Program-made: the position numbers and the translations under genes | In this document: piece after piece, positions 1 to 64,000 of the stretch | Position numbering within the stretch: position 1 is the first letter of the stretch | Layout: every line of letters begins with the position of its first letter | NCBI GenBank assembly: GCA_963848295.1 | Contig: CAWKDB010000010.1 | Span: forward strand, 1,920,001-1,984,000 | Source of the DNA: an uncultured delta proteobacterium | Lineage (GTDB): Bacteria > Myxococcota_A > Polyangia > Haliangiales > Haliangiaceae | Direction: 5' to 3' | DNA length: 64,000 nt | The notes under the pieces: generated by a model | Told to the model about the DNA's origin: nothing | The model's database searches: none | The model's input: only the letters and a program-made list of their open reading frames with translations

Positions 1-88
1 GGCCGTGTAGGTCGGGTCTCCGTGTTGCCCAGCTAGTCGAACTGCAAACTCACCTAGCACTTCATTGTCTGTCGGTGGCGTACCGCCC

Positions 89-193
89 GACGTCCAAAAA
101 AAAGTAGCAAGCTTGTTGGGGGAGACGCTGGCGGAGCCGACGGCGGAAGACTTCGCGCGCGGCCCGGAGACCTCCGCCCGGAGGCGCCGGTGA
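89..193 (+). pseudogene. 3' remnant of IS3-family OrfA (DVQKKVASLLG...) with A8G slippery site
   Basis: Reads DVQKKVASLLGETLAEP...RRRR* and ends in a TGATG overlap with orfB. AAAAAAAAG lies at 96-104, and the -1 frame is open into orfB. Sequence upstream of 89 does not resemble OrfA. Confidence 0.7.
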
Positions 194-1335
194 TGCAGGG
201 GCTCGTGTCTCTGATCCCGATCGTCGGCATCATCGCCGCGTGTCTTGCGCTCGGTGTGAACCGCGCGAGCTACTACCGCGCGCAGAAGCCGAAGGCACCG
301 GCGCAGCGGCGGCCACGGCCGGCTCGCGCACTCGGAGAGGACGAGCGCGCCCACGTGCTCGCCGTGCTCGACAGCGATCCGTTCATGGACAAGGCGCCTG
401 CGCAGGTCTACGCGAAGCTGCTCGAAGACGGCGAGTACCTGTGCTCGACGCGCACGATGTACCGCGTTCTCGATGACGCCAGCCAGGTGCGTGAACGCCG
501 CGCGCAGCGCCGGCACCCCGAGTACGTCAAGCCCCAGCTCGTCGCGACCGCACCGAACCAGGTGTGGACGTGGGACACGACCAAGCTGCCTGGCCCGGTG
601 AAGGGCACGTACTACACGCTGTACGTCATCCTCGACCTGTTCAGCCGCTACGTCGTCGGCTGGCAGATCGCCAAGAGCGAGTCGGCGAAGATCGCGCAGC
701 GCCTCATCGCGGCGTGCTGCGAACAGCAGCGGGTGGTGCGCGGTCAGCTGACGGTACACGCGGACCGCGGCTCGCCGATGATCGCGAAATCGACCGCGCA
801 GCTCTACGTCGATCTCGGCATCGCGCAGAGCCACAGCAGGCCGCACGTCTCGAACGACAACCCGTACTCCGAGGCGGGCTTCAAGACCATCAAGTACCGA
901 CCGGAGATGCCCGAGCGCTTCGGTTCCATCGAGCACGCGCGTGCTGTGATGGCTCCGCTCCTCGGCTGGTACAACACGGCGCACTACCACACCGGCCTCG
1001 CGCTGCTCACGCCGGCCGATGTCCACCATGGTCGCGCGCCCGCCATCGTCGCCGCGCGGCAGCTCGTGCTCGACGCCGCGCACCTCCGTCACCCCGAGCG
1101 CTTCGTGAACGGCCGACCGATCCAGAAGTCGCCGCCACCCGCCGCGTGGATCAACCCGCCGCCAATGGATCAGATCGGGAGCGCGGATCGGATCACGGAT
1201 CGGATCGCGATCACGGATCTGATCACATCCGCGGATCGGATCGAGGAGGTCGCTGCTCACAAAATACGTGCGAGCGCCGTCTCAAAGTCGTTGACACGCA
1301 CCGACACGAAGATCCGGACGGGCTCGCACACGTAG
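190..1335 (+). CDS. IS3-family transposase OrfB (integrase core, DDE)
   Basis: PNQVWTWDTT, LDLFSRYVVGW, HADRGS, SNDNPYSEAGFKTIKY and WYN motifs. Confidence 0.93.
   Translation: MMQGLVSLIPIVGIIAACLALGVNRASYYRAQKPKAPAQRRPRPARALGEDERAHVLAVLDSDPFMDKAPAQVYAKLLEDGEYLCSTRTMYRVLDDASQVRERRAQRRHPEYVKPQLVATAPNQVWTWDTTKLPGPVKGTYYTLYVILDLFSRYVVGWQIAKSESAKIAQRLIAACCEQQRVVRGQLTVHADRGSPMIAKSTAQLYVDLGIAQSHSRPHVSNDNPYSEAGFKTIKYRPEMPERFGSIEHARAVMAPLLGWYNTAHYHTGLALLTPADVHHGRAPAIVAARQLVLDAAHLRHPERFVNGRPIQKSPPPAAWINPPPMDQIGSADRITDRIAITDLITSADRIEEVAAHKIRASAVSKSLTRTDTKIRTGSHT
1168..1242. repeat. GATC micro-repeat tract (11 GATC in 75 bp)
   Basis: Counted directly in GGATCAGATCGG...GGATCGGATC. Confidence 0.75.
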
Positions 1336-1491
1336 TGTCGCATACCGGTTGTACCAAGCCAGTAACAGCGTGGTTCGCACGCACGCACGAGCTCGAGTCC
1401 GCGTTGGTGAGCTCGAGTTGACCGATCGCGTGATGCAATCTCGCACACCCGATGTCGGGAGCGAGCGGTAGCGACGCGTGCCGTCGTCGAT

Positions 1492-2775
1492 CTGAGATAT
1501 CCCCTCAGATCAGCCCGAACACAGCGCGGAAAATTTCCTGCTGCCGAACGATGTGGTCGAACGATTTCATGAGCGGCGCGAGCTTCTCGTCTCCCATGTA
1601 CGGAATGGCCTCGTAGAGGTGAATGCCTTGGTTGAGGAGCGACATGGTGCGCTTCTTCGAGGTGTTGGTTTTCATCAGCCGATCGAGTCCGCACGCCTCG
1701 CCGGCGGCGCCGAGCAACGTCAGCAACGCCTGTGCGACTGCCGCCAGAAGCAGCAAGCGGTCCCGGCGATCCGTGGTGCCGATGTGCGTCGCCGATAGCC
1801 CCATGCCGAAGCGAAAGTTCTTCTGGTCGCGAAACGTTTCTTCGATCGTGAACCGTCGGCCGTACAGCTTCACGATCTCTGCGGCCTTGAGCTCGCTCAG
1901 CGTCGTCGCTAGGCACCACGCCTCCTTCATCCTCTTGGCGTGCATGACGACAACCGCCGGCACTTCGGCGCGCGTGCGCGTGACTCGAGCCCCGCGCAGG
2001 ATCAGGGCGCGACCGTTGTCTGGCACCCACGCGTTCGCCGTCTTCCGAGTTCCCGTTGCGTCCTCGACCTGAATCGCTCCTCGAAAGCGGATAACGAAAT
2101 CCCAGCCGAGCGTCTGCAGGAACCGATACAGCTTCTGATCGCCGAAGCCGCGATCCGCCAGCACTGTGATCTTCACGTCGGGCGCGACGCAGTCGTGCAG
2201 CCGTTCGAGCAACCGATACTCGTGGTCATTCCGCTTGTTCTTGAGCGTGGTCTTGCTCACCGTCATCCAGATCAACGGGGTCGCCCGCCCATGGCTGGTG
2301 ATCAGGTAGCCCGCCAGCGTCGCGTGGTCGTCGCCATCGAACTCTGTCCAGTCGAGCGCGACGACGATCTCCTTGCGCTCTGCGACGACAAACTGGGCCC
2401 ACGGTCGGAACAACGTCCACACGTCGATGCCCGGGTTTCCGAGCAAACGATCGGTCTGCTTCACCCCGTGCTTCTTGTCGTTGTTGGTGACGCGCGCGTA
2501 TCCACGACCGATCGCGTGGATCGACAGCACCGCTGCGTCGACGGTGCCCACGACACCGTTCGCCAACGACAGCACGCGCATCGCATGCAGATCATCACCG
2601 AAGATTTGGTGCACCGTCTTCGCGACTTCCAGCGGGTCTCGAACAAACTCTGTCATCGATCGACGGCTCATCATGCCGCTCGAACCGACGCGCGAGCTCC
2701 GAAATTCCGCCTCAGCTGGGAAAAATCCGGAGCGCTTTCGATCACCTACGCCGCCAAAGCGAGGGGATCCATCAG
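1492..2775 (-). mobile_element. IS4-family (IS10 group) insertion sequence, 1284 bp, intact
   Basis: Terminal inverted repeats CTGAGATATCCCCTC and CTGATGGATCCCCTC resemble the IS10 ends. A perfect 9-bp direct repeat GTCGTCGAT flanks it at 1483-1491 and 2776-2784. Confidence 0.93.
1505..2674 (-). CDS. IS4-family DDE transposase
   Basis: VALDWT, LADRGF and the YREK-like signature YGRRFTIEETFRDQK. Confidence 0.93.
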   Translation of the reverse strand: MMSRRSMTEFVRDPLEVAKTVHQIFGDDLHAMRVLSLANGVVGTVDAAVLSIHAIGRGYARVTNNDKKHGVKQTDRLLGNPGIDVWTLFRPWAQFVVAERKEIVVALDWTEFDGDDHATLAGYLITSHGRATPLIWMTVSKTTLKNKRNDHEYRLLERLHDCVAPDVKITVLADRGFGDQKLYRFLQTLGWDFVIRFRGAIQVEDATGTRKTANAWVPDNGRALILRGARVTRTRAEVPAVVVMHAKRMKEAWCLATTLSELKAAEIVKLYGRRFTIEETFRDQKNFRFGMGLSATHIGTTDRRDRLLLLAAVAQALLTLLGAAGEACGLDRLMKTNTSKKRTMSLLNQGIHLYEAIPYMGDEKLAPLMKSFDHIVRQQEIFRAVFGLI

Positions 2776-3351
2776 GTCGTCGATGCCATCCGGAGCGCCA
2801 TGTGCGACGTAGCTGAAGAGCTGCTTCGACACCGCTTCAACCCGACGTTTCAGGAGATCACCGCGAGTCCACACGGTGTATCGCGCCTCAGCGACTCGGG
2901 CCGAGTGAAGGTCCGACCGTAGCGACCGTCGAGACTCATGCGAATCACGTGATCTGGAATGTGATTCGAGCTGCCGCTACGTCGTCGATGCACTGTGCTG
3001 GTTCGATTCGCGCGTTTCGAAGTGAGCGATCGCGCCGCCGATCATTAAGAGCACTCTCCAACCGAACGAATCGTTGGGCCGAGCGCGACGAACGGCGTGA
3101 CGGTCTGGCGAGCTCGAGCTCATCGCGATCGTCGCTGACGTCGCCGCGGGTCATGGTGGGGCGACACCACTTCAGCGCGGAAGGCCCCCTCGCGCGACCG
3201 GCGCCGCGACGGTGGCAGACGTGTATGCGGATCCGCTCGTCGGGCGATTTCGCTCGGAACCGCGCCGTCGAAACCCCGCGTACGAGGTCCTTTGGAGGCA
3301 CGAGGCATGCAGTCAGCCCAAGCCACTTTGCCCTTGACCGTGAAGCTCGCA

Positions 3352-3760
3352 ATGACACGCAACGAGGTCAGCGCGAGCAACGCGATCGATGCCGATGTCA
3401 TGAATGCGAGCAACCGCGGAAGGCTCGAGACTACGTTCGATCACTTCGTACGTCACGCCGATCCGTACACCTGCTTCATCGCGGATCCCGACGACATCGA
3501 GTGCGCGACGTTGCATCACGAGATCGATCGACTCGGACTCACGAACCGCGCCGGCGCGGGCTTCGAAGCCAGCTTCGATCCAACGTTTCCCGAGACACCG
3601 CCAATCCACATGGCTGGGTCGCGCCGCCTCGGCTCGGGCTGAACGAAGAAGGCCGATCGTGCTGATGATCGAGAATCATTCGATTGGACCGATCTGGAAC
3701 GTGATCCGACGCTCGGCCGACGTCCCCTTCTCGTCGGCTGCACCGATCGCGCATCGCGAG
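3352..3760 (+). pseudogene. Second glucoamylase-like remnant: N-terminus fused to C-terminus by a large internal deletion, then frameshifted
   Basis: TFDHFVRHADP..IAD joins directly to IECATLHHEIDRLGL..GFEASFDPTFP. NPHGWVAP.RLGLNE and PIVLMIENH..IW follow in shifted frames. All match the 38921-40234 protein. Confidence 0.8.
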
Positions 3761-3810
3761 TCCAACGCGGAGACGCGTCGCCTCCCGCGGGAGACCGCCT
3801 AGAGGTCCGG

Positions 3811-4455
3811 ATGGCAGCGCTGTTCCCACCGTGGACGAACACGGCAACCCGGGTCGCGCTGGCAGTGCTCTCGCTGGGCGCGGCCGGCGCGCTCGCCGCG
3901 CCGATGATCTACGCGCGCATGCCGTTCGCGACCGGGCAGAACAATCCGCTCCTCCAGCCGGTGCAGTTCGATCACCGTCATCACGTGCGCGACGACGGCA
4001 TCGATTGCCGATATTGCCACGGTGCCGCCGGGCACGCGCCCTACGCCGGCGTTCCCGCGACCGAGGTCTGCCTCGGTTGTCACAACCAGATCTGGAACGA
4101 CAGCACGTTGCTCGCTCCCGTGCGCGAGAGCGCAGCCTCCGGACGGCCGATCGCATGGCAACGCGTCCACTCGCTGCCCGACTTTGTCTACTTCGATCAC
4201 TCGATCCACGTCAACAAAGGCATCGGTTGCGTGTCGTGTCACGGCCGCGTCGATGAGATGGCCGCGGTCTATCAAGTGGCGCCGCTGACGATGGGGTGGT
4301 GTCTCGATTGTCATCGCGATCCCGTGCCGAACCTCCGACCGCGCGATCAGATCACGAGCATGACCTGGCAGCCGGCGAGCTCCGACGTCACGGCCGCGCT
4401 CGCGAGCCAGTACGGGACCCGAAGTCTCACCAACTGCACGACGTGCCACCGATGA
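3811..4455 (+). CDS. actA: Alternative complex III pentaheme cytochrome c subunit
   Basis: N-terminal TM helix and five CxxCH motifs (CRYCH, CLGCH, CVSCH, CLDCH, CTTCH). Confidence 0.93.
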   Translation: MAALFPPWTNTATRVALAVLSLGAAGALAAPMIYARMPFATGQNNPLLQPVQFDHRHHVRDDGIDCRYCHGAAGHAPYAGVPATEVCLGCHNQIWNDSTLLAPVRESAASGRPIAWQRVHSLPDFVYFDHSIHVNKGIGCVSCHGRVDEMAAVYQVAPLTMGWCLDCHRDPVPNLRPRDQITSMTWQPASSDVTAALASQYGTRSLTNCTTCHR

Positions 4456-7358
4456 CCCGAGATCACGACGAAGACGATCGCGCACCGATCCAGACGGGTC
4501 GAGGCTGGGCCGGCGTCGCAGCGCTCGTCCGGCTCGGCGCGGCGGACCGCGGTTGGCGCGAGCCCGATGTTGCCGAAGGTCTCGACCAGATCAGTCGCCG
4601 CAGCTTGTTCAAGTGGATCGGGGGCAGTGCGGCGCTCGCGGGGTTGGCATCGTGCTCGTCGCGACCTGCACGCGACATCCGGCCGTACGTGCATCAGCCG
4701 CCCGAGCTAACACCCGGAGTCGCGCAATACTACGCGACCGCATTCGTCGAGGATGGCTTCGCGACCGGCATGGTGGTCGAAGCGCACGAAGGGCGCCCCA
4801 CCAAGGTCGAGGGCAATCCCGATCACCCGGCCAGCCTCGGCGCCACGCGCGCGATCGACCAGGCCGCCGTACTGTCTCTGTTCGATCCTCAGCGCGTGCG
4901 CGCGATCACCGATCGCGGTGTGCCTGGCACGTGGGACGATATCGAGCGTTTTCTCGCGGCCGCACGCGCCGACGCAGGCGCCGGGCTCCACGTGGTGCTC
5001 GAACCGACGAGCTCGCCGATCGTGATCGAGCTGCTCGGTCAGGTGCGAGCCAAGCTACCTCGCGCGACCGTCACGTTCTGGGCACCCTTCGCGCTCCGCG
5101 CGTCGCTCGCCGGCAACGCGATCGCGTTCGGCCGACCGTTACAGACCCAGCTCGATCTGCGCCGCGCGGACGTGATCGTCGCGCTCGATGCCGACCTGCT
5201 CGGCGAGCATCCGATGGGCCTGGCCTACGCGCGGCAGCTTACCGACCGCAGGCGCGTCGATGGTCCCCATGCCGCGATGAGTCGGGTTTATGCGGTCGAA
5301 GCCACCCACACCACGACCGGCACGCTTGCAGATCATCGTATCCGACTGCGCAGCGGCGAGGTCGAAGCGATCGCGCGCGAGCTCGCAGCGGAGCTCGCGG
5401 CACGAGGCATCGAGGGGCTGCCGACGACGCCTCGCCCGACGGGCGGTCGCGCGCGCTGGCTCGGTGCGATCGCGGCCGACCTCGTGCAAGCGCGCGGGCG
5501 CTCGGTGGTGATCGCCGGCGAGCGTCAGCCCGCGATCGTGCACGCGATCGTCGCGGCGATCGATCACGCACTCGGCAATGTCGGTGCGACGGTCACGTAT
5601 AGCGAGCCGGTCGTGTTCGAGGCGGGCGGACCGAGTCACGAGCTCGACGCGCTCGCAGCCGCGTTGACCGCTGGCACGGCGACGTCACTGTTGATCCTCG
5701 GCGGTAATCCCGCCTACACCGCGCCTGCACAGCTCGATCTCGCCCGCGCCATCGCACGAGCTCCGAGCCTGTACCTCGGCCTGTATGCGAACGAGACGGC
5801 GCAGGCCTGTCGCTACGTCGTGCCCGCGCAACACGTGCTCGAACAGTGGGACCTCGCGCGCGCGTTCGACGGGACGCTCACCCCGATCCAGCCGTTGATC
5901 GAGCCGCTGTTCGGCGGTCACTCGACGAGTGACGTCCTCGCCGCGCTGGTCGGCGCGCCCGCGATGCGCGCGCGCGATCGCGCGCACACCGCATGGACAC
6001 GCATGGTCCCCGCGATGAACTTCGCCGCCGGCCTCGCGCTCGGCCGCGCTCGCGACCCGGCGACCGTCGTCGCGGTCTCCGCACCCGCCGCGATCGCAGG
6101 CGCGGCCAGCGAGCCATTCGCGCTCGAGCTCGACGTCCGACCACACCCGATGGTCTACGACGGGCGCCACACGAACAACCCGTGGTTGTTAGAGCTCCCC
6201 GAGCCGATCACGAAGCTGACGTGGGACAACGCCGCGCAGGTCTCACCGCAAACCGCGGCGCGGCTGGGGATCGAGACCGGCGACGTGATCGCGCTGGGTG
6301 TCGACGGCATCTCCCTCGACGTGCCTGCGATCGTCGTGCCCGGTCACGCCGACGAAGCGGTCACGCTACACGCCGGCTACGGCCGGAGCGGGGACGAACG
6401 AATCGCGCACGGCATCGGCGCGAATGCCTTCGCGCTGTGGCGCGGTCCGTTCCAGTCCGCGGTGACGGTGACGACACGCGACGCGCATCGCGAGCTCGCG
6501 ATCACGCAGGAGCACTGGCGGATGGAGCATCGTCCGATCGCGCTGTCGGGCAAGCTCGCCGACCTCGGCAGCGGGCCCTGGCTCGCCGAGCTCGCCACGC
6601 ATCGCGGCGATCCTCCGAGCCTGCTCGCGAGGTTCCCGACGCAAGGCGAGCAGTGGGCGATGTCGATCGATCTCACCAGTTGCAGCGGCTGCTCCGCGTG
6701 CGTGATGGCATGTGCGGCCGAGAACAACACGCCGGTCGTCGGTCGCACGCAGGTCCTGAACAGCCGCGAGATGCACTGGCTGCGCATCGATCGCTACGTC
6801 GATGACGGGAGCGCTCCCGGTGACCCGGTGATCGCGGTCCAGCCCATGCTGTGCCAGCACTGCGAGGACGCGCCGTGCGAGTACGTGTGCCCGGTCGAGG
6901 CGACGACCCACAGCCCCGACGGCCTCAACGAGATGGTCTACAACCGCTGCGTCGGCACGCGGTTCTGCTCGAACAACTGCCCGTATAAGGTCCGCCGCTT
7001 CAACTGGTTCGACTTCAAGCAGCACGATGGCTTGCAGATCCTCGCGCGCAACCCCGACGTCACGGTTCGCGATCGCGGCGTGATGGAGAAGTGCACGTAC
7101 TGCGTGCAGCGGATTCGCCGCACCGAGATCGACGCACGCATCGCCGGCCGACCGATCGGAGCGACCGAGGTTCGCACCGCCTGCCAGCAAGCCTGCCCGA
7201 CCCAGGCGATCAGCTTCGGCTCGATCACCAACGCGACCTCGACGGTCACCGAGCAACGCACGCGCCCGCATAGCTACGAGGTGCTGCACGATCAAGGCAC
7301 GCGGCCGCGGACGACGTACCTCGCCCGGATCCGCAATCCGAACCCGGAGCTCGGATGA
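4452..7358 (+). CDS. actB: Alternative complex III molybdopterin-oxidoreductase-like / Fe-S subunit
   Basis: ATGA overlap with actA, Tat motif SRRSLFK, lipobox [18 protein letters not shown], and C-terminal ferredoxin Cys motifs ([32 protein letters not shown]). Confidence 0.93.
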
Positions 7359-8721
7359 GCGAGACCGCGCTCGCAGCCAGCGACGAGATCCTGATCGGTC
7401 GCCCCGACGATGCGCAGCTCTCCGATCAGCTGCTGTCGACGACTTGGCGGCCGTGGACGCGCGGCTGGAAGATCGCGTTCGCGGTATGCGGCACGCTCAC
7501 GCTGTTGCTCGCCACCGCGGTGACGCTGACCGTGACTCGCGGCATCGGCATGTGGGGCAACAACATCCCCAACGCGTGGGGCTTCGGGATCATCAACTTC
7601 GTGTGGTGGATCGGCATCGGTCACGCCGGCACGTTCATCTCGGCGATCCTGCTCGTGCTCGAGCAGAACTGGCGAACCTCGATCAATCGATTCACCGAAG
7701 GCATGACGCTGTTCGCGGTGATGCAGGCCGGGCTGTTCCCACTCCTCCATCTCGGCCGGCCGTGGTTCGCCTACTGGCTGTTCCCTTACCCGAGCGTGAT
7801 GACCACGTGGCCGCAGGTGCGCAGCGCGCTGCCGTGGGACGCGGCCGCGGTCTCGACGTATTTCCTCGTCTCGCTGATGTTCTGGTACCTCGGTATGGTT
7901 CCCGATCTCGCCGCGTTGCGCGATCGCTCGCCGACCCGCCGGCGCCGCATCATCTACGGCATCTTCGCGCTCGGCTGGCGCGGCTCGGTTCAACAATGGC
8001 GCCACCACAAGGTCGCCTACCTGCTGCTCGCCGGCCTCGCGACGCCGCTCGTCGTCTCGGTCCACTCGATCGTCAGCCTCGACTTCGCGATCACCGGCCT
8101 GCCCGGCTGGCACTCGACGATCTTCCCGCCATTCTTCGTCGCCGGCGCGATCTTCTCGGGCTTCGCGCTCGTGATGACGCTGATCATTCCCGCGCGGCGC
8201 GTGTTCAAGCTCCACAACGTGATCACCGCGGCGCACCTCGACGCGATGGCCAAGATGATGCTCGTCATGAGCCACATCGCGTTCTACTCGTACCTGATCG
8301 AGTTCTTCGTCGCGTGGTACTCCGGCGACAAGTTCGAGATCTATCAAGCGTTGGTCAATCGCCCGACCGGTTGGTACGCGTGGACGTACTGGACGATGAT
8401 CTTCTGCAACTGCGTCGTCACCCAGCTGTTCTGGTCACGGCGGATGCGCCGCAACCTGTGGGTCCTGTTCGGCGTGACGCTGCTGATCAACCTCGGGATG
8501 TGGCTCGAGCGCTTCGAGATCATCGTCGTCTCCCTGTCGCGCGACTTTCTGCCTTCGAGCTGGCACGTGTTCGTGCCGTCGTGGGTCGACCTCAGCCTGC
8601 TCGCCGGGACGCTCGGCTTCTTCGGCCTGTTGTTCTTGTTGTTCTTGCGGTTCATCCCGTTCATCCCGGTCGCCGAGATGAAGCACATGCGCGCCGAGCT
8701 CCAGCGCGGCGAGAAGGTCAC

Positions 8722-8725
<4 letters not shown>
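7355..8725 (+). CDS. actC: Alternative complex III NrfD/PsrC-like quinol-binding membrane subunit
   Basis: [18 protein letters not shown] and GWHSTIFPP motifs; multi-TM. Confidence 0.93.
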
Positions 8726-9254
<529 letters not shown>

Positions 9255-9258
<4 letters not shown>

Positions 9259-9839
9259 AGGTCATCGTGCTCGTCCTCGCGCTGGTCGCGTGCGACAACC
9301 ACGGCTCCACGCCGGATTGGTCGCGCATGATCACGCAGCCCAAGCTGCTGCCGTTCGGCGCGACCTCGCAATTCGCGGACGGGGCGGCGATGCGCCCGGT
9401 ACCGGCGGGCACGATCACGCGTGACTGGATCGCCGACGGCGCCGTCCGCGATGGTGTCATGGGCTCCGGCGCGCCGGTCGAGGTGATCCCGATCGCGATC
9501 ACCCGGCCCTTGCTCGAGCGCGGCCGCGAGCGCTTCGAGATCGTGTGCGCGGCCTGCCACGGTATCGCCGGCGACGGCGACAGCGCCGTCGCACACAACA
9601 TGCAGCGCCGGCGCCCGCCATCGTTCCACGAGCCGCGCTTGGTCGCGCTCTCGCCGGGCGAGCTCTATCGCACGATCGTCGACGGCTACGGCCTGATGCC
9701 TTCGTACGCGGCAATGATCAGCGTCGACGATCGCTGGGCGGTCATCGCATACGTGCGAACGCTGCAGCGCGCGTGGCAGCTCGACCTGCAAACGCTGCCA
9801 CCGGCCGAGGCGGCCGAGATCGTCGAGAGCTTACCGTGA
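9255..9839 (+). CDS. actE: Alternative complex III monoheme cytochrome c lipoprotein
   Basis: Lipobox LVAC, M..QPK, CAACH, MPSY and DRWAVIAYVR motifs. Confidence 0.9.
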
Positions 9840-10987
9840 GCCGTCGCGCGCTGTTGATCGCCTCGCTCGTGCTCGGGACCCTCGGGACGATCGGCATGGC
9901 GATCGGTTTTGTCGTCGAGCCGACGCAGGCCGCGTTCTCGTACCTCACCGCGTGGGTGTACGCGGTGTCGATCGCGCTCGGCGCGCTGATCTTCCTGCTG
10001 ATCGCGCACGCTACGCAGGGCAAGTGGTTCATCGTGTTTCGCCGACTCGCCGAAGCGATCACGAGCAGCCTGCCCGCGCTCGCGATCGGCTTCATCCCGA
10101 TCGCGCTCGTGCTCGGCCGGATCTACGTGTGGGTCGATCCTTCGCCGGCCCTCGGCCACGACGCGCTGCTCACGATCGCGCACAAGGCGCCGTATCTGAA
10201 TCCGACGTTCTTTATCGTTCGCGCCGCGATCTTCTTCACGTTCTGGATCGTCCTCGCCGAGCTGCTGACCCGATGGGCCGCGCGTTCTGATCGCGACCTC
10301 GCGAGCCACCTCTATCGATTGCGTGCGCTGGCATGCGGTGCACTGCCGGCGGTCGCACTGACCCTCACGTTCGCCGCGTTCGACTGGCTGATGTCGATGA
10401 CGCCGCTGTGGTACTCGACCGTGTTCGGCTTGTTGTACTTCTCGGGCGGCTTCGTCGCGGCGCTAGCGGCGCTCGCCGTGATCTCGCGCGACGCCCGCCG
10501 GGTGCCGGACGTCGACTCGAGCATCCACCCGAGTCATACCGGTGCCCTCGGGCGCTTGCTGTTCGCGTTCCTCGTGTTCTGGGCTTACATGGAGTTCGCG
10601 CAGGGCCTGATCATCTGGATCGCGAACAAGCCCGGCGAGGTGCCGTGGTACGTGGTGCGCGGCGCCACCGCGTGGGGCGCGGTGTTCGCGGTGCTGGTCG
10701 TCGGCCACTTCGCGCTGCCGTTCTTCATCCTGCTGTCGAAGCCGCTCAAGCGCAGAGCTACTCCGCTCGCGCTCGTCGGTTGGTGGTTGCTCCTCATGCA
10801 TTACGTCGACATCTACTGGATGGTGATGCCGGTCCTGCATCCGACGTTGGCGTTTCACTGGCTCGACGTGGCGGCGCCGCTCGCCGTCATCGGCTTCGCG
10901 ACGGCATTCGTCGTCGCTCGCAACCGCAACCCGCTCGCGACCGCCGATCCGCGATTCGCGGCCGCCGTGCGCTACGAGGGCTCGTGA
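9836..10987 (+). CDS. actF: Alternative complex III ActF membrane subunit
   Basis: AFDWLMSMTPLWYSTVFG and WAYMEFAQGLIIWIAN motifs; multi-TM. Confidence 0.9.
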   Translation: MSRRALLIASLVLGTLGTIGMAIGFVVEPTQAAFSYLTAWVYAVSIALGALIFLLIAHATQGKWFIVFRRLAEAITSSLPALAIGFIPIALVLGRIYVWVDPSPALGHDALLTIAHKAPYLNPTFFIVRAAIFFTFWIVLAELLTRWAARSDRDLASHLYRLRALACGALPAVALTLTFAAFDWLMSMTPLWYSTVFGLLYFSGGFVAALAALAVISRDARRVPDVDSSIHPSHTGALGRLLFAFLVFWAYMEFAQGLIIWIANKPGEVPWYVVRGATAWGAVFAVLVVGHFALPFFILLSKPLKRRATPLALVGWWLLLMHYVDIYWMVMPVLHPTLAFHWLDVAAPLAVIGFATAFVVARNRNPLATADPRFAAAVRYEGS

Positions 10988-11313
10988 GCGACCAAGAAGC
11001 CGATCAGATCCGGACGCGCGCGATCGTCGTCGTCGGGCTCGCAGGGCTCGCGATCACGCTGGCGCTGGTCGGCGTCGCGTGGCTGTTCGTCGTGGCCCCG
11101 GCCGCGCCTCGGCACACGCCGAGCGCTCCCTCGGTCTTGGAGCACGGGCTGTTCGTCCAGGCCTCGGGCGGCGCCGACGCGAACGCGCGCGGCGCCAAGC
11201 GGCTCGAAGTGTACCGCTGGATCGATCGGGCTCATCACGTCGCACGGATTCCGATCGACCGGGCGATCGATGCGGTGGTCGCGGATCCGGCCCTTATCGG
11301 AGGACATCGCTGA
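10984..11313 (+). CDS. Small single-TM ACIII-associated protein (ActG-like)
   Basis: Coupled to both neighbours; L..YRWIDR....RIPIDRAID motif. Confidence 0.75.
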   Translation: MSDQEADQIRTRAIVVVGLAGLAITLALVGVAWLFVVAPAAPRHTPSAPSVLEHGLFVQASGGADANARGAKRLEVYRWIDRAHHVARIPIDRAIDAVVADPALIGGHR

Positions 11314-12131
11314 TGCGCGCTGCACTCGTCATCGCACTCTCGCTCGGTTTCTCCTTGCGCGCGGTCGCCGCCGATCCGCCTCCCGGCTCGCCCGCGTGGG
11401 CCGAGCAAGCCGACGTCACGGAGCACCTCGGCGACCAGCTTCCCCTCGATCTCCGGTTCACAGACAGCACCGGCCATCCGATCGAGCTCCGCCAGCTGTT
11501 CGACGGCGTTCATCCGGTGCTGCTCGTGCTCGCTTACTACGAGTGCCCGCAGCTGTGCAGTCTCGTGCTCGCTGGTGCCGTCTCGGCGATGCGGCAGCTC
11601 GACACGTGGGGCTGGAAGCTCGGACCGCAATATCGCGTCGCCACGATCAGCTTCGATTCTACCGAGCGCATCGATCAAGCGGCGCGCAAGCAGGCGAGCG
11701 TGGTCGGCACGCTCGGCGCCCCGCTCGAGGCATGGCCGTTCTTCGTCGGCAACGAGGCCAACGTGCGCGCGCTCACCGACCATCTCGGCTTCAAGTTCTT
11801 GCGTGATCCGCGCACCGGCAATATCGCGCACGCCGCGGTCGTGTTCGTGTTGACCCCCGACGGCAAGATCTCGCGCTACCTGTACGGCACCGACTACGCG
11901 CCCCGCGATCTCAAGCTCGCGCTGCTCGAGGCCTCCGATGGCAAGACCGGTTCGTTCGGCGACAAGATCCTGCTGCGCTGCTTTCATTACGATCCGACGA
12001 CCCGGCGCTACGGTCTGTTCATCAGCCGATTCATGAAGGTCGGAGGGCTCCTGATCCTCGTAATCGCGCTCGTCATCGGTCGCATTTTTTGGCGCCACGA
12101 GCGGCGGCGCGCGCGGAGGGGCGTGGCGTGA
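11313..12131 (+). CDS. SCO1/SenC copper chaperone
   Basis: Signal peptide, YYECPQLC, conserved His (IAHAA) and C-terminal TM helix. Confidence 0.9.
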   Translation: MRAALVIALSLGFSLRAVAADPPPGSPAWAEQADVTEHLGDQLPLDLRFTDSTGHPIELRQLFDGVHPVLLVLAYYECPQLCSLVLAGAVSAMRQLDTWGWKLGPQYRVATISFDSTERIDQAARKQASVVGTLGAPLEAWPFFVGNEANVRALTDHLGFKFLRDPRTGNIAHAAVVFVLTPDGKISRYLYGTDYAPRDLKLALLEASDGKTGSFGDKILLRCFHYDPTTRRYGLFISRFMKVGGLLILVIALVIGRIFWRHERRRARRGVA

Positions 12132-13183
12132 ACGAGCTGCTCCGTCACGCGTTGAATTTGCCGCCGCAGCGGTCGTCGATCGCGAGCTCGGTCGATCATC
12201 TACATTATGTGGTGATCCTGTGCACGATCGCCGGTGCGATGGTCGCGGGCGGGTTCGGCGCGATGTTCCTGGTGCGCTACCGGCGCCGCACCAAAGCCAT
12301 CCCGCTGACCCCATACGTGGTCGTCCCGCGCTGGCTCGAGGCGCTCGTGATCGCGGGGCTGCTCTCGCTGTTCTGCGGGTTCTGGGTCGTCGGGTTCTCG
12401 CAGTACACCACGATCGAATCCGCGCCTCCCGACGCGCTGCCGATCTACGTCACCGCCAAGCAGTGGATGTGGCAGTTCGCGTATCCCGACGGCCCGACGT
12501 CGGCGAACGTCCTGACCGTGCCGGTCGGCCGGCCGATCAAGCTGATCATGACGTCGCGCGACGTGATCCACAGCTTCTTCGTGCCCGACTTCCGGATCAA
12601 GCAGGACGTCGTGCCGGGACGCACGATGACGACCTGGTTCGAAGCCATCGCGCCGGGCACATCGGACGTATTGTGCTCGCAATACTGCGGCACCCGGCAC
12701 TCGCTGATGCGCGCGCAGGTCGTCGCCCTCCGACCGGCTGACTATGCGCGCTGGCTCGCGACCGCACGAGGTCCGCTCGCGTTGCCGGGCGCCAAGGGCA
12801 ATGGCATCGGGCTCGCCGCCACCGGCAAAGCTGTCGCGGCCGCGCACGGCTGTCTGCGCTGCCACTCGATCGACGGTACGCCGTTCATCGGCCCGACCTG
12901 GGCCAACGCGTTCGGCAGGCAGCGGCCCACCGCGGACGGCCGCTCGGTACTCGTCGACGAAGCCTATTTGACCGAGTCGATGATGGACCCCAAGGCGGTG
13001 ATCGCGGCGGGCTTTCAACCGGTGATGCCGTCGTATCAGGGGCTGCTCTCGCCCGAGGATATCTCCGCGATCATCGAGTACATCCGTTCGCTGCGCGACG
13101 TGCAGCCCGTGGTCGCGGAGCCGCCGCCGGTCGCCCCGATCACCTACCCGCCAGGAGCGCCCCATGACGCCGCCACCGACTGA
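12128..13183 (+). CDS. coxB: Cytochrome c oxidase subunit II with fused cytochrome c (caa3 type)
   Basis: QWMW, DVIHSF, CuA motif CSQYCGTRHSLM and C-terminal CLRCH...MP. Confidence 0.93.
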   Translation: MNELLRHALNLPPQRSSIASSVDHLHYVVILCTIAGAMVAGGFGAMFLVRYRRRTKAIPLTPYVVVPRWLEALVIAGLLSLFCGFWVVGFSQYTTIESAPPDALPIYVTAKQWMWQFAYPDGPTSANVLTVPVGRPIKLIMTSRDVIHSFFVPDFRIKQDVVPGRTMTTWFEAIAPGTSDVLCSQYCGTRHSLMRAQVVALRPADYARWLATARGPLALPGAKGNGIGLAATGKAVAAAHGCLRCHSIDGTPFIGPTWANAFGRQRPTADGRSVLVDEAYLTESMMDPKAVIAAGFQPVMPSYQGLLSPEDISAIIEYIRSLRDVQPVVAEPPPVAPITYPPGAPHDAATD

Positions 13184-14780
13184 CTACCTGCGCGCGAGAA
13201 GCGGCATCAAGTCGTGGCTGACGACCACCGACCACAAGCGGATCGCGCTGATGTTCTTCGTCGCGGTCACGCTCGCGATGATGCTCGGCGGTGCGTTCGC
13301 GATGGCGTTGCGCACCAAGCTGCTGATTCCGGGCCCGGCCCTGTTCAGCCCGCTCACGTACAACCGGTTGTTCACGCTCCACGGCGTGACGATGGTGTTC
13401 CTGTTCATGATCCCCGCGATCCCGACGGTGTTCGGCAACTTCTTCCTGCCGATGATGGTCGGCGCGAAGGATCTCGCGTTCCCGCGACTCAACCTCGCGA
13501 GCTTCTACGTCTACTTCGCGGGCGCCACCCTGACGCTGTGGGGCATGATCCACGGCGGCGCCGATACCGGCTGGACGTTCTACGCCCCGTATGCGACCGC
13601 GTCGCCGACCGATGTCGCGCCGATCGCGATCGGCGTGTTCGTGCTCGGCGTGTCGTCGATCATGACGGGCCTCAACTTCATCGCCACGACCCACATGCTG
13701 CGTCGTAGCGGGCTCCGGTGGTTCAAGCTGCCGCTCTTCGTGTGGGCGATCTACGCCACGAGCGTGATCCAGGTGCTCGCGACGCCGGTGCTCGGCCTAT
13801 CGGTGATCCTCGTCGCGCTCGATCACGCGCTGCACATGGGAATGTTCGATCCAGCGCTCGGCGGTGATCCGGTGCTGTTCCAGCATCTGTTCTGGTTCTA
13901 TTCGCACCCCGCCGTCTACATCATGATCTTGCCGGCGATGGGCGTGATCGCAGAGATCGTGCCTACGTTCTCGAAGAAGAACCTCCTGTCGTACAACGCA
14001 CTCGCGTATTCATCGCTCGGCATCGCCTTCGTCGGGTTCTTGACGTGGGGCCATCACATGTTCGTCGCCGGGATCTCGCAATTCGACGCCGCGCTCTTCG
14101 GGCTGCTCTCGATGTTCGTCGCGATCTTCTCGGCGATCAAAGTGTTCACGTGGATCGGCACGATGTATCGCGGCTCGATCACGTTCAACACACCGATGCT
14201 GTACTTCTTCTCGTTCGTCTTCTTGTTCGTGTTCGGCGGGATGACCGGCGTCGCGGTCGCGACCACGTCGCTCGACGTCCACTGGCACGACACCTACTTC
14301 GTGGTCGCGCACTTTCACTTCATCATGGTCGGCGGCACGCTGACCGCGTTCCTCGCCGCGATCCACTACTGGTTTCCGAAGATGTTCGGCCGGATGTACC
14401 CCGAGCGCCTCGGCCTGCTCTCCGCATCGCTCGTGTTCGTCGGCTTCAACCTGACGTTCTTCCCTCAGTTCCTGCTCGGCAATGCCGGCATGCCGCGGCG
14501 CTACTACAGCTACCCGGCTCGCTATCACGTCCTGAATGTGTTCTCGACGTGTGGCGCGTATCTACTCGGGCTGGCGATGACGATCACGCTGATCTACTTG
14601 CTCGTGTCGCTCAAGTACGGCAAGCGCGCCCCCGCCAATCCGTGGGGCTCGCGCGGCTTCGAGTGGCGCACGACCTCACCTCCGCCCGTCCACAACTTCG
14701 TGGTGCCGTTCGATCCCGCGTACGGCGCGTACTCGTACAACGAGCCACCTCCGCCAGACCATCCGACGGAATCGGAATGA
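13164..14780 (+). CDS. coxA: Cytochrome c oxidase subunit I (A2 type)
   Basis: [16 protein letters not shown] (YS motif), WGHHM and HFHF. Confidence 0.95.
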
Positions 14781-15403
14781 TCGAGCACGAAGTTCAATAC
14801 GATTCGATCGAGCGCCAGCACGCGACTGCGCGCCTCGGGATCTGGATCTTTCTGGGCAGCGAGCTCCTGTTATTCGCCGGTCTGTTCACGCTGTTCGTGG
14901 CGTATCGCTTCCAGTACCCCGCGGAGTTTCGCGCGGCCTCGGCGCACGCCAACGTCCTGATCGGCACGGTCAACACGTACCTGCTCTTGACGTCGAGCCT
15001 CACGGTCGCACTCGCGATCCATGCCGCCCGCCACGGACATCGCGGTCGCATCGTGATGTTCCTCGCAATCACGATCGCGCTCGGGATCGCGTTCGATGTG
15101 TTGAAGGGCATCGAATACGCCGAGCACGTGTCCAAGGGTATCGCGCCCGGTCACTACTACTCGTTCTCCGCGCTTCCCGCCCACGGCGCGGTCTTGTACT
15201 TCACGCTGTACTACCTGCTCACGGGGATCCACGCGATCCATGTCACCGGTGGCCTGATCATGCTCGTCTGGCTGGCGGTCAAAGCAAAGCGCGGCGACTT
15301 CACCCCGAGCTCGCACATCACCCTCGAGCTTGGCGGATTGTATTGGCACCTCGTCGACGTGGTGTGGCTCTTCCTATGGCCTCTGATCTACCTCATCCGA
15401 TGA
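14777..15403 (+). CDS. coxC: Cytochrome c oxidase subunit III
   Basis: WIFLGSELLLF, TGIHAIHV and GLYWHLVDVVW motifs. Confidence 0.93.
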   Translation: MIEHEVQYDSIERQHATARLGIWIFLGSELLLFAGLFTLFVAYRFQYPAEFRAASAHANVLIGTVNTYLLLTSSLTVALAIHAARHGHRGRIVMFLAITIALGIAFDVLKGIEYAEHVSKGIAPGHYYSFSALPAHGAVLYFTLYYLLTGIHAIHVTGGLIMLVWLAVKAKRGDFTPSSHITLELGGLYWHLVDVVWLFLWPLIYLIR

Positions 15404-15852
15404 CCCAGCCCTCCCAGCCATCCGCGCTGACCTACGTGATCGTGTGGCTTGCACTCGCGTCGCTCGCGACCCTGTCACTGTTGGCATCGTACGCGCACCT
15501 CGGCGATTGGAACGTGGTCTTCGCGTTCGCGATCGCGACGGTCAAGGCGGGGCTCGTATTTGCGGTCTTCATGCATCTCATGCACGGGCCGCCGCTTCAC
15601 CGCATCGTCATCGTCGTTGCGATGTGCTTCGTCGCGCTGATCATTCTTGGCGTGCTCGCGGATGTCGCCACTCGATCGGTCGCCAGTCCGTATGCGCTGG
15701 GATCACGCGATCGACGACCCACGACGGGCGTTCGCCTCGGCGTCCGACGCGCTCAGGACGGACGACCTATCTGCTTCGCGCCCTTCGCGAGCAGGAGCAC
15801 CGGCAGCATGCAGGCAGCGAGGATCGCCATCGTGCGCATCGCGTCGACGTAG
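15400..15852 (+). CDS. coxD: Cytochrome c oxidase subunit IV (C-terminus probably extended by read-through)
   Basis: Three TM helices with IATVKAGLVFAVFMHL; the 3' end overlaps the convergent MFS gene by 100 nt. Confidence 0.8.
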   Translation: MTQPSQPSALTYVIVWLALASLATLSLLASYAHLGDWNVVFAFAIATVKAGLVFAVFMHLMHGPPLHRIVIVVAMCFVALIILGVLADVATRSVASPYALGSRDRRPTTGVRLGVRRAQDGRPICFAPFASRSTGSMQAARIAIVRIAST

Positions 15853-17342
15853 GCGAGCTGGGTCGCTTGCACCTGCAGCTGGCGGTACGCGACCGCGAGC
15901 GCGTCGTGCGCCGCATCTGGCGCCGAGCGGCCGGCGTGCTCGAGCACGCGCGCGATGCCTTGGAGTTGGGCGACGAATGCCGGGTTGTAGTTGTTGGTGT
16001 GGCTTGCGAGGTAGGTCTGATGCATCTGCGCGTGGCGTGCGAGCTGCGTCGTGGCCAGCGCGATGCCGAGCGAGCCGCCCAAGTTACGCCCGAGGTTCAG
16101 CACGCCGGACACGGCGTTGTTCTGCTCCGGTCGAACGTGCGCATAGACGAGCGTGTTGATCGGAACGAACAGCAGCGAGAGCCCGACGACCTGGTAGACG
16201 CGCATCAGGATCGCGCTGCGAAAGTCGATGCCGACGTAGAGGTGGGTCGACATGTAGAACAGCGAGACCACGAGCATCGAAGCGCCGGTCGCGATCAGCC
16301 ATCGCGCATCGACCCTCGAGACCAGCGCGCCGGCCACGGGCATCAGCAGGATCAGCGCGAACCCGCCGGGCGACAACGTCTCGCCGGCTTGCTGTGCGCT
16401 GTAGCCCATCAACGTCTGCTCGAACGTCGGCAGCAGCACGGTCGGCGCGTACAGCACCATGCCGAGCAGCAGCATCAACAGGCTCGAGCTCGCGAAGGTC
16501 CGGTTCGTGAACATCCGGACGTCGATGACGGGATGGCGCTGGCGCCACTCCCACAGCACGAACCCGATGAGCCCGGCGCCGGCGATGATCGCGAAGCCGA
16601 CGATCGACGACGCGTTGAACCAATCGTCCTCTTGGCCCTTATCGAGCACGAACTCGAGCGAGCCCAGGCCGACCGCGATCAGGCCGAGGCCGATGTAGTC
16701 GATGCCTCCGGAGCGCTCGCGCATCTGCGCGAGGTGCGGCGGGTCGGTGACCACGTGCGAGGTGAGCAGCAGCGAGACGAGGCCGACCGGGATGTTGATG
16801 AAGAAGATCCACCGCCAGCTGAAGTGATCGGTGATGAAACCGCCGACCGTCGGGCCGATCGCCGGCGCGAGCACGACCGCCATGCCGTAGATCGCCATCG
16901 CCATGCCGCGCGATCGCGGCGGAAACGTGTCCGCGAGGATCGCCTGCTCGCTCGGCGCGAGCCCGCCGCCGCCAATACCCTGCAGCACGCGAAACAGCAC
17001 GAGTAGATCGAGGCTCGGCGCGATGCCGCACAAGAACGAGCTCGCGACGAACAGCCCGACGCTGAGCATGTAGTAGCGCTTGCGCCCGATCTTCGTCGCG
17101 AGCCAGCCGCTGATCGGTAGGACGATCGCGTTCGACACCAGGTACGACGTCAGGATCCACGTGCTCTCGTCCTCGGTCGCCGATAGGTTGCCTGCGATGT
17201 GCGGCAGGCTCACGTTCGCGATGCTCGTATCGAGCACCTCCATGAACGTCGCCATCGAGACGACGAGCGCGATGCCCCACGGATTGTGGCCGCCCGTCCA
17301 TCCGCTATCGAAGTACGCCGGGCGAGCTTCGCCCGCGGTCAC
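15753..17342 (-). CDS. DHA2 (EmrB/QacA) MFS efflux permease
   Basis: FMEVLDTSIANVSLPHI and WRWIFFINIPVG; GTGA coupling to the HlyD gene. Confidence 0.93.
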   Translation of the reverse strand: MTAGEARPAYFDSGWTGGHNPWGIALVVSMATFMEVLDTSIANVSLPHIAGNLSATEDESTWILTSYLVSNAIVLPISGWLATKIGRKRYYMLSVGLFVASSFLCGIAPSLDLLVLFRVLQGIGGGGLAPSEQAILADTFPPRSRGMAMAIYGMAVVLAPAIGPTVGGFITDHFSWRWIFFINIPVGLVSLLLTSHVVTDPPHLAQMRERSGGIDYIGLGLIAVGLGSLEFVLDKGQEDDWFNASSIVGFAIIAGAGLIGFVLWEWRQRHPVIDVRMFTNRTFASSSLLMLLLGMVLYAPTVLLPTFEQTLMGYSAQQAGETLSPGGFALILLMPVAGALVSRVDARWLIATGASMLVVSLFYMSTHLYVGIDFRSAILMRVYQVVGLSLLFVPINTLVYAHVRPEQNNAVSGVLNLGRNLGGSLGIALATTQLARHAQMHQTYLASHTNNYNPAFVAQLQGIARVLEHAGRSAPDAAHDALAVAYRQLQVQATQLAYVDAMRTMAILAACMLPVLLLAKGAKQIGRPS

Positions 17343-18601
17343 CGCACCCTCACCTTGACCTCCACCGACATCCCGGGGCGCAGCCGGTCTAACCCCGGCT
17401 GGCCGCGGTCGAGCGCGACGCGCACCGGGAGGCGCTGGACCACCTTGACGTAGTTGCCGGTCGCGTTCTCCGGCGGCAGTACGCTGAGCCGCGATCCGGT
17501 CGCGCCGCCGAACGCCTCGATCGAACCGTGCAGCGTCCGGTCGATCGCGTCGACGTGGACCTCGGCGGCAAGCCCGACGTGCATACGCTCGATCTGCGTC
17601 TCGCGGAAGTTCGCGGTGACCCACAGCGACTCGGTCTGCGCGATCGCCATCAGCTCTTGGCCAGGCGCGACGCGATCGCCGACGTCGACCGACTTTCTGC
17701 CCACCACGCCGGCGACCGGCGCGGCGATCTTCGCGTAGCCGAGGTTGAGGCGCGCCTGGTCGAGCTCTGCCTTCGCGAGGTCGCGGGCGGCGGTCCGTGC
17801 GAGCACCGCGGCGCGTTGCGTATCTTCTTCGCGCGGTGCGTTTGCTTCGATCTCGATCAGCTTGCTGCGGGCCAACGCCAGCTTCTGCTGTTGCTCGTCG
17901 ATGCGTTCGCGTGCGGCTTCGAGCGAATGCTCGAGCGCGTCGACGTTGGAGGCAGACGCTCTCGCGGCGTTGATCCGCTGGTCGGCCTCGGATCTCGGGA
18001 TCGCGCCACCGTCGACCAACTGCTCTGCGCGGCCGCGATCGAGCTGCGCTGTGTCGTCGAGTGCGCGGGCCTGCGCGAGCCGGGCGCGTCCCTGCTCGAA
18101 CGACTGGTTCGCCTCGGCGACCGACGCCTGCGCCGCCGCGAGGTCCGATCGACTGCTTGCCAGCGCGGCGCGATTGCTCGCCTCGGTGATCGATACGCTT
18201 GGCTGTTGCTGCGAGAGCTCGGCGCCGGCGCGCGCGAACGACGCTTTGGCCTCCGCGGCTGCGACCTCGAGGTCGGACGGATCGAGCTCGAGCAACGGCT
18301 GGCCCGCCTTGATCGGCTGATCCTCGACGACATACACCGCCTTCACGGTCCCCGCGACGCGCGGGCTCAGCTCGGTAATGTCGCCGTCGATCTCGGCGTC
18401 GTCCGTCGTCTCGAATTGCCGCGCATAGAGCCAATAGCCGAACCCGACCAGCGCGACCACGGTGACGCCGCCGGCGATCAGTAGCCACTTGCGACGCGAT
18501 CGCCGCGGCGTGTCGGGCGGTATGTCTCTCGCCGTGGCGGCAGGTCGCTCGGGCGCCGGCGGTGACGCCGGTGCGGCATCCTCATTCGCTCGCTCGGCCA
18601 T
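17339..18601 (-). CDS. EmrA/HlyD-family membrane fusion protein
   Basis: N-terminal TM, TTDDA, coiled coil and PPENATGNYVKVVQR. Confidence 0.93.
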   Translation of the reverse strand: MAERANEDAAPASPPAPERPAATARDIPPDTPRRSRRKWLLIAGGVTVVALVGFGYWLYARQFETTDDAEIDGDITELSPRVAGTVKAVYVVEDQPIKAGQPLLELDPSDLEVAAAEAKASFARAGAELSQQQPSVSITEASNRAALASSRSDLAAAQASVAEANQSFEQGRARLAQARALDDTAQLDRGRAEQLVDGGAIPRSEADQRINAARASASNVDALEHSLEAARERIDEQQQKLALARSKLIEIEANAPREEDTQRAAVLARTAARDLAKAELDQARLNLGYAKIAAPVAGVVGRKSVDVGDRVAPGQELMAIAQTESLWVTANFRETQIERMHVGLAAEVHVDAIDRTLHGSIEAFGGATGSRLSVLPPENATGNYVKVVQRLPVRVALDRGQPGLDRLRPGMSVEVKVRVR

Positions 18602-18799
18602 ACTGCGGTTCGTAGATTCAACTCTCGTGCCGCGCGATGCTCCGGTGAGCGTGCGCGAATCGGTACGGTGGGCTGCGAGTGCGTCACACCCGTCACACCG
18701 TGGCCGTCATGCGCGCCGCCGCGAGCCGTGCGCGACCGCCGGGGCCATCGCGTGGACTTCAAATGCGGCTTTCGGCCGGGAGGCCACGTCCGGAACAGC

Positions 18800-19954
18800 A
18801 TGACCGGTGTCTCCAGAGATGATCGTGCCTCGATCGCGCTTGTCGTACTCTGCGCAGCCGGCTGTGGCCACGGAGCGAACGAGCGCACCGATGCTGGACT
18901 TGGCGACGCGACGTCGGATTCGTCGTCCGATACGGGCGGCACCGGGTCCGACTCGGGCAACACGGGCCCGTGCGGCGGCGCTGTCTGTTACGCCGGGCAG
19001 TCGTGCGTCAGCGACCAGTGTTCCTTTACCGCGTGCAGCGGTGCTCACGTGCCGGGAGACTACGCCACGATCCAACAGGCGATCGATGCGCTGACCCACG
19101 CCGGTGGTCACGGAACGATCTGTCTTGCTGCACAAACCTATGCCGAGAGTCCTTCGCTCGTCATGGGTAGCGTCACGATCCAAGGCGTATCGCCGAGCCA
19201 ATCGCGTGTGACCGGCGCCCTCGACATGCCGTATGGCGCTGGCCTGGGAGATGTCGGCGTAAGTCTGGTGGGGCTCGCGATCCATGGCGTGACGCTTCGA
19301 ACAGGCGCGAATCCCGGAAACGGCACGGCGTCGTTCACCGCGTGCTCGATCGGGACCCTCAACATCGCCGCGGGGAGCGCGACGGTCGCGGTCTCGCTCG
19401 ACGGGGTCGACATATCGTCCGGCGACGCCGCCGCTGCGATCACGGTCGGACAGTCGCAAGGAGCGTTCTCGATCTCGGTGGAAAATTCCTATATCCATGA
19501 CTCCGGTTACGGCCTTCAGTTCACGAGCAGCACCGCGTCGACCGCGACCGCCTCGCTGACCTTTCTCGACAACACGTTCGAGCACGACGGCACCGCGATA
19601 GCGACGCCGGAGGGTTGCGTCGATCTCGAGGTCTGCGGTCAACCCGTCGTCAACTACTTCAACAACGTGTTCACCAACAACACGCTTGCCATCGAGACCG
19701 AGACCAACGAAGTCATCGCGGACGGCAACAACGCGCTATTCGCGAACACGACGAACTACGCTGGCATCGCAACGGATGGCCCTGGCTACGTGAAATCGGA
19801 TCCCCTGCTCGACGCGTCGACCACCCCACCCGGGCTCGACGCCGGATCGCCTTGTCGTGGCGCTGGCGATCCCTCGCACGCGTCGCCGCACGATTTTTGG
19901 GGGAGGCCGCGCGGATCCGCGATCGATATCGGCGCCGTTCAATCATCGCCGTAG
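18800..19954 (+). CDS. Secreted lipoprotein, parallel beta-helix with choice-of-anchor-Q-like C-terminus
   Basis: Lipobox AAGC, Cys-rich linker, VPGDYATIQQAID, Asn-rich strands and GSPCRGAG...DFWGRPR..IDIGA. Start codon uncertain. Confidence 0.7.
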   Translation: MTGVSRDDRASIALVVLCAAGCGHGANERTDAGLGDATSDSSSDTGGTGSDSGNTGPCGGAVCYAGQSCVSDQCSFTACSGAHVPGDYATIQQAIDALTHAGGHGTICLAAQTYAESPSLVMGSVTIQGVSPSQSRVTGALDMPYGAGLGDVGVSLVGLAIHGVTLRTGANPGNGTASFTACSIGTLNIAAGSATVAVSLDGVDISSGDAAAAITVGQSQGAFSISVENSYIHDSGYGLQFTSSTASTATASLTFLDNTFEHDGTAIATPEGCVDLEVCGQPVVNYFNNVFTNNTLAIETETNEVIADGNNALFANTTNYAGIATDGPGYVKSDPLLDASTTPPGLDAGSPCRGAGDPSHASPHDFWGRPRGSAIDIGAVQSSP

Positions 19955-19963
19955 CTCCAATAG

Positions 19964-20785
19964 CTACCGCACGAATTCGAGCAAGGCCTTGTTGACCTCG
20001 GTCGCGTGAGTCCAGATGCAGCCGTGCGGCGCGTTCTTGATGAGGTGCAAGTGCGCGTGCTTCACGAACTGCGGCATCCGCTTGCCGCTCGCCTCGGCGG
20101 GGACGATGCGGTCGGAGTCGCCGTGGATGACGAGCGTCGGCGCGGTGATCGTCTTGACGTCCGGCCGGAAGTCCTCCAACCACGCGTCGACGCACTTCAG
20201 CATCGCGCCGTACGACGAGCCCGCGGCGACGTTGAACGAAGCTCCGAGCGCGGCGTCGCTGATCTTCGTCTGGTCCTTGTTGTAGAAGTTGGCGAAGAAC
20301 TCGCCCAGAAACTCGAAGCGATCGTGCTCGATACCCTGCTTGATGCCTTCGAACACCGAAGGATCGACGCCGTCTGGGTTGTTGCCGTCTTTGCGCAGCG
20401 CCGGCGCGATCGACGAGACGAACGCGCACTTCGCGACGCCCTTGCCGTTGTACTTGCTCATGTAGCGAGCGACTTCGCCACCGCCCATCGAGAACCCGAC
20501 GAGCGCGAGGTCGCGCAAACCGAGCGTGTCGATGACCTTCGCGGTGTCGCCGGCGAGGGTGTCGTAGTCGTAGCCCGCTGCGGGCGCCGAGCTGCGACCG
20601 AAGCCACGACGGTCGTACGTGATCACGCGGAAGCCCGCCGCCAGCAACATCGAGGATTGCCGCTCCCACGAGCTGCCGTTCAACGGCCAACCGTGAACGA
20701 GCAGCACCGGTTTTCCGGAGCCGCGGTCTTCGTAATACAGTTGGATATCCGCGCTGTTTTCTTTTCCGACGGTGATGAATGCCAT
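19964..20785 (-). CDS. Alpha/beta hydrolase, non-heme haloperoxidase/arylesterase family
   Basis: HGWP, YDRRGFGRS, GFSMGG nucleophile elbow, HGDSD and PHG. Confidence 0.92.
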   Translation of the reverse strand: MAFITVGKENSADIQLYYEDRGSGKPVLLVHGWPLNGSSWERQSSMLLAAGFRVITYDRRGFGRSSAPAAGYDYDTLAGDTAKVIDTLGLRDLALVGFSMGGGEVARYMSKYNGKGVAKCAFVSSIAPALRKDGNNPDGVDPSVFEGIKQGIEHDRFEFLGEFFANFYNKDQTKISDAALGASFNVAAGSSYGAMLKCVDAWLEDFRPDVKTITAPTLVIHGDSDRIVPAEASGKRMPQFVKHAHLHLIKNAPHGCIWTHATEVNKALLEFVR

Positions 20786-20828
20786 GCGCGCAGCATGCCT
20801 CCCGATCCGCGCAGGTTCTCGTTCACGC

Positions 20829-20844
20829 GCGCGAAATTTCGCGC
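20829..20844. promoter_or_regulatory. Perfect 16-bp palindrome GCGCGAAATTTCGCGC in a divergent intergenic region (candidate operator)
   Basis: Read directly; lies between the hydrolase (-) and radical SAM (+) starts. Confidence 0.35.
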
Positions 20845-20969
20845 TCCGGAGTGCGCGACATGAGCTCGCCGCCGCTCACTCTTCGAGCAACGCAACCAAC
20901 GACGCGGCTCCACCCGCATCGGGCTCACCGTCCCCGACCGCGCTACCATCGGGTAGTGGAGCCTCCGGT

Positions 20970-22946
20970 ATGAGCGTACCGATCTTACTGGTCACGATGC
21001 CTTGGGGGTCGGTCCGATTCCCGTCGATCCAGCTCGGGACACTCAAGTCGGTACTGCAGCGCGGAGGTCTCGAGGCGCGAGTGCTGTACTTGAATCTCAA
21101 GTTCGCCGAGTTCATCTCCGAACAAGGAGCGAAGGCGGCGAGCACATCGGACGAGGACCGGATCTCGATCAAAGAGCTGCTCCAGCTTGGGGACAACCCG
21201 AGGTTAGGTGACTGGGTCTTTGCGGTCCCGCCGTTCCGCCCAACCAACGATGACGCCGATCGGGACTTCCTCACGCCGCGCGGTGTCCGCGAGCCGGCGG
21301 TCGAAAGGGTCGTCGCGAGCCTCACACGTCTGCGTGCTCTGGCTCCGGCGTTTCTGACTGACTGTCTAGAAGAGATCATCGCGCTGGAACCTCGCGTCAT
21401 CGGGTTTACGACCAGCTTCGGTCAGAACGTCGCGTCGCTCGCATTGGCGCAACTGATCAAAGAACGCTTGCCTGCGACGAGGATCGTGTTCGGTGGGGCG
21501 AACTGCGATGGGCCGATGGGCGTGGCGCTCCACCACAGCTTCCCGTGGGTCGATGTCGTCGTGCGCGGCGAAGCGGAGCGCGTGGTGGTTCCGTTGTTCG
21601 AAGATCTGCTGGCGGGCCGTCCGGTGCGAGATCTGCCCGGCATGTGTCGGCGCGATGAGGGCGTGAGCATCGTCACGCCACAGAGCCACGATCTGGTCAG
21701 CATGGCCGAAGTTCCCGCGCCCGACTACGAGGAGTACTTCGAGGCGCTCGCGGCGAGTCCGCTCCGACACGATCTGCTGAGCGACGTGCGCATCCTCTAC
21801 GAGAGCGCGCGCGGATGTTGGTGGGGCGAGAAGAACCACTGCACGTTCTGCGGGCTCAACGGCTCGTCGATGAAGTTCCGCAGCAAGAGTGCCGACCAGA
21901 CGTATCGAGAGATGGTCGAGCTCGGCCGCCGGCACACAAACCTCCATTTTCAGGTGGTCGACAACATCATCGAGCTGCGCTACCTGGAGGAGCTCCTGCC
22001 TCGGCTACGCGATACCGAGTGGGATTGGAATGTGTTTTACGAAACCAAGGCCAACCTCAAGCGCGATCAGCTGCGCCTGTTTCGCGAAGCGGGAGTTCGC
22101 GACATTCAACCCGGCATCGAGAGCCTGAGCACTCCGATTCTCAGGTTGATGAACAAGGGCGTTACCGCGCTCCAGAACATTCGGCTGTTGAAATGGTGCG
22201 CCGAGCTCGGGATCCACATCGAGTGGAACCTCATCTTTGGCTTCCCCGGGGAAGATCCCGCGGAATACGAAGCGATGGCCGCGCTGATCCCGTCGTTGGT
22301 TCACTTGACTGCGCCCACAGTGACGCCGCTCAACGTCGAACGGTTCAGCCCGTATCACGAGCACCCCGAGCGCTACGGTATCGAGATCCTCGGCGCGGCG
22401 AGACACTACGCGCTCCTCTACCCGCTCCCCGCGGTGCAACTCGCCGAGCTCGCATACGCCTTCGAGTTCCGCTATCTCGATGGCCGCGATCCCCACGCGT
22501 ATGCCGATCCGCTGGTGAGCCAAGTCAACGCGTGGCGGGAAGCGGCCGCGGACGGAACCTTGGCGTACGATGTCGGGCCCGGTTTCGTGGTCATCGATGA
22601 CCATCGCCCGACGGTGGAGTCGGCGCGCTACACGTTTCACGAGCGCGAAGCGCTGATCTATCTGGCGTGCGACGCCGGTGCGACGCCGGCGCAGGTGCAC
22701 GACCTCCTCACGAAGCGCGGCGAACACGAGCTCACGCCAGGAGACATCGCAGAGTTCCTCGACAGCTTGGTCGAGCTCCGTCTGGTCTACCGCGAGCGCG
22801 GCAAGTACCTCTCCCTCGCGACCGCGCGTGACCAGCACCGGGCGCTCAGGCGACTCGGCATCACCGACCTCGACGACGAGCACGATCGCGACGAAGCTGC
22901 AGCGGCAGCTGGTTTGATCCAGCTCAAGCGCGCTGCGAGCCAGTAG
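20970..22946 (+). CDS. RiPP-maturation B12-dependent radical SAM C-methyltransferase (TIGR03975/PoyC-like)
   Basis: MPW...PSIQLG.LK start, B12-binding region (GGANC, GEAE), Cx7Cx2C motif CWWGEKNHCTFC, QPGIESLS, WNLIFGFPGE, and a C-terminal wHTH/RRE-like region. Confidence 0.9.
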   Translation: MSVPILLVTMPWGSVRFPSIQLGTLKSVLQRGGLEARVLYLNLKFAEFISEQGAKAASTSDEDRISIKELLQLGDNPRLGDWVFAVPPFRPTNDDADRDFLTPRGVREPAVERVVASLTRLRALAPAFLTDCLEEIIALEPRVIGFTTSFGQNVASLALAQLIKERLPATRIVFGGANCDGPMGVALHHSFPWVDVVVRGEAERVVVPLFEDLLAGRPVRDLPGMCRRDEGVSIVTPQSHDLVSMAEVPAPDYEEYFEALAASPLRHDLLSDVRILYESARGCWWGEKNHCTFCGLNGSSMKFRSKSADQTYREMVELGRRHTNLHFQVVDNIIELRYLEELLPRLRDTEWDWNVFYETKANLKRDQLRLFREAGVRDIQPGIESLSTPILRLMNKGVTALQNIRLLKWCAELGIHIEWNLIFGFPGEDPAEYEAMAALIPSLVHLTAPTVTPLNVERFSPYHEHPERYGIEILGAARHYALLYPLPAVQLAELAYAFEFRYLDGRDPHAYADPLVSQVNAWREAAADGTLAYDVGPGFVVIDDHRPTVESARYTFHEREALIYLACDAGATPAQVHDLLTKRGEHELTPGDIAEFLDSLVELRLVYRERGKYLSLATARDQHRALRRLGITDLDDEHDRDEAAAAAGLIQLKRAASQ

Positions 22947-23072
22947 CGCTTTCCCGCGAGGGTCGAACGGCTCGCGGATCAGTCGTGTTTGGGACTCGTG
23001 CGATCGACGTGCGCTATGCCCGGGCGGCGTCCACGGATTCCGTACCGGTGCGCCGTTCGGGTATCGTTGGTC

Positions 23073-26000
23073 GTGGGCAGCGATACGCGAACCGGATCGG
23101 GTGTTCCGACCGGCGTGCCGGCGAGCTTCGCATCGAGTGCGACCCCCGGTCAGTTGACCGGTCGGGAGCTCGGCGGCTTCACGTTGCGCGAAGTGATCGG
23201 CGCGGGCGGCTACGGCGACGTGTATCTCGCCGTGCAGGAGGCGTTGCATCGCGACGCGATCGTGAAGGTGCTGCGCCAAGAGGCGATGGACGAGATGCGA
23301 GTGCAGCGGTTCCTGCGCGAAGCGCGGCTCGCCTCGCGACTCGACCATCCGTATGCGGCGCACATCTATGCGTTTGGCGCTGAAGACGACGGCGTGTTCT
23401 GGATCGCGATGGAGCACGTGCGCGGGGCGTCACTCCGTGCCGTCCTCGAAGCGCAAGGCCCGATGGTCCTCGAGAGATTCGTGCCGCTGCTCGAACGGAT
23501 CTGCGAGGTCGTCCAGACCGCACACGAGCAAGGGATCATTCACCGCGACCTCAAGCCAGACAACATCATGGTGATCTCGCGGGCGGGGAAGCTCATGCCC
23601 AAGCTGCTCGATTTCGGGATCGCGCGGGCGCTGGGCGAGGAGGCGACGTTGCCGAATGAAGCGGCGAGCGCGGAGGACCTTGCGCGTCCCGTCGAAAAGA
23701 CGACGCAGCGCGGATCCGTGTTGGGATCGCCCCCGTACATGGCGCCGGAGGTGTGGAGGGATGCGCACGGCGTCGGACCTGGCGCGGACCAGTACGCACT
23801 CGGCGCGCTCGCCTACGAGGCCCTGAGTGGCCGGATCGCGTTCGATGGCAGGACCGTGATGGAGGTCGCGCGCGCGCACGCCAAGGGTGTGGTCGCGCCG
23901 CTCGGCGACGGATTTCCTGTCGAGCTCGATAGCGTGATCAGTCGTTCGCTCGCTCGTTCGCCTGCGAATCGGTATGGGAACATGCTCGAGCTTGCTCAGG
24001 CGTTCCGCGACGCCGCCGGGGTCAACGCCGCAGCGGTCGACATCCCCGAGCTCGACCAAGAGCTGCGGGCGCTGTACCTGGCGCGGGCGCCGCAGCCACT
24101 TGCGGACGCGGTCGCAGGCTACGACGCAGCGAAAAATGCGCACCAGGCTCGCGAGTCGTTGCGCGCACTGGTCCGGACCTCCGCGACCTATGTGGGAATC
24201 GTCGCGCTTGCCTGCCGGACACGCGTTGGCAGCGGAGGAGTGGTCGATTCGGAGCATACGCAAACGCTCCTGCGCGAGCTCCGCCGCGACGGACTGACAT
24301 CGAGTGGATGGATCGGGCTCGCCCGCCAGCTGACCGAGCCGTTCGCGCGTCTTCCCGACACGCATCCGATGCCGGAGCTGGTGACCCTGCTGCAGCGCGC
24401 ACGTGGAGTCGATCCGTTCGCCTCGGTGGTCGAGGGCTCGCTGTCGGAGTCGCTGGTCGATCCGTCGCAGGAAGCGGCGAGCCAAGCGATCGCGCGCGAG
24501 CTCCCCAGCGTGATCGGCCTGCTCCGTGCACTCGCGTTCGTCCTCGACTACCAGCTCGTCGTCGCACGCGATGGCTATGCGGAGTCCTGGGCCGGCGCGC
24601 GCGGTGCAGGCGCCCGCCGGCGCGTCCTGCTCGGCCGAGTGGTCTCGCAGGACCATCCAGTGCTCGTGGACAGCGACGGGCACCCACTCGTCTCGCTGTG
24701 GCCGCTGATGCAGCTGAGCATGGCGGTGCCCGGACGTACGGAAGAGCTCTTCATGTTGGCGGGACCGGGCCGACGCGGTGCCCGGCTCGTTTCGAGCCCC
24801 CACGGGTTCGAGCACAGCGATGATGGGCTGTGGGATTGGTTCCGCGAGCAGCTGTTCCGCGCCGAGGATCCGGAGGCGAACGCGACGGCCGTGGAGTCGC
24901 CATACCGCGGGCTGGCGGCATACCGCGCGAGCGACGCGGCGTGGTTCTTCGGTCGCGAGCGCGAGGTCGAGGTCGTGATCAATCGTCTCAAGGTCGAGGC
25001 GTTCGTCGCGGTGGTGGGACCGTCGGGTGTCGGCAAGAGCTCGTTCGTCCACGCCGGCGTCGCGTCTGCCCTGGCGGGCTTTCGAGTGGTGACGACCCGG
25101 CCCCAGCATGCGCCCCTCGAGCAACTCGGAGCAGCGCTCGGCATCCCCAACTTACGCGAGGCGGCGACCGCCGATGTCACCACGGCCGCAGCGCAAATCC
25201 GCGCGCTGGCAACCGAGTCGAACGGCCTGCTCGTCGTGATCGATCAGTTCGAGGAGACGCTCACTCTCGGTAGCTCGCCGGAAGAGCGCGATCTGTTTGC
25301 ACGGGTCCTGCTCGCCGCGACTCGCACGCCAGACCATCCGGTCCGCGTCGTGATCACGTTGCGCGACGACTTCTTAATACGCGCGGAACAGCTGCCCGGC
25401 TTCGACCAGGCGCTCGCCAGAGGACTCCAGCTCCTCGGACCACTGGGCGCGGCCGCACTCGAGCGTGTCGTCGTCGAGCCGGCACGTCGCGCGGGCTTCG
25501 AGTTCGAGGATGCGAACCTGCCGGCGAGGATGGTCGAGGCTGTCGCAGGTACTCCTGCCGCCGTTGCGCTGATCTCGTTCACCGCCACGCGACTGTGGGA
25601 GTTGCGCGATCGTCACTTCCATCAACTGCCAAGGAAAGCCTACGAGGCGATCGGGGGCGTGGCCGGTGCCCTCGCGCTGCACGCCGACGAAACGGTCGAA
25701 GCGATGCCTGCGGGCGAGCGTGCGCTGGTGCGCAAAGCCTTCCGCCATCTGGTGACGTTCGAAGGTACCCGCGCCGTGCTCGGCCGCGATGAGTTGATGC
25801 AGCTGCTCGGCGGCCGGGGGGACGCGGAGAAAGCGCTCGAGGGACTGATCGAGGCCCGGCTCTTGGTGTCGTCGGAGAACGAGGAAGGCGAGGCAGCGGT
25901 CGAGATCATTCACGAGACGCTGCTCACGGCGTGGCCGCGGCTGGCCGAGTGGCGACGAGAAGATAGCGAAGGCTCGCGGTTCCACGAACAGCTGCGCGCC

Positions 26001-28418
26001 GCCGCCAAGCAATGGCACGATCGCGGCCGCCCGCGCGGGGCACTGTGGCGCGGGGACGCCCTCGCCGAATACGAGCTGTGGCGCAAGCGCCACCCCGATA
26101 ACCTCACACCGGTCGAGGCCGCGTTCGGCGGGGCGAGCGTCGCGAGTGAAGCACGGGGGCGCCGGCTCCGTAGGTTGTCGGCAGCGATCGCTCTGGTCAT
26201 CGCCGCGGTGTTCGTCGCGTTCCTCTGGCGCGCAAACCGGATCGAGCATCGGATGCTGCGCGAAGCGACCTTCGATCAGGGCCGGATGATGATGCTCAAC
26301 GGCGATAGCCGCGCCGCGCTGCCCTATCTGCAGCATGCGTACGAACAAGGCGAGACCGGCCCGGCGAATCGCTTGCTGATCGAGGAGGCTCTTCGATCGG
26401 GACGCGCACGCATCGCGACCTTTGCCGGGCACACCGGCCGACTGCGGGCGGTTGCGTTCAGTCCCGATGGTACGGAGGTCGGGACGGCGAGCGACGACGG
26501 TACCGCCCGGGTCTGGAACAGCAAGACCGGGGCCCTGATCGATACGATCGCTCTGTCGGGCGTCGTCCGAGCGCTCGCGTTCAGTCCCGATGGCAAGATC
26601 GTCGCCTGCGGAGGCGACGAAGCAGCAGTCCACCTTTGGGACCTCGAGCAACACCGCGAGCTCGCCCCGCTCGCGGGAGCCGGGCCGGCGGTTCTCCAAC
26701 TGTCGTTCAGCGGCGACGGCCATCTCATCCTGGTCGTCGGCGCCGGCCGAATCAAGACGATGTCGCTAATCGGAGGCGCGGTCGTCGATTTCGGCCCAGT
26801 GGAGGGTTTTGCCGGCGCGGTCTTTGCGAACCACGACGCGACCATCGCGGGCTGGGATTCTGCCGGACACGTCGGGCTGTGGGACACGCGCTCGCGGCAG
26901 CCGATCGCTAGCCACGTTGCCGCGGTCGGTGATGGTGTAGGCGCCGCCGCCCCCGACGGATCCTTCGTTGCAGTGGCGACAAAGACCGGGCAGCTCGACG
27001 TGCTCCGTGCCGACGGAACCATCACCGCGATCACCGCGCACGATCAGACCATCATCTCGGTGGCGGTTTCGCCTTCAGGTTCGCTCGTAGCAACCGGCAG
27101 CGCGGATGGCACCGCCAAGACCTGGGACCTCGCGGGCCGGCCAGCTCGCGTCTTCGGTTGGGGAGGTGGTCCCGCGATCAACGTCGTGCGATTCTCACCG
27201 AACGGCGAATTGCTGTTGACGGCCTGCGCAGACGGCTCCGCGCGGCTCTGGCAGGTGCGGAGCGGGCTTTTGCTCGGCGAGCTGTCCGGCCATTCCACCG
27301 CGATCTTTGCCGCGGCGTTTTCTACGACAGGCGATCGTATCGTCACCGGCTCGCTCGATTCGCGCGCGATCGCGTGGGATGTCGCGAAGGCCCGCGAGTT
27401 TGTGTCGCTCCCGATCGGAGGGGTCACCTCGATCGCGTTTGTTTCACAGACGGCGTTCAGCCGAGATGGGCGGTTCGTCGCCGTGGCAACCGCCGATCGA
27501 TCGCTCGCGGTCCTACGGTCGGTGGACGGAGCCCTCGTGTGCAGCCACGCGTTCGACAAGCCGATCGATCAGATCGCGTGGGGGCCAGATGGCGCGACCA
27601 TCGTGACGGTGTTCGACTCGGACCTGATCATTCCCGTCTGGGATGCGCGCACTTGTACGGTCGTGCATCAGTTGAGACATCCTCGGCCCGCCTCGTGTGT
27701 CGCGTTTGCTCCGAACGGGGAGATCGTCAGCGGCTCCGATGACGGCATCCTCCGGCGCTGGGACATCGCCGGCGAACGCGTAGTGGCGAGTTACCCTCCC
27801 CTTCCCGGTCGAATCGACCTCGTCGGCTTCGATCCCGCCGAAGCGCAGATCTGGGCGACAACATCGAGCGAAACAGGCGGTGCCCTCACCCTCTTGGATC
27901 CCGCTCACCCGGTCAACCGACGGGTGCTCGCGGCGTCGAATCAATCGCTCTCCGCGGTAACGTTCGATCCAGCACACCATCGCATCCTCGCGTCGGCGCT
28001 CGATCAGCGCGTGTGGATCTGGGATGATCGCAGCGGGGCGTTGATCACCAAGCTCGACGCGAGCGGGGTTCTGGCGGGACTAGAGATGAGCCCGGATGGA
28101 CGTTTCCTCGTGGGCATCGGCGGGACCTCGCCCACGGTCTGGGATCCGGACACGCTGGCCGAGCTAGGCACTCTCGACGGTCACACCGATGTCGTCGGCC
28201 AGGGTGGCTTCCTACCGGGCGATCTGCTCGTGACCGCAAGCCGCGACGGTAGCGTCCGGGTCTGGGACCTAGCGACCCGGCGCTCGCTCTTGATACTGCA
28301 CGGCGCAGACGAGATGGCGCTCAGCCCCCAAGGTGCCGTGATCCTTGCCGACGGAGCAGGCGTGCGGGAGTGGTTTCCGAGCATGCCCACACCGGAGCTC
28401 GGTACGATGATGAAGTGA
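23073..28418 (+). CDS. Ser/Thr kinase - STAND (nSTAND1-like) NTPase - TM - WD40 repeat protein
   Basis: GAGGYG, HRDLKPDN, DFG and APE; PYRGL...FFGRERE, Walker A GPSGVGKSS, Walker B VIDQFEE; TM helix; many GH...WD repeats. Start uncertain (22989, 23016 or 23073). Confidence 0.9.
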   Translation: MGSDTRTGSGVPTGVPASFASSATPGQLTGRELGGFTLREVIGAGGYGDVYLAVQEALHRDAIVKVLRQEAMDEMRVQRFLREARLASRLDHPYAAHIYAFGAEDDGVFWIAMEHVRGASLRAVLEAQGPMVLERFVPLLERICEVVQTAHEQGIIHRDLKPDNIMVISRAGKLMPKLLDFGIARALGEEATLPNEAASAEDLARPVEKTTQRGSVLGSPPYMAPEVWRDAHGVGPGADQYALGALAYEALSGRIAFDGRTVMEVARAHAKGVVAPLGDGFPVELDSVISRSLARSPANRYGNMLELAQAFRDAAGVNAAAVDIPELDQELRALYLARAPQPLADAVAGYDAAKNAHQARESLRALVRTSATYVGIVALACRTRVGSGGVVDSEHTQTLLRELRRDGLTSSGWIGLARQLTEPFARLPDTHPMPELVTLLQRARGVDPFASVVEGSLSESLVDPSQEAASQAIARELPSVIGLLRALAFVLDYQLVVARDGYAESWAGARGAGARRRVLLGRVVSQDHPVLVDSDGHPLVSLWPLMQLSMAVPGRTEELFMLAGPGRRGARLVSSPHGFEHSDDGLWDWFREQLFRAEDPEANATAVESPYRGLAAYRASDAAWFFGREREVEVVINRLKVEAFVAVVGPSGVGKSSFVHAGVASALAGFRVVTTRPQHAPLEQLGAALGIPNLREAATADVTTAAAQIRALATESNGLLVVIDQFEETLTLGSSPEERDLFARVLLAATRTPDHPVRVVITLRDDFLIRAEQLPGFDQALARGLQLLGPLGAAALERVVVEPARRAGFEFEDANLPARMVEAVAGTPAAVALISFTATRLWELRDRHFHQLPRKAYEAIGGVAGALALHADETVEAMPAGERALVRKAFRHLVTFEGTRAVLGRDELMQLLGGRGDAEKALEGLIEARLLVSSENEEGEAAVEIIHETLLTAWPRLAEWRREDSEGSRFHEQLRAAAKQWHDRGRPRGALWRGDALAEYELWRKRHPDNLTPVEAAFGGASVASEARGRRLRRLSAAIALVIAAVFVAFLWRANRIEHRMLREATFDQGRMMMLNGDSRAALPYLQHAYEQGETGPANRLLIEEALRSGRARIATFAGHTGRLRAVAFSPDGTEVGTASDDGTARVWNSKTGALIDTIALSGVVRALAFSPDGKIVACGGDEAAVHLWDLEQHRELAPLAGAGPAVLQLSFSGDGHLILVVGAGRIKTMSLIGGAVVDFGPVEGFAGAVFANHDATIAGWDSAGHVGLWDTRSRQPIASHVAAVGDGVGAAAPDGSFVAVATKTGQLDVLRADGTITAITAHDQTIISVAVSPSGSLVATGSADGTAKTWDLAGRPARVFGWGGGPAINVVRFSPNGELLLTACADGSARLWQVRSGLLLGELSGHSTAIFAAAFSTTGDRIVTGSLDSRAIAWDVAKAREFVSLPIGGVTSIAFVSQTAFSRDGRFVAVATADRSLAVLRSVDGALVCSHAFDKPIDQIAWGPDGATIVTVFDSDLIIPVWDARTCTVVHQLRHPRPASCVAFAPNGEIVSGSDDGILRRWDIAGERVVASYPPLPGRIDLVGFDPAEAQIWATTSSETGGALTLLDPAHPVNRRVLAASNQSLSAVTFDPAHHRILASALDQRVWIWDDRSGALITKLDASGVLAGLEMSPDGRFLVGIGGTSPTVWDPDTLAELGTLDGHTDVVGQGGFLPGDLLVTASRDGSVRVWDLATRRSLLILHGADEMALSPQGAVILADGAGVREWFPSMPTPELGTMMK

Positions 28419-28427
28419 ATCATCCCC

Positions 28428-28499
28428 CGATCTCATACATGTATAATATCATTACGTTTTCCATTGAGATCGACACCGCGTCCGGGTACTTTGGTAACC
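28428..28499 (+). promoter_or_regulatory. AT-rich sigma70-like promoter (TTGAGA-17 bp-TACTTT) for the precursor, with dyad elements
   Basis: -35 at 28464-28469, -10 at 28487-28492, and the ATG 7 nt later with no SD. Palindrome ATACATGTAT at 28435-28444; inverted repeat CGATCTCA/TGAGATCG at 28428 and 28465. Confidence 0.55.
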
Positions 28500-28640
28500 A
28501 TGAACAAGACCAAGAAGCCCACCAAGAAACAGGCGAAGCTTCAGGTTCTAAAAGTCGCGGTTCGGAGCCTCAGCGTGAAAGAGCTCAAGGACGCGGTGGG
28601 CGGAATCGCCGTCCACAATGCTGGGTGCGCGTTCACCTAG
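28500..28640 (+). CDS. Putative RiPP precursor peptide, 46 aa, double-glycine leader
   Basis: MNKTKKPTKKQAKLQVLKVAVRSLSVKELKDAVGG-IAVHNAGCAFT*. Has an LS..EL..V.GG-type cleavage motif; absent from the ORF track because it is under 60 aa. Confidence 0.8.
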   Translation: MNKTKKPTKKQAKLQVLKVAVRSLSVKELKDAVGGIAVHNAGCAFT

Positions 28641-29692
28641 CCGAGTCGTCGGAACGAGAAGGCGGCCCAGCGGAACGTCCCCATCCAGGCGCGCGCGTTG
28701 CTTTTTGCGAAGCGCCTCTCCAGAGCGCGCCACATGCGCGCCGGATCCTCCCAGCCGGGTGAGGCCGCCGCTTTCAAGTGTTCCTGAGAAAGGAACGCTT
28801 TCGCGAACGGGATGCCGATCGACCGGCGCTCGTCGAGCTCGCAGCTCGCGAGATGTCGGACCGGGCACCCGAGCGCCGTCAGCCGCGTCTCGAGAGAGCG
28901 CGCGTGAGCCGCGGCGTCGAGACGCCCGCGCGTATTCAGCAACCGCGCCAGCGGATGTCGCCTCGGCACCGTGAGCCATCCGTCGATGATGACGAGATAG
29001 CCGCCCTGCTCGAGGACGGAGTAGATCCCTCGTGCCGCGCGCCCCGGGTCGAGCCAGTGGAGGGCGAGCGAGATCGTGACGACGTCGTAGTGCTCGGTGT
29101 GAAATGGCAGCCGGTTGCAGTTGTCATGCAGATAACGCACGCGCACACCACGCTGTGCCGCGTCCCCCGCAGCGATCCTCAGGAATGGCTCGGAGACGTC
29201 CATCCCCGTAACGTGAGACGAGATCTCTGCTAGCTGATTTGCCAAGGCTCCAGTTCCGGTCGCGAGATCGAGGACTCGCGTTGGTTTTCGGATCCTGGCC
29301 GCGCGAGCAACCCAACGCGCGATCGCGGGCGGAATCGTCCGGTGCTCGCGATAGTCGTCGGCCATGTCCGCCCCGTACATCGCGCGAGCATCGCCGACTC
29401 GAACGAGGATCTGGTGGCGCTCGAGCCCGCTCACCAGCTGATATGCGATCCGCTGGTGCTCGGCCGTGCGCGCGAGCCCGTTGACGCGAAGAAATGCAGC
29501 GATCGCCTCGCGGACAGATGTCCCGGTTCCGCTGAAGCAGCCGAGCAGCACGCGATGGGGTTCGGTCAGATTCACCGCGCGGTTGTACGGATGCGTGAGC
29601 GACGTGACGTATGGCTTGCCGTCGAAGTCGACTTCGAGCGCGAAGTGCGGCGATGGTTTGAGTACATCGTCGAACGCGGCATCTTTGCCCAT
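28637..29692 (-). CDS. Class I SAM-dependent methyltransferase with N-terminal PqqD/RRE-like extension
   Basis: VLDLATGTG, GMDVSEPFL, YDVVTISLALHW and LEQGG, preceded by about 100 aa with a beta-strands-then-three-helices pattern. Confidence 0.82.
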   Translation of the reverse strand: MGKDAAFDDVLKPSPHFALEVDFDGKPYVTSLTHPYNRAVNLTEPHRVLLGCFSGTGTSVREAIAAFLRVNGLARTAEHQRIAYQLVSGLERHQILVRVGDARAMYGADMADDYREHRTIPPAIARWVARAARIRKPTRVLDLATGTGALANQLAEISSHVTGMDVSEPFLRIAAGDAAQRGVRVRYLHDNCNRLPFHTEHYDVVTISLALHWLDPGRAARGIYSVLEQGGYLVIIDGWLTVPRRHPLARLLNTRGRLDAAAHARSLETRLTALGCPVRHLASCELDERRSIGIPFAKAFLSQEHLKAAASPGWEDPARMWRALERRFAKSNARAWMGTFRWAAFSFRRLG

Positions 29693-29777
29693 TGAAGCGA
29701 TCCTACGTGACCCCGCGGACTTGATCGACGGCTCGGCGTGAACGTGGGGCTTCCTCATCGCGTACCATGGTCGGGCT

Positions 29778-31223
29778 GTGACCCATAGTGCGAAACGTAG
29801 ACTCGCAGGCAAACGCGATCTGATCGTGATCGGCGCCGGGCCAGTGGGCTTGGCGGCACTCTGGTACGCGCATCGTTACAGCATCGACGCGATCGCGCTC
29901 GACGCCGGGCAAGCATCACTAGATTCGATTCGCTCGTTCGGCCCTGGGCTTGTCACGGTCTCGACCGCGCATGAATGGGAGATCGATGGGCTCCCGGTCG
30001 ATTGCCGCGCCCCGACCGAAGTCACGCGCGAGGACCTCCTGAGCTACTACTCTCGGATCGGCGCCTACGGCCGACTCGAGGTCGCATGTCGACAGCGCGT
30101 TACGGCGCTCACTGCGCGCCCCGACGCGGTGAGGGTCGAGGTCGAAACGCAAGACGGGCCAGCGTATTGGCTTGCACGCCGAGTGATCGTGACGCCATGG
30201 TTCCGTCGGCGCCGAGTCGCACTCGAGGGGCCCGGTGTGAGCGTCGTCGAGGCCGCGACCGACGCGATATCCGCCAGTGAGCGCGTGGTCGTGATCGGGG
30301 CTGGAATGTCGGGGCTCGAGACGTGCGATCATCTGCTCAGACGTGGCGTACGCGTCACGTTGCTCGACAAGCGCCGACAGGTGTTGCCTCCCGAGCTCCA
30401 GACTCTGTTCAAGGTATCGGGCTCTCGCTACGTCGATAACGTCGGATCGATCGCTGTTGCGAAATCCGGTGTGCTTGCGGTCTCGCAAAAGGGTCTGGCG
30501 ATCCAGGTTCCGTGCACGGTCGCGGTGAATTGCACGGGGCTGGAGGTCAATCGCGATCTGCTTCGAGCTCTTTTCGGCGCCGAGCTAATGTCTGAAACGG
30601 AGGCGCGCGCACTCGAACGCTTTCGGCCGCACCGATCGAGCTATCGCACGGACCCCCGAGCCATCGCGGCGCAGTTGCCGGCGTTGTCCGACGCGATCTG
30701 GCGCGGACGACGTGGCGTGCACTTCGCCGGGACCGTATTTCACGTCGGCGGTCCGCTCGGCGCAGGTATCAAGTGGTCGATCGAGACTGCTCGATGGGCG
30801 CTGGACGCGATCGCCGGGAAGTCGAAGGTCACCGTGGACCCCTCGATCCACCTGCCGACGTGGTTTCTCACCCTCGCCAATACGTCGCCTCTCGTGCATC
30901 GTGGACTCCGCTGGTCGAAGCACTTGGGGGCGATCGTGCCGACCCCGATTCCGACCTGGTCTCGGGGCACGAAGTTGTTCGAGGGTGAGACGCCGACGGG
31001 TGGGACGCTTGGAGCGCCGTCGCACGACACGCGTGCCCATGGCGTCGCCCGCCGCAGGGTGTTGACCGATCTCCGCGACGCTTGCTACTCGGGCCGATCG
31101 GTCGCCGCGCTCGTTGCAACTCTCGGTATCGATCGCGAAGTGATCCTCAGCGCGTTGGGCGCGTTGTGGACCGGAAATGGCCTGACGTGGGTACCGCCCG
31201 GAGCGACGCGACCGCGCGGTTGA
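29778..31223 (+). CDS. FAD/NAD(P)-dependent oxidoreductase (YpdA/TrxB-like) with C-terminal winged-helix-like extension
   Basis: VIGAGPVGLAA, TREDLLSYY, a second Rossmann motif VIGAGMSG, CTG, and C-terminal ACYSGRSVAALVATLG...LGALW..NGLTW. Confidence 0.78.
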   Translation: MTHSAKRRLAGKRDLIVIGAGPVGLAALWYAHRYSIDAIALDAGQASLDSIRSFGPGLVTVSTAHEWEIDGLPVDCRAPTEVTREDLLSYYSRIGAYGRLEVACRQRVTALTARPDAVRVEVETQDGPAYWLARRVIVTPWFRRRRVALEGPGVSVVEAATDAISASERVVVIGAGMSGLETCDHLLRRGVRVTLLDKRRQVLPPELQTLFKVSGSRYVDNVGSIAVAKSGVLAVSQKGLAIQVPCTVAVNCTGLEVNRDLLRALFGAELMSETEARALERFRPHRSSYRTDPRAIAAQLPALSDAIWRGRRGVHFAGTVFHVGGPLGAGIKWSIETARWALDAIAGKSKVTVDPSIHLPTWFLTLANTSPLVHRGLRWSKHLGAIVPTPIPTWSRGTKLFEGETPTGGTLGAPSHDTRAHGVARRRVLTDLRDACYSGRSVAALVATLGIDREVILSALGALWTGNGLTWVPPGATRPRG

Positions 31224-31245
31224 CCGCGACCCCACCCGATCGCGC

Positions 31246-32885
31246 TCACGGAGCCGGTCGCGCGGCGGCGCACGCAGGTCCCGAGGTCGCTCGCCATCGC
31301 TCGCCTTCGCTCTCGGTCACGGTCGGGTCCCCGGCCACGAGCGCGGCTACGATGGTTCGGACGAACACCGCGCTCGGATCGGGCGGCTTCGCGGTGCGAC
31401 CGCGTGGGGCGCCGGGGAGCGCGGGCACGGTGATGCACGACGGAACTCCCGAGCGTCGGGCTCGCGCGACGAGGTCGAGCGCCGCGGGCAGCCAACGAAC
31501 GCCGTCGGTCGGCTCGGCTTCGACGGAAGCCAGCGCGTCCTCGGTGATCGAGACCGCACCCGCATGCGGTTCGATCGCGGCGGCCAGGAGTCGCAGCGCC
31601 GGAGCGCCGAGCGGGGCGCCGAGATGCGTGATGCGAATCTGGTCGGGATGGTCGAGATCGAGCGCGACGCGAACGAGCTTGCCGCTCTCTTTGGGCCAGA
31701 CGGCGCGGATGTCGTCGGCAAGGTCAGACGTGTAGCGATGAACCGTCTGGGCCACCGGCTCTGGAGTCGACGGCGGAGGCATCTCGTCGATCCGTCGAGT
31801 CAGCGCGCTCACCGATGCCGCATCGGGGACCGCCCACACCGAGAGCTTCGGATCGTCGACGCCCAGGCCGGCCAGGCGCTGGCGTAACACCGTCTCCAGC
31901 TCGCTCGCGGTGTGTGCATCGCCCACGACGACGACGCGGAGGATCACGGCTTTCGCGGTCTGATCGAGCGTGTACTGGACGACGCGACGCTTGTCCGAGT
32001 CGACGATGTCGGAGACCGCCTGACTGATCTCGCTGCGGTGCTTGATCTCACCGACCGCACGCTCGAGCGGAATGAACACCATCGCGACGAGCACGAGCGG
32101 CGGAACGATCCGCGCAAACGGTCCAAGTCGCTTCGTCGTCACCTTGCTGATCGCGCGGCCGACGCGAATGCTCGCATGCTTCTTATCGAGCGCATCGAAT
32201 GTCTGCTCCTCTTGGCGCATGTCGACCCGCGCGAAGCCGGCGCCCACGAACATCACGGCCGCGATCGCGAGGATCCCGCTGAGGTTCGCGGTGAACAGCA
32301 GCGCGGCCCCTCGCGCGACGTCGGGGTCGCCGAGGGCGATCCCGTAGCCACACGCGCACAACGGTGGCACGAGTGAGATGCCGATGCTCGTGCCGGCCGC
32401 CGTGGTCGCGATGTCGGCATCGGCGCGTAGCGTCGCGTACGCCGCGGCGAGTGCGCAGGCCGCGGCGACGGCGAGGTCGAGCAGGCTCGGCGCGGTTCGC
32501 GCCTCGAGCTCCGGCGTGATCGAGTGAAACGGCAATAACCAGGTGATCGCGACGGCGACGACGACTACCACGGCGATGCTGACGAGGGTCCGGATCGTCG
32601 CACGGAGCGCGAGCGCCGGCGAACCCGTGGCCAACCCCATCGCGAGATCGACGAGCGGCTTCATGAGCGGTGCGATCAACATCGCGCCGATCACGACCGC
32701 CGTGCTGTTGAGCGCGAGGCCCAGGGTCGCGAGCATGGTCGCGATCCCGAGCTGGAGCCAATACCCGGTCGCGTCGCCCTGCTTGGGAATCAACATCGCC
32801 TGGACGAGCCCAGCCCGATCCGACGGCGCGCGTCCGAACGACGCGAGCACGCGATCCTGAATGCGATGCGCGATCGTCCGGACCT

Positions 32886-32889
<4 letters not shown>
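31246..32889 (-). CDS. DUF389 membrane protein
   Basis: STAVVIGAMLIAPLM, RTAPSLLDL and IGISLVPPL; GTGA-coupled. Confidence 0.85.
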
Positions 32890-34126
<1,237 letters not shown>

Positions 34127-34130
<4 letters not shown>

Positions 34131-34831
34131 GTGCCGATCGCGAGGTCGTTGTGGATTGCGCCGACCCTAGCCCCCTGGTGGGGCGACTCCCACACCCGAA
34201 ACCCGCCGATGAACGCGTTCGCGTTGTCGCCGAGACGCGCGTTGGCCGGCAGCTGGTCGAGCTTCTTCGCGTTGCCACCGCCGATCACGACGTCGTCGGG
34301 TTCGAGGGCCGCGGTCAGCCGCTCGATCACGTCCGCGACGTGTCTGCGCCATTTCTTCTTGCCCCGCCGCTCGAGGCTGCGCACGCCCACGTAGTCCTCG
34401 TAGGTGCGTCCCTTCTTGTAGGGCAGATGCGCGAGCTCCATCGGAGCGAGGTGGCCATCGATGACCATGGCCGAGCCCAGCCCGGTGCCGAGGCCGAGAA
34501 ACAACATGCAGCCCTCGCGGTAGCTCCCGAGCGCTTGCATCGCCGCGTCGTTGACGATCTTGATGGGCCGGTGAAACGCTTGATGAAAGTCGAATCCGAC
34601 CCAGCCGTGTCCGAGGTGTTGCGGTTCTGCGGCGATCTGTGCGCGTGTGACACGCCCTGGATAACCGATCGAGACGGCATCGTATTGCCAATCCGAGGTG
34701 AGGCGCTGAACGTCTGTCACCATCACATGCGGAGTCATGCGTGGCCCCGAGTCGACCTTGCGCGGCTCGGTCTCCCCGCTGACGAGGACCTTGACATGCG
34801 TGCCACCGACGTCGATCGCGAGCACTCTCAT
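34127..34831 (-). CDS. ROK-family sugar kinase (polyphosphate glucokinase-like)
   Basis: IDVGGTHVK, VNDAAMQALG, GLGTGLGS, ELAHL and IGGGN. Confidence 0.88.
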
Positions 34832-34972
34832 CGATCCACGTTGTAGTCGATGGCCGCCCGGCGCGCAGTCTCATCCGGAGCAGATCGACATCGGCGTTTG
34901 CCCGCCGCGCCGGCCGAAGGCGTGAACGCATCCGCGCGCGGGACGTCTTGATAACTAGGAAGGAATCGAGCC

Positions 34973-35494
34973 ATGGCGAACAAAAACGACATCGCAGTCG
35001 CGATCTATCCGACGCACGATTCGGCGGAGACCGCGGTCAAGGAGCTCCAGAGGTCTGGTGTCGACATGAAGGCGTTGTCGATCATCGGCCGCGACTATCA
35101 CACCGAGGAACAAGTCGTCGGTTATTACAACCACGGCGATCGAATGAAGGCATGGGGCAAGCTCGGCGCCTTCTGGGGCGGGCTGTTCGGCGCGGTGTTC
35201 GGCAGCGCGTTCTTCATGATCCCCGGGATCGGACCGGTCGTCCTTGCCGGTCCCATCGTCAGCTGGCTCGTCGGCGGGCTCGAAGGCGCTGTCGTGGTGG
35301 GTGGACTGAGCGTGCTCGGAGCCGCGCTGTTCAACATCGGGATCCCGAAGGACAGCGTCATCAAGTACGAGAAGGCGCTCAAGGCTGATCAATTCATCGT
35401 TGCGGTGCACGGCACCGCGGCTGACGTCGACCGCGCGCGCTCGATCTTGCAACGCACCGGCGCTACCGAGACCGCGGTGCACGCGGTCAAGTGA
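34973..35494 (+). CDS. General stress protein-like membrane protein (glycine zipper)
   Basis: AETAVKELQRSG, GAFWGGLFG and IPGIGPV; SD AGGAAGGA upstream. Confidence 0.8.
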   Translation: MANKNDIAVAIYPTHDSAETAVKELQRSGVDMKALSIIGRDYHTEEQVVGYYNHGDRMKAWGKLGAFWGGLFGAVFGSAFFMIPGIGPVVLAGPIVSWLVGGLEGAVVVGGLSVLGAALFNIGIPKDSVIKYEKALKADQFIVAVHGTAADVDRARSILQRTGATETAVHAVK

Positions 35495-35499
35495 ATCCC

Positions 35500-36081
35500 A
35501 TGCCCACCCGACCACTTCAGGTCGTCGTCGCGTTCGACTTCACGCAAACCGCGGAGGCCGCACTGCAGCGCGCGATCGATCTCGCGCATCGCGCAGAACG
35601 TCACGTCTTCCACTTTGTTTGCATCATCGATCCGCACGTTGGCGTCCCCGTCGTGCCGGCGGAGGGCAAGTACGACTACCAGTACGCCGAGCGCGTCCAG
35701 CAACAGCTCACGAAGCGGATCGAGACCGAGTTCGCGGCGCAACATGTCCCCGGCGCGGTGCACTTCTTTGTCCACGCGCGGTTCGGCAAGGCGGCGACCG
35801 AGATCCTGGTACTCGCGAAGGGCGTCGGCGCCGATCTGATCATCGTCGGCAGCCATGGCCACACGAGTCTCGAACGGGCCCTGCTCGGATCGGTCTCGGA
35901 AGCCGTGGTCCGCGGTGCCGGCTGCTCGGTGATCGTCGCGCGGCCGAAGTCGTACGCCGACGTCAAGCTACTGCCGATCATCGAGGTCGAGCCCAGTCAC
36001 CATCCGTACGTTCCCCCGCACCGCTACTCCTACGAGGAGACGCGGCTGATCAAGAGGCCTCTCGAATGGCCGTTGTACTGA
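35500..36081 (+). CDS. Universal stress protein
   Basis: VVVAFDF and ADLIIVGSHG...LLGSVSEAVVR. Confidence 0.9.
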   Translation: MPTRPLQVVVAFDFTQTAEAALQRAIDLAHRAERHVFHFVCIIDPHVGVPVVPAEGKYDYQYAERVQQQLTKRIETEFAAQHVPGAVHFFVHARFGKAATEILVLAKGVGADLIIVGSHGHTSLERALLGSVSEAVVRGAGCSVIVARPKSYADVKLLPIIEVEPSHHPYVPPHRYSYEETRLIKRPLEWPLY

Positions 36082-37464
36082 GTCCTACCGAATCCGACGC
36101 GCTCGTCGTCTTTGGCGCGTCCGGAAGATCTCGCGTACAAGCAGATCTTCCCGGCGCTCCAGGCGCTGGTGCGGCGCGGCGAGCTGAACGTGCCGATCAT
36201 CGGCGTGGCCAAGTCACCGTGGACGGTCGAGCAACTACGCCAGCGTGCGCGCGCCAGCCTCGAGCATGATGGCCAGGTCGACGCGAGGGCGTTCGACAAG
36301 CTGTCGTCGATGCTGCGCTACGTCCAGGGCGAATACGCCAACCCCGAGACCTTCACTTCGCTGAAGCAGCAGCTCGGCTCCGCGAAGCGGCCGTTGTTCT
36401 ACCTGGCGATCCCGGAGAGCGCCTTCGCGACCGTCGTCACCGGGCTCGAACGCGCGAAGTTGTCGGAGCACGCGCGCGTGGCGATCGAGAAGCCGTTCGG
36501 ACGCGACCTCGCGTCGGCGCGCGCGCTCGAAGTAACGCTGCGGGCGGTCTTTCCAGACTCGGCGATCTTTCGCATCGATCACTTCCTCGGCAAGGAGCCG
36601 GTGCAACACCTGTTGTACTTCCGCTTCGCGAACTCGCTGTTCGAGCCGATCTGGAATCGCGATCACGTAGAGTCGGTGCAGATCACGATGGCCGAGAGCT
36701 TCGGCGTAGCGGGGCGAGGCGGCTTCTACGAGGAGACCGGGGCGATCCGCGACGTGCTGCAGAACCATCTGCTGCAGGTGACCGCGATCCTCGCGATGGA
36801 ACCGCCGATCGGTGCACATGCCGAGGCGATCCGCGACGAGAAGGTGCGAGTCCTCAAGGCGATCGCACCGCTCGACGCGAGCCACGTAGTTCGCGGTCAA
36901 TTCCGCGGCTATCGCGACGAGCCAGGCGTCGCTGCCGGCTCGTCGGTCGAGACCTACGTGGCAGTCGAGCTCCGCATCGAGAATTCGCGCTGGGCCGGCG
37001 TGCCATTTCTGATCCGATCGGGGAAGTGCCTGCCGACGACCGCGACCGAGATCATTGTCAAGCTCAAGCGACCGGCTTGCGAGCTGTTTGGCGAGCACAC
37101 CGACAGCGGCAACTACGTGCGGTTTCGCCTCGGCCCCGATGTCGTGATCGCGCTCGGAGTGCGCGTGAAGCAATCGGGCGAACAGATGGTCGGTCAGGCG
37201 TGCGAGCTCCAAGCGATCGAGAGCACCCCTGGCGAGATGCGTCCGTACGAGCGCTTGCTCGGCGATGCGATGCGGGGAGACCAGGGCTTGTTCGCACGCG
37301 CCGATGCGATCGAGGAGCAATGGCGGATCGTCGATCCCGTGCTCGGCAATGCGGCGCCGGTCCATCCCTACGCCCCGGGAACCTGGGGCCCGGCCGAGGC
37401 CGCGCGGCTGCTGCCGGATGGTCAGCGCTGGCACGAGCCGCCGGCGTCCAAGCGGGTCACGTGA
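36066..37464 (+). pseudogene. zwf: Glucose-6-phosphate 1-dehydrogenase with a +1 frameshift at about 36126 (real lesion or sequencing error)
   Basis: [20 protein letters not shown], then one extra A, then [16 protein letters not shown] and RIDHFLGKE motifs downstream. Confidence 0.88.
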
Positions 37465-38924
37465 CACCCGTCGAGCCTCCCGCGACGCGATGTCACTTCG
37501 CGTGCGCGCTCGATCCCTCAGCCGCGGTCGCGTTCCCGCACGTCTGGGAACACACGATCGGCAGCGGCCACGCCGCGCTTGCCTTGCGCGCCGATTGGCA
37601 ACACCAGCTCGCGCGGTGCCGGCGCGAGCTCGGGTTCCGTCATGTTCGATTCCACGGCGTCTTGTCCGATGACCTGGGCACGCTGGTGCGCGAGAACGAT
37701 GCCCTCGTCTATTCGTTCTACAACGCCGACCACATCGTCGACTTCTTGCTCTCGATCGACATGCGGCCGTTCGTCGAGCTGTCGTTCATGCCGAACGCAT
37801 TGTCCTCGGGCGGAGCCGAGGTATTTTACTATCGCGGCAACATCACGCCGCCGAAGAGCTACTCGGAGTGGGAGGCGTTGATCGGCAAGCTCGTACTGCA
37901 TTGGGTCGATCGCTACGGCGCCGTCGAGGTCCGGCAGTGGTTGTTCGAGATCTGGAACGAGCCCAACTTGCCGGCGTTCTGGACCGGGACCCAGGCCGAG
38001 TACTTCAGGCTGTACGAGCACGCGGTCCACGCGATCAAAGCGATCGATAGCTCGCTGGTCGTCGGCGGTCCTGCGACCGCGGCCAACGCGTGGATCGCCG
38101 ACTTCCTCGCGTTCTGTCAGGCAGGCGCGGTGCCGGTCGATTTCGTCTCGACCCATCACTATCCGACCGACGCGTTCGGCGAGCCAGGCGACGACACGGT
38201 GGCGCAACTGGCGCAGAGCCGGCGCAGCGTGCTGCGCGAAGAAGCCGCGGGCGCACGTCGCGCAGCCGGCACCACGCCGCTGTACTATACCGAGTGGAGC
38301 ACCTCGTCGAACCCGTTCGATGATCTGCACGACCAGCCTTACGCCGCCGCGTTCATCGTCAAGACCGTGATGGAGGTCCGCGACCTGGTCAGTGGCTACA
38401 GCTACTGGACGTTCAGCGACATCTTCGACGAGAACTACTTCGCATCGCGGCCGTTTCACGGCGGGTTCGGGCTGCTCACGATCGACGGCGTGCCGAAGCC
38501 GGCGTATCGCGCGTTCGAGCTCTTGCATCGGCTCGGCGATCGGATCTCCGTGGTCGAAGGCTCGCACGCTACGGTCGATGTCTGGATCACGCAGCGCACC
38601 GGTCGCGTGTCGATCCTCGTCACCAACGGTGCGCTACCCCGCCACCCGATCCGCACGGAGGTCGTGACGATCGAGCTTCGCGGCATCGGGGCGATCGCCT
38701 CCGCGACGATCGAACGGATCGACGACGATCACGCGAACCCTCGGCGGGCCTGGGTCGAGATGGGACAGCCGGACCGGCCGATGCCACGTCAGGTCGCAGC
38801 GCTCGACGCGGCCTCCGCCTTGGTGGCGCAGCCCACACCGTTCCGGGCGGATCGCGATAAGGTGCTGTTCGAGATCACCATGCCACCCCAGGGAACTGCA
38901 CTGCTGAGCATCGAGCTGCGGTGA
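37461..38924 (+). CDS. GH39 beta-xylosidase-like glycoside hydrolase
   Basis: [14 protein letters not shown], acid/base WNEP, nucleophile TEW and SYWTFSDIF. Confidence 0.9.
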
Positions 38925-40234
38925 GCGTGGAGACCTTCGCAGCGCGCGACCGAGCGATGCTCGACACGTTGCAGCACGAGACGTTCGACTACTTCGTTCG
39001 CAACGCGAATCCGCGCAACGGCCTGATCGCGGACAAGACCGAGCCCGGCGCCCCGGCGAGCATCGCCGCGACTGGCCTGGGACTGTCGTCGCTGTGCGTC
39101 GCGGTCGAGCGCGGCTGGATGGCACGCGCGGCGGTGGCGGCGAGGGTCCGGTCGACCCTCGAGTTCTTTCAGGGGAGCGCGCAAGGCCCGGAGCCCGATG
39201 CGACCGGGCACCACGGCTTCTACTATCACTTCCTGGAGATGAACAGCGGTCGACGCGCGTGGAAGTGCGAGCTGTCGACGATCGATACCGCACTGTTGAT
39301 CGCCGGGGTGCTGACCGCCGGGACGTTCTTCGACGGTGCGGACGCGGATGAAGTCGCGATCCGTGCGCTGTCAGATGAGTTGTATCGCCGCGTCGAGTGG
39401 AGCTGGGCCTGCAATCGCACCGCGACGATCGGGCACGGCTGGACGCCCGAGTCGGGCTTTCTCGAATCGGACTGGAGCGAAGCGTACTGCGAGGCGTTGT
39501 TGCTCTATGTCCTCGCGCTCGGCTCGCCGACGTTCGCGACCGCCGCCGAAGGCTATCGCGCCTGGACGGCGACGTTCGAACGCAAGACCGCGTACGACGT
39601 CGACTACATCTACGCCGGCCCGTTGTTCATCCACCAGCTCTCGCACATCTGGATCGACTTTCGCGGCATTCACGACGATCGGACGCGCGAGCTCGGTTGG
39701 GATTACTTCGAGAACAGCCGGCGCGCGACCCTCGTGCATCAGCGGTACGCGATCGAAAATCCACACGGGTTCGCTCACTACTCCAAGAACGAGTGGGGCC
39801 TGACCGCGAGCGACGGACCTGGGCCCATGGTGGAGGTCGTCGACGGCGTTCCGCGTGAGTTCTTCGGCTACCTGGCGCGCGGTGCGCCGTTTGGCCCCGA
39901 CGACGGAACGATCTCGCCATGGGCGGTCGTCGCATCGCTGCCGTTCGTGCCGGAGATCGTGTGCGAGACGCTCCACCACGCGATCGAGCGACTCGAGCTC
40001 AAGAACAAACACGGACCCGGCTTCGATGCCAGCTTCAACTCGACGTTTCCCTATAAGCGAGAGAACCCGCACGGCTGGGTCGCGCCGTGGCGCATCGGGT
40101 TGAACGAGGGACCGATCGTCCTGATGATCGAGAATCATCGGAACGAGTTGATCTGGAAGATGATGAAGCGGTGTGCGCCGATCGTCGCCGGCTTGCGGCG
40201 CGCCGGATTTCGCGGTGGGTGGCTCGATAGCTGA
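38921..40234 (+). CDS. Glucoamylase-like (PF10091/GH144-type) glycoside hydrolase
   Basis: GLIAD, SIAATG, GFYYHF, ELSTIDTALL, PLFIHQLSH.W.DFR, WGLTASDGP and MIEN. Confidence 0.88.
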   Translation: MSVETFAARDRAMLDTLQHETFDYFVRNANPRNGLIADKTEPGAPASIAATGLGLSSLCVAVERGWMARAAVAARVRSTLEFFQGSAQGPEPDATGHHGFYYHFLEMNSGRRAWKCELSTIDTALLIAGVLTAGTFFDGADADEVAIRALSDELYRRVEWSWACNRTATIGHGWTPESGFLESDWSEAYCEALLLYVLALGSPTFATAAEGYRAWTATFERKTAYDVDYIYAGPLFIHQLSHIWIDFRGIHDDRTRELGWDYFENSRRATLVHQRYAIENPHGFAHYSKNEWGLTASDGPGPMVEVVDGVPREFFGYLARGAPFGPDDGTISPWAVVASLPFVPEIVCETLHHAIERLELKNKHGPGFDASFNSTFPYKRENPHGWVAPWRIGLNEGPIVLMIENHRNELIWKMMKRCAPIVAGLRRAGFRGGWLDS

Positions 40235-40259
40235 TGCGCGAGAGGCACGATAGACGACG

Positions 40260-41129
40260 ATGATCGAGCTTACCCTCCCGGTCATCGCGCTGCTGTTCGC
40301 CGTCGGGCTCGGCGCGGGTCTGCTCGGCGCGCGGATCGGCATCGGCGGCGGTGTGGTGCTCGTGCCGGCGCTCGTGCTTGGCTTCGGGATCGATCCGAAG
40401 ATCGCGATCGCGACCTCGCTCCTCGCGGTGATCGCGACCTCGACCGCGGCGGGCAGCGTCTACGTCGGCCGCGGCCTCACGAACACCCGGCTCGCGATCG
40501 CGCTCGAGGTCGCGACGAGCCTCGGCGGCGTGATCGGTGGCTTGCTAGCCGTCATGGTGCCCTCGTACATGCTCGCCGGCGTGTTCGCGATCGTCATGGG
40601 CGTGACCGCGGTGTTGATGCTCCGGCGCGCCAGCGCGCGCCAGCCGCGCACGGTCGATGCGGCCGCGACCCCCGATCAGGCGTCGGAGCTCGCCGGGCAG
40701 CTCGCCGGCAGCTACTACGACGATCTACGCGGCGGTCTGGTCCGCTATCGCGCTCGGCGTGTCGGGTTCGGCGCCGCGCTCGCGCTGGTCGCCGGGGCGG
40801 TGTCCGGACTGCTCGGCGTCGGCGGCGGCTTCCTCAAGGTCCCGGCGATGAACGTGGCGATGGACATCCCGATCAAGGTCGCGATCGCGACCAGCAACTT
40901 CATGATCGGGGTCACGGCGGCGTCGAGCGTCTTTGTCTACTTCGGTCGCGGCTACGTTCACCCTGCCCTCGTCGCACCGGTCGTGCTCGGCGTGATCGCC
41001 GGCGCGCTCGCGAGTAGCACGCACTCAGCGAAGGCCGATCACGCCGGCCTCAAGCGCGTGCTCGCGGTCGTCTTGATCATCGTCGCGATTCAAATGGGCC
41101 TGCGCGCCCTCGGGGTCGGCGGTGGTTGA
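40260..41129 (+). CDS. Sulfite exporter TauE/SafE family
   Basis: Duplicated GIGGG/GVGGG motifs, ATSL and ATSNFMIG. Confidence 0.9.
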   Translation: MIELTLPVIALLFAVGLGAGLLGARIGIGGGVVLVPALVLGFGIDPKIAIATSLLAVIATSTAAGSVYVGRGLTNTRLAIALEVATSLGGVIGGLLAVMVPSYMLAGVFAIVMGVTAVLMLRRASARQPRTVDAAATPDQASELAGQLAGSYYDDLRGGLVRYRARRVGFGAALALVAGAVSGLLGVGGGFLKVPAMNVAMDIPIKVAIATSNFMIGVTAASSVFVYFGRGYVHPALVAPVVLGVIAGALASSTHSAKADHAGLKRVLAVVLIIVAIQMGLRALGVGGG

Positions 41130-41472
41130 TTCGTCGAGCCCCAGCGCGAGGTCGCAGCGCGCTCACCGCTACCTCCAGTGGATCCTTCGCGTCGGCCTCG
41201 TCATCGCGATGGTGCTCGTCGCTGGTGGTCTGATCGCCGCGCTGGTCACCGGCGAGCCGAGCGGAGACGCGGTCAGTCTTCACAGCTTGTTTTCCGAGGC
41301 GACGGTCGCGGACCGCCTCATCGCGATCGGGCTGCTGGTCCTCGCGTTCACGCCGGTGATGCGCGTGGTCGCGCTGATCGCGATCTGGATCGGCGAACGC
41401 GACTGGCGCTTCGTGGTGCTGAGCCTGATCGTCGCCGCGATCCTGGCCGTGTCGATCTTGTCGGGGTGGTGA
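41122..41472 (+). CDS. DUF1634-like membrane protein
   Basis: LR.G and GLLVLAFTPVMRV motifs; typical partner of TauE. Confidence 0.8.
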   Translation: MVDSSSPSARSQRAHRYLQWILRVGLVIAMVLVAGGLIAALVTGEPSGDAVSLHSLFSEATVADRLIAIGLLVLAFTPVMRVVALIAIWIGERDWRFVVLSLIVAAILAVSILSGW

Positions 41473-41567
41473 TCCTGTCAACCGTGTAATGCTGGTGAAA
41501 GGTTCTCGTTACCCGCGACGGTCAGGCTTGGGCAAGCGCGCTCGAAGCCGCAAGAAAGCCTCGCCAG

Positions 41568-43742
41568 ATGAAACGTCGCAATATCGGGTCCCTCGTCCTG
41601 TCGGTAGGAATCGTCATCATCCTGGTCGCCACCGGCCTTGGCGGTGGCTTGGGCAGCCGATCGCCCGCATCGGGCACGACGGAGGCCAACATCACGCGGC
41701 TCACCACGAACCTCCTCGAGCGCTCGCAGTTCGCGCACCACATGCTCGACGACAAGCTCGCCCGCAGGTTCCTCGATCGCTACCTCGATTCGTTGGACCC
41801 GACTCGATCACTGTTCCTCCAGTCAGACGTCGACGACTTCGCCGCCTCAGGAGCCGACCTCGCACGTGCAACTCGCGACGTCGGCGATACGCACCTCGCT
41901 CGGGCGATCTTCGCGCGCTTCGTCGAGCGACTCGGCCAGCGGTCTGCGTACCTCACGCGCGCACTCGCCGGGACTTTTGATTTTACCGGACATGACGTGT
42001 ACGCCTTCGATCGCGAGCACGCGCCGCGGCCGCGCGATCTGACCGACGCGCACCACCTCTGGCACGAACAGCTTCGCGCCGACTACTTGCAAGAGAAGCT
42101 GGGCGACCACAAGCCGAGCGAGATCGTGCACACGCTGGCGCTCCGCTACGCGCAACAGGCAAAGATGACGAGGTCGTTCGGGCCTGACCAAGTCCTCGAC
42201 GTGTACCTGAACGCGCTCGCGCACGTCTACGATCCTCACTCGGACTATCTGGGTCACGAGGAGATGGAGAGCTTCTCGATCGCGATGAACCTGTCGCTGT
42301 TCGGCATCGGTGCGACGTTGGAATACAAGGATGGCTATTGCACGATTCGAGATCTGGTCCCGGGCGGTCCCGCGGCGCGAAGCAGGGCGATCAAGCCAGG
42401 TGATCGCATCATCGCGGTCGCTCAGGCTGGGAAGGATCCGGTCGACATCACGAACATGCCGCTGTCGCAAGCGGTGGAGCTGATCCGGGGCGCGAAGGGC
42501 TCGACGGTGACGCTGAAGATCCTGCCCGCCGGCGCCGTCGAAGGCGCACCCGCGACGACCGTCTCGATCGCCCGCGGCGAGGTGAAGCTCGAAGATCAGG
42601 AAGCGAAGGCCCGCATCGTCGATATGACGACGGGTCACAAGCTCCGACTCGGCGTCATCGACCTTCCATCGTTCTACGCCGGCGACCGCGATGGCATGCG
42701 TCGGAGCGCGACCGCGGATGTCGCGCGCCTGCTGCGCAAGCTGGAGGCCGAGCACGTGCGCGGCATCGTGCTGGACCTGCGCCGCAACGGCGGCGGGTCG
42801 CTCGCCGAAGCGATCAGCCTCACCGGACTCTTCATCCGCACCGGGCCGGTCGTGCAGACGCGCGACCAGATCGGACGCATCGAGGTCGGCTCCGACACCG
42901 ATCCATCGGTGGTGTACGACGGGCCGCTCGTCCTGCTGACCAGTCGGTTCAGCGCTTCCGCCACCGAGATCCTCGCAGGTGCGCTGCAGGATTACGGGCG
43001 CGCGGTCGTCGTCGGCGATTCCGCGACGTTCGGCAAAGGCACCGTGCAGAACGTCGTCCCGCTCGCCCGGATCATGGACCGACTCGGGCTCGCACACCGC
43101 TACGACCCGGGCGCGTTGAAGATCACCACCGACAAGTTCTATCGCCCGAGCGGCGCGTCGACCCAGTTGCGCGGCGTGGCATCGGACATCGTGGTGCCGT
43201 CTCTGAGCGAGGTCAGCGGCGTGAGCGAGGCCGCGCTGAAAGACCCGTTGCCCTGGGACACGATCCCATCTGCGAGCTACGACCGCCTCGGTCTCGTCGC
43301 CCCGTATGTCGCCACGCTGCGCGCTCGCGCCGCGCGCCGGATCGCGAGCGAGAAGGACTTCGCATATCTCGCCGGTGACGCCGTCCGTCTCGAACAGCGC
43401 CTCGCGACGAAGTCCATCTCGCTGAACGAGGCGGAGCGGCGGTTGGAGCTCTCGCAGGACAAGGCGCGCGACGCCGAGCGCATCGCGGCCGATCGAGCTA
43501 TGCGCTCGACCGAGCCGACGACCTATGCGATCACGCTCGAGAACGCGTCTGCACCGGGATTGCCGCCCGCCACGTCGAACGCCGATGCGACCTCGCCGAA
43601 CCACGCGCAGACGAAGCTCGATCGATCCGATGCGAAACAATGGTCGTCCGACGATGTCATCCTGCGCGAAGGGGAGCGGATCCTGGCCGATTACGTCGAG
43701 CTCCTGGCTCATCCCGAGCTCCGTCGGATCGCGGTGAAGTGA
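41568..43742 (+). CDS. prc: Carboxy-terminal processing (tail-specific) protease, S41
   Basis: YDPHSDY, PDZ GIGA, DLRRNGGGSL, SASATEI and TFGKGTVQ. Confidence 0.9.
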   Translation: MKRRNIGSLVLSVGIVIILVATGLGGGLGSRSPASGTTEANITRLTTNLLERSQFAHHMLDDKLARRFLDRYLDSLDPTRSLFLQSDVDDFAASGADLARATRDVGDTHLARAIFARFVERLGQRSAYLTRALAGTFDFTGHDVYAFDREHAPRPRDLTDAHHLWHEQLRADYLQEKLGDHKPSEIVHTLALRYAQQAKMTRSFGPDQVLDVYLNALAHVYDPHSDYLGHEEMESFSIAMNLSLFGIGATLEYKDGYCTIRDLVPGGPAARSRAIKPGDRIIAVAQAGKDPVDITNMPLSQAVELIRGAKGSTVTLKILPAGAVEGAPATTVSIARGEVKLEDQEAKARIVDMTTGHKLRLGVIDLPSFYAGDRDGMRRSATADVARLLRKLEAEHVRGIVLDLRRNGGGSLAEAISLTGLFIRTGPVVQTRDQIGRIEVGSDTDPSVVYDGPLVLLTSRFSASATEILAGALQDYGRAVVVGDSATFGKGTVQNVVPLARIMDRLGLAHRYDPGALKITTDKFYRPSGASTQLRGVASDIVVPSLSEVSGVSEAALKDPLPWDTIPSASYDRLGLVAPYVATLRARAARRIASEKDFAYLAGDAVRLEQRLATKSISLNEAERRLELSQDKARDAERIAADRAMRSTEPTTYAITLENASAPGLPPATSNADATSPNHAQTKLDRSDAKQWSSDDVILREGERILADYVELLAHPELRRIAVK

Positions 43743-43837
43743 CCGGTGTCTCGCGATGCGGCGGATAAGCTCGAACCTTGCCAGCTTGAAATGTTACGGC
43801 AACGTTCGAGCAGGATCGCCGGGCCAGACTTGTTGGC

Positions 43838-44913
<1,076 letters not shown>

Positions 44914-44917
<4 letters not shown>

Positions 44918-45894
44918 CCGGCGTCGTCCACGCGACCCGCGCGCCGGTGTTGCCGCGGCGCGCGTTGGCGCCCGCGGAGCATGTCGATCCGGCGCGCGTC
45001 AAGGCGATCATGGAGAAGGTCCGCCAGATCGAGATCCGCACGCGCGGTCTCGTCGCGAGCTCGCTCGCCGGCGGATATCAAGCCGCGTTTCGCGGTCGCG
45101 GCATCGACTTCGATCGGGTTCGCGAATACGTGCCCGGCGATGAGGTCCGCACGATCGATTGGAACGTGACGGCGCGAGCCGGCCATCCGTTCGTCAAGGA
45201 GTTCCGTGAAGAGCGCGAGCTGATCTTGATGCTGCTCGTCGACGTCTCCGCGTCGGGCGAGTTCGGCAGCACGAGCGTGCGCAAGCGCGAGCTCGCCGCG
45301 GAGCTCGCTTGCGTGCTCGCGATGTCCGCGATCCGCAACAGCGACCAGGTCGGGCTCGTCTTGTTCTCCGATCAGATCGAACGCTTTGTCCCGCCGGCGA
45401 AGGGTCGATCGCACGCGCTGCGCGTGGTGCGCGAGATCCTCGGATGCAAACCCGCCGGCACCGGCACCGACATCGCGGGCGCGGTGCGGCTCGCCGGCTC
45501 GATGCTGCGCAAACGGTCGCTGATGTTCGTGGTCTCCGACCTCGTGCTCGGCCAGCCGCGGGCAACGAAGCTCGCCGATCTCCGGCACGCCGTGCGTCCG
45601 GTCGCGCGCGCTCACGATGTCGTCGCGCTTCACGTGCGCGATCCGTTCGAGCGCGAGCTCCCCGATCTCGGGCTCGTCACGGTCGAAGACGCCGAGACCG
45701 GCGACGTGGTCTGTATCGACACCGGGCGCAAGAAGGTCCGACAGCGGTTCGCCGAGCTCGCCCGGGCGCGCGCCGACGAAACCGTGCGGCTGCTGCGTCG
45801 CTCGAACGTCGAGACGCTCGAGATCGATACCAAGGCGGGATACGTGTCCGCGTTGCTCGCGTTCTTTGCCGAGCGCGAACGGAGGCCGCGATGA
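44914..45894 (+). CDS. DUF58 protein
   Basis: FDRVREYVPGDEVRTIDWNVTAR and DVSAS. Confidence 0.92.
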
Positions 45895-46493
45895 CCGCAC
45901 TCCTGCTCGCCGCCGGCGCAGCCGCCGATGACATCCGCGATATCCACGGGCCGATCGTCGCGCCGCCCGCGTCCGCGTGGTGGTCGTACGCGCTCGCAGG
46001 CCTCGTCGTGGTCGCGATCGCGCTCGCCGTCCGGTCCGTGATCGTCTGGCGCCGGCGCCGCGCGGTCCCCGCCGACCTTCGAGCCTTGCTCGTGCTCGAC
46101 GCCGCGCGCGAGTTGATCGAGCGCGGAGACGCGCTCGGCTTCTCGATCCGGGTATCCGCCGCCGTGCGCGGCTACGTCGAGGAAGCATTCGCGCTGCACG
46201 CCCCCCGGTTGACGACCGAGGAGCTGCTCGGCACGTTGATGACCGATCACAGCCCGGTCGCCGCGCACCGCGAGCAGCTCGGCACCTTCCTCGAGTTCTG
46301 CGACCTCGCGAAGTACGCGCGGTGGTCGCTCGCGCGCGAGGACATGACCGGGATGCTCGACAGCGCCACCGCCTTCATTCACGCGACCGCTGCCAGACCC
46401 AACCGGTCGCGGACTCGAGCCGATGCCGACGCCGACACCGACGCGGCGCCGAGTGTTCCGAGTCCGTCGAGCGCTCGAGGAGGTACACCGTGA
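45891..46493 (+). CDS. DUF4381-like Bat-operon membrane protein
   Basis: DIRDI, TM helix, TTEE and CDLAKYA; ATGA-coupled. Confidence 0.8.
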   Translation: MTALLLAAGAAADDIRDIHGPIVAPPASAWWSYALAGLVVVAIALAVRSVIVWRRRRAVPADLRALLVLDAARELIERGDALGFSIRVSAAVRGYVEEAFALHAPRLTTEELLGTLMTDHSPVAAHREQLGTFLEFCDLAKYARWSLAREDMTGMLDSATAFIHATAARPNRSRTRADADADTDAAPSVPSPSSARGGTP

Positions 46494-47488
46494 GCTCGTT
46501 CGCCTCGCCGCAATGGCTCTGGCTCCTCCTCCTGCTGCCCGTGCTCGCGATCATCCGCGCACGCCGCGGGCCGCGCGCCGCGGTGCGCTACGCCAGCACC
46601 GACCTCGTTCGCGAGGTCGGGCGCACGACGCGCAGCCGGTTCGGCCGGCTGGTGCCGTACCTCCGTTTCCCCGCGCTCGCGCTCATGATCATCGCACTGG
46701 CTCGTCCGCAGACCCGCCTGGCGCGATCGAGCGTGAAGGCGAGCGGCGTCGACATCATGCTCGCACTCGACGTCTCGGGCTCGATGGCCTCGCTCGATCT
46801 GACGCTCGATGGCAAGCCGGCCGATCGGCTGTCGGTCGTCAAGTCGGTCGTCGGCAAGTTCATCGACGACCGCCCCAACGATCGGATCGGCATGATCGCG
46901 TTCGCGGGGGCGCCGTACCTCGTCTCGCCGCTCACGCTCGATCACGACTGGCTCGATCGCAACCTCACTCGGGTCGAGCTCGGCACGATCGAAGACGGCA
47001 CCGCGATCGGCTCGGCGCTGACCTCCGCGGTCAACCGGCTGCGCACGAGCGACGCCCACACCAAGCTCGTCGTGCTGCTGACCGACGGGGTCAATAACTC
47101 GGGCAAGGTCCAGCCGCTGCTCGCGGCCGAGGCCGCGGCGGCGCTCGGCATCAAGGTCTACACGATCGGCGTCGGGACCGAAGGCAAGGCGCCGATGCCG
47201 ATCACCGACGAGCAAGGCCATCGCCACATCGTGATGACCGACGCCGATGTCGACGAGAAGACGCTCGGCGCGATCGCTACCAAGACCGGCGGCGAGTTCT
47301 TCCGCGCCACCGACACCAAATCGCTCGAGCACGTCTACGCGAAGATCGACGCGCTCGAGAAGACCACCCGCGAGGTCAGCCACTACGAGCACCACGACGA
47401 TAGGTTTGCATGGGCCCTGTTGCCGGGCCTCGCGCTCCTCGCCGCCGAGCTCGGGCTCGCAACAACCTGGCTGCGCCGGGTCCCGTAA
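46490..47488 (+). CDS. batA: BatA-like VWA protein
   Basis: ALARPQ, MIDAS DVSGS, GTAIG and LLTDG. Confidence 0.88.
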   Translation: MSSFASPQWLWLLLLLPVLAIIRARRGPRAAVRYASTDLVREVGRTTRSRFGRLVPYLRFPALALMIIALARPQTRLARSSVKASGVDIMLALDVSGSMASLDLTLDGKPADRLSVVKSVVGKFIDDRPNDRIGMIAFAGAPYLVSPLTLDHDWLDRNLTRVELGTIEDGTAIGSALTSAVNRLRTSDAHTKLVVLLTDGVNNSGKVQPLLAAEAAAALGIKVYTIGVGTEGKAPMPITDEQGHRHIVMTDADVDEKTLGAIATKTGGEFFRATDTKSLEHVYAKIDALEKTTREVSHYEHHDDRFAWALLPGLALLAAELGLATTWLRRVP

Positions 47489-47498
47489 GGAAACCGCC

Positions 47499-49538
47499 AT
47501 GCATTTCGCACAACCTCAATGGCTCTGGTTCGGCGCGCTAGGCTGCGCGGCACTCGCGGTGCTGTTCGTCCGCGCCGAGCGCAAGCGCCGCGCCGCCATT
47601 TCCATCTTCGCGGCAGCGAGCCCGGAGACCTCGGTCGCGACGTCGCGCCGGTGGCTGCGCAACGGGCTCGCGCTGCTCGGCGTCGCGATGACATGCGTCG
47701 CGCTCGCTCGGCCGCTCGCAGGCTATCGCTGGGAGCAGACGCCGCATCAAGGCGTCGACCTGATGTTCGCGATCGATACGTCGAAGAGCATGCGCGCTGC
47801 CGACATCCGGCCCGATCGGCTCACCCGCGCCAAGCTCGCGGTCGCCGACCTCGTGCGCAAGTTCGACGGCGAGCGCGTCGGGCTGATCGCGTTCGCGGGC
47901 GACGCGTTCGTCCAGGCCCCGATGACCGTCGATCGCGACGTGTTTCTCGAGTCGCTCGACGCGCTCGATACCGACGTGATCCCGAAGGGCGGCACCGACA
48001 TCGCGTCGGCGATTCGCGCGGCCGATCAAGCGATGGCGAGCGAGCCAGATCACAAGAAGGTGCTCGTGCTCGTCAGCGACGGCGAAGATCTCGACGGCGA
48101 TGCCCTCGCCGCCGCCCGAAACGCCGGTCAACAGGGGCTGACGATCTTCACGGTCGGCGTCGGCAGCCAGCAAGGCGAGCTGATCGAGATCGCGAATGCG
48201 GCCGGCGTCAAGGAGCTCGTGCGTGACGAAAACGGTCAGCCGGTGCGCTCGCGGCTCGACGAGCCGATGATGCGCAGCCTCGCGCAGGTGACCGGCGGTG
48301 CCTACGCGCCGCTCGGCGCCGACGGTCGTGGCCTCGACGAGCTCTACGGGCGCGTGAAGGCGAAGTTGCCGCACAGCACCTCGGCTGGAACCGCGCGCAA
48401 GGTCTACACCGAGCGCTACCAGATTCCGCTCGCGATCGCGATCGGCTGTCTGATGTTCGAGCTCGCGCTCGGCGATCGGCGCCGGCGATCGCGAGCGATT
48501 CGCGCGGCGGCGGCGGCTGCCGCGATCGGCCTGGTCGTATTTCCGCGCCTCGCTGCTGCCGCGCCCGCACCCGGCGCAGTCGCCTCGTACAATGCCGGCA
48601 CCGCGACCTACCGCAAGGGCGACTTCGCGGCGGCGCAACAGGCGTTCGAGGCGGCGCTCCACACCGGTGACGTGCACCTGCAGACCGACGCCTACTACGA
48701 TCTCGGTAACGCGCGCTATCGCGGCGGCCAGGCGACGCTCGCGAAGGATCGCGACGCGACGATCGCGAGTTGGAAACAGGCGCTCGCCGCGTACGACACC
48801 GCACTCGGCGTGACCCCCGGCGACCCCGACACGAAGTTCAATCGCGACTTCGTCGCTCGCAAGCTCGCCGCGCTCGAGCAACAAAAAAAGCAGGACGAAG
48901 ACAAGAAGCAGCAACAGTCCAAAGACCAGCAAGCCAAGCAGCCCAAGGATCAGCAGGCCAAGAACCAAAAGGGTCAGGGCAAGCAGTCGAAGGACCAGCA
49001 GGGCAAGGGCAACCAGTCGAAGGACCAGCAAGGCCAGGGTCAACAAGCCAAGAATCAGCAAGGCAAGGGCAACCAGTCGAAGGACCAGCAAGGCCAGGGT
49101 CAACAAGCCAAGAATCAGCAAGGCCAGGGCAACCAGTCGAAGGGCCAGCAAGGCCAGGGGCAGCAAGCCAAAGATCAGCAAGGCCAGGGTCAACAACCCA
49201 GGGACCAGCAAGGCCAGGGTCAACAAGCCAAAGATCAGCAAGGCCAGGGCAAGCAAGCCAAGAATCAACCCGCGCATGACGCGCCCGACGCAAGCGAGCA
49301 CGCGGATCACGCGCCGAAGCCGACGCCGGCCGCGGCGGCAGCGGCTGCCGCACGACAAGCCGCCCAACAAGCCGCCGCCGCACAAGCCGCCGCCGACGCG
49401 AAGCGCCGAGCGGCCGGTGAGCTCACCCACGGCGAAGCGGTGCAGCTGCTCGACTCGGTCGAGAGCGAGCTCAAACCGATGCCGATCCACGGACGCGCCG
49501 GCGGCCGTCCCGAACAGACCAAGATCAAGGACTGGTGA
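47499..49538 (+). CDS. BatB/BatC-like VWA + TPR fusion with Q/K/G-rich linker
   Basis: DTSKSM, GGTD and SDGED; TPR motifs YNAG and YYDLGN; C-terminal KDW. Confidence 0.88.
   Translation: MHFAQPQWLWFGALGCAALAVLFVRAERKRRAAISIFAAASPETSVATSRRWLRNGLALLGVAMTCVALARPLAGYRWEQTPHQGVDLMFAIDTSKSMRAADIRPDRLTRAKLAVADLVRKFDGERVGLIAFAGDAFVQAPMTVDRDVFLESLDALDTDVIPKGGTDIASAIRAADQAMASEPDHKKVLVLVSDGEDLDGDALAAARNAGQQGLTIFTVGVGSQQGELIEIANAAGVKELVRDENGQPVRSRLDEPMMRSLAQVTGGAYAPLGADGRGLDELYGRVKAKLPHSTSAGTARKVYTERYQIPLAIAIGCLMFELALGDRRRRSRAIRAAAAAAAIGLVVFPRLAAAAPAPGAVASYNAGTATYRKGDFAAAQQAFEAALHTGDVHLQTDAYYDLGNARYRGGQATLAKDRDATIASWKQALAAYDTALGVTPGDPDTKFNRDFVARKLAALEQQKKQDEDKKQQQSKDQQAKQPKDQQAKNQKGQGKQSKDQQGKGNQSKDQQGQGQQAKNQQGKGNQSKDQQGQGQQAKNQQGQGNQSKGQQGQGQQAKDQQGQGQQPRDQQGQGQQAKDQQGQGKQAKNQPAHDAPDASEHADHAPKPTPAAAAAAAARQAAQQAAAAQAAADAKRRAAGELTHGEAVQLLDSVESELKPMPIHGRAGGRPEQTKIKDW
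48954..49268 (+). repeat. 30-bp coding tandem repeat, about 10.5 copies (Q[AS]K[DN]QQG[QK]G[QNK])
   Basis: Read directly; partly organised as 60-bp dimers. Confidence 0.9.
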
Positions 49539-51400
49539 TGACCATGAAACGCACAACCGCGATCGCGTTGCTGCTCGGGCTCGTCCCGGCCAGCGCATTC
49601 GCCGCCGCCCACGCGACGTTGCGACCAGGCCCCCAGCTCGCCGTCGGCTCACCCGCCGAGCTCTCGATCACGATCGATGGTGACGCACAGCCGCCGGCGC
49701 CACCGCGCGTCGACGGCGCCTCGATCCAGCTCACCGGCCAGATGTCGCAGACCCGGATGACCAACGGCCAGGCGACGCAACAGATGACCTACGTCTATAC
49801 GGTCGTCCCGACTCGGACCGGCCCGCTCGACATTCCGGCGATCACGGTCACGACACCGACCGGAGCAGAGTCGACCGAGCCGGTTCACGCGACCGTGACG
49901 GACTCGCCGGTCGCGCCGAGCCAAGCGGCCGCAGCGCCAGCCGCCACCGCCGATCGCGCGGTCGGGCTCGAGCCGGCGCACGCGTTCGTCACGCTCGACG
50001 TCCCGGCGAAGTCGTTGGTCGTCGGTCAGGCCATTCCGATCAAGATCCGCGCGTACTTTCGCGGCGGCACGTCGGCGACGCTGCAGGGTCTTCCACACGT
50101 CACGTCCGATGCATTCACGCTGTCCGAGCTGTCCGACAAGCCCGCGCAGGCGCAGCTCGAGATCCGCGGCGAGCCGTACCTCCAGGCGACCTGGACCGCG
50201 GTGCTATCTCCGGCCAAGCCGAGCAATGGCAAGCTCGGAGTCGAGCTACCGGTCGAGCTGGCGTACCGCGCGGCGGCACGCCCGGCGCAACATCGCTCGT
50301 TGCGCGACGTGTTCGGCGCCGATCCGTTCGGCGACTCGTTCGCCGACCCGTTCGGAGGCAGCGATCCCTTTGCCGGGATGGGCGATCCGTTCGGCGACAT
50401 GGACACGATGTTCGACATCGGCCCGATGCAGCAGTATCAGACCACGCTGCGCGCGACCGCCGGCACGATCGTCGTCACCGATCTCCCGGCCGCAGGCCGA
50501 CCCGCGAGCTTTACCGGCGCGGTCGGCCACTTCGACGTCGCGCTCGATCCGATCGCCGGCGAGCCGCGGGTCGGCGAGCCGCTGACGCTGTCGATCCGCG
50601 TGACCGGCACCGGCAACTTCGACCGCGTCGAGATGACCGGTGCCGCCGACGCCGGCGATCTCAAGACCTACTCGATCAAGAGCGCGTTCACGCCGTCGGC
50701 GACGAGCACGCTCACCGGCACCAAGACGTTCACCCAGACGGTCGTCCCGACGCGCGCCGGCGACCTGACGATCCCCGCGCTCGCCCTCGCCTACTTCGAT
50801 CCAGCCAAGCACGCCTACGTCACGGCCGAGACCAAGCCGGTGACGCTACCGATCGCGGCGGCTCGCGGCGGCGGTTCGTCCGATCCGGGACTCGCGGCAT
50901 CGGTCCGCGATCCGGCGATGGTCCCCAATCGGATCGATGCCGGCGGCACCCGCGCCACGCTGCTGCCGCTGATCCGGCAATCGCGACTGTGGATGGCGCT
51001 CGCCGGCCTCGTCGCGCTGACCGCGCTGGTCGTCGTCGCAGCGTGGTCGCGCAAGAGCCCGCGGATCGCAAACGTCCTCCGATCGCGGCGCATCGATCGC
51101 GCGATCACGCGCGCGTCGGCCGATATGGACCGCGCCGCGCGCGCCAACGACCGGCCCGCGTTCTTCAGCGCCGCGCGGACCGCACTCCAGACTCGGCTCG
51201 CGGCGAGCTGGGACACGACCCCCGAAGCGATCACCGCCCACGACGTGGCGACTCGGCTCGGCGATCGCGGTGCATCGATCTGCTCGGTGTTCGAGCAGGC
51301 CGACGGCGTGACCTACGGCGGTGCGATCACGCCCGAGCCGCTCGAGCACTGGCATCACGTCGTTCGCGCCGAGCTCGCGAACTGGAAGGCCGCGTCATGA
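49538..51400 (+). CDS. batD: BatD-family protein
   Basis: Signal peptide, Ig-like repeats, DPF-repeat insert, FTGAVGHF, GTGN and YFDP. Confidence 0.85.
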   Translation: MTMKRTTAIALLLGLVPASAFAAAHATLRPGPQLAVGSPAELSITIDGDAQPPAPPRVDGASIQLTGQMSQTRMTNGQATQQMTYVYTVVPTRTGPLDIPAITVTTPTGAESTEPVHATVTDSPVAPSQAAAAPAATADRAVGLEPAHAFVTLDVPAKSLVVGQAIPIKIRAYFRGGTSATLQGLPHVTSDAFTLSELSDKPAQAQLEIRGEPYLQATWTAVLSPAKPSNGKLGVELPVELAYRAAARPAQHRSLRDVFGADPFGDSFADPFGGSDPFAGMGDPFGDMDTMFDIGPMQQYQTTLRATAGTIVVTDLPAAGRPASFTGAVGHFDVALDPIAGEPRVGEPLTLSIRVTGTGNFDRVEMTGAADAGDLKTYSIKSAFTPSATSTLTGTKTFTQTVVPTRAGDLTIPALALAYFDPAKHAYVTAETKPVTLPIAAARGGGSSDPGLAASVRDPAMVPNRIDAGGTRATLLPLIRQSRLWMALAGLVALTALVVVAAWSRKSPRIANVLRSRRIDRAITRASADMDRAARANDRPAFFSAARTALQTRLAASWDTTPEAITAHDVATRLGDRGASICSVFEQADGVTYGGAITPEPLEHWHHVVRAELANWKAAS

Positions 51401-52143
51401 CCCGCAAGCCCTATGTCCTCGCATCCATCCTCGCTGCAGCTCTCGCTGGCTCGGCCGGCGCAGCCCCGGAGCCGTTCGTCGCGGGCAACGCGGCGGCGAC
51501 CACCGGCGATCATGCCGCGGCCGCGATCGCATTCGAGCACGCGCTCGAGACTCACGGGTGGTCCGCGGGAACGCTGTTCGATCTCGGCAACGCCTACGCG
51601 AGCAGCGGTCGGCCTGGGTCGGCGATCCTGGCGTACGAGCGCGCGCAACTGCTCGCGCCACGTGACCACGCGATCCGCGCGAACCTCGAGCACGTCCGAG
51701 AGACCGCCGGCGTGACCGTCGCGGCGCCATCCCCGATCCGAGCCGCGCTCGCAACGCTGAGCTCTGACGAATGGACCTGGGTCGCGATCGCCGCCGCGAT
51801 CCTCGCCTGCGCGAGTGTGGCGGCATTCGCGTGGTCGCTCCGTACGCGCGCTGCCCGCGCCCTCGCCATCGCGAGTGTGGTGGCAGGCGCGTTCGCGATG
51901 ACCGCGGCCAGCGCCGTCGCGCCCGGGGAAGACGACGCGGTCATCGTCCATGGCGACACCGCGCGGATCGCGCCGACCGCCGCCGCCGAAGCCGCGTTCA
52001 CCGCACCCGAGGGCGAGAACGTGCGGATCGAGCAACACCGTGGCGATTTTGTCTATGTCCGCGACGGCGACCGCTCGGGCTGGCTGCCGGCCAGCGCGGT
52101 CGAACGCGTCATCGCCACCGATCGACACGCCGCGCACACTTGA
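51397..52143 (+). CDS. BatE-like TPR + SH3 protein
   Basis: FDLGNAY...AILAYERA...RANL, two TM helices and C-terminal GWLP. Confidence 0.82.
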   Translation: MTRKPYVLASILAAALAGSAGAAPEPFVAGNAAATTGDHAAAAIAFEHALETHGWSAGTLFDLGNAYASSGRPGSAILAYERAQLLAPRDHAIRANLEHVRETAGVTVAAPSPIRAALATLSSDEWTWVAIAAAILACASVAAFAWSLRTRAARALAIASVVAGAFAMTAASAVAPGEDDAVIVHGDTARIAPTAAAEAAFTAPEGENVRIEQHRGDFVYVRDGDRSGWLPASAVERVIATDRHAAHT

Positions 52144-52173
52144 ACCGCGCGCTCGACCGAGGTGTCATGACTC

Positions 52174-52854
52174 ATGCGGTTGGCCCTGGTCGAAGACGAC
52201 GAACGGATCGGCGAGTTCGTCTACAAGGGACTGACTCAGGACGGCCACATCGTCGACTGGACGCGAACCGGTATCGACGGCCTCTCGCAGCTGACGACGA
52301 CGACCTACGACGCGGCGGTGATCGACGTCATGCTGCCCGCGAAGAGCGGGCTCGACGTGATCCGCGCGGTGCGCAAGCACAAGCTGACGACCCCGATCAT
52401 CATCCTGTCCGCGCGCGACTCGGTCGATGACCGGATCGCCGGGCTCGAAGCCGGCGCCGATGATTACCTGACCAAACCGTTCTCGTTCGCCGAGCTCGTC
52501 GCGCGCATCCACGCGCTCGTGCGTCGCGCGACCACGAGCCCGAGCTCGTTCGTGCTGACCTACTCCGATGTCGCGCTCGATCTGCGCACGCGGCGGGTCG
52601 AGCGCGGCGGCAAGCAGATTCATCTCCAAGCCAAGGAGTTCGTGTTGCTCGAGTACCTGATGCGCAACCCGGAGCGCGTGCTCAGCAAGACGATGATCCT
52701 CGAGCACGTCTGGGAGTACGGGTTCGATCCGCAGACCAACGTGGTCGACGTCCTGATCAGCCGCCTGCGCGCGAAGCTCGACCGCGAGTTTGCAACCAAG
52801 CTGATCCACACCCTGCGAGGAGCCGGTTATGTCCTCCGATCCGAAGCCGAGTGA
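52174..52854 (+). CDS. OmpR-family response regulator (CusR/CopR-like)
   Basis: VEDD, DVMLP, GADDYLTKPF, TNVVDV and RGAGY. Confidence 0.93.
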   Translation: MRLALVEDDERIGEFVYKGLTQDGHIVDWTRTGIDGLSQLTTTTYDAAVIDVMLPAKSGLDVIRAVRKHKLTTPIIILSARDSVDDRIAGLEAGADDYLTKPFSFAELVARIHALVRRATTSPSSFVLTYSDVALDLRTRRVERGGKQIHLQAKEFVLLEYLMRNPERVLSKTMILEHVWEYGFDPQTNVVDVLISRLRAKLDREFATKLIHTLRGAGYVLRSEAE

Positions 52855-54169
52855 TCCACCGCGGCGCAGGCCGTTTCAGTCGCTCGCGTTTCGGATCAAC
52901 GCCTGGTACGTGGTCGCGTTCGTGGCAAGCCTGGCGGCGCTCGTCGCGTTCGCCGTCCCGACCGTGCGCGCCGCCTTCGATCGCGCCGATACCGTCGTGC
53001 TCGACGACCGCGTCGATCGCCACATCGCGGTGCTCGCGACCGGCCTGCCGCAATATCGCGCCGCGGTCGAACATTCGCTCGCGCTCGGCAACCCCGAAGC
53101 TCCGGTCCGAGTTCGCGACGCCAAGGGAGGGACGGTCTACGAGCACGGCGATCTCAGCTCCTCGCGGCTCACCGTCGAGCGCGACACCGGCGACCTGCGG
53201 CTCGAGCTCGGTGCGCCGGCGGTTCCATGGCGGACCGTGCTCGACGAGTTGCGCTCAGGTGCGCTGGTCCTCGGTCTCTGCGCGCTCGCGCTCGCGGTGC
53301 TCGGCGGCTACCTGCTGACGAGGCGCGGTCTCCGGCCGGTGCGCGAGCTCGCCGCGGCAGCGCACGACGTGATCCGATCCGGCGATCTATCGCGCCGTGT
53401 TCCCGAGCGCGGCAGCGCCGACGATCTCGATCAGCTCTCGACCCTGTTCAACCGGATGCTCGAGCGCAACCTGACGCTGGTCACCGGCATGCGCGATTCG
53501 CTCGACAACGTCGCGCACGATCTGCGAACCCCGCTGACCCGGCTGAGAGGGACCGCCGAGGTCGCGCTGCGAACCGACGACGTCACGGCCAGTCGCGATG
53601 CGCTCGCGGTCTGCATCGAGGAGTCGGATCATCTGCTGACCGCGCTGCGTTCGCTGATGGACATCTCCGAGGCCGAGACCGGCATCATGAAGCTCGATCG
53701 CGCGCCGGTGTCACTCGACCAGCTCGCCGGTGATGTCCTCGAGCTGTACGAGAACGTCGCCGAGGACGCCGGCGTCGGGTTCACGATGACTCGCGACGCG
53801 CGCGCGATCGCGATGGCCGACGCGACGCGCATCCGGCAAGCGATCGCGAATCTCGTGGACAACGCGATCAAGTACACGCCACGCGGTGGCGCGGTGGCAC
53901 TCGAGGTCGATCACACCGAGTCGCACGCGCTCGTCCGCGTGCGCGATACCGGCGAGGGCATCGCCGCCGAGGCATTACCGCGGATCTGGGATCGCCTCTA
54001 TCGCGCCGAGCCTAGTCGTTCGAAGCCCGGGCTCGGGCTCGGGCTCAGCATGGTCAAGGCGATCGTCGCCGCACACAATGGTACGGTCACGGTCGACACC
54101 GCGCCCGGTCGTGGCTCGACGTTCACGTTGTCGCTGCCACTCACCGAACCGAAAGGACTACTCCGATGA
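52829..54169 (+). CDS. HAMP-domain sensor histidine kinase
   Basis: Two TM helices, AHDLRTPL, NLVDNAIKY, DTGEGI and GLGLGL. Confidence 0.93.
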   Translation: MSSDPKPSDPPRRRPFQSLAFRINAWYVVAFVASLAALVAFAVPTVRAAFDRADTVVLDDRVDRHIAVLATGLPQYRAAVEHSLALGNPEAPVRVRDAKGGTVYEHGDLSSSRLTVERDTGDLRLELGAPAVPWRTVLDELRSGALVLGLCALALAVLGGYLLTRRGLRPVRELAAAAHDVIRSGDLSRRVPERGSADDLDQLSTLFNRMLERNLTLVTGMRDSLDNVAHDLRTPLTRLRGTAEVALRTDDVTASRDALAVCIEESDHLLTALRSLMDISEAETGIMKLDRAPVSLDQLAGDVLELYENVAEDAGVGFTMTRDARAIAMADATRIRQAIANLVDNAIKYTPRGGAVALEVDHTESHALVRVRDTGEGIAAEALPRIWDRLYRAEPSRSKPGLGLGLSMVKAIVAAHNGTVTVDTAPGRGSTFTLSLPLTEPKGLLR

Positions 54170-54230
54170 TGAAACGAGTCACGAAGCTCTTGCCGGGCAA
54201 CCCCGGTCTCGTCGCATGGACGGGATCCCG

Positions 54231-54695
54231 ATGACGACGGCGCCGCGAGCACGCGAGATCCATCGCATCCTGGTGCCGATGGTCGGCGTCCCGAGCGAGC
54301 AAGCCGCGATCGACTACGCCACCGTCCTGGCTCTGGCGCTACATGCGTCGATCACGTTGGCTCATGTCGACGAGACCTCCAACGCGATGGTCGGCATCGT
54401 CCCGGGCGCGAGCATCGAGGGTGACCTCGCAGCCGAGCGAGCCATGTCGACGGCACGGCTCGACGAGGTCGTACGGGTCCTTGCCCAGAAGGGCGTGATC
54501 GACGCGAAGACGACCTACGTGGTCTCGCCGTCGGTAGCGTCCGCGCTCGTCGAGCTCGCGCGCCGGGACCAGTTCGATCTCATCGTGATGGCGACGCATG
54601 CTCGCACCGGCATCTCGCGCGCCATCCTCGGCAGCGTGGCCGAGCAGGTGGTTCGTCACGCACCGTGTCCGGTGATGACCGTGCACTCGTCGTGA
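54231..54695 (+). CDS. Universal stress protein
   Basis: RILVP and DLIVMATH...ILGSVAEQVVRHAPCPV. Confidence 0.88.
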   Translation: MTTAPRAREIHRILVPMVGVPSEQAAIDYATVLALALHASITLAHVDETSNAMVGIVPGASIEGDLAAERAMSTARLDEVVRVLAQKGVIDAKTTYVVSPSVASALVELARRDQFDLIVMATHARTGISRAILGSVAEQVVRHAPCPVMTVHSS

Positions 54696-54708
54696 CGACC
54701 GGGCCGGG

Positions 54709-56013
54709 TCAATGCCCACCGGCGAGCGTGGGGACCGCTCTCTTTCCGGCTTCCCCGCTGCGCACGAGCGTGATCCGCAGCATCACGGGTGCGATCAGCT
54801 GATTGATCCCGACGACGCTGAGCAGCAACACGGCAGCCTGCGGCCCGAAGGTGGGGAAGTTCTTCTGGATCACCACCACCAATGCGAGGGACAAGCCCGC
54901 TTGCGGGACGAGCCCGGTCCAGCCGTATTTCGAGATCACCGGATCCGCATACGTGCGCGCGCATGCGGCGCGGCAGCCGTAGTAGAAGACGGCCGCGCGC
55001 GTGATCGCGATCAGCGCGACCGGGATGATCATCGATCCGAGCTGGTCGATGTTCAGCTTGCTCCCGGCGAGCGCAAAGAACACGAGGAACACGGGGAGCT
55101 CCGCGGACTCGAAGCCATGCAACAGCTTCGACGGGTCGCCGCGAGAGAAGTTCTCGAGCCAGACGCCGGCGGCGAGCATCACCACCATCGGATCGAGGCC
55201 GACGCGCCCGCCGATCTCGGCCACGATCACGCACACGAGCAGCGCGAACATCACCGCGCCGCTCTTGACATGGCGTACGAACAGGCCGAGCAACACTCCG
55301 ACGACGACACCGAACGCCATCGACCCGAACAGCTCCCAGCCGACATCGAGCACGGTATCGCGGAGATCGATATTGCCTCCGATCACGCCTCCGGTGACCG
55401 CGGCCACGATCGAGTAGACGACCACCACGACGAGGTCGGCGACGACGACGGTCGCGAGCACGAGCCGACTCAGCGGACCATCCGCGCGGGTCTCGGACAG
55501 CAAGGCCATCACGACCGCGGGCGATTGCGCGGACAGCGCGACGCCGATCAGTCCACACACGGCGAAGCTCTGGAGGGTGGACAACGAATCGAACACCGGC
55601 AGGAACGGCCGCATGACGAACAGCAATGCGGTGAGCGCCAACATCGCTCCGAACACGGCGAACACCGTGACCGCGCGTAGCGTCGGCATGAGCGGCCGCA
55701 CGCGCTTGAGGTTGAGCTCGCCGCCCGCCGTGAGGCCGAGGATGCAGGTGGCGACGTCGTTGACGACCTTGAGCGCGCTCGTCATACCGTCGGTCACGAG
55801 CCCGAACACGAACGGGCCGGACACGACGCCGGCGATCAAATAGCCGGTCAGCTTCGGCAAGCCGAGCCGGCTGATGACGCGCCCGCCGAGGTACGAGACC
55901 AGGAGCAGATAGCCGAACGCGAGCTCCGAGCCACCGTTCGTGGCGCTCATCGTGAAGCTGCCGACGGCACGCATCAGGCCGGCGACCGCGAGGACCAAGA
56001 GCAGCTCGATCAC
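54709..56013 (-). CDS. Cation:proton antiporter (CPA2-like)
   Basis: LPKLTGYL..G...GP, AGGEL, SPA, FFALAG and PQAG. Confidence 0.85.
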   Translation of the reverse strand: MIELLLVLAVAGLMRAVGSFTMSATNGGSELAFGYLLLVSYLGGRVISRLGLPKLTGYLIAGVVSGPFVFGLVTDGMTSALKVVNDVATCILGLTAGGELNLKRVRPLMPTLRAVTVFAVFGAMLALTALLFVMRPFLPVFDSLSTLQSFAVCGLIGVALSAQSPAVVMALLSETRADGPLSRLVLATVVVADLVVVVVYSIVAAVTGGVIGGNIDLRDTVLDVGWELFGSMAFGVVVGVLLGLFVRHVKSGAVMFALLVCVIVAEIGGRVGLDPMVVMLAAGVWLENFSRGDPSKLLHGFESAELPVFLVFFALAGSKLNIDQLGSMIIPVALIAITRAAVFYYGCRAACARTYADPVISKYGWTGLVPQAGLSLALVVVIQKNFPTFGPQAAVLLLSVVGINQLIAPVMLRITLVRSGEAGKRAVPTLAGGH

Positions 56014-56057
56014 GGGTCTCTCGTTTGTACACCAGCGGTCGGAGGTATTGTCGCCGA

Positions 56058-56990
56058 ATGAGCCCCGTCCGCAGCACCGATCAGCCGTACTCCGCTCGCA
56101 CCTCATCGTGGATCGCGAGCTTGCTCTACACGTCACTCGTCACCGGATCGATCGCGGCGTGCGCCGGCCATGCGACGCCCCGCGCTCGACCGACGAGCTT
56201 GGTGATCGATCGGTTCAGCCAGCGCGCCGGACATCTCATGGTCCGCGATCACGCGCCCAAGCTGCCGGGACCGGATCAGCCGATCGATCTCGATCGACCG
56301 CCGTTCGCCACGCAAGGACTCGGCCCGGATGGCTCGCCGGTTCGTTACTACAACTTCGACGTTCAGAGCGATCAGCCGGCGACGATGTACCGGTTGGTCC
56401 ACGCCGGGTCTCACGATCCGATCGCGGGCCAGCTCGACATCGTCGATGTCGTCCCCGGCGACGACGGCTACAGCGACTTCTGGCGGGTCGCGTGGGTCGA
56501 GGTGCCGGCCGGTTTCGTCGCGGGGTCGATCACGAACGCGAGCCAGCTGCGCGCGCTTCATGTCGAGACCTCGGCGAGCGTCGTCGATTGTCCGATCGTT
56601 CCGCGCGGTACGACCGCCCGCGGTGGCCACGGTGTCGCGCCGCCGGAGGTCCGCGAGCTGTCGGTCCGCGGCCAGCGCGTGACGTGCCTGCACTTCGGGC
56701 CGGACCTCACGCTCGACGGTGACCGGGTCCCGACCTCGCCGATCTACGTGACGTTCGCGAGCGAAGCGGGCCCCGCGTCCGGGTTTCGGACGGAGGCCCA
56801 GACTCCGCAGACGCACAACGTCGTGATGAGCGTGCCCGGCGACGTCGACTACTCGCCGCTGTGGGCGGTGCACATCTACGATCGGCAGGCGTTCGATCGC
56901 GTCCACGATGCGAACACCGCGATCGCCGCGCCGGTCGCCGGAAAGGGCCCGCTCGTGAACTGCCCGATCTTCGCGGTCGGCCCGCAATGA
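56058..56990 (+). CDS. Predicted lipoprotein with two internal repeats (DUF7482-like)
   Basis: Lipobox IAAC; duplicated V..VPGD..YS..W.V...V[DN]CPI motif. Start uncertain. Confidence 0.7.
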   Translation: MSPVRSTDQPYSARTSSWIASLLYTSLVTGSIAACAGHATPRARPTSLVIDRFSQRAGHLMVRDHAPKLPGPDQPIDLDRPPFATQGLGPDGSPVRYYNFDVQSDQPATMYRLVHAGSHDPIAGQLDIVDVVPGDDGYSDFWRVAWVEVPAGFVAGSITNASQLRALHVETSASVVDCPIVPRGTTARGGHGVAPPEVRELSVRGQRVTCLHFGPDLTLDGDRVPTSPIYVTFASEAGPASGFRTEAQTPQTHNVVMSVPGDVDYSPLWAVHIYDRQAFDRVHDANTAIAAPVAGKGPLVNCPIFAVGPQ

Positions 56991-56992
56991 GC

Positions 56993-58175
56993 TCAGTTGG
57001 CAGCGATGCCCTCGGCGGTCGCCGGTAACCCGATGACGTCGGGGTGCCGGGTCAGCGTACCGTCCGTCGCGACCGCGTAGGTGCTGATCGAGTGGTCGTT
57101 GGAATCGAGCACGTAGAGGAACGCGCCATCGGAGCTCAGCGCAGCGTCGAGCGGCTTGTTGGCCGTGGTCGCGGCGATGCCGCTGCTCGCGGTGAGCGCG
57201 AGCGTGCCGTCGCCCGCGATGCCGTAACCGGTCACGCTATCGCTGCCGGCGTTGATCGCCCAGCCCCAGCCGCCGCCCGCCGCCATCCAGCACGGAGCAG
57301 CTTGGTGCGTGCTCAGCGACGAGGTCGTCGCGGTCAACGCGCCGTCGGTCGCGATCGTGTAGGCGCTCACGGCGCCCGCCGCCTCGGTCACGAGCAACGT
57401 GCCGTTGCCGCTGAACGCAAACCCATAGGGCGTCGCGGTGGCGCCGCCTGCGGTGATCTGGTCACGCGGCCCGGTCGCCACGCCGGCGGCGTCGACCTCG
57501 TACGTGTCGATCTCGCCGGTGCCCTTCTCGGTCACCACGAGGTGGTTGCCGTCGGGCGTGAACGAGATCTGCGCGGCGGCGGCGAGCGACGACGACGGTC
57601 GTGCTCAGCCCCACCGATACCGAGTTCGAGGTCGAGGCCGTCGGCGCCGGCCGAGAACCCGCGACGTTCGGCGCGTTCGAGGGATTGCCCGCGTTCAGGA
57701 CGTAGACGATCCCGTTGTACTCGGTGACGCTGATCGGCGCGACGCCGCCCGACGCGGCCGGCGTACCGACGAGCGACAGACTACCGTCGGTCTGGATCGC
57801 GAACATCGACACGGTGTTGCTACCGGCGTTGACCGCGAACACGCGCTTCGCGGTGGCGTCGACGACCACCGCGCCCTGATCCGCCAGGCTGGCTCCGGTG
57901 CCGGTCCCGCCGGTACCGAACGCCCACGGGTCGCCGAGCGAGCCGTCGGAGTTGCGTGCGAACGCCCATACCTCGTTGTGGGCGCTGTCGTTGGACGCGA
58001 CGTACACCGCGCCGACCACTCCCGGGCCGGCGTCGACTACGGGGCCGGCCGGGCCTTGTGGTCCAGCTGACCCAGTTGACCCTTCCGAGCCCATGGGGCC
58101 TTCGGGCCCGGTAGATCCGGTGCAAGCAGCGACGAAGGAACACAGCAGGAACGTGAAAGTGCGCGAGTAAGACAT
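56993..58175 (-). pseudogene. Lactonase-family beta-propeller lipoprotein with collagen-like linker, split by indels at about 57595-57660
   Basis: Lipobox VAAC and GxY repeats. The N- and C-terminal halves are in different frames and rejoin at ...AAQISFTPDGNHLVVTEKG. Confidence 0.8.
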
Positions 58176-58399
58176 GCAGCCCTCCAAGATGGTCTGCCGC
58201 ACCTACGCGCGCAGCGAACGAAGGTTACGAGCGAACGTCGCGCTCGGCCCGAACATCGGGTGCAAACGTTGCGGCTGAACGAGTGCAGCCAACGCGATTA
58301 TTTTGTATACCAACGAAATGGTGCGGGTCCCACGCTGCGCTGCAATACGGCTCGAGTCCGAGGCGAAGCTCGACGGCATCGTCGGGACTCGCTGACCCC

Positions 58400-60316
58400 G
58401 TGACCCCCGATCCCCAGCCAGCGCGGTTGGACGCGGAGCGTGCGAAGGCCGCACCCGGTCCGCGTCGTCGCCCTGCGCGCCCGACCCAGCCGCTCGCATT
58501 CGCGGTGGACGTCGTGCAGCGGAGTTACCAGGTCTGGCTGACGACCAAGGCGCGGTTCAGTCCGACCGAGCGCCAGCGGCTGTTCGGGCTGACCATCATC
58601 ATCGGAGGTGTGTGCGGGCTGGTGGCGGTCGCATTCCACGAGAGCATCCGCTGGCTCGCCTCGCTCACGATCGATCGCGCGTTCTCCGCATCCGGCGACA
58701 CCTGGATCCTGTGGGTGATCCTGGTGCCGTCGGTCGGCGCCCTGGTGTCGGGCGTGATGCTCTACTACATCCCCGGGGCGCGGGGCAGCGGTGTGCCCCA
58801 GGTCAAGGTCGCCTATGCGCTGAAGGCGATGAAGCTTCGCTTGCGCGACTCGCTCGGCAAGTTCGTGATCGGCGTGGTCCAGATCGGCACGGGCTCGTCG
58901 CTCGGACGTGAGGGGCCGACGGTCCAGATCTGCGCCGGTGTCGCGAAGGGACTCGGCAAGGTCGTCGGGGTGTCGGCGCAGAACATCAAGCTGCTACTTC
59001 CCGTCGGCGCGGCGGCCGGAATCGCCGCGGCATTCAACGCGCCGATCGCCGCGGTCACGTTCACGATCGAGGAGATCGTCGGCAAGCTCGATCAGACCCT
59101 GCTCTCGGGCGTGATCGTCGCCGCGGCGCTCGCGGCCGCCGTCGAGCGCAGCGTGCTCGGCGAGAGCCCGATGTTCTCGATTCCGAAAGCCGAAGGACTC
59201 GACCACGCGTCGTCACTCGTGATCTACGCCGCGCTCGGCGTGGCCGCGGCGCTGGTGTCGATCGCGTTCACCGAGTCGCTGCTGTGGCTGCGACAACGGT
59301 TCAACACATCGAAGAGGGTGCCGGTGTGGTTCGGGCCAGCGGTCGGAGGCGCCGTCACCGGGCTGCTCGGTGTCGCGGCGATGGTCATCGCGCACGTCGG
59401 CGGCATCACCGGCGGCGGCTACGCCGTGCTCGGCGAGGCGCTGTCCGGCAAGTTCGTCGTCGAGGTCCTCCTCGTGCTCGGCGCGTGCAAGCTGGTCGCG
59501 ACCGTGTTCTCGTACTCGAGCGGCGGCTCCGGCGGCATCTTCGCGCCGGCGCTGTTCATCGGCGCCATGCTCGGCGGCGCGTTCGGCGCGATCGACGTCG
59601 CGGTGTTCGGCCACAGCCAGGCGGAGGTCGCATCGTTCGCGTTGGTCGGGATGGGCGCGGTGTTCGCGGGGATCATTCGCGCGCCGATCACTTCGGTGCT
59701 GATCATCATCGAGATGACTGCGGGCTACGGCCTGACCCTACCCTTGATGATCGCGAACATGATGGCCTACGGCCTCGCTCGCCACCTGCGACCGACGCCG
59801 ATCTACGAGGCGCTGCTCGAGCAGGATGGCGTCCAGCTCCACGCGCCCAATCCGGTGCTGGATACGATCGACCGCCTCTCGATCGACCGGGTCAAGCTCG
59901 AGGACGGTCCGCACGCGACGTACCGGGCGAACGAGAAGCCCGTGCGTATGCTCGAGGTCGTTCAGACCGCCGGCCGGCAGGAAGTGTTCCCCGTCCTCGA
60001 TGCGACGCAACGTCTGATCGGCATCATCACGCTCGAGGATCTGACCGCGCTCGCCGCCGAGGCCGACATCGACGACCTGGTCTGTGCGACCGACCTCATG
60101 CGGCCGCCGGTCGCGCTGCAGCAGCACGAGCTCGTGAGTCGCGCGCTCGACCTGATGATGTCGCTGGGCGTGCGCGAGCTGCCCGTCATCGACGCCGACC
60201 AGCGCGTCCTCGGGCTGATCGACGAGGCCGCGATCGCCCGCGAGTACATGCGTTCGCGCGCCGCCGAACGCGCCGATGCCGCTGCGTCCAGCGAGCACCC
60301 GGCCGCGCGCGGATAG
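58400..60316 (+). CDS. ClC-family Cl-/H+ antiporter with CBS pair
   Basis: GSGVP, GREGPT, GGIFAP, IEMT and IY motifs; two CBS domains. Start uncertain. Confidence 0.92.
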   Translation: MTPDPQPARLDAERAKAAPGPRRRPARPTQPLAFAVDVVQRSYQVWLTTKARFSPTERQRLFGLTIIIGGVCGLVAVAFHESIRWLASLTIDRAFSASGDTWILWVILVPSVGALVSGVMLYYIPGARGSGVPQVKVAYALKAMKLRLRDSLGKFVIGVVQIGTGSSLGREGPTVQICAGVAKGLGKVVGVSAQNIKLLLPVGAAAGIAAAFNAPIAAVTFTIEEIVGKLDQTLLSGVIVAAALAAAVERSVLGESPMFSIPKAEGLDHASSLVIYAALGVAAALVSIAFTESLLWLRQRFNTSKRVPVWFGPAVGGAVTGLLGVAAMVIAHVGGITGGGYAVLGEALSGKFVVEVLLVLGACKLVATVFSYSSGGSGGIFAPALFIGAMLGGAFGAIDVAVFGHSQAEVASFALVGMGAVFAGIIRAPITSVLIIIEMTAGYGLTLPLMIANMMAYGLARHLRPTPIYEALLEQDGVQLHAPNPVLDTIDRLSIDRVKLEDGPHATYRANEKPVRMLEVVQTAGRQEVFPVLDATQRLIGIITLEDLTALAAEADIDDLVCATDLMRPPVALQQHELVSRALDLMMSLGVRELPVIDADQRVLGLIDEAAIAREYMRSRAAERADAAASSEHPAARG

Positions 60317-60342
60317 GCGTGACGCGTCTGGACGGACCGCGA

Positions 60343-60655
60343 TCAAATCGTTTGCGTAGCGACGAGATGCGGCATTCCAGGCGGGAGTCGGCCCAGCTCC
60401 GGATCGAGATCGCTGAGCACCGCCGAGGCGAATCGAGTGACGTCGCGGTATCGGAGTGTGCCTTGAGGAAACTCGAGCTTCTCCAGCGCGTCGCCGCGAC
60501 GCCAGCCGAGCTCGACGAACTGCGTGCCCGGCGGAACATCGACCTGGCGCGGTACGTTGCGACGAACCGTTCGTCGCTGAAGATGTGCAACGAAACCTAC
60601 CGAGGTAGAAACCACCAGGGCTTCCGCACTCGTAGCTGACGGCGTCAACAGCCAT
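60343..60655 (-). pseudogene. Decayed paralog of the 60699-61118 protein
   Basis: Three frames give MAVDAVSYECGSPGGFYLGRF, LHIFSDERFVATY and PRQVDVPPGTQFVEL...RYRDVTRFASAVLSDLDPELGRLPPG, collinear with the neighbour. About 30 central aa are missing; GGAG SD upstream. Confidence 0.75.
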
Positions 60656-60698
60656 TACTTGACTCCAAACTCCGAACCTAACCGCTCGCCCACAGCGA

Positions 60699-61118
60699 TC
60701 AGGCGTGTTGTTGAACATCAACGATCGGCGTGGTCTGACCCGGTGGCATGCGAGCGATCTTCGGCTCGAGCATGGACAAGATCGACGATGCGATGATGGA
60801 TATCGCGACGTAGGTGCGGTCACCCTCGCCGATTTCAATCCGCTCCCACGTTCCGTCCGTCTCCAGCGCGAGCTCGACTGGATAGGAACCCGACGAGACT
60901 GGGGCAATTGGCGCAACGCGCGGGAATCCTGCGTCACTGACCGCGGCAGTCGCGCGATCAAATGTTCCGCGCACCAACGTTCCGCGCCAACTCGTTCGCT
61001 TCTTGCGATGCTCGTAACTCGCCTCGAATCGATCGTCCGCGTAAAGCCTGAGCTCGAACCGGCCGGAGTAAGGATTGCTGGGGCTCCCATTGCAGAACGA
61101 AATCTGGGTAGCGCTCAT
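60699..61118 (-). CDS. Hypothetical protein, putative immunity ('domain X')
   Basis: ATGA-coupled to the HEAT gene; shares FE...WRGT.V.GT.DRA..A...AGFP with that protein's C-terminal domain. Confidence 0.75.
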   Translation of the reverse strand: MSATQISFCNGSPSNPYSGRFELRLYADDRFEASYEHRKKRTSWRGTLVRGTFDRATAAVSDAGFPRVAPIAPVSSGSYPVELALETDGTWERIEIGEGDRTYVAISIIASSILSMLEPKIARMPPGQTTPIVDVQQHA

Positions 61119-62017
61119 GATCTGCTTTCCCGCACATCGCTCACCAACCGCTCCGGGCCGGCGGCTCCGAGCTCCGGCACTAGGTCGCCACCGATCTGGC
61201 CGGTCAGCCTCACAATGTCGCGATATCGGGTGCTGGCGATCGGCGCCTCCAGCTCGGCCCGGTTTCCATCACGGGTACATCCGATGATGATGGCCTCTCC
61301 TGCGCGCGGCGCCGGAGGTCCCGGGAAGCCGGCGAGCTCCATCGCGCCAACGGCACGATCCCAGGTCCCGGGGACAACCGTGCCGCGCCAGACCTTGTCA
61401 GCACAGTGTACTTCGAATGCGTCATGTGTGAGCGAGACTGTCGTCAGCGCGTCGCGCGTTTCGATCCGCGTCGTGCGTACGAGGTCCGCTTCGGTTCCGC
61501 GATCGGCCCCCGTTTCGCGCATCACCGCATCGAGCCTCGTCCAGAGTATGCCGTCCTCGAGTGGGCGATCCAATGACGAGGCCGGCTTTGGGCGATCCAC
61601 TGCGTTGGGCAAATAGACAGTGAAGAACTCCGTATAAGCGATCGCCCGGACGGCATCCGGTTGCGTATCATCGACGACGAGCTGATACAGGCGGCGAAGC
61701 GTGGACGGAGAACGCGTAGCCGTGTCGTAGGCCGCCCACGCGAGAACGGCGATCCCGCGGGTCTCGTCGTCTGGATCTTCCCTCATCATCTGCTCGGCTA
61801 CTTCGCGATACGCAGGCAGCTGCCAATAAAAGCCAAGTGTGCGGATCGCGGCAGAGCGAAGATCCGGTTCCGGGTCGTGGAGATACTCCGCGACCGCGGG
61901 TGCCAGCGTCTTTTTGAACGACTTACCGATCGCGATGATCGCGCTGTAGCGATCGTCCAGCGTCTGTGCATCGCGAACGCGCGAGAGCGCAGCTTTCTCG
62001 TCTGGCGTCATCGTCAT
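61115..62017 (-). CDS. HEAT-repeat protein fused to domain X, putative immunity protein
   Basis: LHDPEPDLRSAAIRTLG and EDPDDETRGIA HEAT-like units; ATGA overlap with the toxin stop. Confidence 0.8.
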   Translation of the reverse strand: MTMTPDEKAALSRVRDAQTLDDRYSAIIAIGKSFKKTLAPAVAEYLHDPEPDLRSAAIRTLGFYWQLPAYREVAEQMMREDPDDETRGIAVLAWAAYDTATRSPSTLRRLYQLVVDDTQPDAVRAIAYTEFFTVYLPNAVDRPKPASSLDRPLEDGILWTRLDAVMRETGADRGTEADLVRTTRIETRDALTTVSLTHDAFEVHCADKVWRGTVVPGTWDRAVGAMELAGFPGPPAPRAGEAIIIGCTRDGNRAELEAPIASTRYRDIVRLTGQIGGDLVPELGAAGPERLVSDVRESRS

Positions 62018-64000
62018 GTCTTCGACTCCACTGTATCTAGAAGTTTGGAGTGTCGCGACAACCAACGCTGGAGCGCCTCGCGTGCATCGTCATCCAAATC
62101 ACCGGCGAGCTCGCGCTTCACTCTGTCGATCGCGTTGATCACGCCCTGTCGTGCTGCATCGACCTCGGCGACATGTTGGAAGGCCCCTCCAGCTGGATTC
62201 GGGATGGCAACCCCTCGGTTTTCCTTGATCACCGCGGCGAGATCGTCCGGCGTCATATGATCGCGAACCGCGCGTTCTGCGCGACGCAAAACGTTCTGCG
62301 TCGCCTGTGGCACCGCAGTGAGGTCCGCTTCGCGTGAGTCCTTGAGGACACGATTCCGCTCGTTCGCAACCTCCTCGAGGTCGCGCTGCTCATCGGCGGC
62401 CAAGGGTTGCGGCAGGTTCTTCCCCGTGTTCGAGAGCTGCGCCTCGGGCGTTCCCTTTGTCTTCGGCGCTTCAGGCGCGTGTCCTGCAACTGGCAGTTCT
62501 TGCGTATCGGCCGCGGCTTTCACCTCATCGATTTCGGGTGGGCCTCCAGCGCCTGACATCCTCCGAGTTTCTGCTGCAGCCTTCACCTCGTCGAACTCAG
62601 GCGGCGCGACGGCACTCATCGGCTTCGTTACCTTCGCAGCAGCGGCCTCGCTCTGCATCGCACGATCAATGTCGCCGCCGATCTGGTCGATGTGGCGCGC
62701 CTTGAGCGAGGCTACTTTCTCGCCCTCGTCCCAGAAGTCACCCATCAGACTGTTGTCATTGAAAAGGGCGCGATTGGGAGAGCGACCGAGCTCCTCGTAC
62801 TCGTCGAGTAAGCCGATCTGATGCGATAGCTCGTGGGCAGCGACCTCCTCGCTGGCGTCGTCGGTAAGCCAGCGGTACTGATGCGTCTTCTTCACGCGAA
62901 ACCCGGTCGCGGGATCGTACGGGCACTCGATGTCGACCACCAGATCCGCCTCTGCAGGATCATCGACGAAGTTGATGCGAACGTGAAGGTTGCTGCCGTC
63001 TTGAAGCGTGTGGAGGCGCTTGCCGTCCTTGAAGTTGTAGAAGCGATCGATTCCGTTCTTGGAGTGATCCTTCATGATCTCGATCTCGACGTCGTTCACC
63101 GCTTCGCCGGGACGCATATGTACGTCGAGCGTGATCTCGGTCAGCGGACCGTCCGCTGCCTCGAACTTCCGAACGTCGAACTTGCTATCGACGATAACGC
63201 TACCGTCGTAACGCCTGTTCTTGACCTCGGTGACATGCGCGGCTTCGCGCGCCTCCGCCTCCTTGAGCTCGGCTTCGAACTTCTCGTAGTGCGGACCGCG
63301 TGAGACGTTGGTAGCGCCTTCAACTTCGCCGCGAATCTGCTCGGGTGCCCCGAGGTTCGCCTGCGTCACCGCGACCTCGGTCGCCGGCTCGCCGACCTTC
63401 GCGAGCGCCGTCTCGGTCTTCGCCGCGTCGGCCGCCTCGCCCGGCATGCGCGGTGCGCTGTCCGCGAGCTCCGCGTCGCCCGCGACTTCCTGAACGCCTT
63501 TATCGACGATCTCGGCCTTTGCCTCTTGAGTCGCGCCGTGCTCGACGAGCTCGCCTGCGGTCTTCTCGCCGATTTCGACTGCATCACCGCCGATCGCGCC
63601 GACCTTGCGCATCTGGGCGAACCTGGCGACGCCCACGGTCGCGAGATCGACGACGGCGTCGATCGCCAGCAACTTCGTATCGTCGGCCGGGTCGTAGGCT
63701 TCGCCCGCGACGGACTTCTTGATCGCCATCGTCGCGAGCCCGGACGCGATGTCGATGAGCGCAAACAGCTCCGGCTGCGCCGTTAGTAGCGCGGCGATCT
63801 TCGCGATCGTCGCGAAGATGTGACCGAGGTGTTCGCCGAGCTTGATCTTCTCCTCGCGCTGAACGTCGAGCGTTTGCGCGAGGTTCTGGTCGATCTCGCG
63901 GAACTCGGCGTCGGAGACTCCCGACTTGAGCTCGCGCGGTCCCAGGCCGAACGGATCCGCCGCCGGTCGAAGCATGTCGTCTTGAACGAGCAGCTGCTCG
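62014..64000 (-). CDS. Polymorphic toxin (5' end outside window): HExxH metallopeptidase domain plus C-terminal Ntox28-like domain
   Basis: Frame open to the window edge. AAHELSHQIGLLDEY...SLM, and C-terminal DHMTPDDL...G..IPNPAGGAFQHVAEV..A..G. Confidence 0.75.
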   Translation of the reverse strand, partial: EQLLVQDDMLRPAADPFGLGPRELKSGVSDAEFREIDQNLAQTLDVQREEKIKLGEHLGHIFATIAKIAALLTAQPELFALIDIASGLATMAIKKSVAGEAYDPADDTKLLAIDAVVDLATVGVARFAQMRKVGAIGGDAVEIGEKTAGELVEHGATQEAKAEIVDKGVQEVAGDAELADSAPRMPGEAADAAKTETALAKVGEPATEVAVTQANLGAPEQIRGEVEGATNVSRGPHYEKFEAELKEAEAREAAHVTEVKNRRYDGSVIVDSKFDVRKFEAADGPLTEITLDVHMRPGEAVNDVEIEIMKDHSKNGIDRFYNFKDGKRLHTLQDGSNLHVRINFVDDPAEADLVVDIECPYDPATGFRVKKTHQYRWLTDDASEEVAAHELSHQIGLLDEYEELGRSPNRALFNDNSLMGDFWDEGEKVASLKARHIDQIGGDIDRAMQSEAAAAKVTKPMSAVAPPEFDEVKAAAETRRMSGAGGPPEIDEVKAAADTQELPVAGHAPEAPKTKGTPEAQLSNTGKNLPQPLAADEQRDLEEVANERNRVLKDSREADLTAVPQATQNVLRRAERAVRDHMTPDDLAAVIKENRGVAIPNPAGGAFQHVAEVDAARQGVINAIDRVKRELAGDLDDDAREALQRWLSRHSKLLDTVESKT

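Follow-up and report, generated by a model that had tools for sequence, protein, structure and literature searches.

The locus studied here raises the question of what a cobalamin-dependent radical SAM (rSAM) enzyme, a class I methyltransferase and a flavoenzyme do beside a tiny double-Gly peptide, and whether they constitute, as a sequence-only reading had proposed, a RiPP class of their own. It lies in a window of 64,000 nucleotides, the whole stretch of DNA that was analysed, and its features are collected in Table 1. The four genes on which that reading was built are real; a 5.4 kb gene between the rSAM and peptide genes, on the other hand, had been missed, its product being a kinase-nSTAND1-WD40 protein of 1809 residues whose true start possibly lies as late as 23154.

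Table 1. Positions of the genes and domains of the locus within the window.
Feature	Positions	Strand	Remarks
B12-dependent radical SAM C-methyltransferase (TIGR03975)	20970..22946	+	Cx7Cx2C; RRE-like C-terminal region
Predicted single-pass receptor	22989..28418	+	Ser/Thr kinase, unnamed ~295-aa domain, nSTAND1 NTPase, membrane helix, WD40 propellers
Unnamed domain between kinase and nSTAND1	24024..24908	+	marker of the peptide-linked subfamily
nSTAND1 NTPase domain	24900..26036	+	PF20703; Walker A intact
Predicted transmembrane helix	26172..26228	+	after an Arg-rich stretch
Double-Gly precursor peptide, 46 aa	28500..28640	+	leader 28500-28604; 11-aa core 28605-28637
Class I SAM methyltransferase	28637..29692	-	N-terminal predicted RRE-fold domain, residues 1-99 (29396-29692)
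YpdA/Bdr-fold flavoenzyme	29778..31223	+	GxGxxG motif twice, CxxC absent; extension of three helices at the C-terminus

The kinase gene starts 42 bp after the rSAM gene and ends 82 bp before the peptide gene. The methyltransferase and peptide genes converge so closely that their stop codons overlap; the flavoenzyme gene is divergent from the methyltransferase gene. Because the methyltransferase is encoded on the minus strand and the flavoenzyme gene is divergent, the rSAM, kinase, peptide, methyltransferase and flavoenzyme genes do not form one operon.

In the kinase protein, the nSTAND1 domain was recognised with 331.9 bits (cut-off 27.1), while the unnamed domain preceding it gave 0 Pfam matches and only unnamed clusters in the top ranks of the Atlas. 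Such a membrane helix is predicted in 45 of 51 full-length homologs, and we infer that the kinase and STAND parts lie inside and the WD40 propellers, in the region after the helix (about residues 1085-1809), outside; the variability of the family is concentrated in this predicted outside part.

The association of such kinases with double-Gly peptides extends well beyond this locus. All seven kinase paralogs of the same genome have such a peptide 35-129 bp away, and one was found within 4 kb in 18/33 held-out myxobacterial kinase loci compared with 2/47 other nSTAND1 loci, with a leader-search background of 17 matches in 7.78 Mb; 8 of the 33 held-out loci had no peptide candidate at all. The linkage is specific to one nSTAND1 subfamily. 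LanB, LanC or C39 genes accompany 10/33 held-out loci and none of 40 control loci, and stand-alone LanC-like genes without LanB are present in many loci of the family. The kinase and the peptide form a conserved unit, around which the tailoring enzymes vary. Since this pairing recurs in related myxobacteria, the locus is likely to be an undescribed peptide signalling module and not a stand-alone new antibiotic class; to the specific reading whereby a tailored and exported peptide is sensed by the neighbouring predicted receptor kinase, a probability of about 50% is given.

The peptide itself is very probably a genuine RiPP precursor. The 46-aa open reading frame with its 11-aa core, as proposed earlier, has a host-like codon score (0.79 per codon) and an 83% identical ortholog in which 8 of 11 core residues are conserved. 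Judged by sequence, its leader belongs to the known LxLxKx5L/GG export type, of whose motif it fits only a loose version, with a score against NF038153 of 11.1 bits (cut-off 22); 22/31 family peptides match the same profile at E up to 1. The unmodified core has a mass of 1102.52 Da. Cys is present in 28/31 family cores, and many cores are only 8-12 aa long, some without a tailoring enzyme nearby. Orthologs of the peptide, the methyltransferase (79% identical) and the flavoenzyme (78% identical) all come from records with a longest contig of 541,393 bp. Together with the predicted RRE fold of the methyltransferase and a YcaO-adjacent flavoenzyme homolog, both described below, these alike records uphold the earlier assignment of a RiPP-type locus as very likely.

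The rSAM enzyme matched TIGR03975 over the entire profile (1-606/606) with 625.3 bits against a cut-off of 281.85, and its Cx7Cx2C motif lies at residue 283, in agreement with the cobalamin rSAM assignment; three of its four closest homologs are likewise adjoined by a double-Gly peptide. The RRE-like C-terminal region falls within the TIGR03975 profile and has a weak match to DUF5825. MpcB of the clavusporin pathway required a separate DUF5825 partner according to the available part of PMC10849626. No such partner scored above the cut-off in the 85% complete genome, and no DUF5825 gene, S9 peptidase or MFS exporter, as flank the clavusporin (mpc) rSAM, was found in the locus.

RRE regions had been proposed for all three enzymes, and for the N-terminus of the methyltransferase, whose class I domain was confirmed by domain search, the predicted fold bears this out. 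Only residues 1-100 of the model were used because it is poor overall (mean pLDDT 41, 3 sequences). This part is predicted to adopt the three-strand, three-helix RRE (PqqD-like) fold, aligning with TbiB1 at Z 9.1 (rmsd 2.5, 84 residues), with a non-RiPP methyltransferase domain tying in the same comparison at Z 9.6, and also with TbtB (8.6), MibB (8.4), a lasso B1 protein (8.4) and PqqD (7.3). The Atlas lead for the methyltransferase was MftB/PqqD (0.81), and Foldseek gave 0 matches at E 0.001 or better. PqqD profiles of Pfam and NCBIfam matched none of the extensions of the rSAM enzyme, methyltransferase and flavoenzyme, and hhalign comparisons among the three were uninformative, with probabilities of at most 2%.

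The YpdA-like nature of the flavoenzyme was supported by its predicted fold (Z 25.4 against 7a76, rmsd 3.6, 308 aligned residues), a fold common to both proteins, the score against TIGR04018 (YpdA/Bdr) being 63.4 bits and thus below the cut-off of 339.9. Its C-terminal extension is modelled as three helices and a strand, the sheet at low confidence (pLDDT under 50); fold-match lists were dominated by the FAD domain and are uninformative on this part. The enzyme was found in 0/146 other genomes of the order, and no homolog appeared in a scan of the genome contigs; a metagenome scan returned one 2.5-kb locus. The only homolog with a known context stands directly behind a YcaO gene. The codon score of the flavoenzyme gene is atypical (0.16).

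Regarding export and expression, the single C39-ABC gene of the genome is located away from the locus, at C2:792339, together with HlyD and outer-membrane partners, and both a GG-leader peptide and a C39 exporter, the pair expected of a double-Gly pheromone circuit, are present. A sigma-54 motif at -31..-24 precedes 20/59 peptide genes of the family versus 5/148 other genes, and none of these 20 has a Shine-Dalgarno sequence; the motif is absent before the peptide gene of the window. A sigma-70-like site spotted there by eye was dropped, a scan having found 0. FHA-sigma-54 genes are weakly enriched (5/33 held-out loci, 2/40 controls), with none in the window.

Further evidence on the pairing comes from loci at orthologous sites. 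L002 and L086 are 86% identical in DNA as far as the membrane helix, and further downstream identity is back at 91%. In the sensor, by contrast, only 45 of 2223 bases matched, and the cores are unrelated; sensor and peptide have been exchanged together at this site. Between L122 and L123, sensor and cores were both kept. These are two pairs only, and hitch-hiking of adjacent genes could account for the joint exchange. Over 32 loci, with nSTAND similarity held fixed, no covariation of sensor and core was detected (partial r -0.026, reached by 389 of 500 permutations).

In the signalling module as we propose it, the enzymes would dock on the leader through predicted RREs, with good probability for the methyltransferase, slightly less for the rSAM enzyme and a modest balance in favour for the flavoenzyme. 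By analogy with MpcB, the rSAM enzyme may add beta-C-methyls to Ile1, Val3 or Thr11. The methyltransferase would act with the leader still attached and hence putatively on the Cys8 or His4 side chain, not on the free N-terminus, and the flavoenzyme may work on the single Cys by mixed-disulfide reduction or S-oxygenation. The exact chemistry of the three enzymes on the core, as worded here, is rather unlikely to be right. The C39 transporter of the genome would then cleave at the GG and export the core. At roughly even odds, the outward WD40 propellers would bind the core, upon which the STAND part would oligomerise and the kinase phosphorylate targets such as FHA-sigma-54 activators. More tentatively, Kofleriaceae and allied myxobacteria may carry a family of cognate pairs, each an NLR-like, single-pass Ser/Thr kinase-STAND-WD40 receptor and the tailored ribosomal peptide of its neighbouring gene. 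Private channels would arise as receptor, peptide and tailoring enzymes are exchanged cassette-wise, the product of this locus being a C-methylated, sulfur-modified 11-mer made by an undescribed set of enzymes.

In the most serious competing reading, itself rather doubtful, the receptor would respond to something external, be it prey, a competitor, an invader or a peptide of foreign origin, and turn on production of a bioactive RiPP; the peptide would then be output and not ligand. The linkage, the sigma-54 promoters and the RiPP cargo are explained equally well in this way; the negative covariation test agrees with it, as do the LanB genes that occur in some loci together with LanC or a C39 exporter and the definition of nSTAND1 in counter-invader systems (PMC8195603, available part). 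What speaks against this reading is that sensor and peptide were replaced jointly at one site and retained jointly at another, that many cores measure a mere 8-12 aa, some loci lacking a nearby tailoring enzyme, and that no immunity gene was seen in the gene list or the domain search of the locus. A peptide that stays inside, as a substrate or adaptor of the kinase-STAND protein, for example phosphorylated on Ser/Thr before LanC-type chemistry or serving as an NLR-like nucleating adaptor, would fit the stand-alone LanC-like genes and the frequent Cys of the cores, and is nevertheless improbable given the GG export type of the leader, the recurrence of C39 exporters and the location of the variable part of the kinase in the predicted outside region.

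The self-contained new class originally envisaged, to be defined by the rSAM enzyme, the flavoenzyme and the methyltransferase and leaving the kinase a bystander, draws on the modelled RRE fold, the conserved core and the orthologs from alike records. It is nonetheless unlikely, as the trio was found together in this locus only (flavoenzyme and methyltransferase were each in 0/126 other STAND-kinase loci counted), the kinase sits inside the locus in a family-wide pairing, and the sole flavoenzyme homolog of known context goes with YcaO. Linear, Cx7Cx2C B12-tailored RiPPs made with neither lanthipeptide nor YcaO enzymes already have a precedent in the clavusporins (PMC10849626, available part). 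Finally, three transcription directions in 10 kb and the flavoenzyme codon score could reflect an insertion hot spot at the kinase gene, with neighbouring enzymes that do not act on the peptide; the restriction of the linkage to one nSTAND1 subfamily, the RRE fold and the co-travelling of the three orthologs make this very improbable.

The proposed signalling module can be compared with several known systems. Gram-positive peptide pheromones with dedicated receptors act on histidine kinases or cytoplasmic regulators, and double-Gly circuits comprise ComC/ComAB/ComDE and BlpC/BlpAB/BlpHR. As in these, a small GG-leader peptide lies beside a membrane kinase, with a C39 exporter and likely transcriptional feedback; unlike them, the adjacent predicted receptor is a Ser/Thr kinase-STAND-WD40 protein (Pkinase-nSTAND1-WD40) in place of a histidine kinase, a response regulator is absent, sigma-54 promoters occur in the family, the host is Gram-negative, and several paralogous pairs with varied RiPP enzymes exist per genome. 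The exchange described above resembles the joint variation of signal and sensor in agr specificity groups. Autoinduction is described for agr and NisRK in the available parts of PMC7595303 and 10.1101/783472. Clavusporins share with the locus a Cx7Cx2C B12 rSAM enzyme with a DUF5825-like C-terminus, a linear core with Ile/Val/Thr and, as a listed likeness, a developmental role; the locus differs by lacking MpcC, the S9 peptidase and a dedicated MFS exporter and by having a GG leader, an extra methyltransferase and flavoenzyme and a receptor kinase, and the clavusporin clusters recorded in the available part of PMC10849626 are all actinobacterial. The leader type, the GG end and, putatively, the C39 processing of LxLxKx5L/GG class I lanthipeptides (NF038153; 10.1101/2020.03.13.990614, available part) are shared by the family, whereas domain and profile searches found neither LanB nor LanC in the window.

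nSTAND1 counter-invader and NLR-like proteins resemble the receptor in their effector-STAND-sensor layout, kinase effector and beta-propeller sensor, and periplasmic sensors are predicted for some of them; the effector-associated domain pair is not seen here, and the present family is tied to RiPP precursors and sigma-54 promoters, of which the available parts of PMC8195603 and PMC10907252 make no mention. YpdA/Bdr bacillithiol disulfide reductase gives the best fold match to the flavoenzyme, which shares its lack of CxxC and differs in its ~19% identity, ~130-aa C-terminal extension and RiPP context. The available part of PMC12288465 describes the myxobacterial A-signal as made up of amino acids mixed with peptides. 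No description of the kinase-peptide pairing was found in the openly available texts covered by a literature search.

The family provides named candidate ligands for many orphan Ser/Thr kinase-STAND receptors of multicellular predators, with naturally swapped sensor-peptide pairs as built-in specificity controls. Its unnamed domain can serve as a marker gene when short RiPP precursors are mined, and it adds two predicted RRE-type enzymes for which no characterised relative was found in this analysis. If true, pairs of tailored peptides and kinases would do in bacteria what peptides and their receptor kinases do in plant signalling. Of the kinase genes in the genome itself, 4/7 are broken by frameshifts.

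The radical SAM enzyme (rSAM), the small double-Gly (GG) peptide with its 11-residue core, and the methyltransferase and flavoenzyme beside it were all found at the locus as the sequence-only reading had described them, and a long kinase gene inside the same locus was absent from that account. The locus is bordered by an alpha/beta hydrolase gene and a DUF389 gene. Kofleriaceae is the label on the named sequences most similar to the kinase, which makes it the probable family of the host.

Genes of the locus (window positions)
Feature	Position	Strand	Remarks
rSAM	20970-22946	+	full TIGR03975 member, Cx7Cx2C
1809-aa gene	22989-28418		rSAM-peptide interval; order Pkinase, unnamed domain (~295 aa), nSTAND1, WD40 repeats
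Peptide ORF, 46 aa	28500-28640	+	Lys-rich leader ending GG, core IAVHNAGCAFT
Methyltransferase	29692 to 28637	-	stop overlaps the peptide's stop
Flavoenzyme	29778-31223	+	divergent from the methyltransferase

The conserved unit is the kinase together with the peptide. Besides the window's copy, six paralogs with the unnamed domain are present in the same genome, and a Lys-rich GG peptide lies 35-129 bp from the open frame in 7/7 of these kinase genes. A small-ORF rule modelled post hoc on these seven peptides, once they had been seen, selects 19 of 45,630 small ORFs. The unnamed domain was found in 26 of the 61 genomes searched, a tally that counts this genome and one unpublished genome on which nothing else here depends; under a similar rule, 21 of 40 loci from relatives, many of them truncated, yielded peptides. 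A leader HMM trained on 30 leaders was then run on 79 named loci; 20 that overlapped the pool of 40 loci used for training were set aside, as were another 20 cut off at their 3' end. Among the remaining 39, no match was obtained in six, from Acidobacteriota or Clostridia; the other 33 held-out loci comprised 18 with a match of at least 10 bits no more than 4 kb away (for 12 of them the distance was at most 500 nt, and the match at L132 is doubtful), seven with look-alike peptides failing the score or GG filter and eight with no peptide candidate. The HMM background was 17 matches in 7.78 Mb, and 47 control nSTAND1 loci without the unnamed domain gave two true peptides and one spurious match. 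No P value is given for the held-out test because loci from kin or from one genome are not independent.

The full kinase architecture is retained in the Acidobacteriota and Clostridia loci where no peptide was found (L090, L091, L106, L110, L142, L147), and an ORF fragment upstream in L090 is presumably sigma-factor-like. In this genome, an eighth GG peptide lies behind a different, Pkinase-TPR kinase (L008:2846-6687, contig C1), accompanied by a divergent sigma factor gene; a LanC-like gene follows.

As judged from sequence, the 46-aa peptide gene is real; the codon score of its ORF matches host genes, and an ortholog is 83% identical with 8 of the 11 core residues kept. Its leader, similar in type to LxLxKx5L/GG leaders, matches NF038153 weakly (11.1 bits, cut-off 22), but 22 of 31 family peptides match it at E up to 1; 10.1101/2020.03.13.990614 describes this leader type and its C39 processing. 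The only C39 exporter of the genome is on a different contig, with HlyD and outer-membrane partners alongside. Three more GG peptides with near-identical leaders and longer, Arg/Thr/Cys-rich cores (C10:2563142(-), C10:2866711(-) and C10:2999764(+)) do not adjoin the unnamed-domain kinase subfamily and are possible further clients of this exporter.

The kinase-nSTAND1-WD40 protein looks like a receptor on sequence features. Of 51 full-length homologs, 45 have their peak of hydrophobicity 330-480 residues beyond Walker A, as a rule preceded by an Arg-rich patch, so that the WD40 part is predicted to be outside. This part is also the most variable, with a median identity of 27% versus 52-53% for kinase and nSTAND1, although faster drift is common in repeats. 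Frameshifts split four of the seven own-genome kinase genes (C10:4158858, C10:350338, C2:726946, C2:318113), by either decay or assembly error; the window copy is intact.

Two flank-sharing pairs were found among 59 oriented loci. L002, which belongs to this genome, is 86% identical to L086 as far as the membrane helix and 91% identical again further downstream. In the sensor (the WD40 part after the helix) the two have only 45 of 2223 bases in common, and their cores are unrelated; a methyltransferase is present in the gap of L002 only. In L122 and L123, sensor and core are both kept. These patterns fit cognate sensor-peptide pairing of the kind seen in agr groups, but adjacency of the genes alone could produce them, and a family-wide partial correlation of sensor with core over 32 loci was null. 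Consequently, the peptide is taken as ligand of the neighbouring receptor kinase with a probability of about 0.5, and the alternative that the receptor induces a bioactive RiPP, the peptide not being its ligand, is held to be rather unlikely.

Known relatives are clavusporin-type enzymes for the rSAM, GG leaders for the peptide leader and nSTAND1 sensors (PMC8195603, PMC10907252) for the kinase gene. Gram-positive pheromone circuits are similar in logic and differ in receptor type, on which membership fails. Searches confined to the main texts of open-access papers brought up no description of the kinase-peptide pairing.

The earlier proposal was of a new RiPP class built on three enzymes; rSAM, methyltransferase and flavoenzyme are more plausibly regarded as one of the varying cargoes of a broader kinase-peptide module. 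Neither the flavoenzyme nor the methyltransferase of the window turned up at any of the 126 other STAND-kinase loci counted. The flavoenzyme was found in 0/146 other genomes of the order, and TIGR03975 is present in 18/147 genomes. Neighbours at kinase-peptide loci include stand-alone LanC-like proteins, LanB, C39 exporters, a LanD-like flavoprotein, P450, glycosyltransferases, other methyltransferases and FHA-sigma-54 activators; LanB, LanC or C39 genes occur at 10/33 held-out loci versus 0/40 controls, and FHA-sigma-54 genes at 5/33 versus 2/40. Three of the four homologs nearest the window rSAM (46-60%) adjoin a leader peptide and the fourth is near a C39 exporter; in a set of 20 rSAM loci, only L170 gave a clear leader match.

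At L005, L006, L043-L045, L049, L053, L056 and L058, a Cys-containing GG peptide adjoins a stand-alone LanC-like gene, and the stretch examined contains no LanB; these genes are accompanied by glycosyltransferases at L043 and L044 and by a LanD-like flavoprotein at L058. Three relatives have three to five TIGR03975 paralogs clustered in 20-25 kb (L174, L176, L177, L168-L169), clusters in which leader-peptide matches are absent. At L166:2934-16765, a 46% identical rSAM is clustered with a C39 exporter, two more radical SAM genes, glycosyltransferases and heptose-pathway-like genes (SIS, HAD, cytidylyltransferase), and no precursor peptide was found in the cluster.

Among the three enzymes, structural modelling makes the methyltransferase the best supported candidate for action on the window peptide. 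Its model is poor overall (mean pLDDT 41), but residues 1-100 consist of a sheet and three helices and align with TbiB1, TbtB, MibB, lasso B1 and PqqD (Z 7.3-9.1); a non-RiPP methyltransferase domain (Z 9.6) ties with these. Of the RRE-like extra regions formerly assigned to all three enzymes, this N-terminus has the best support, subject to that tie. The flavoenzyme has a predicted YpdA fold, no CxxC, and a C-terminus with three helices and a poorly modelled sheet. Two full-length homologs make up the tiny methyltransferase family; there are ten close homologs of the flavoenzyme, of which nine are near full length, and a YcaO gene directly precedes one flavoenzyme homolog. Orthologs of peptide, methyltransferase and flavoenzyme all come from records with a longest contig of 541,393 bp, which suggests that they may be adjacent there. 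Since RRE enzymes modify the peptide while the leader is still attached, the methyltransferase would modify a side chain rather than the N-terminus, most likely the conserved Cys8 or His4, and the flavoenzyme may perform flavin chemistry at Cys8. The closest characterised counterpart found for the rSAM is MpcB, which beta-methylates four residue types and required MpcC (PMC10849626); no MpcC-like gene over the cut-off was found in this 85% complete genome.

A GG-N10-GC motif, in a position range chosen after inspection (24-31 bases before ATG), precedes 20/59 peptide genes versus 5/148 other genes, and its unselected positions agree with the sigma-54 consensus. A Shine-Dalgarno site is absent from all 20 motif-bearing genes, which points to leaderless transcripts; the window's peptide gene is without the motif. 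Sigma-54 activators that bear FHA domains have been described in Myxococcus, and such activators are linked to kinases. An inverted repeat about 80-110 bases before the ATG of the peptide gene is common to L003 (GCACTTCA..TGAAGTGC), L070 and L087 (near-copies) and is a candidate activator binding site.

Elsewhere in the window, an EmrAB-type efflux pair (15753-18601, opposite strand) lies 2.4 kb upstream of the rSAM, and nothing ties it to the locus. Ordinary features are a set of alternative complex III-like genes and, after it, a cytochrome c oxidase operon (3811-15403), as well as IS3 and IS4 transposases and a MoxR/BatA-BatB vWA operon (190-2656 and 43991-52143).
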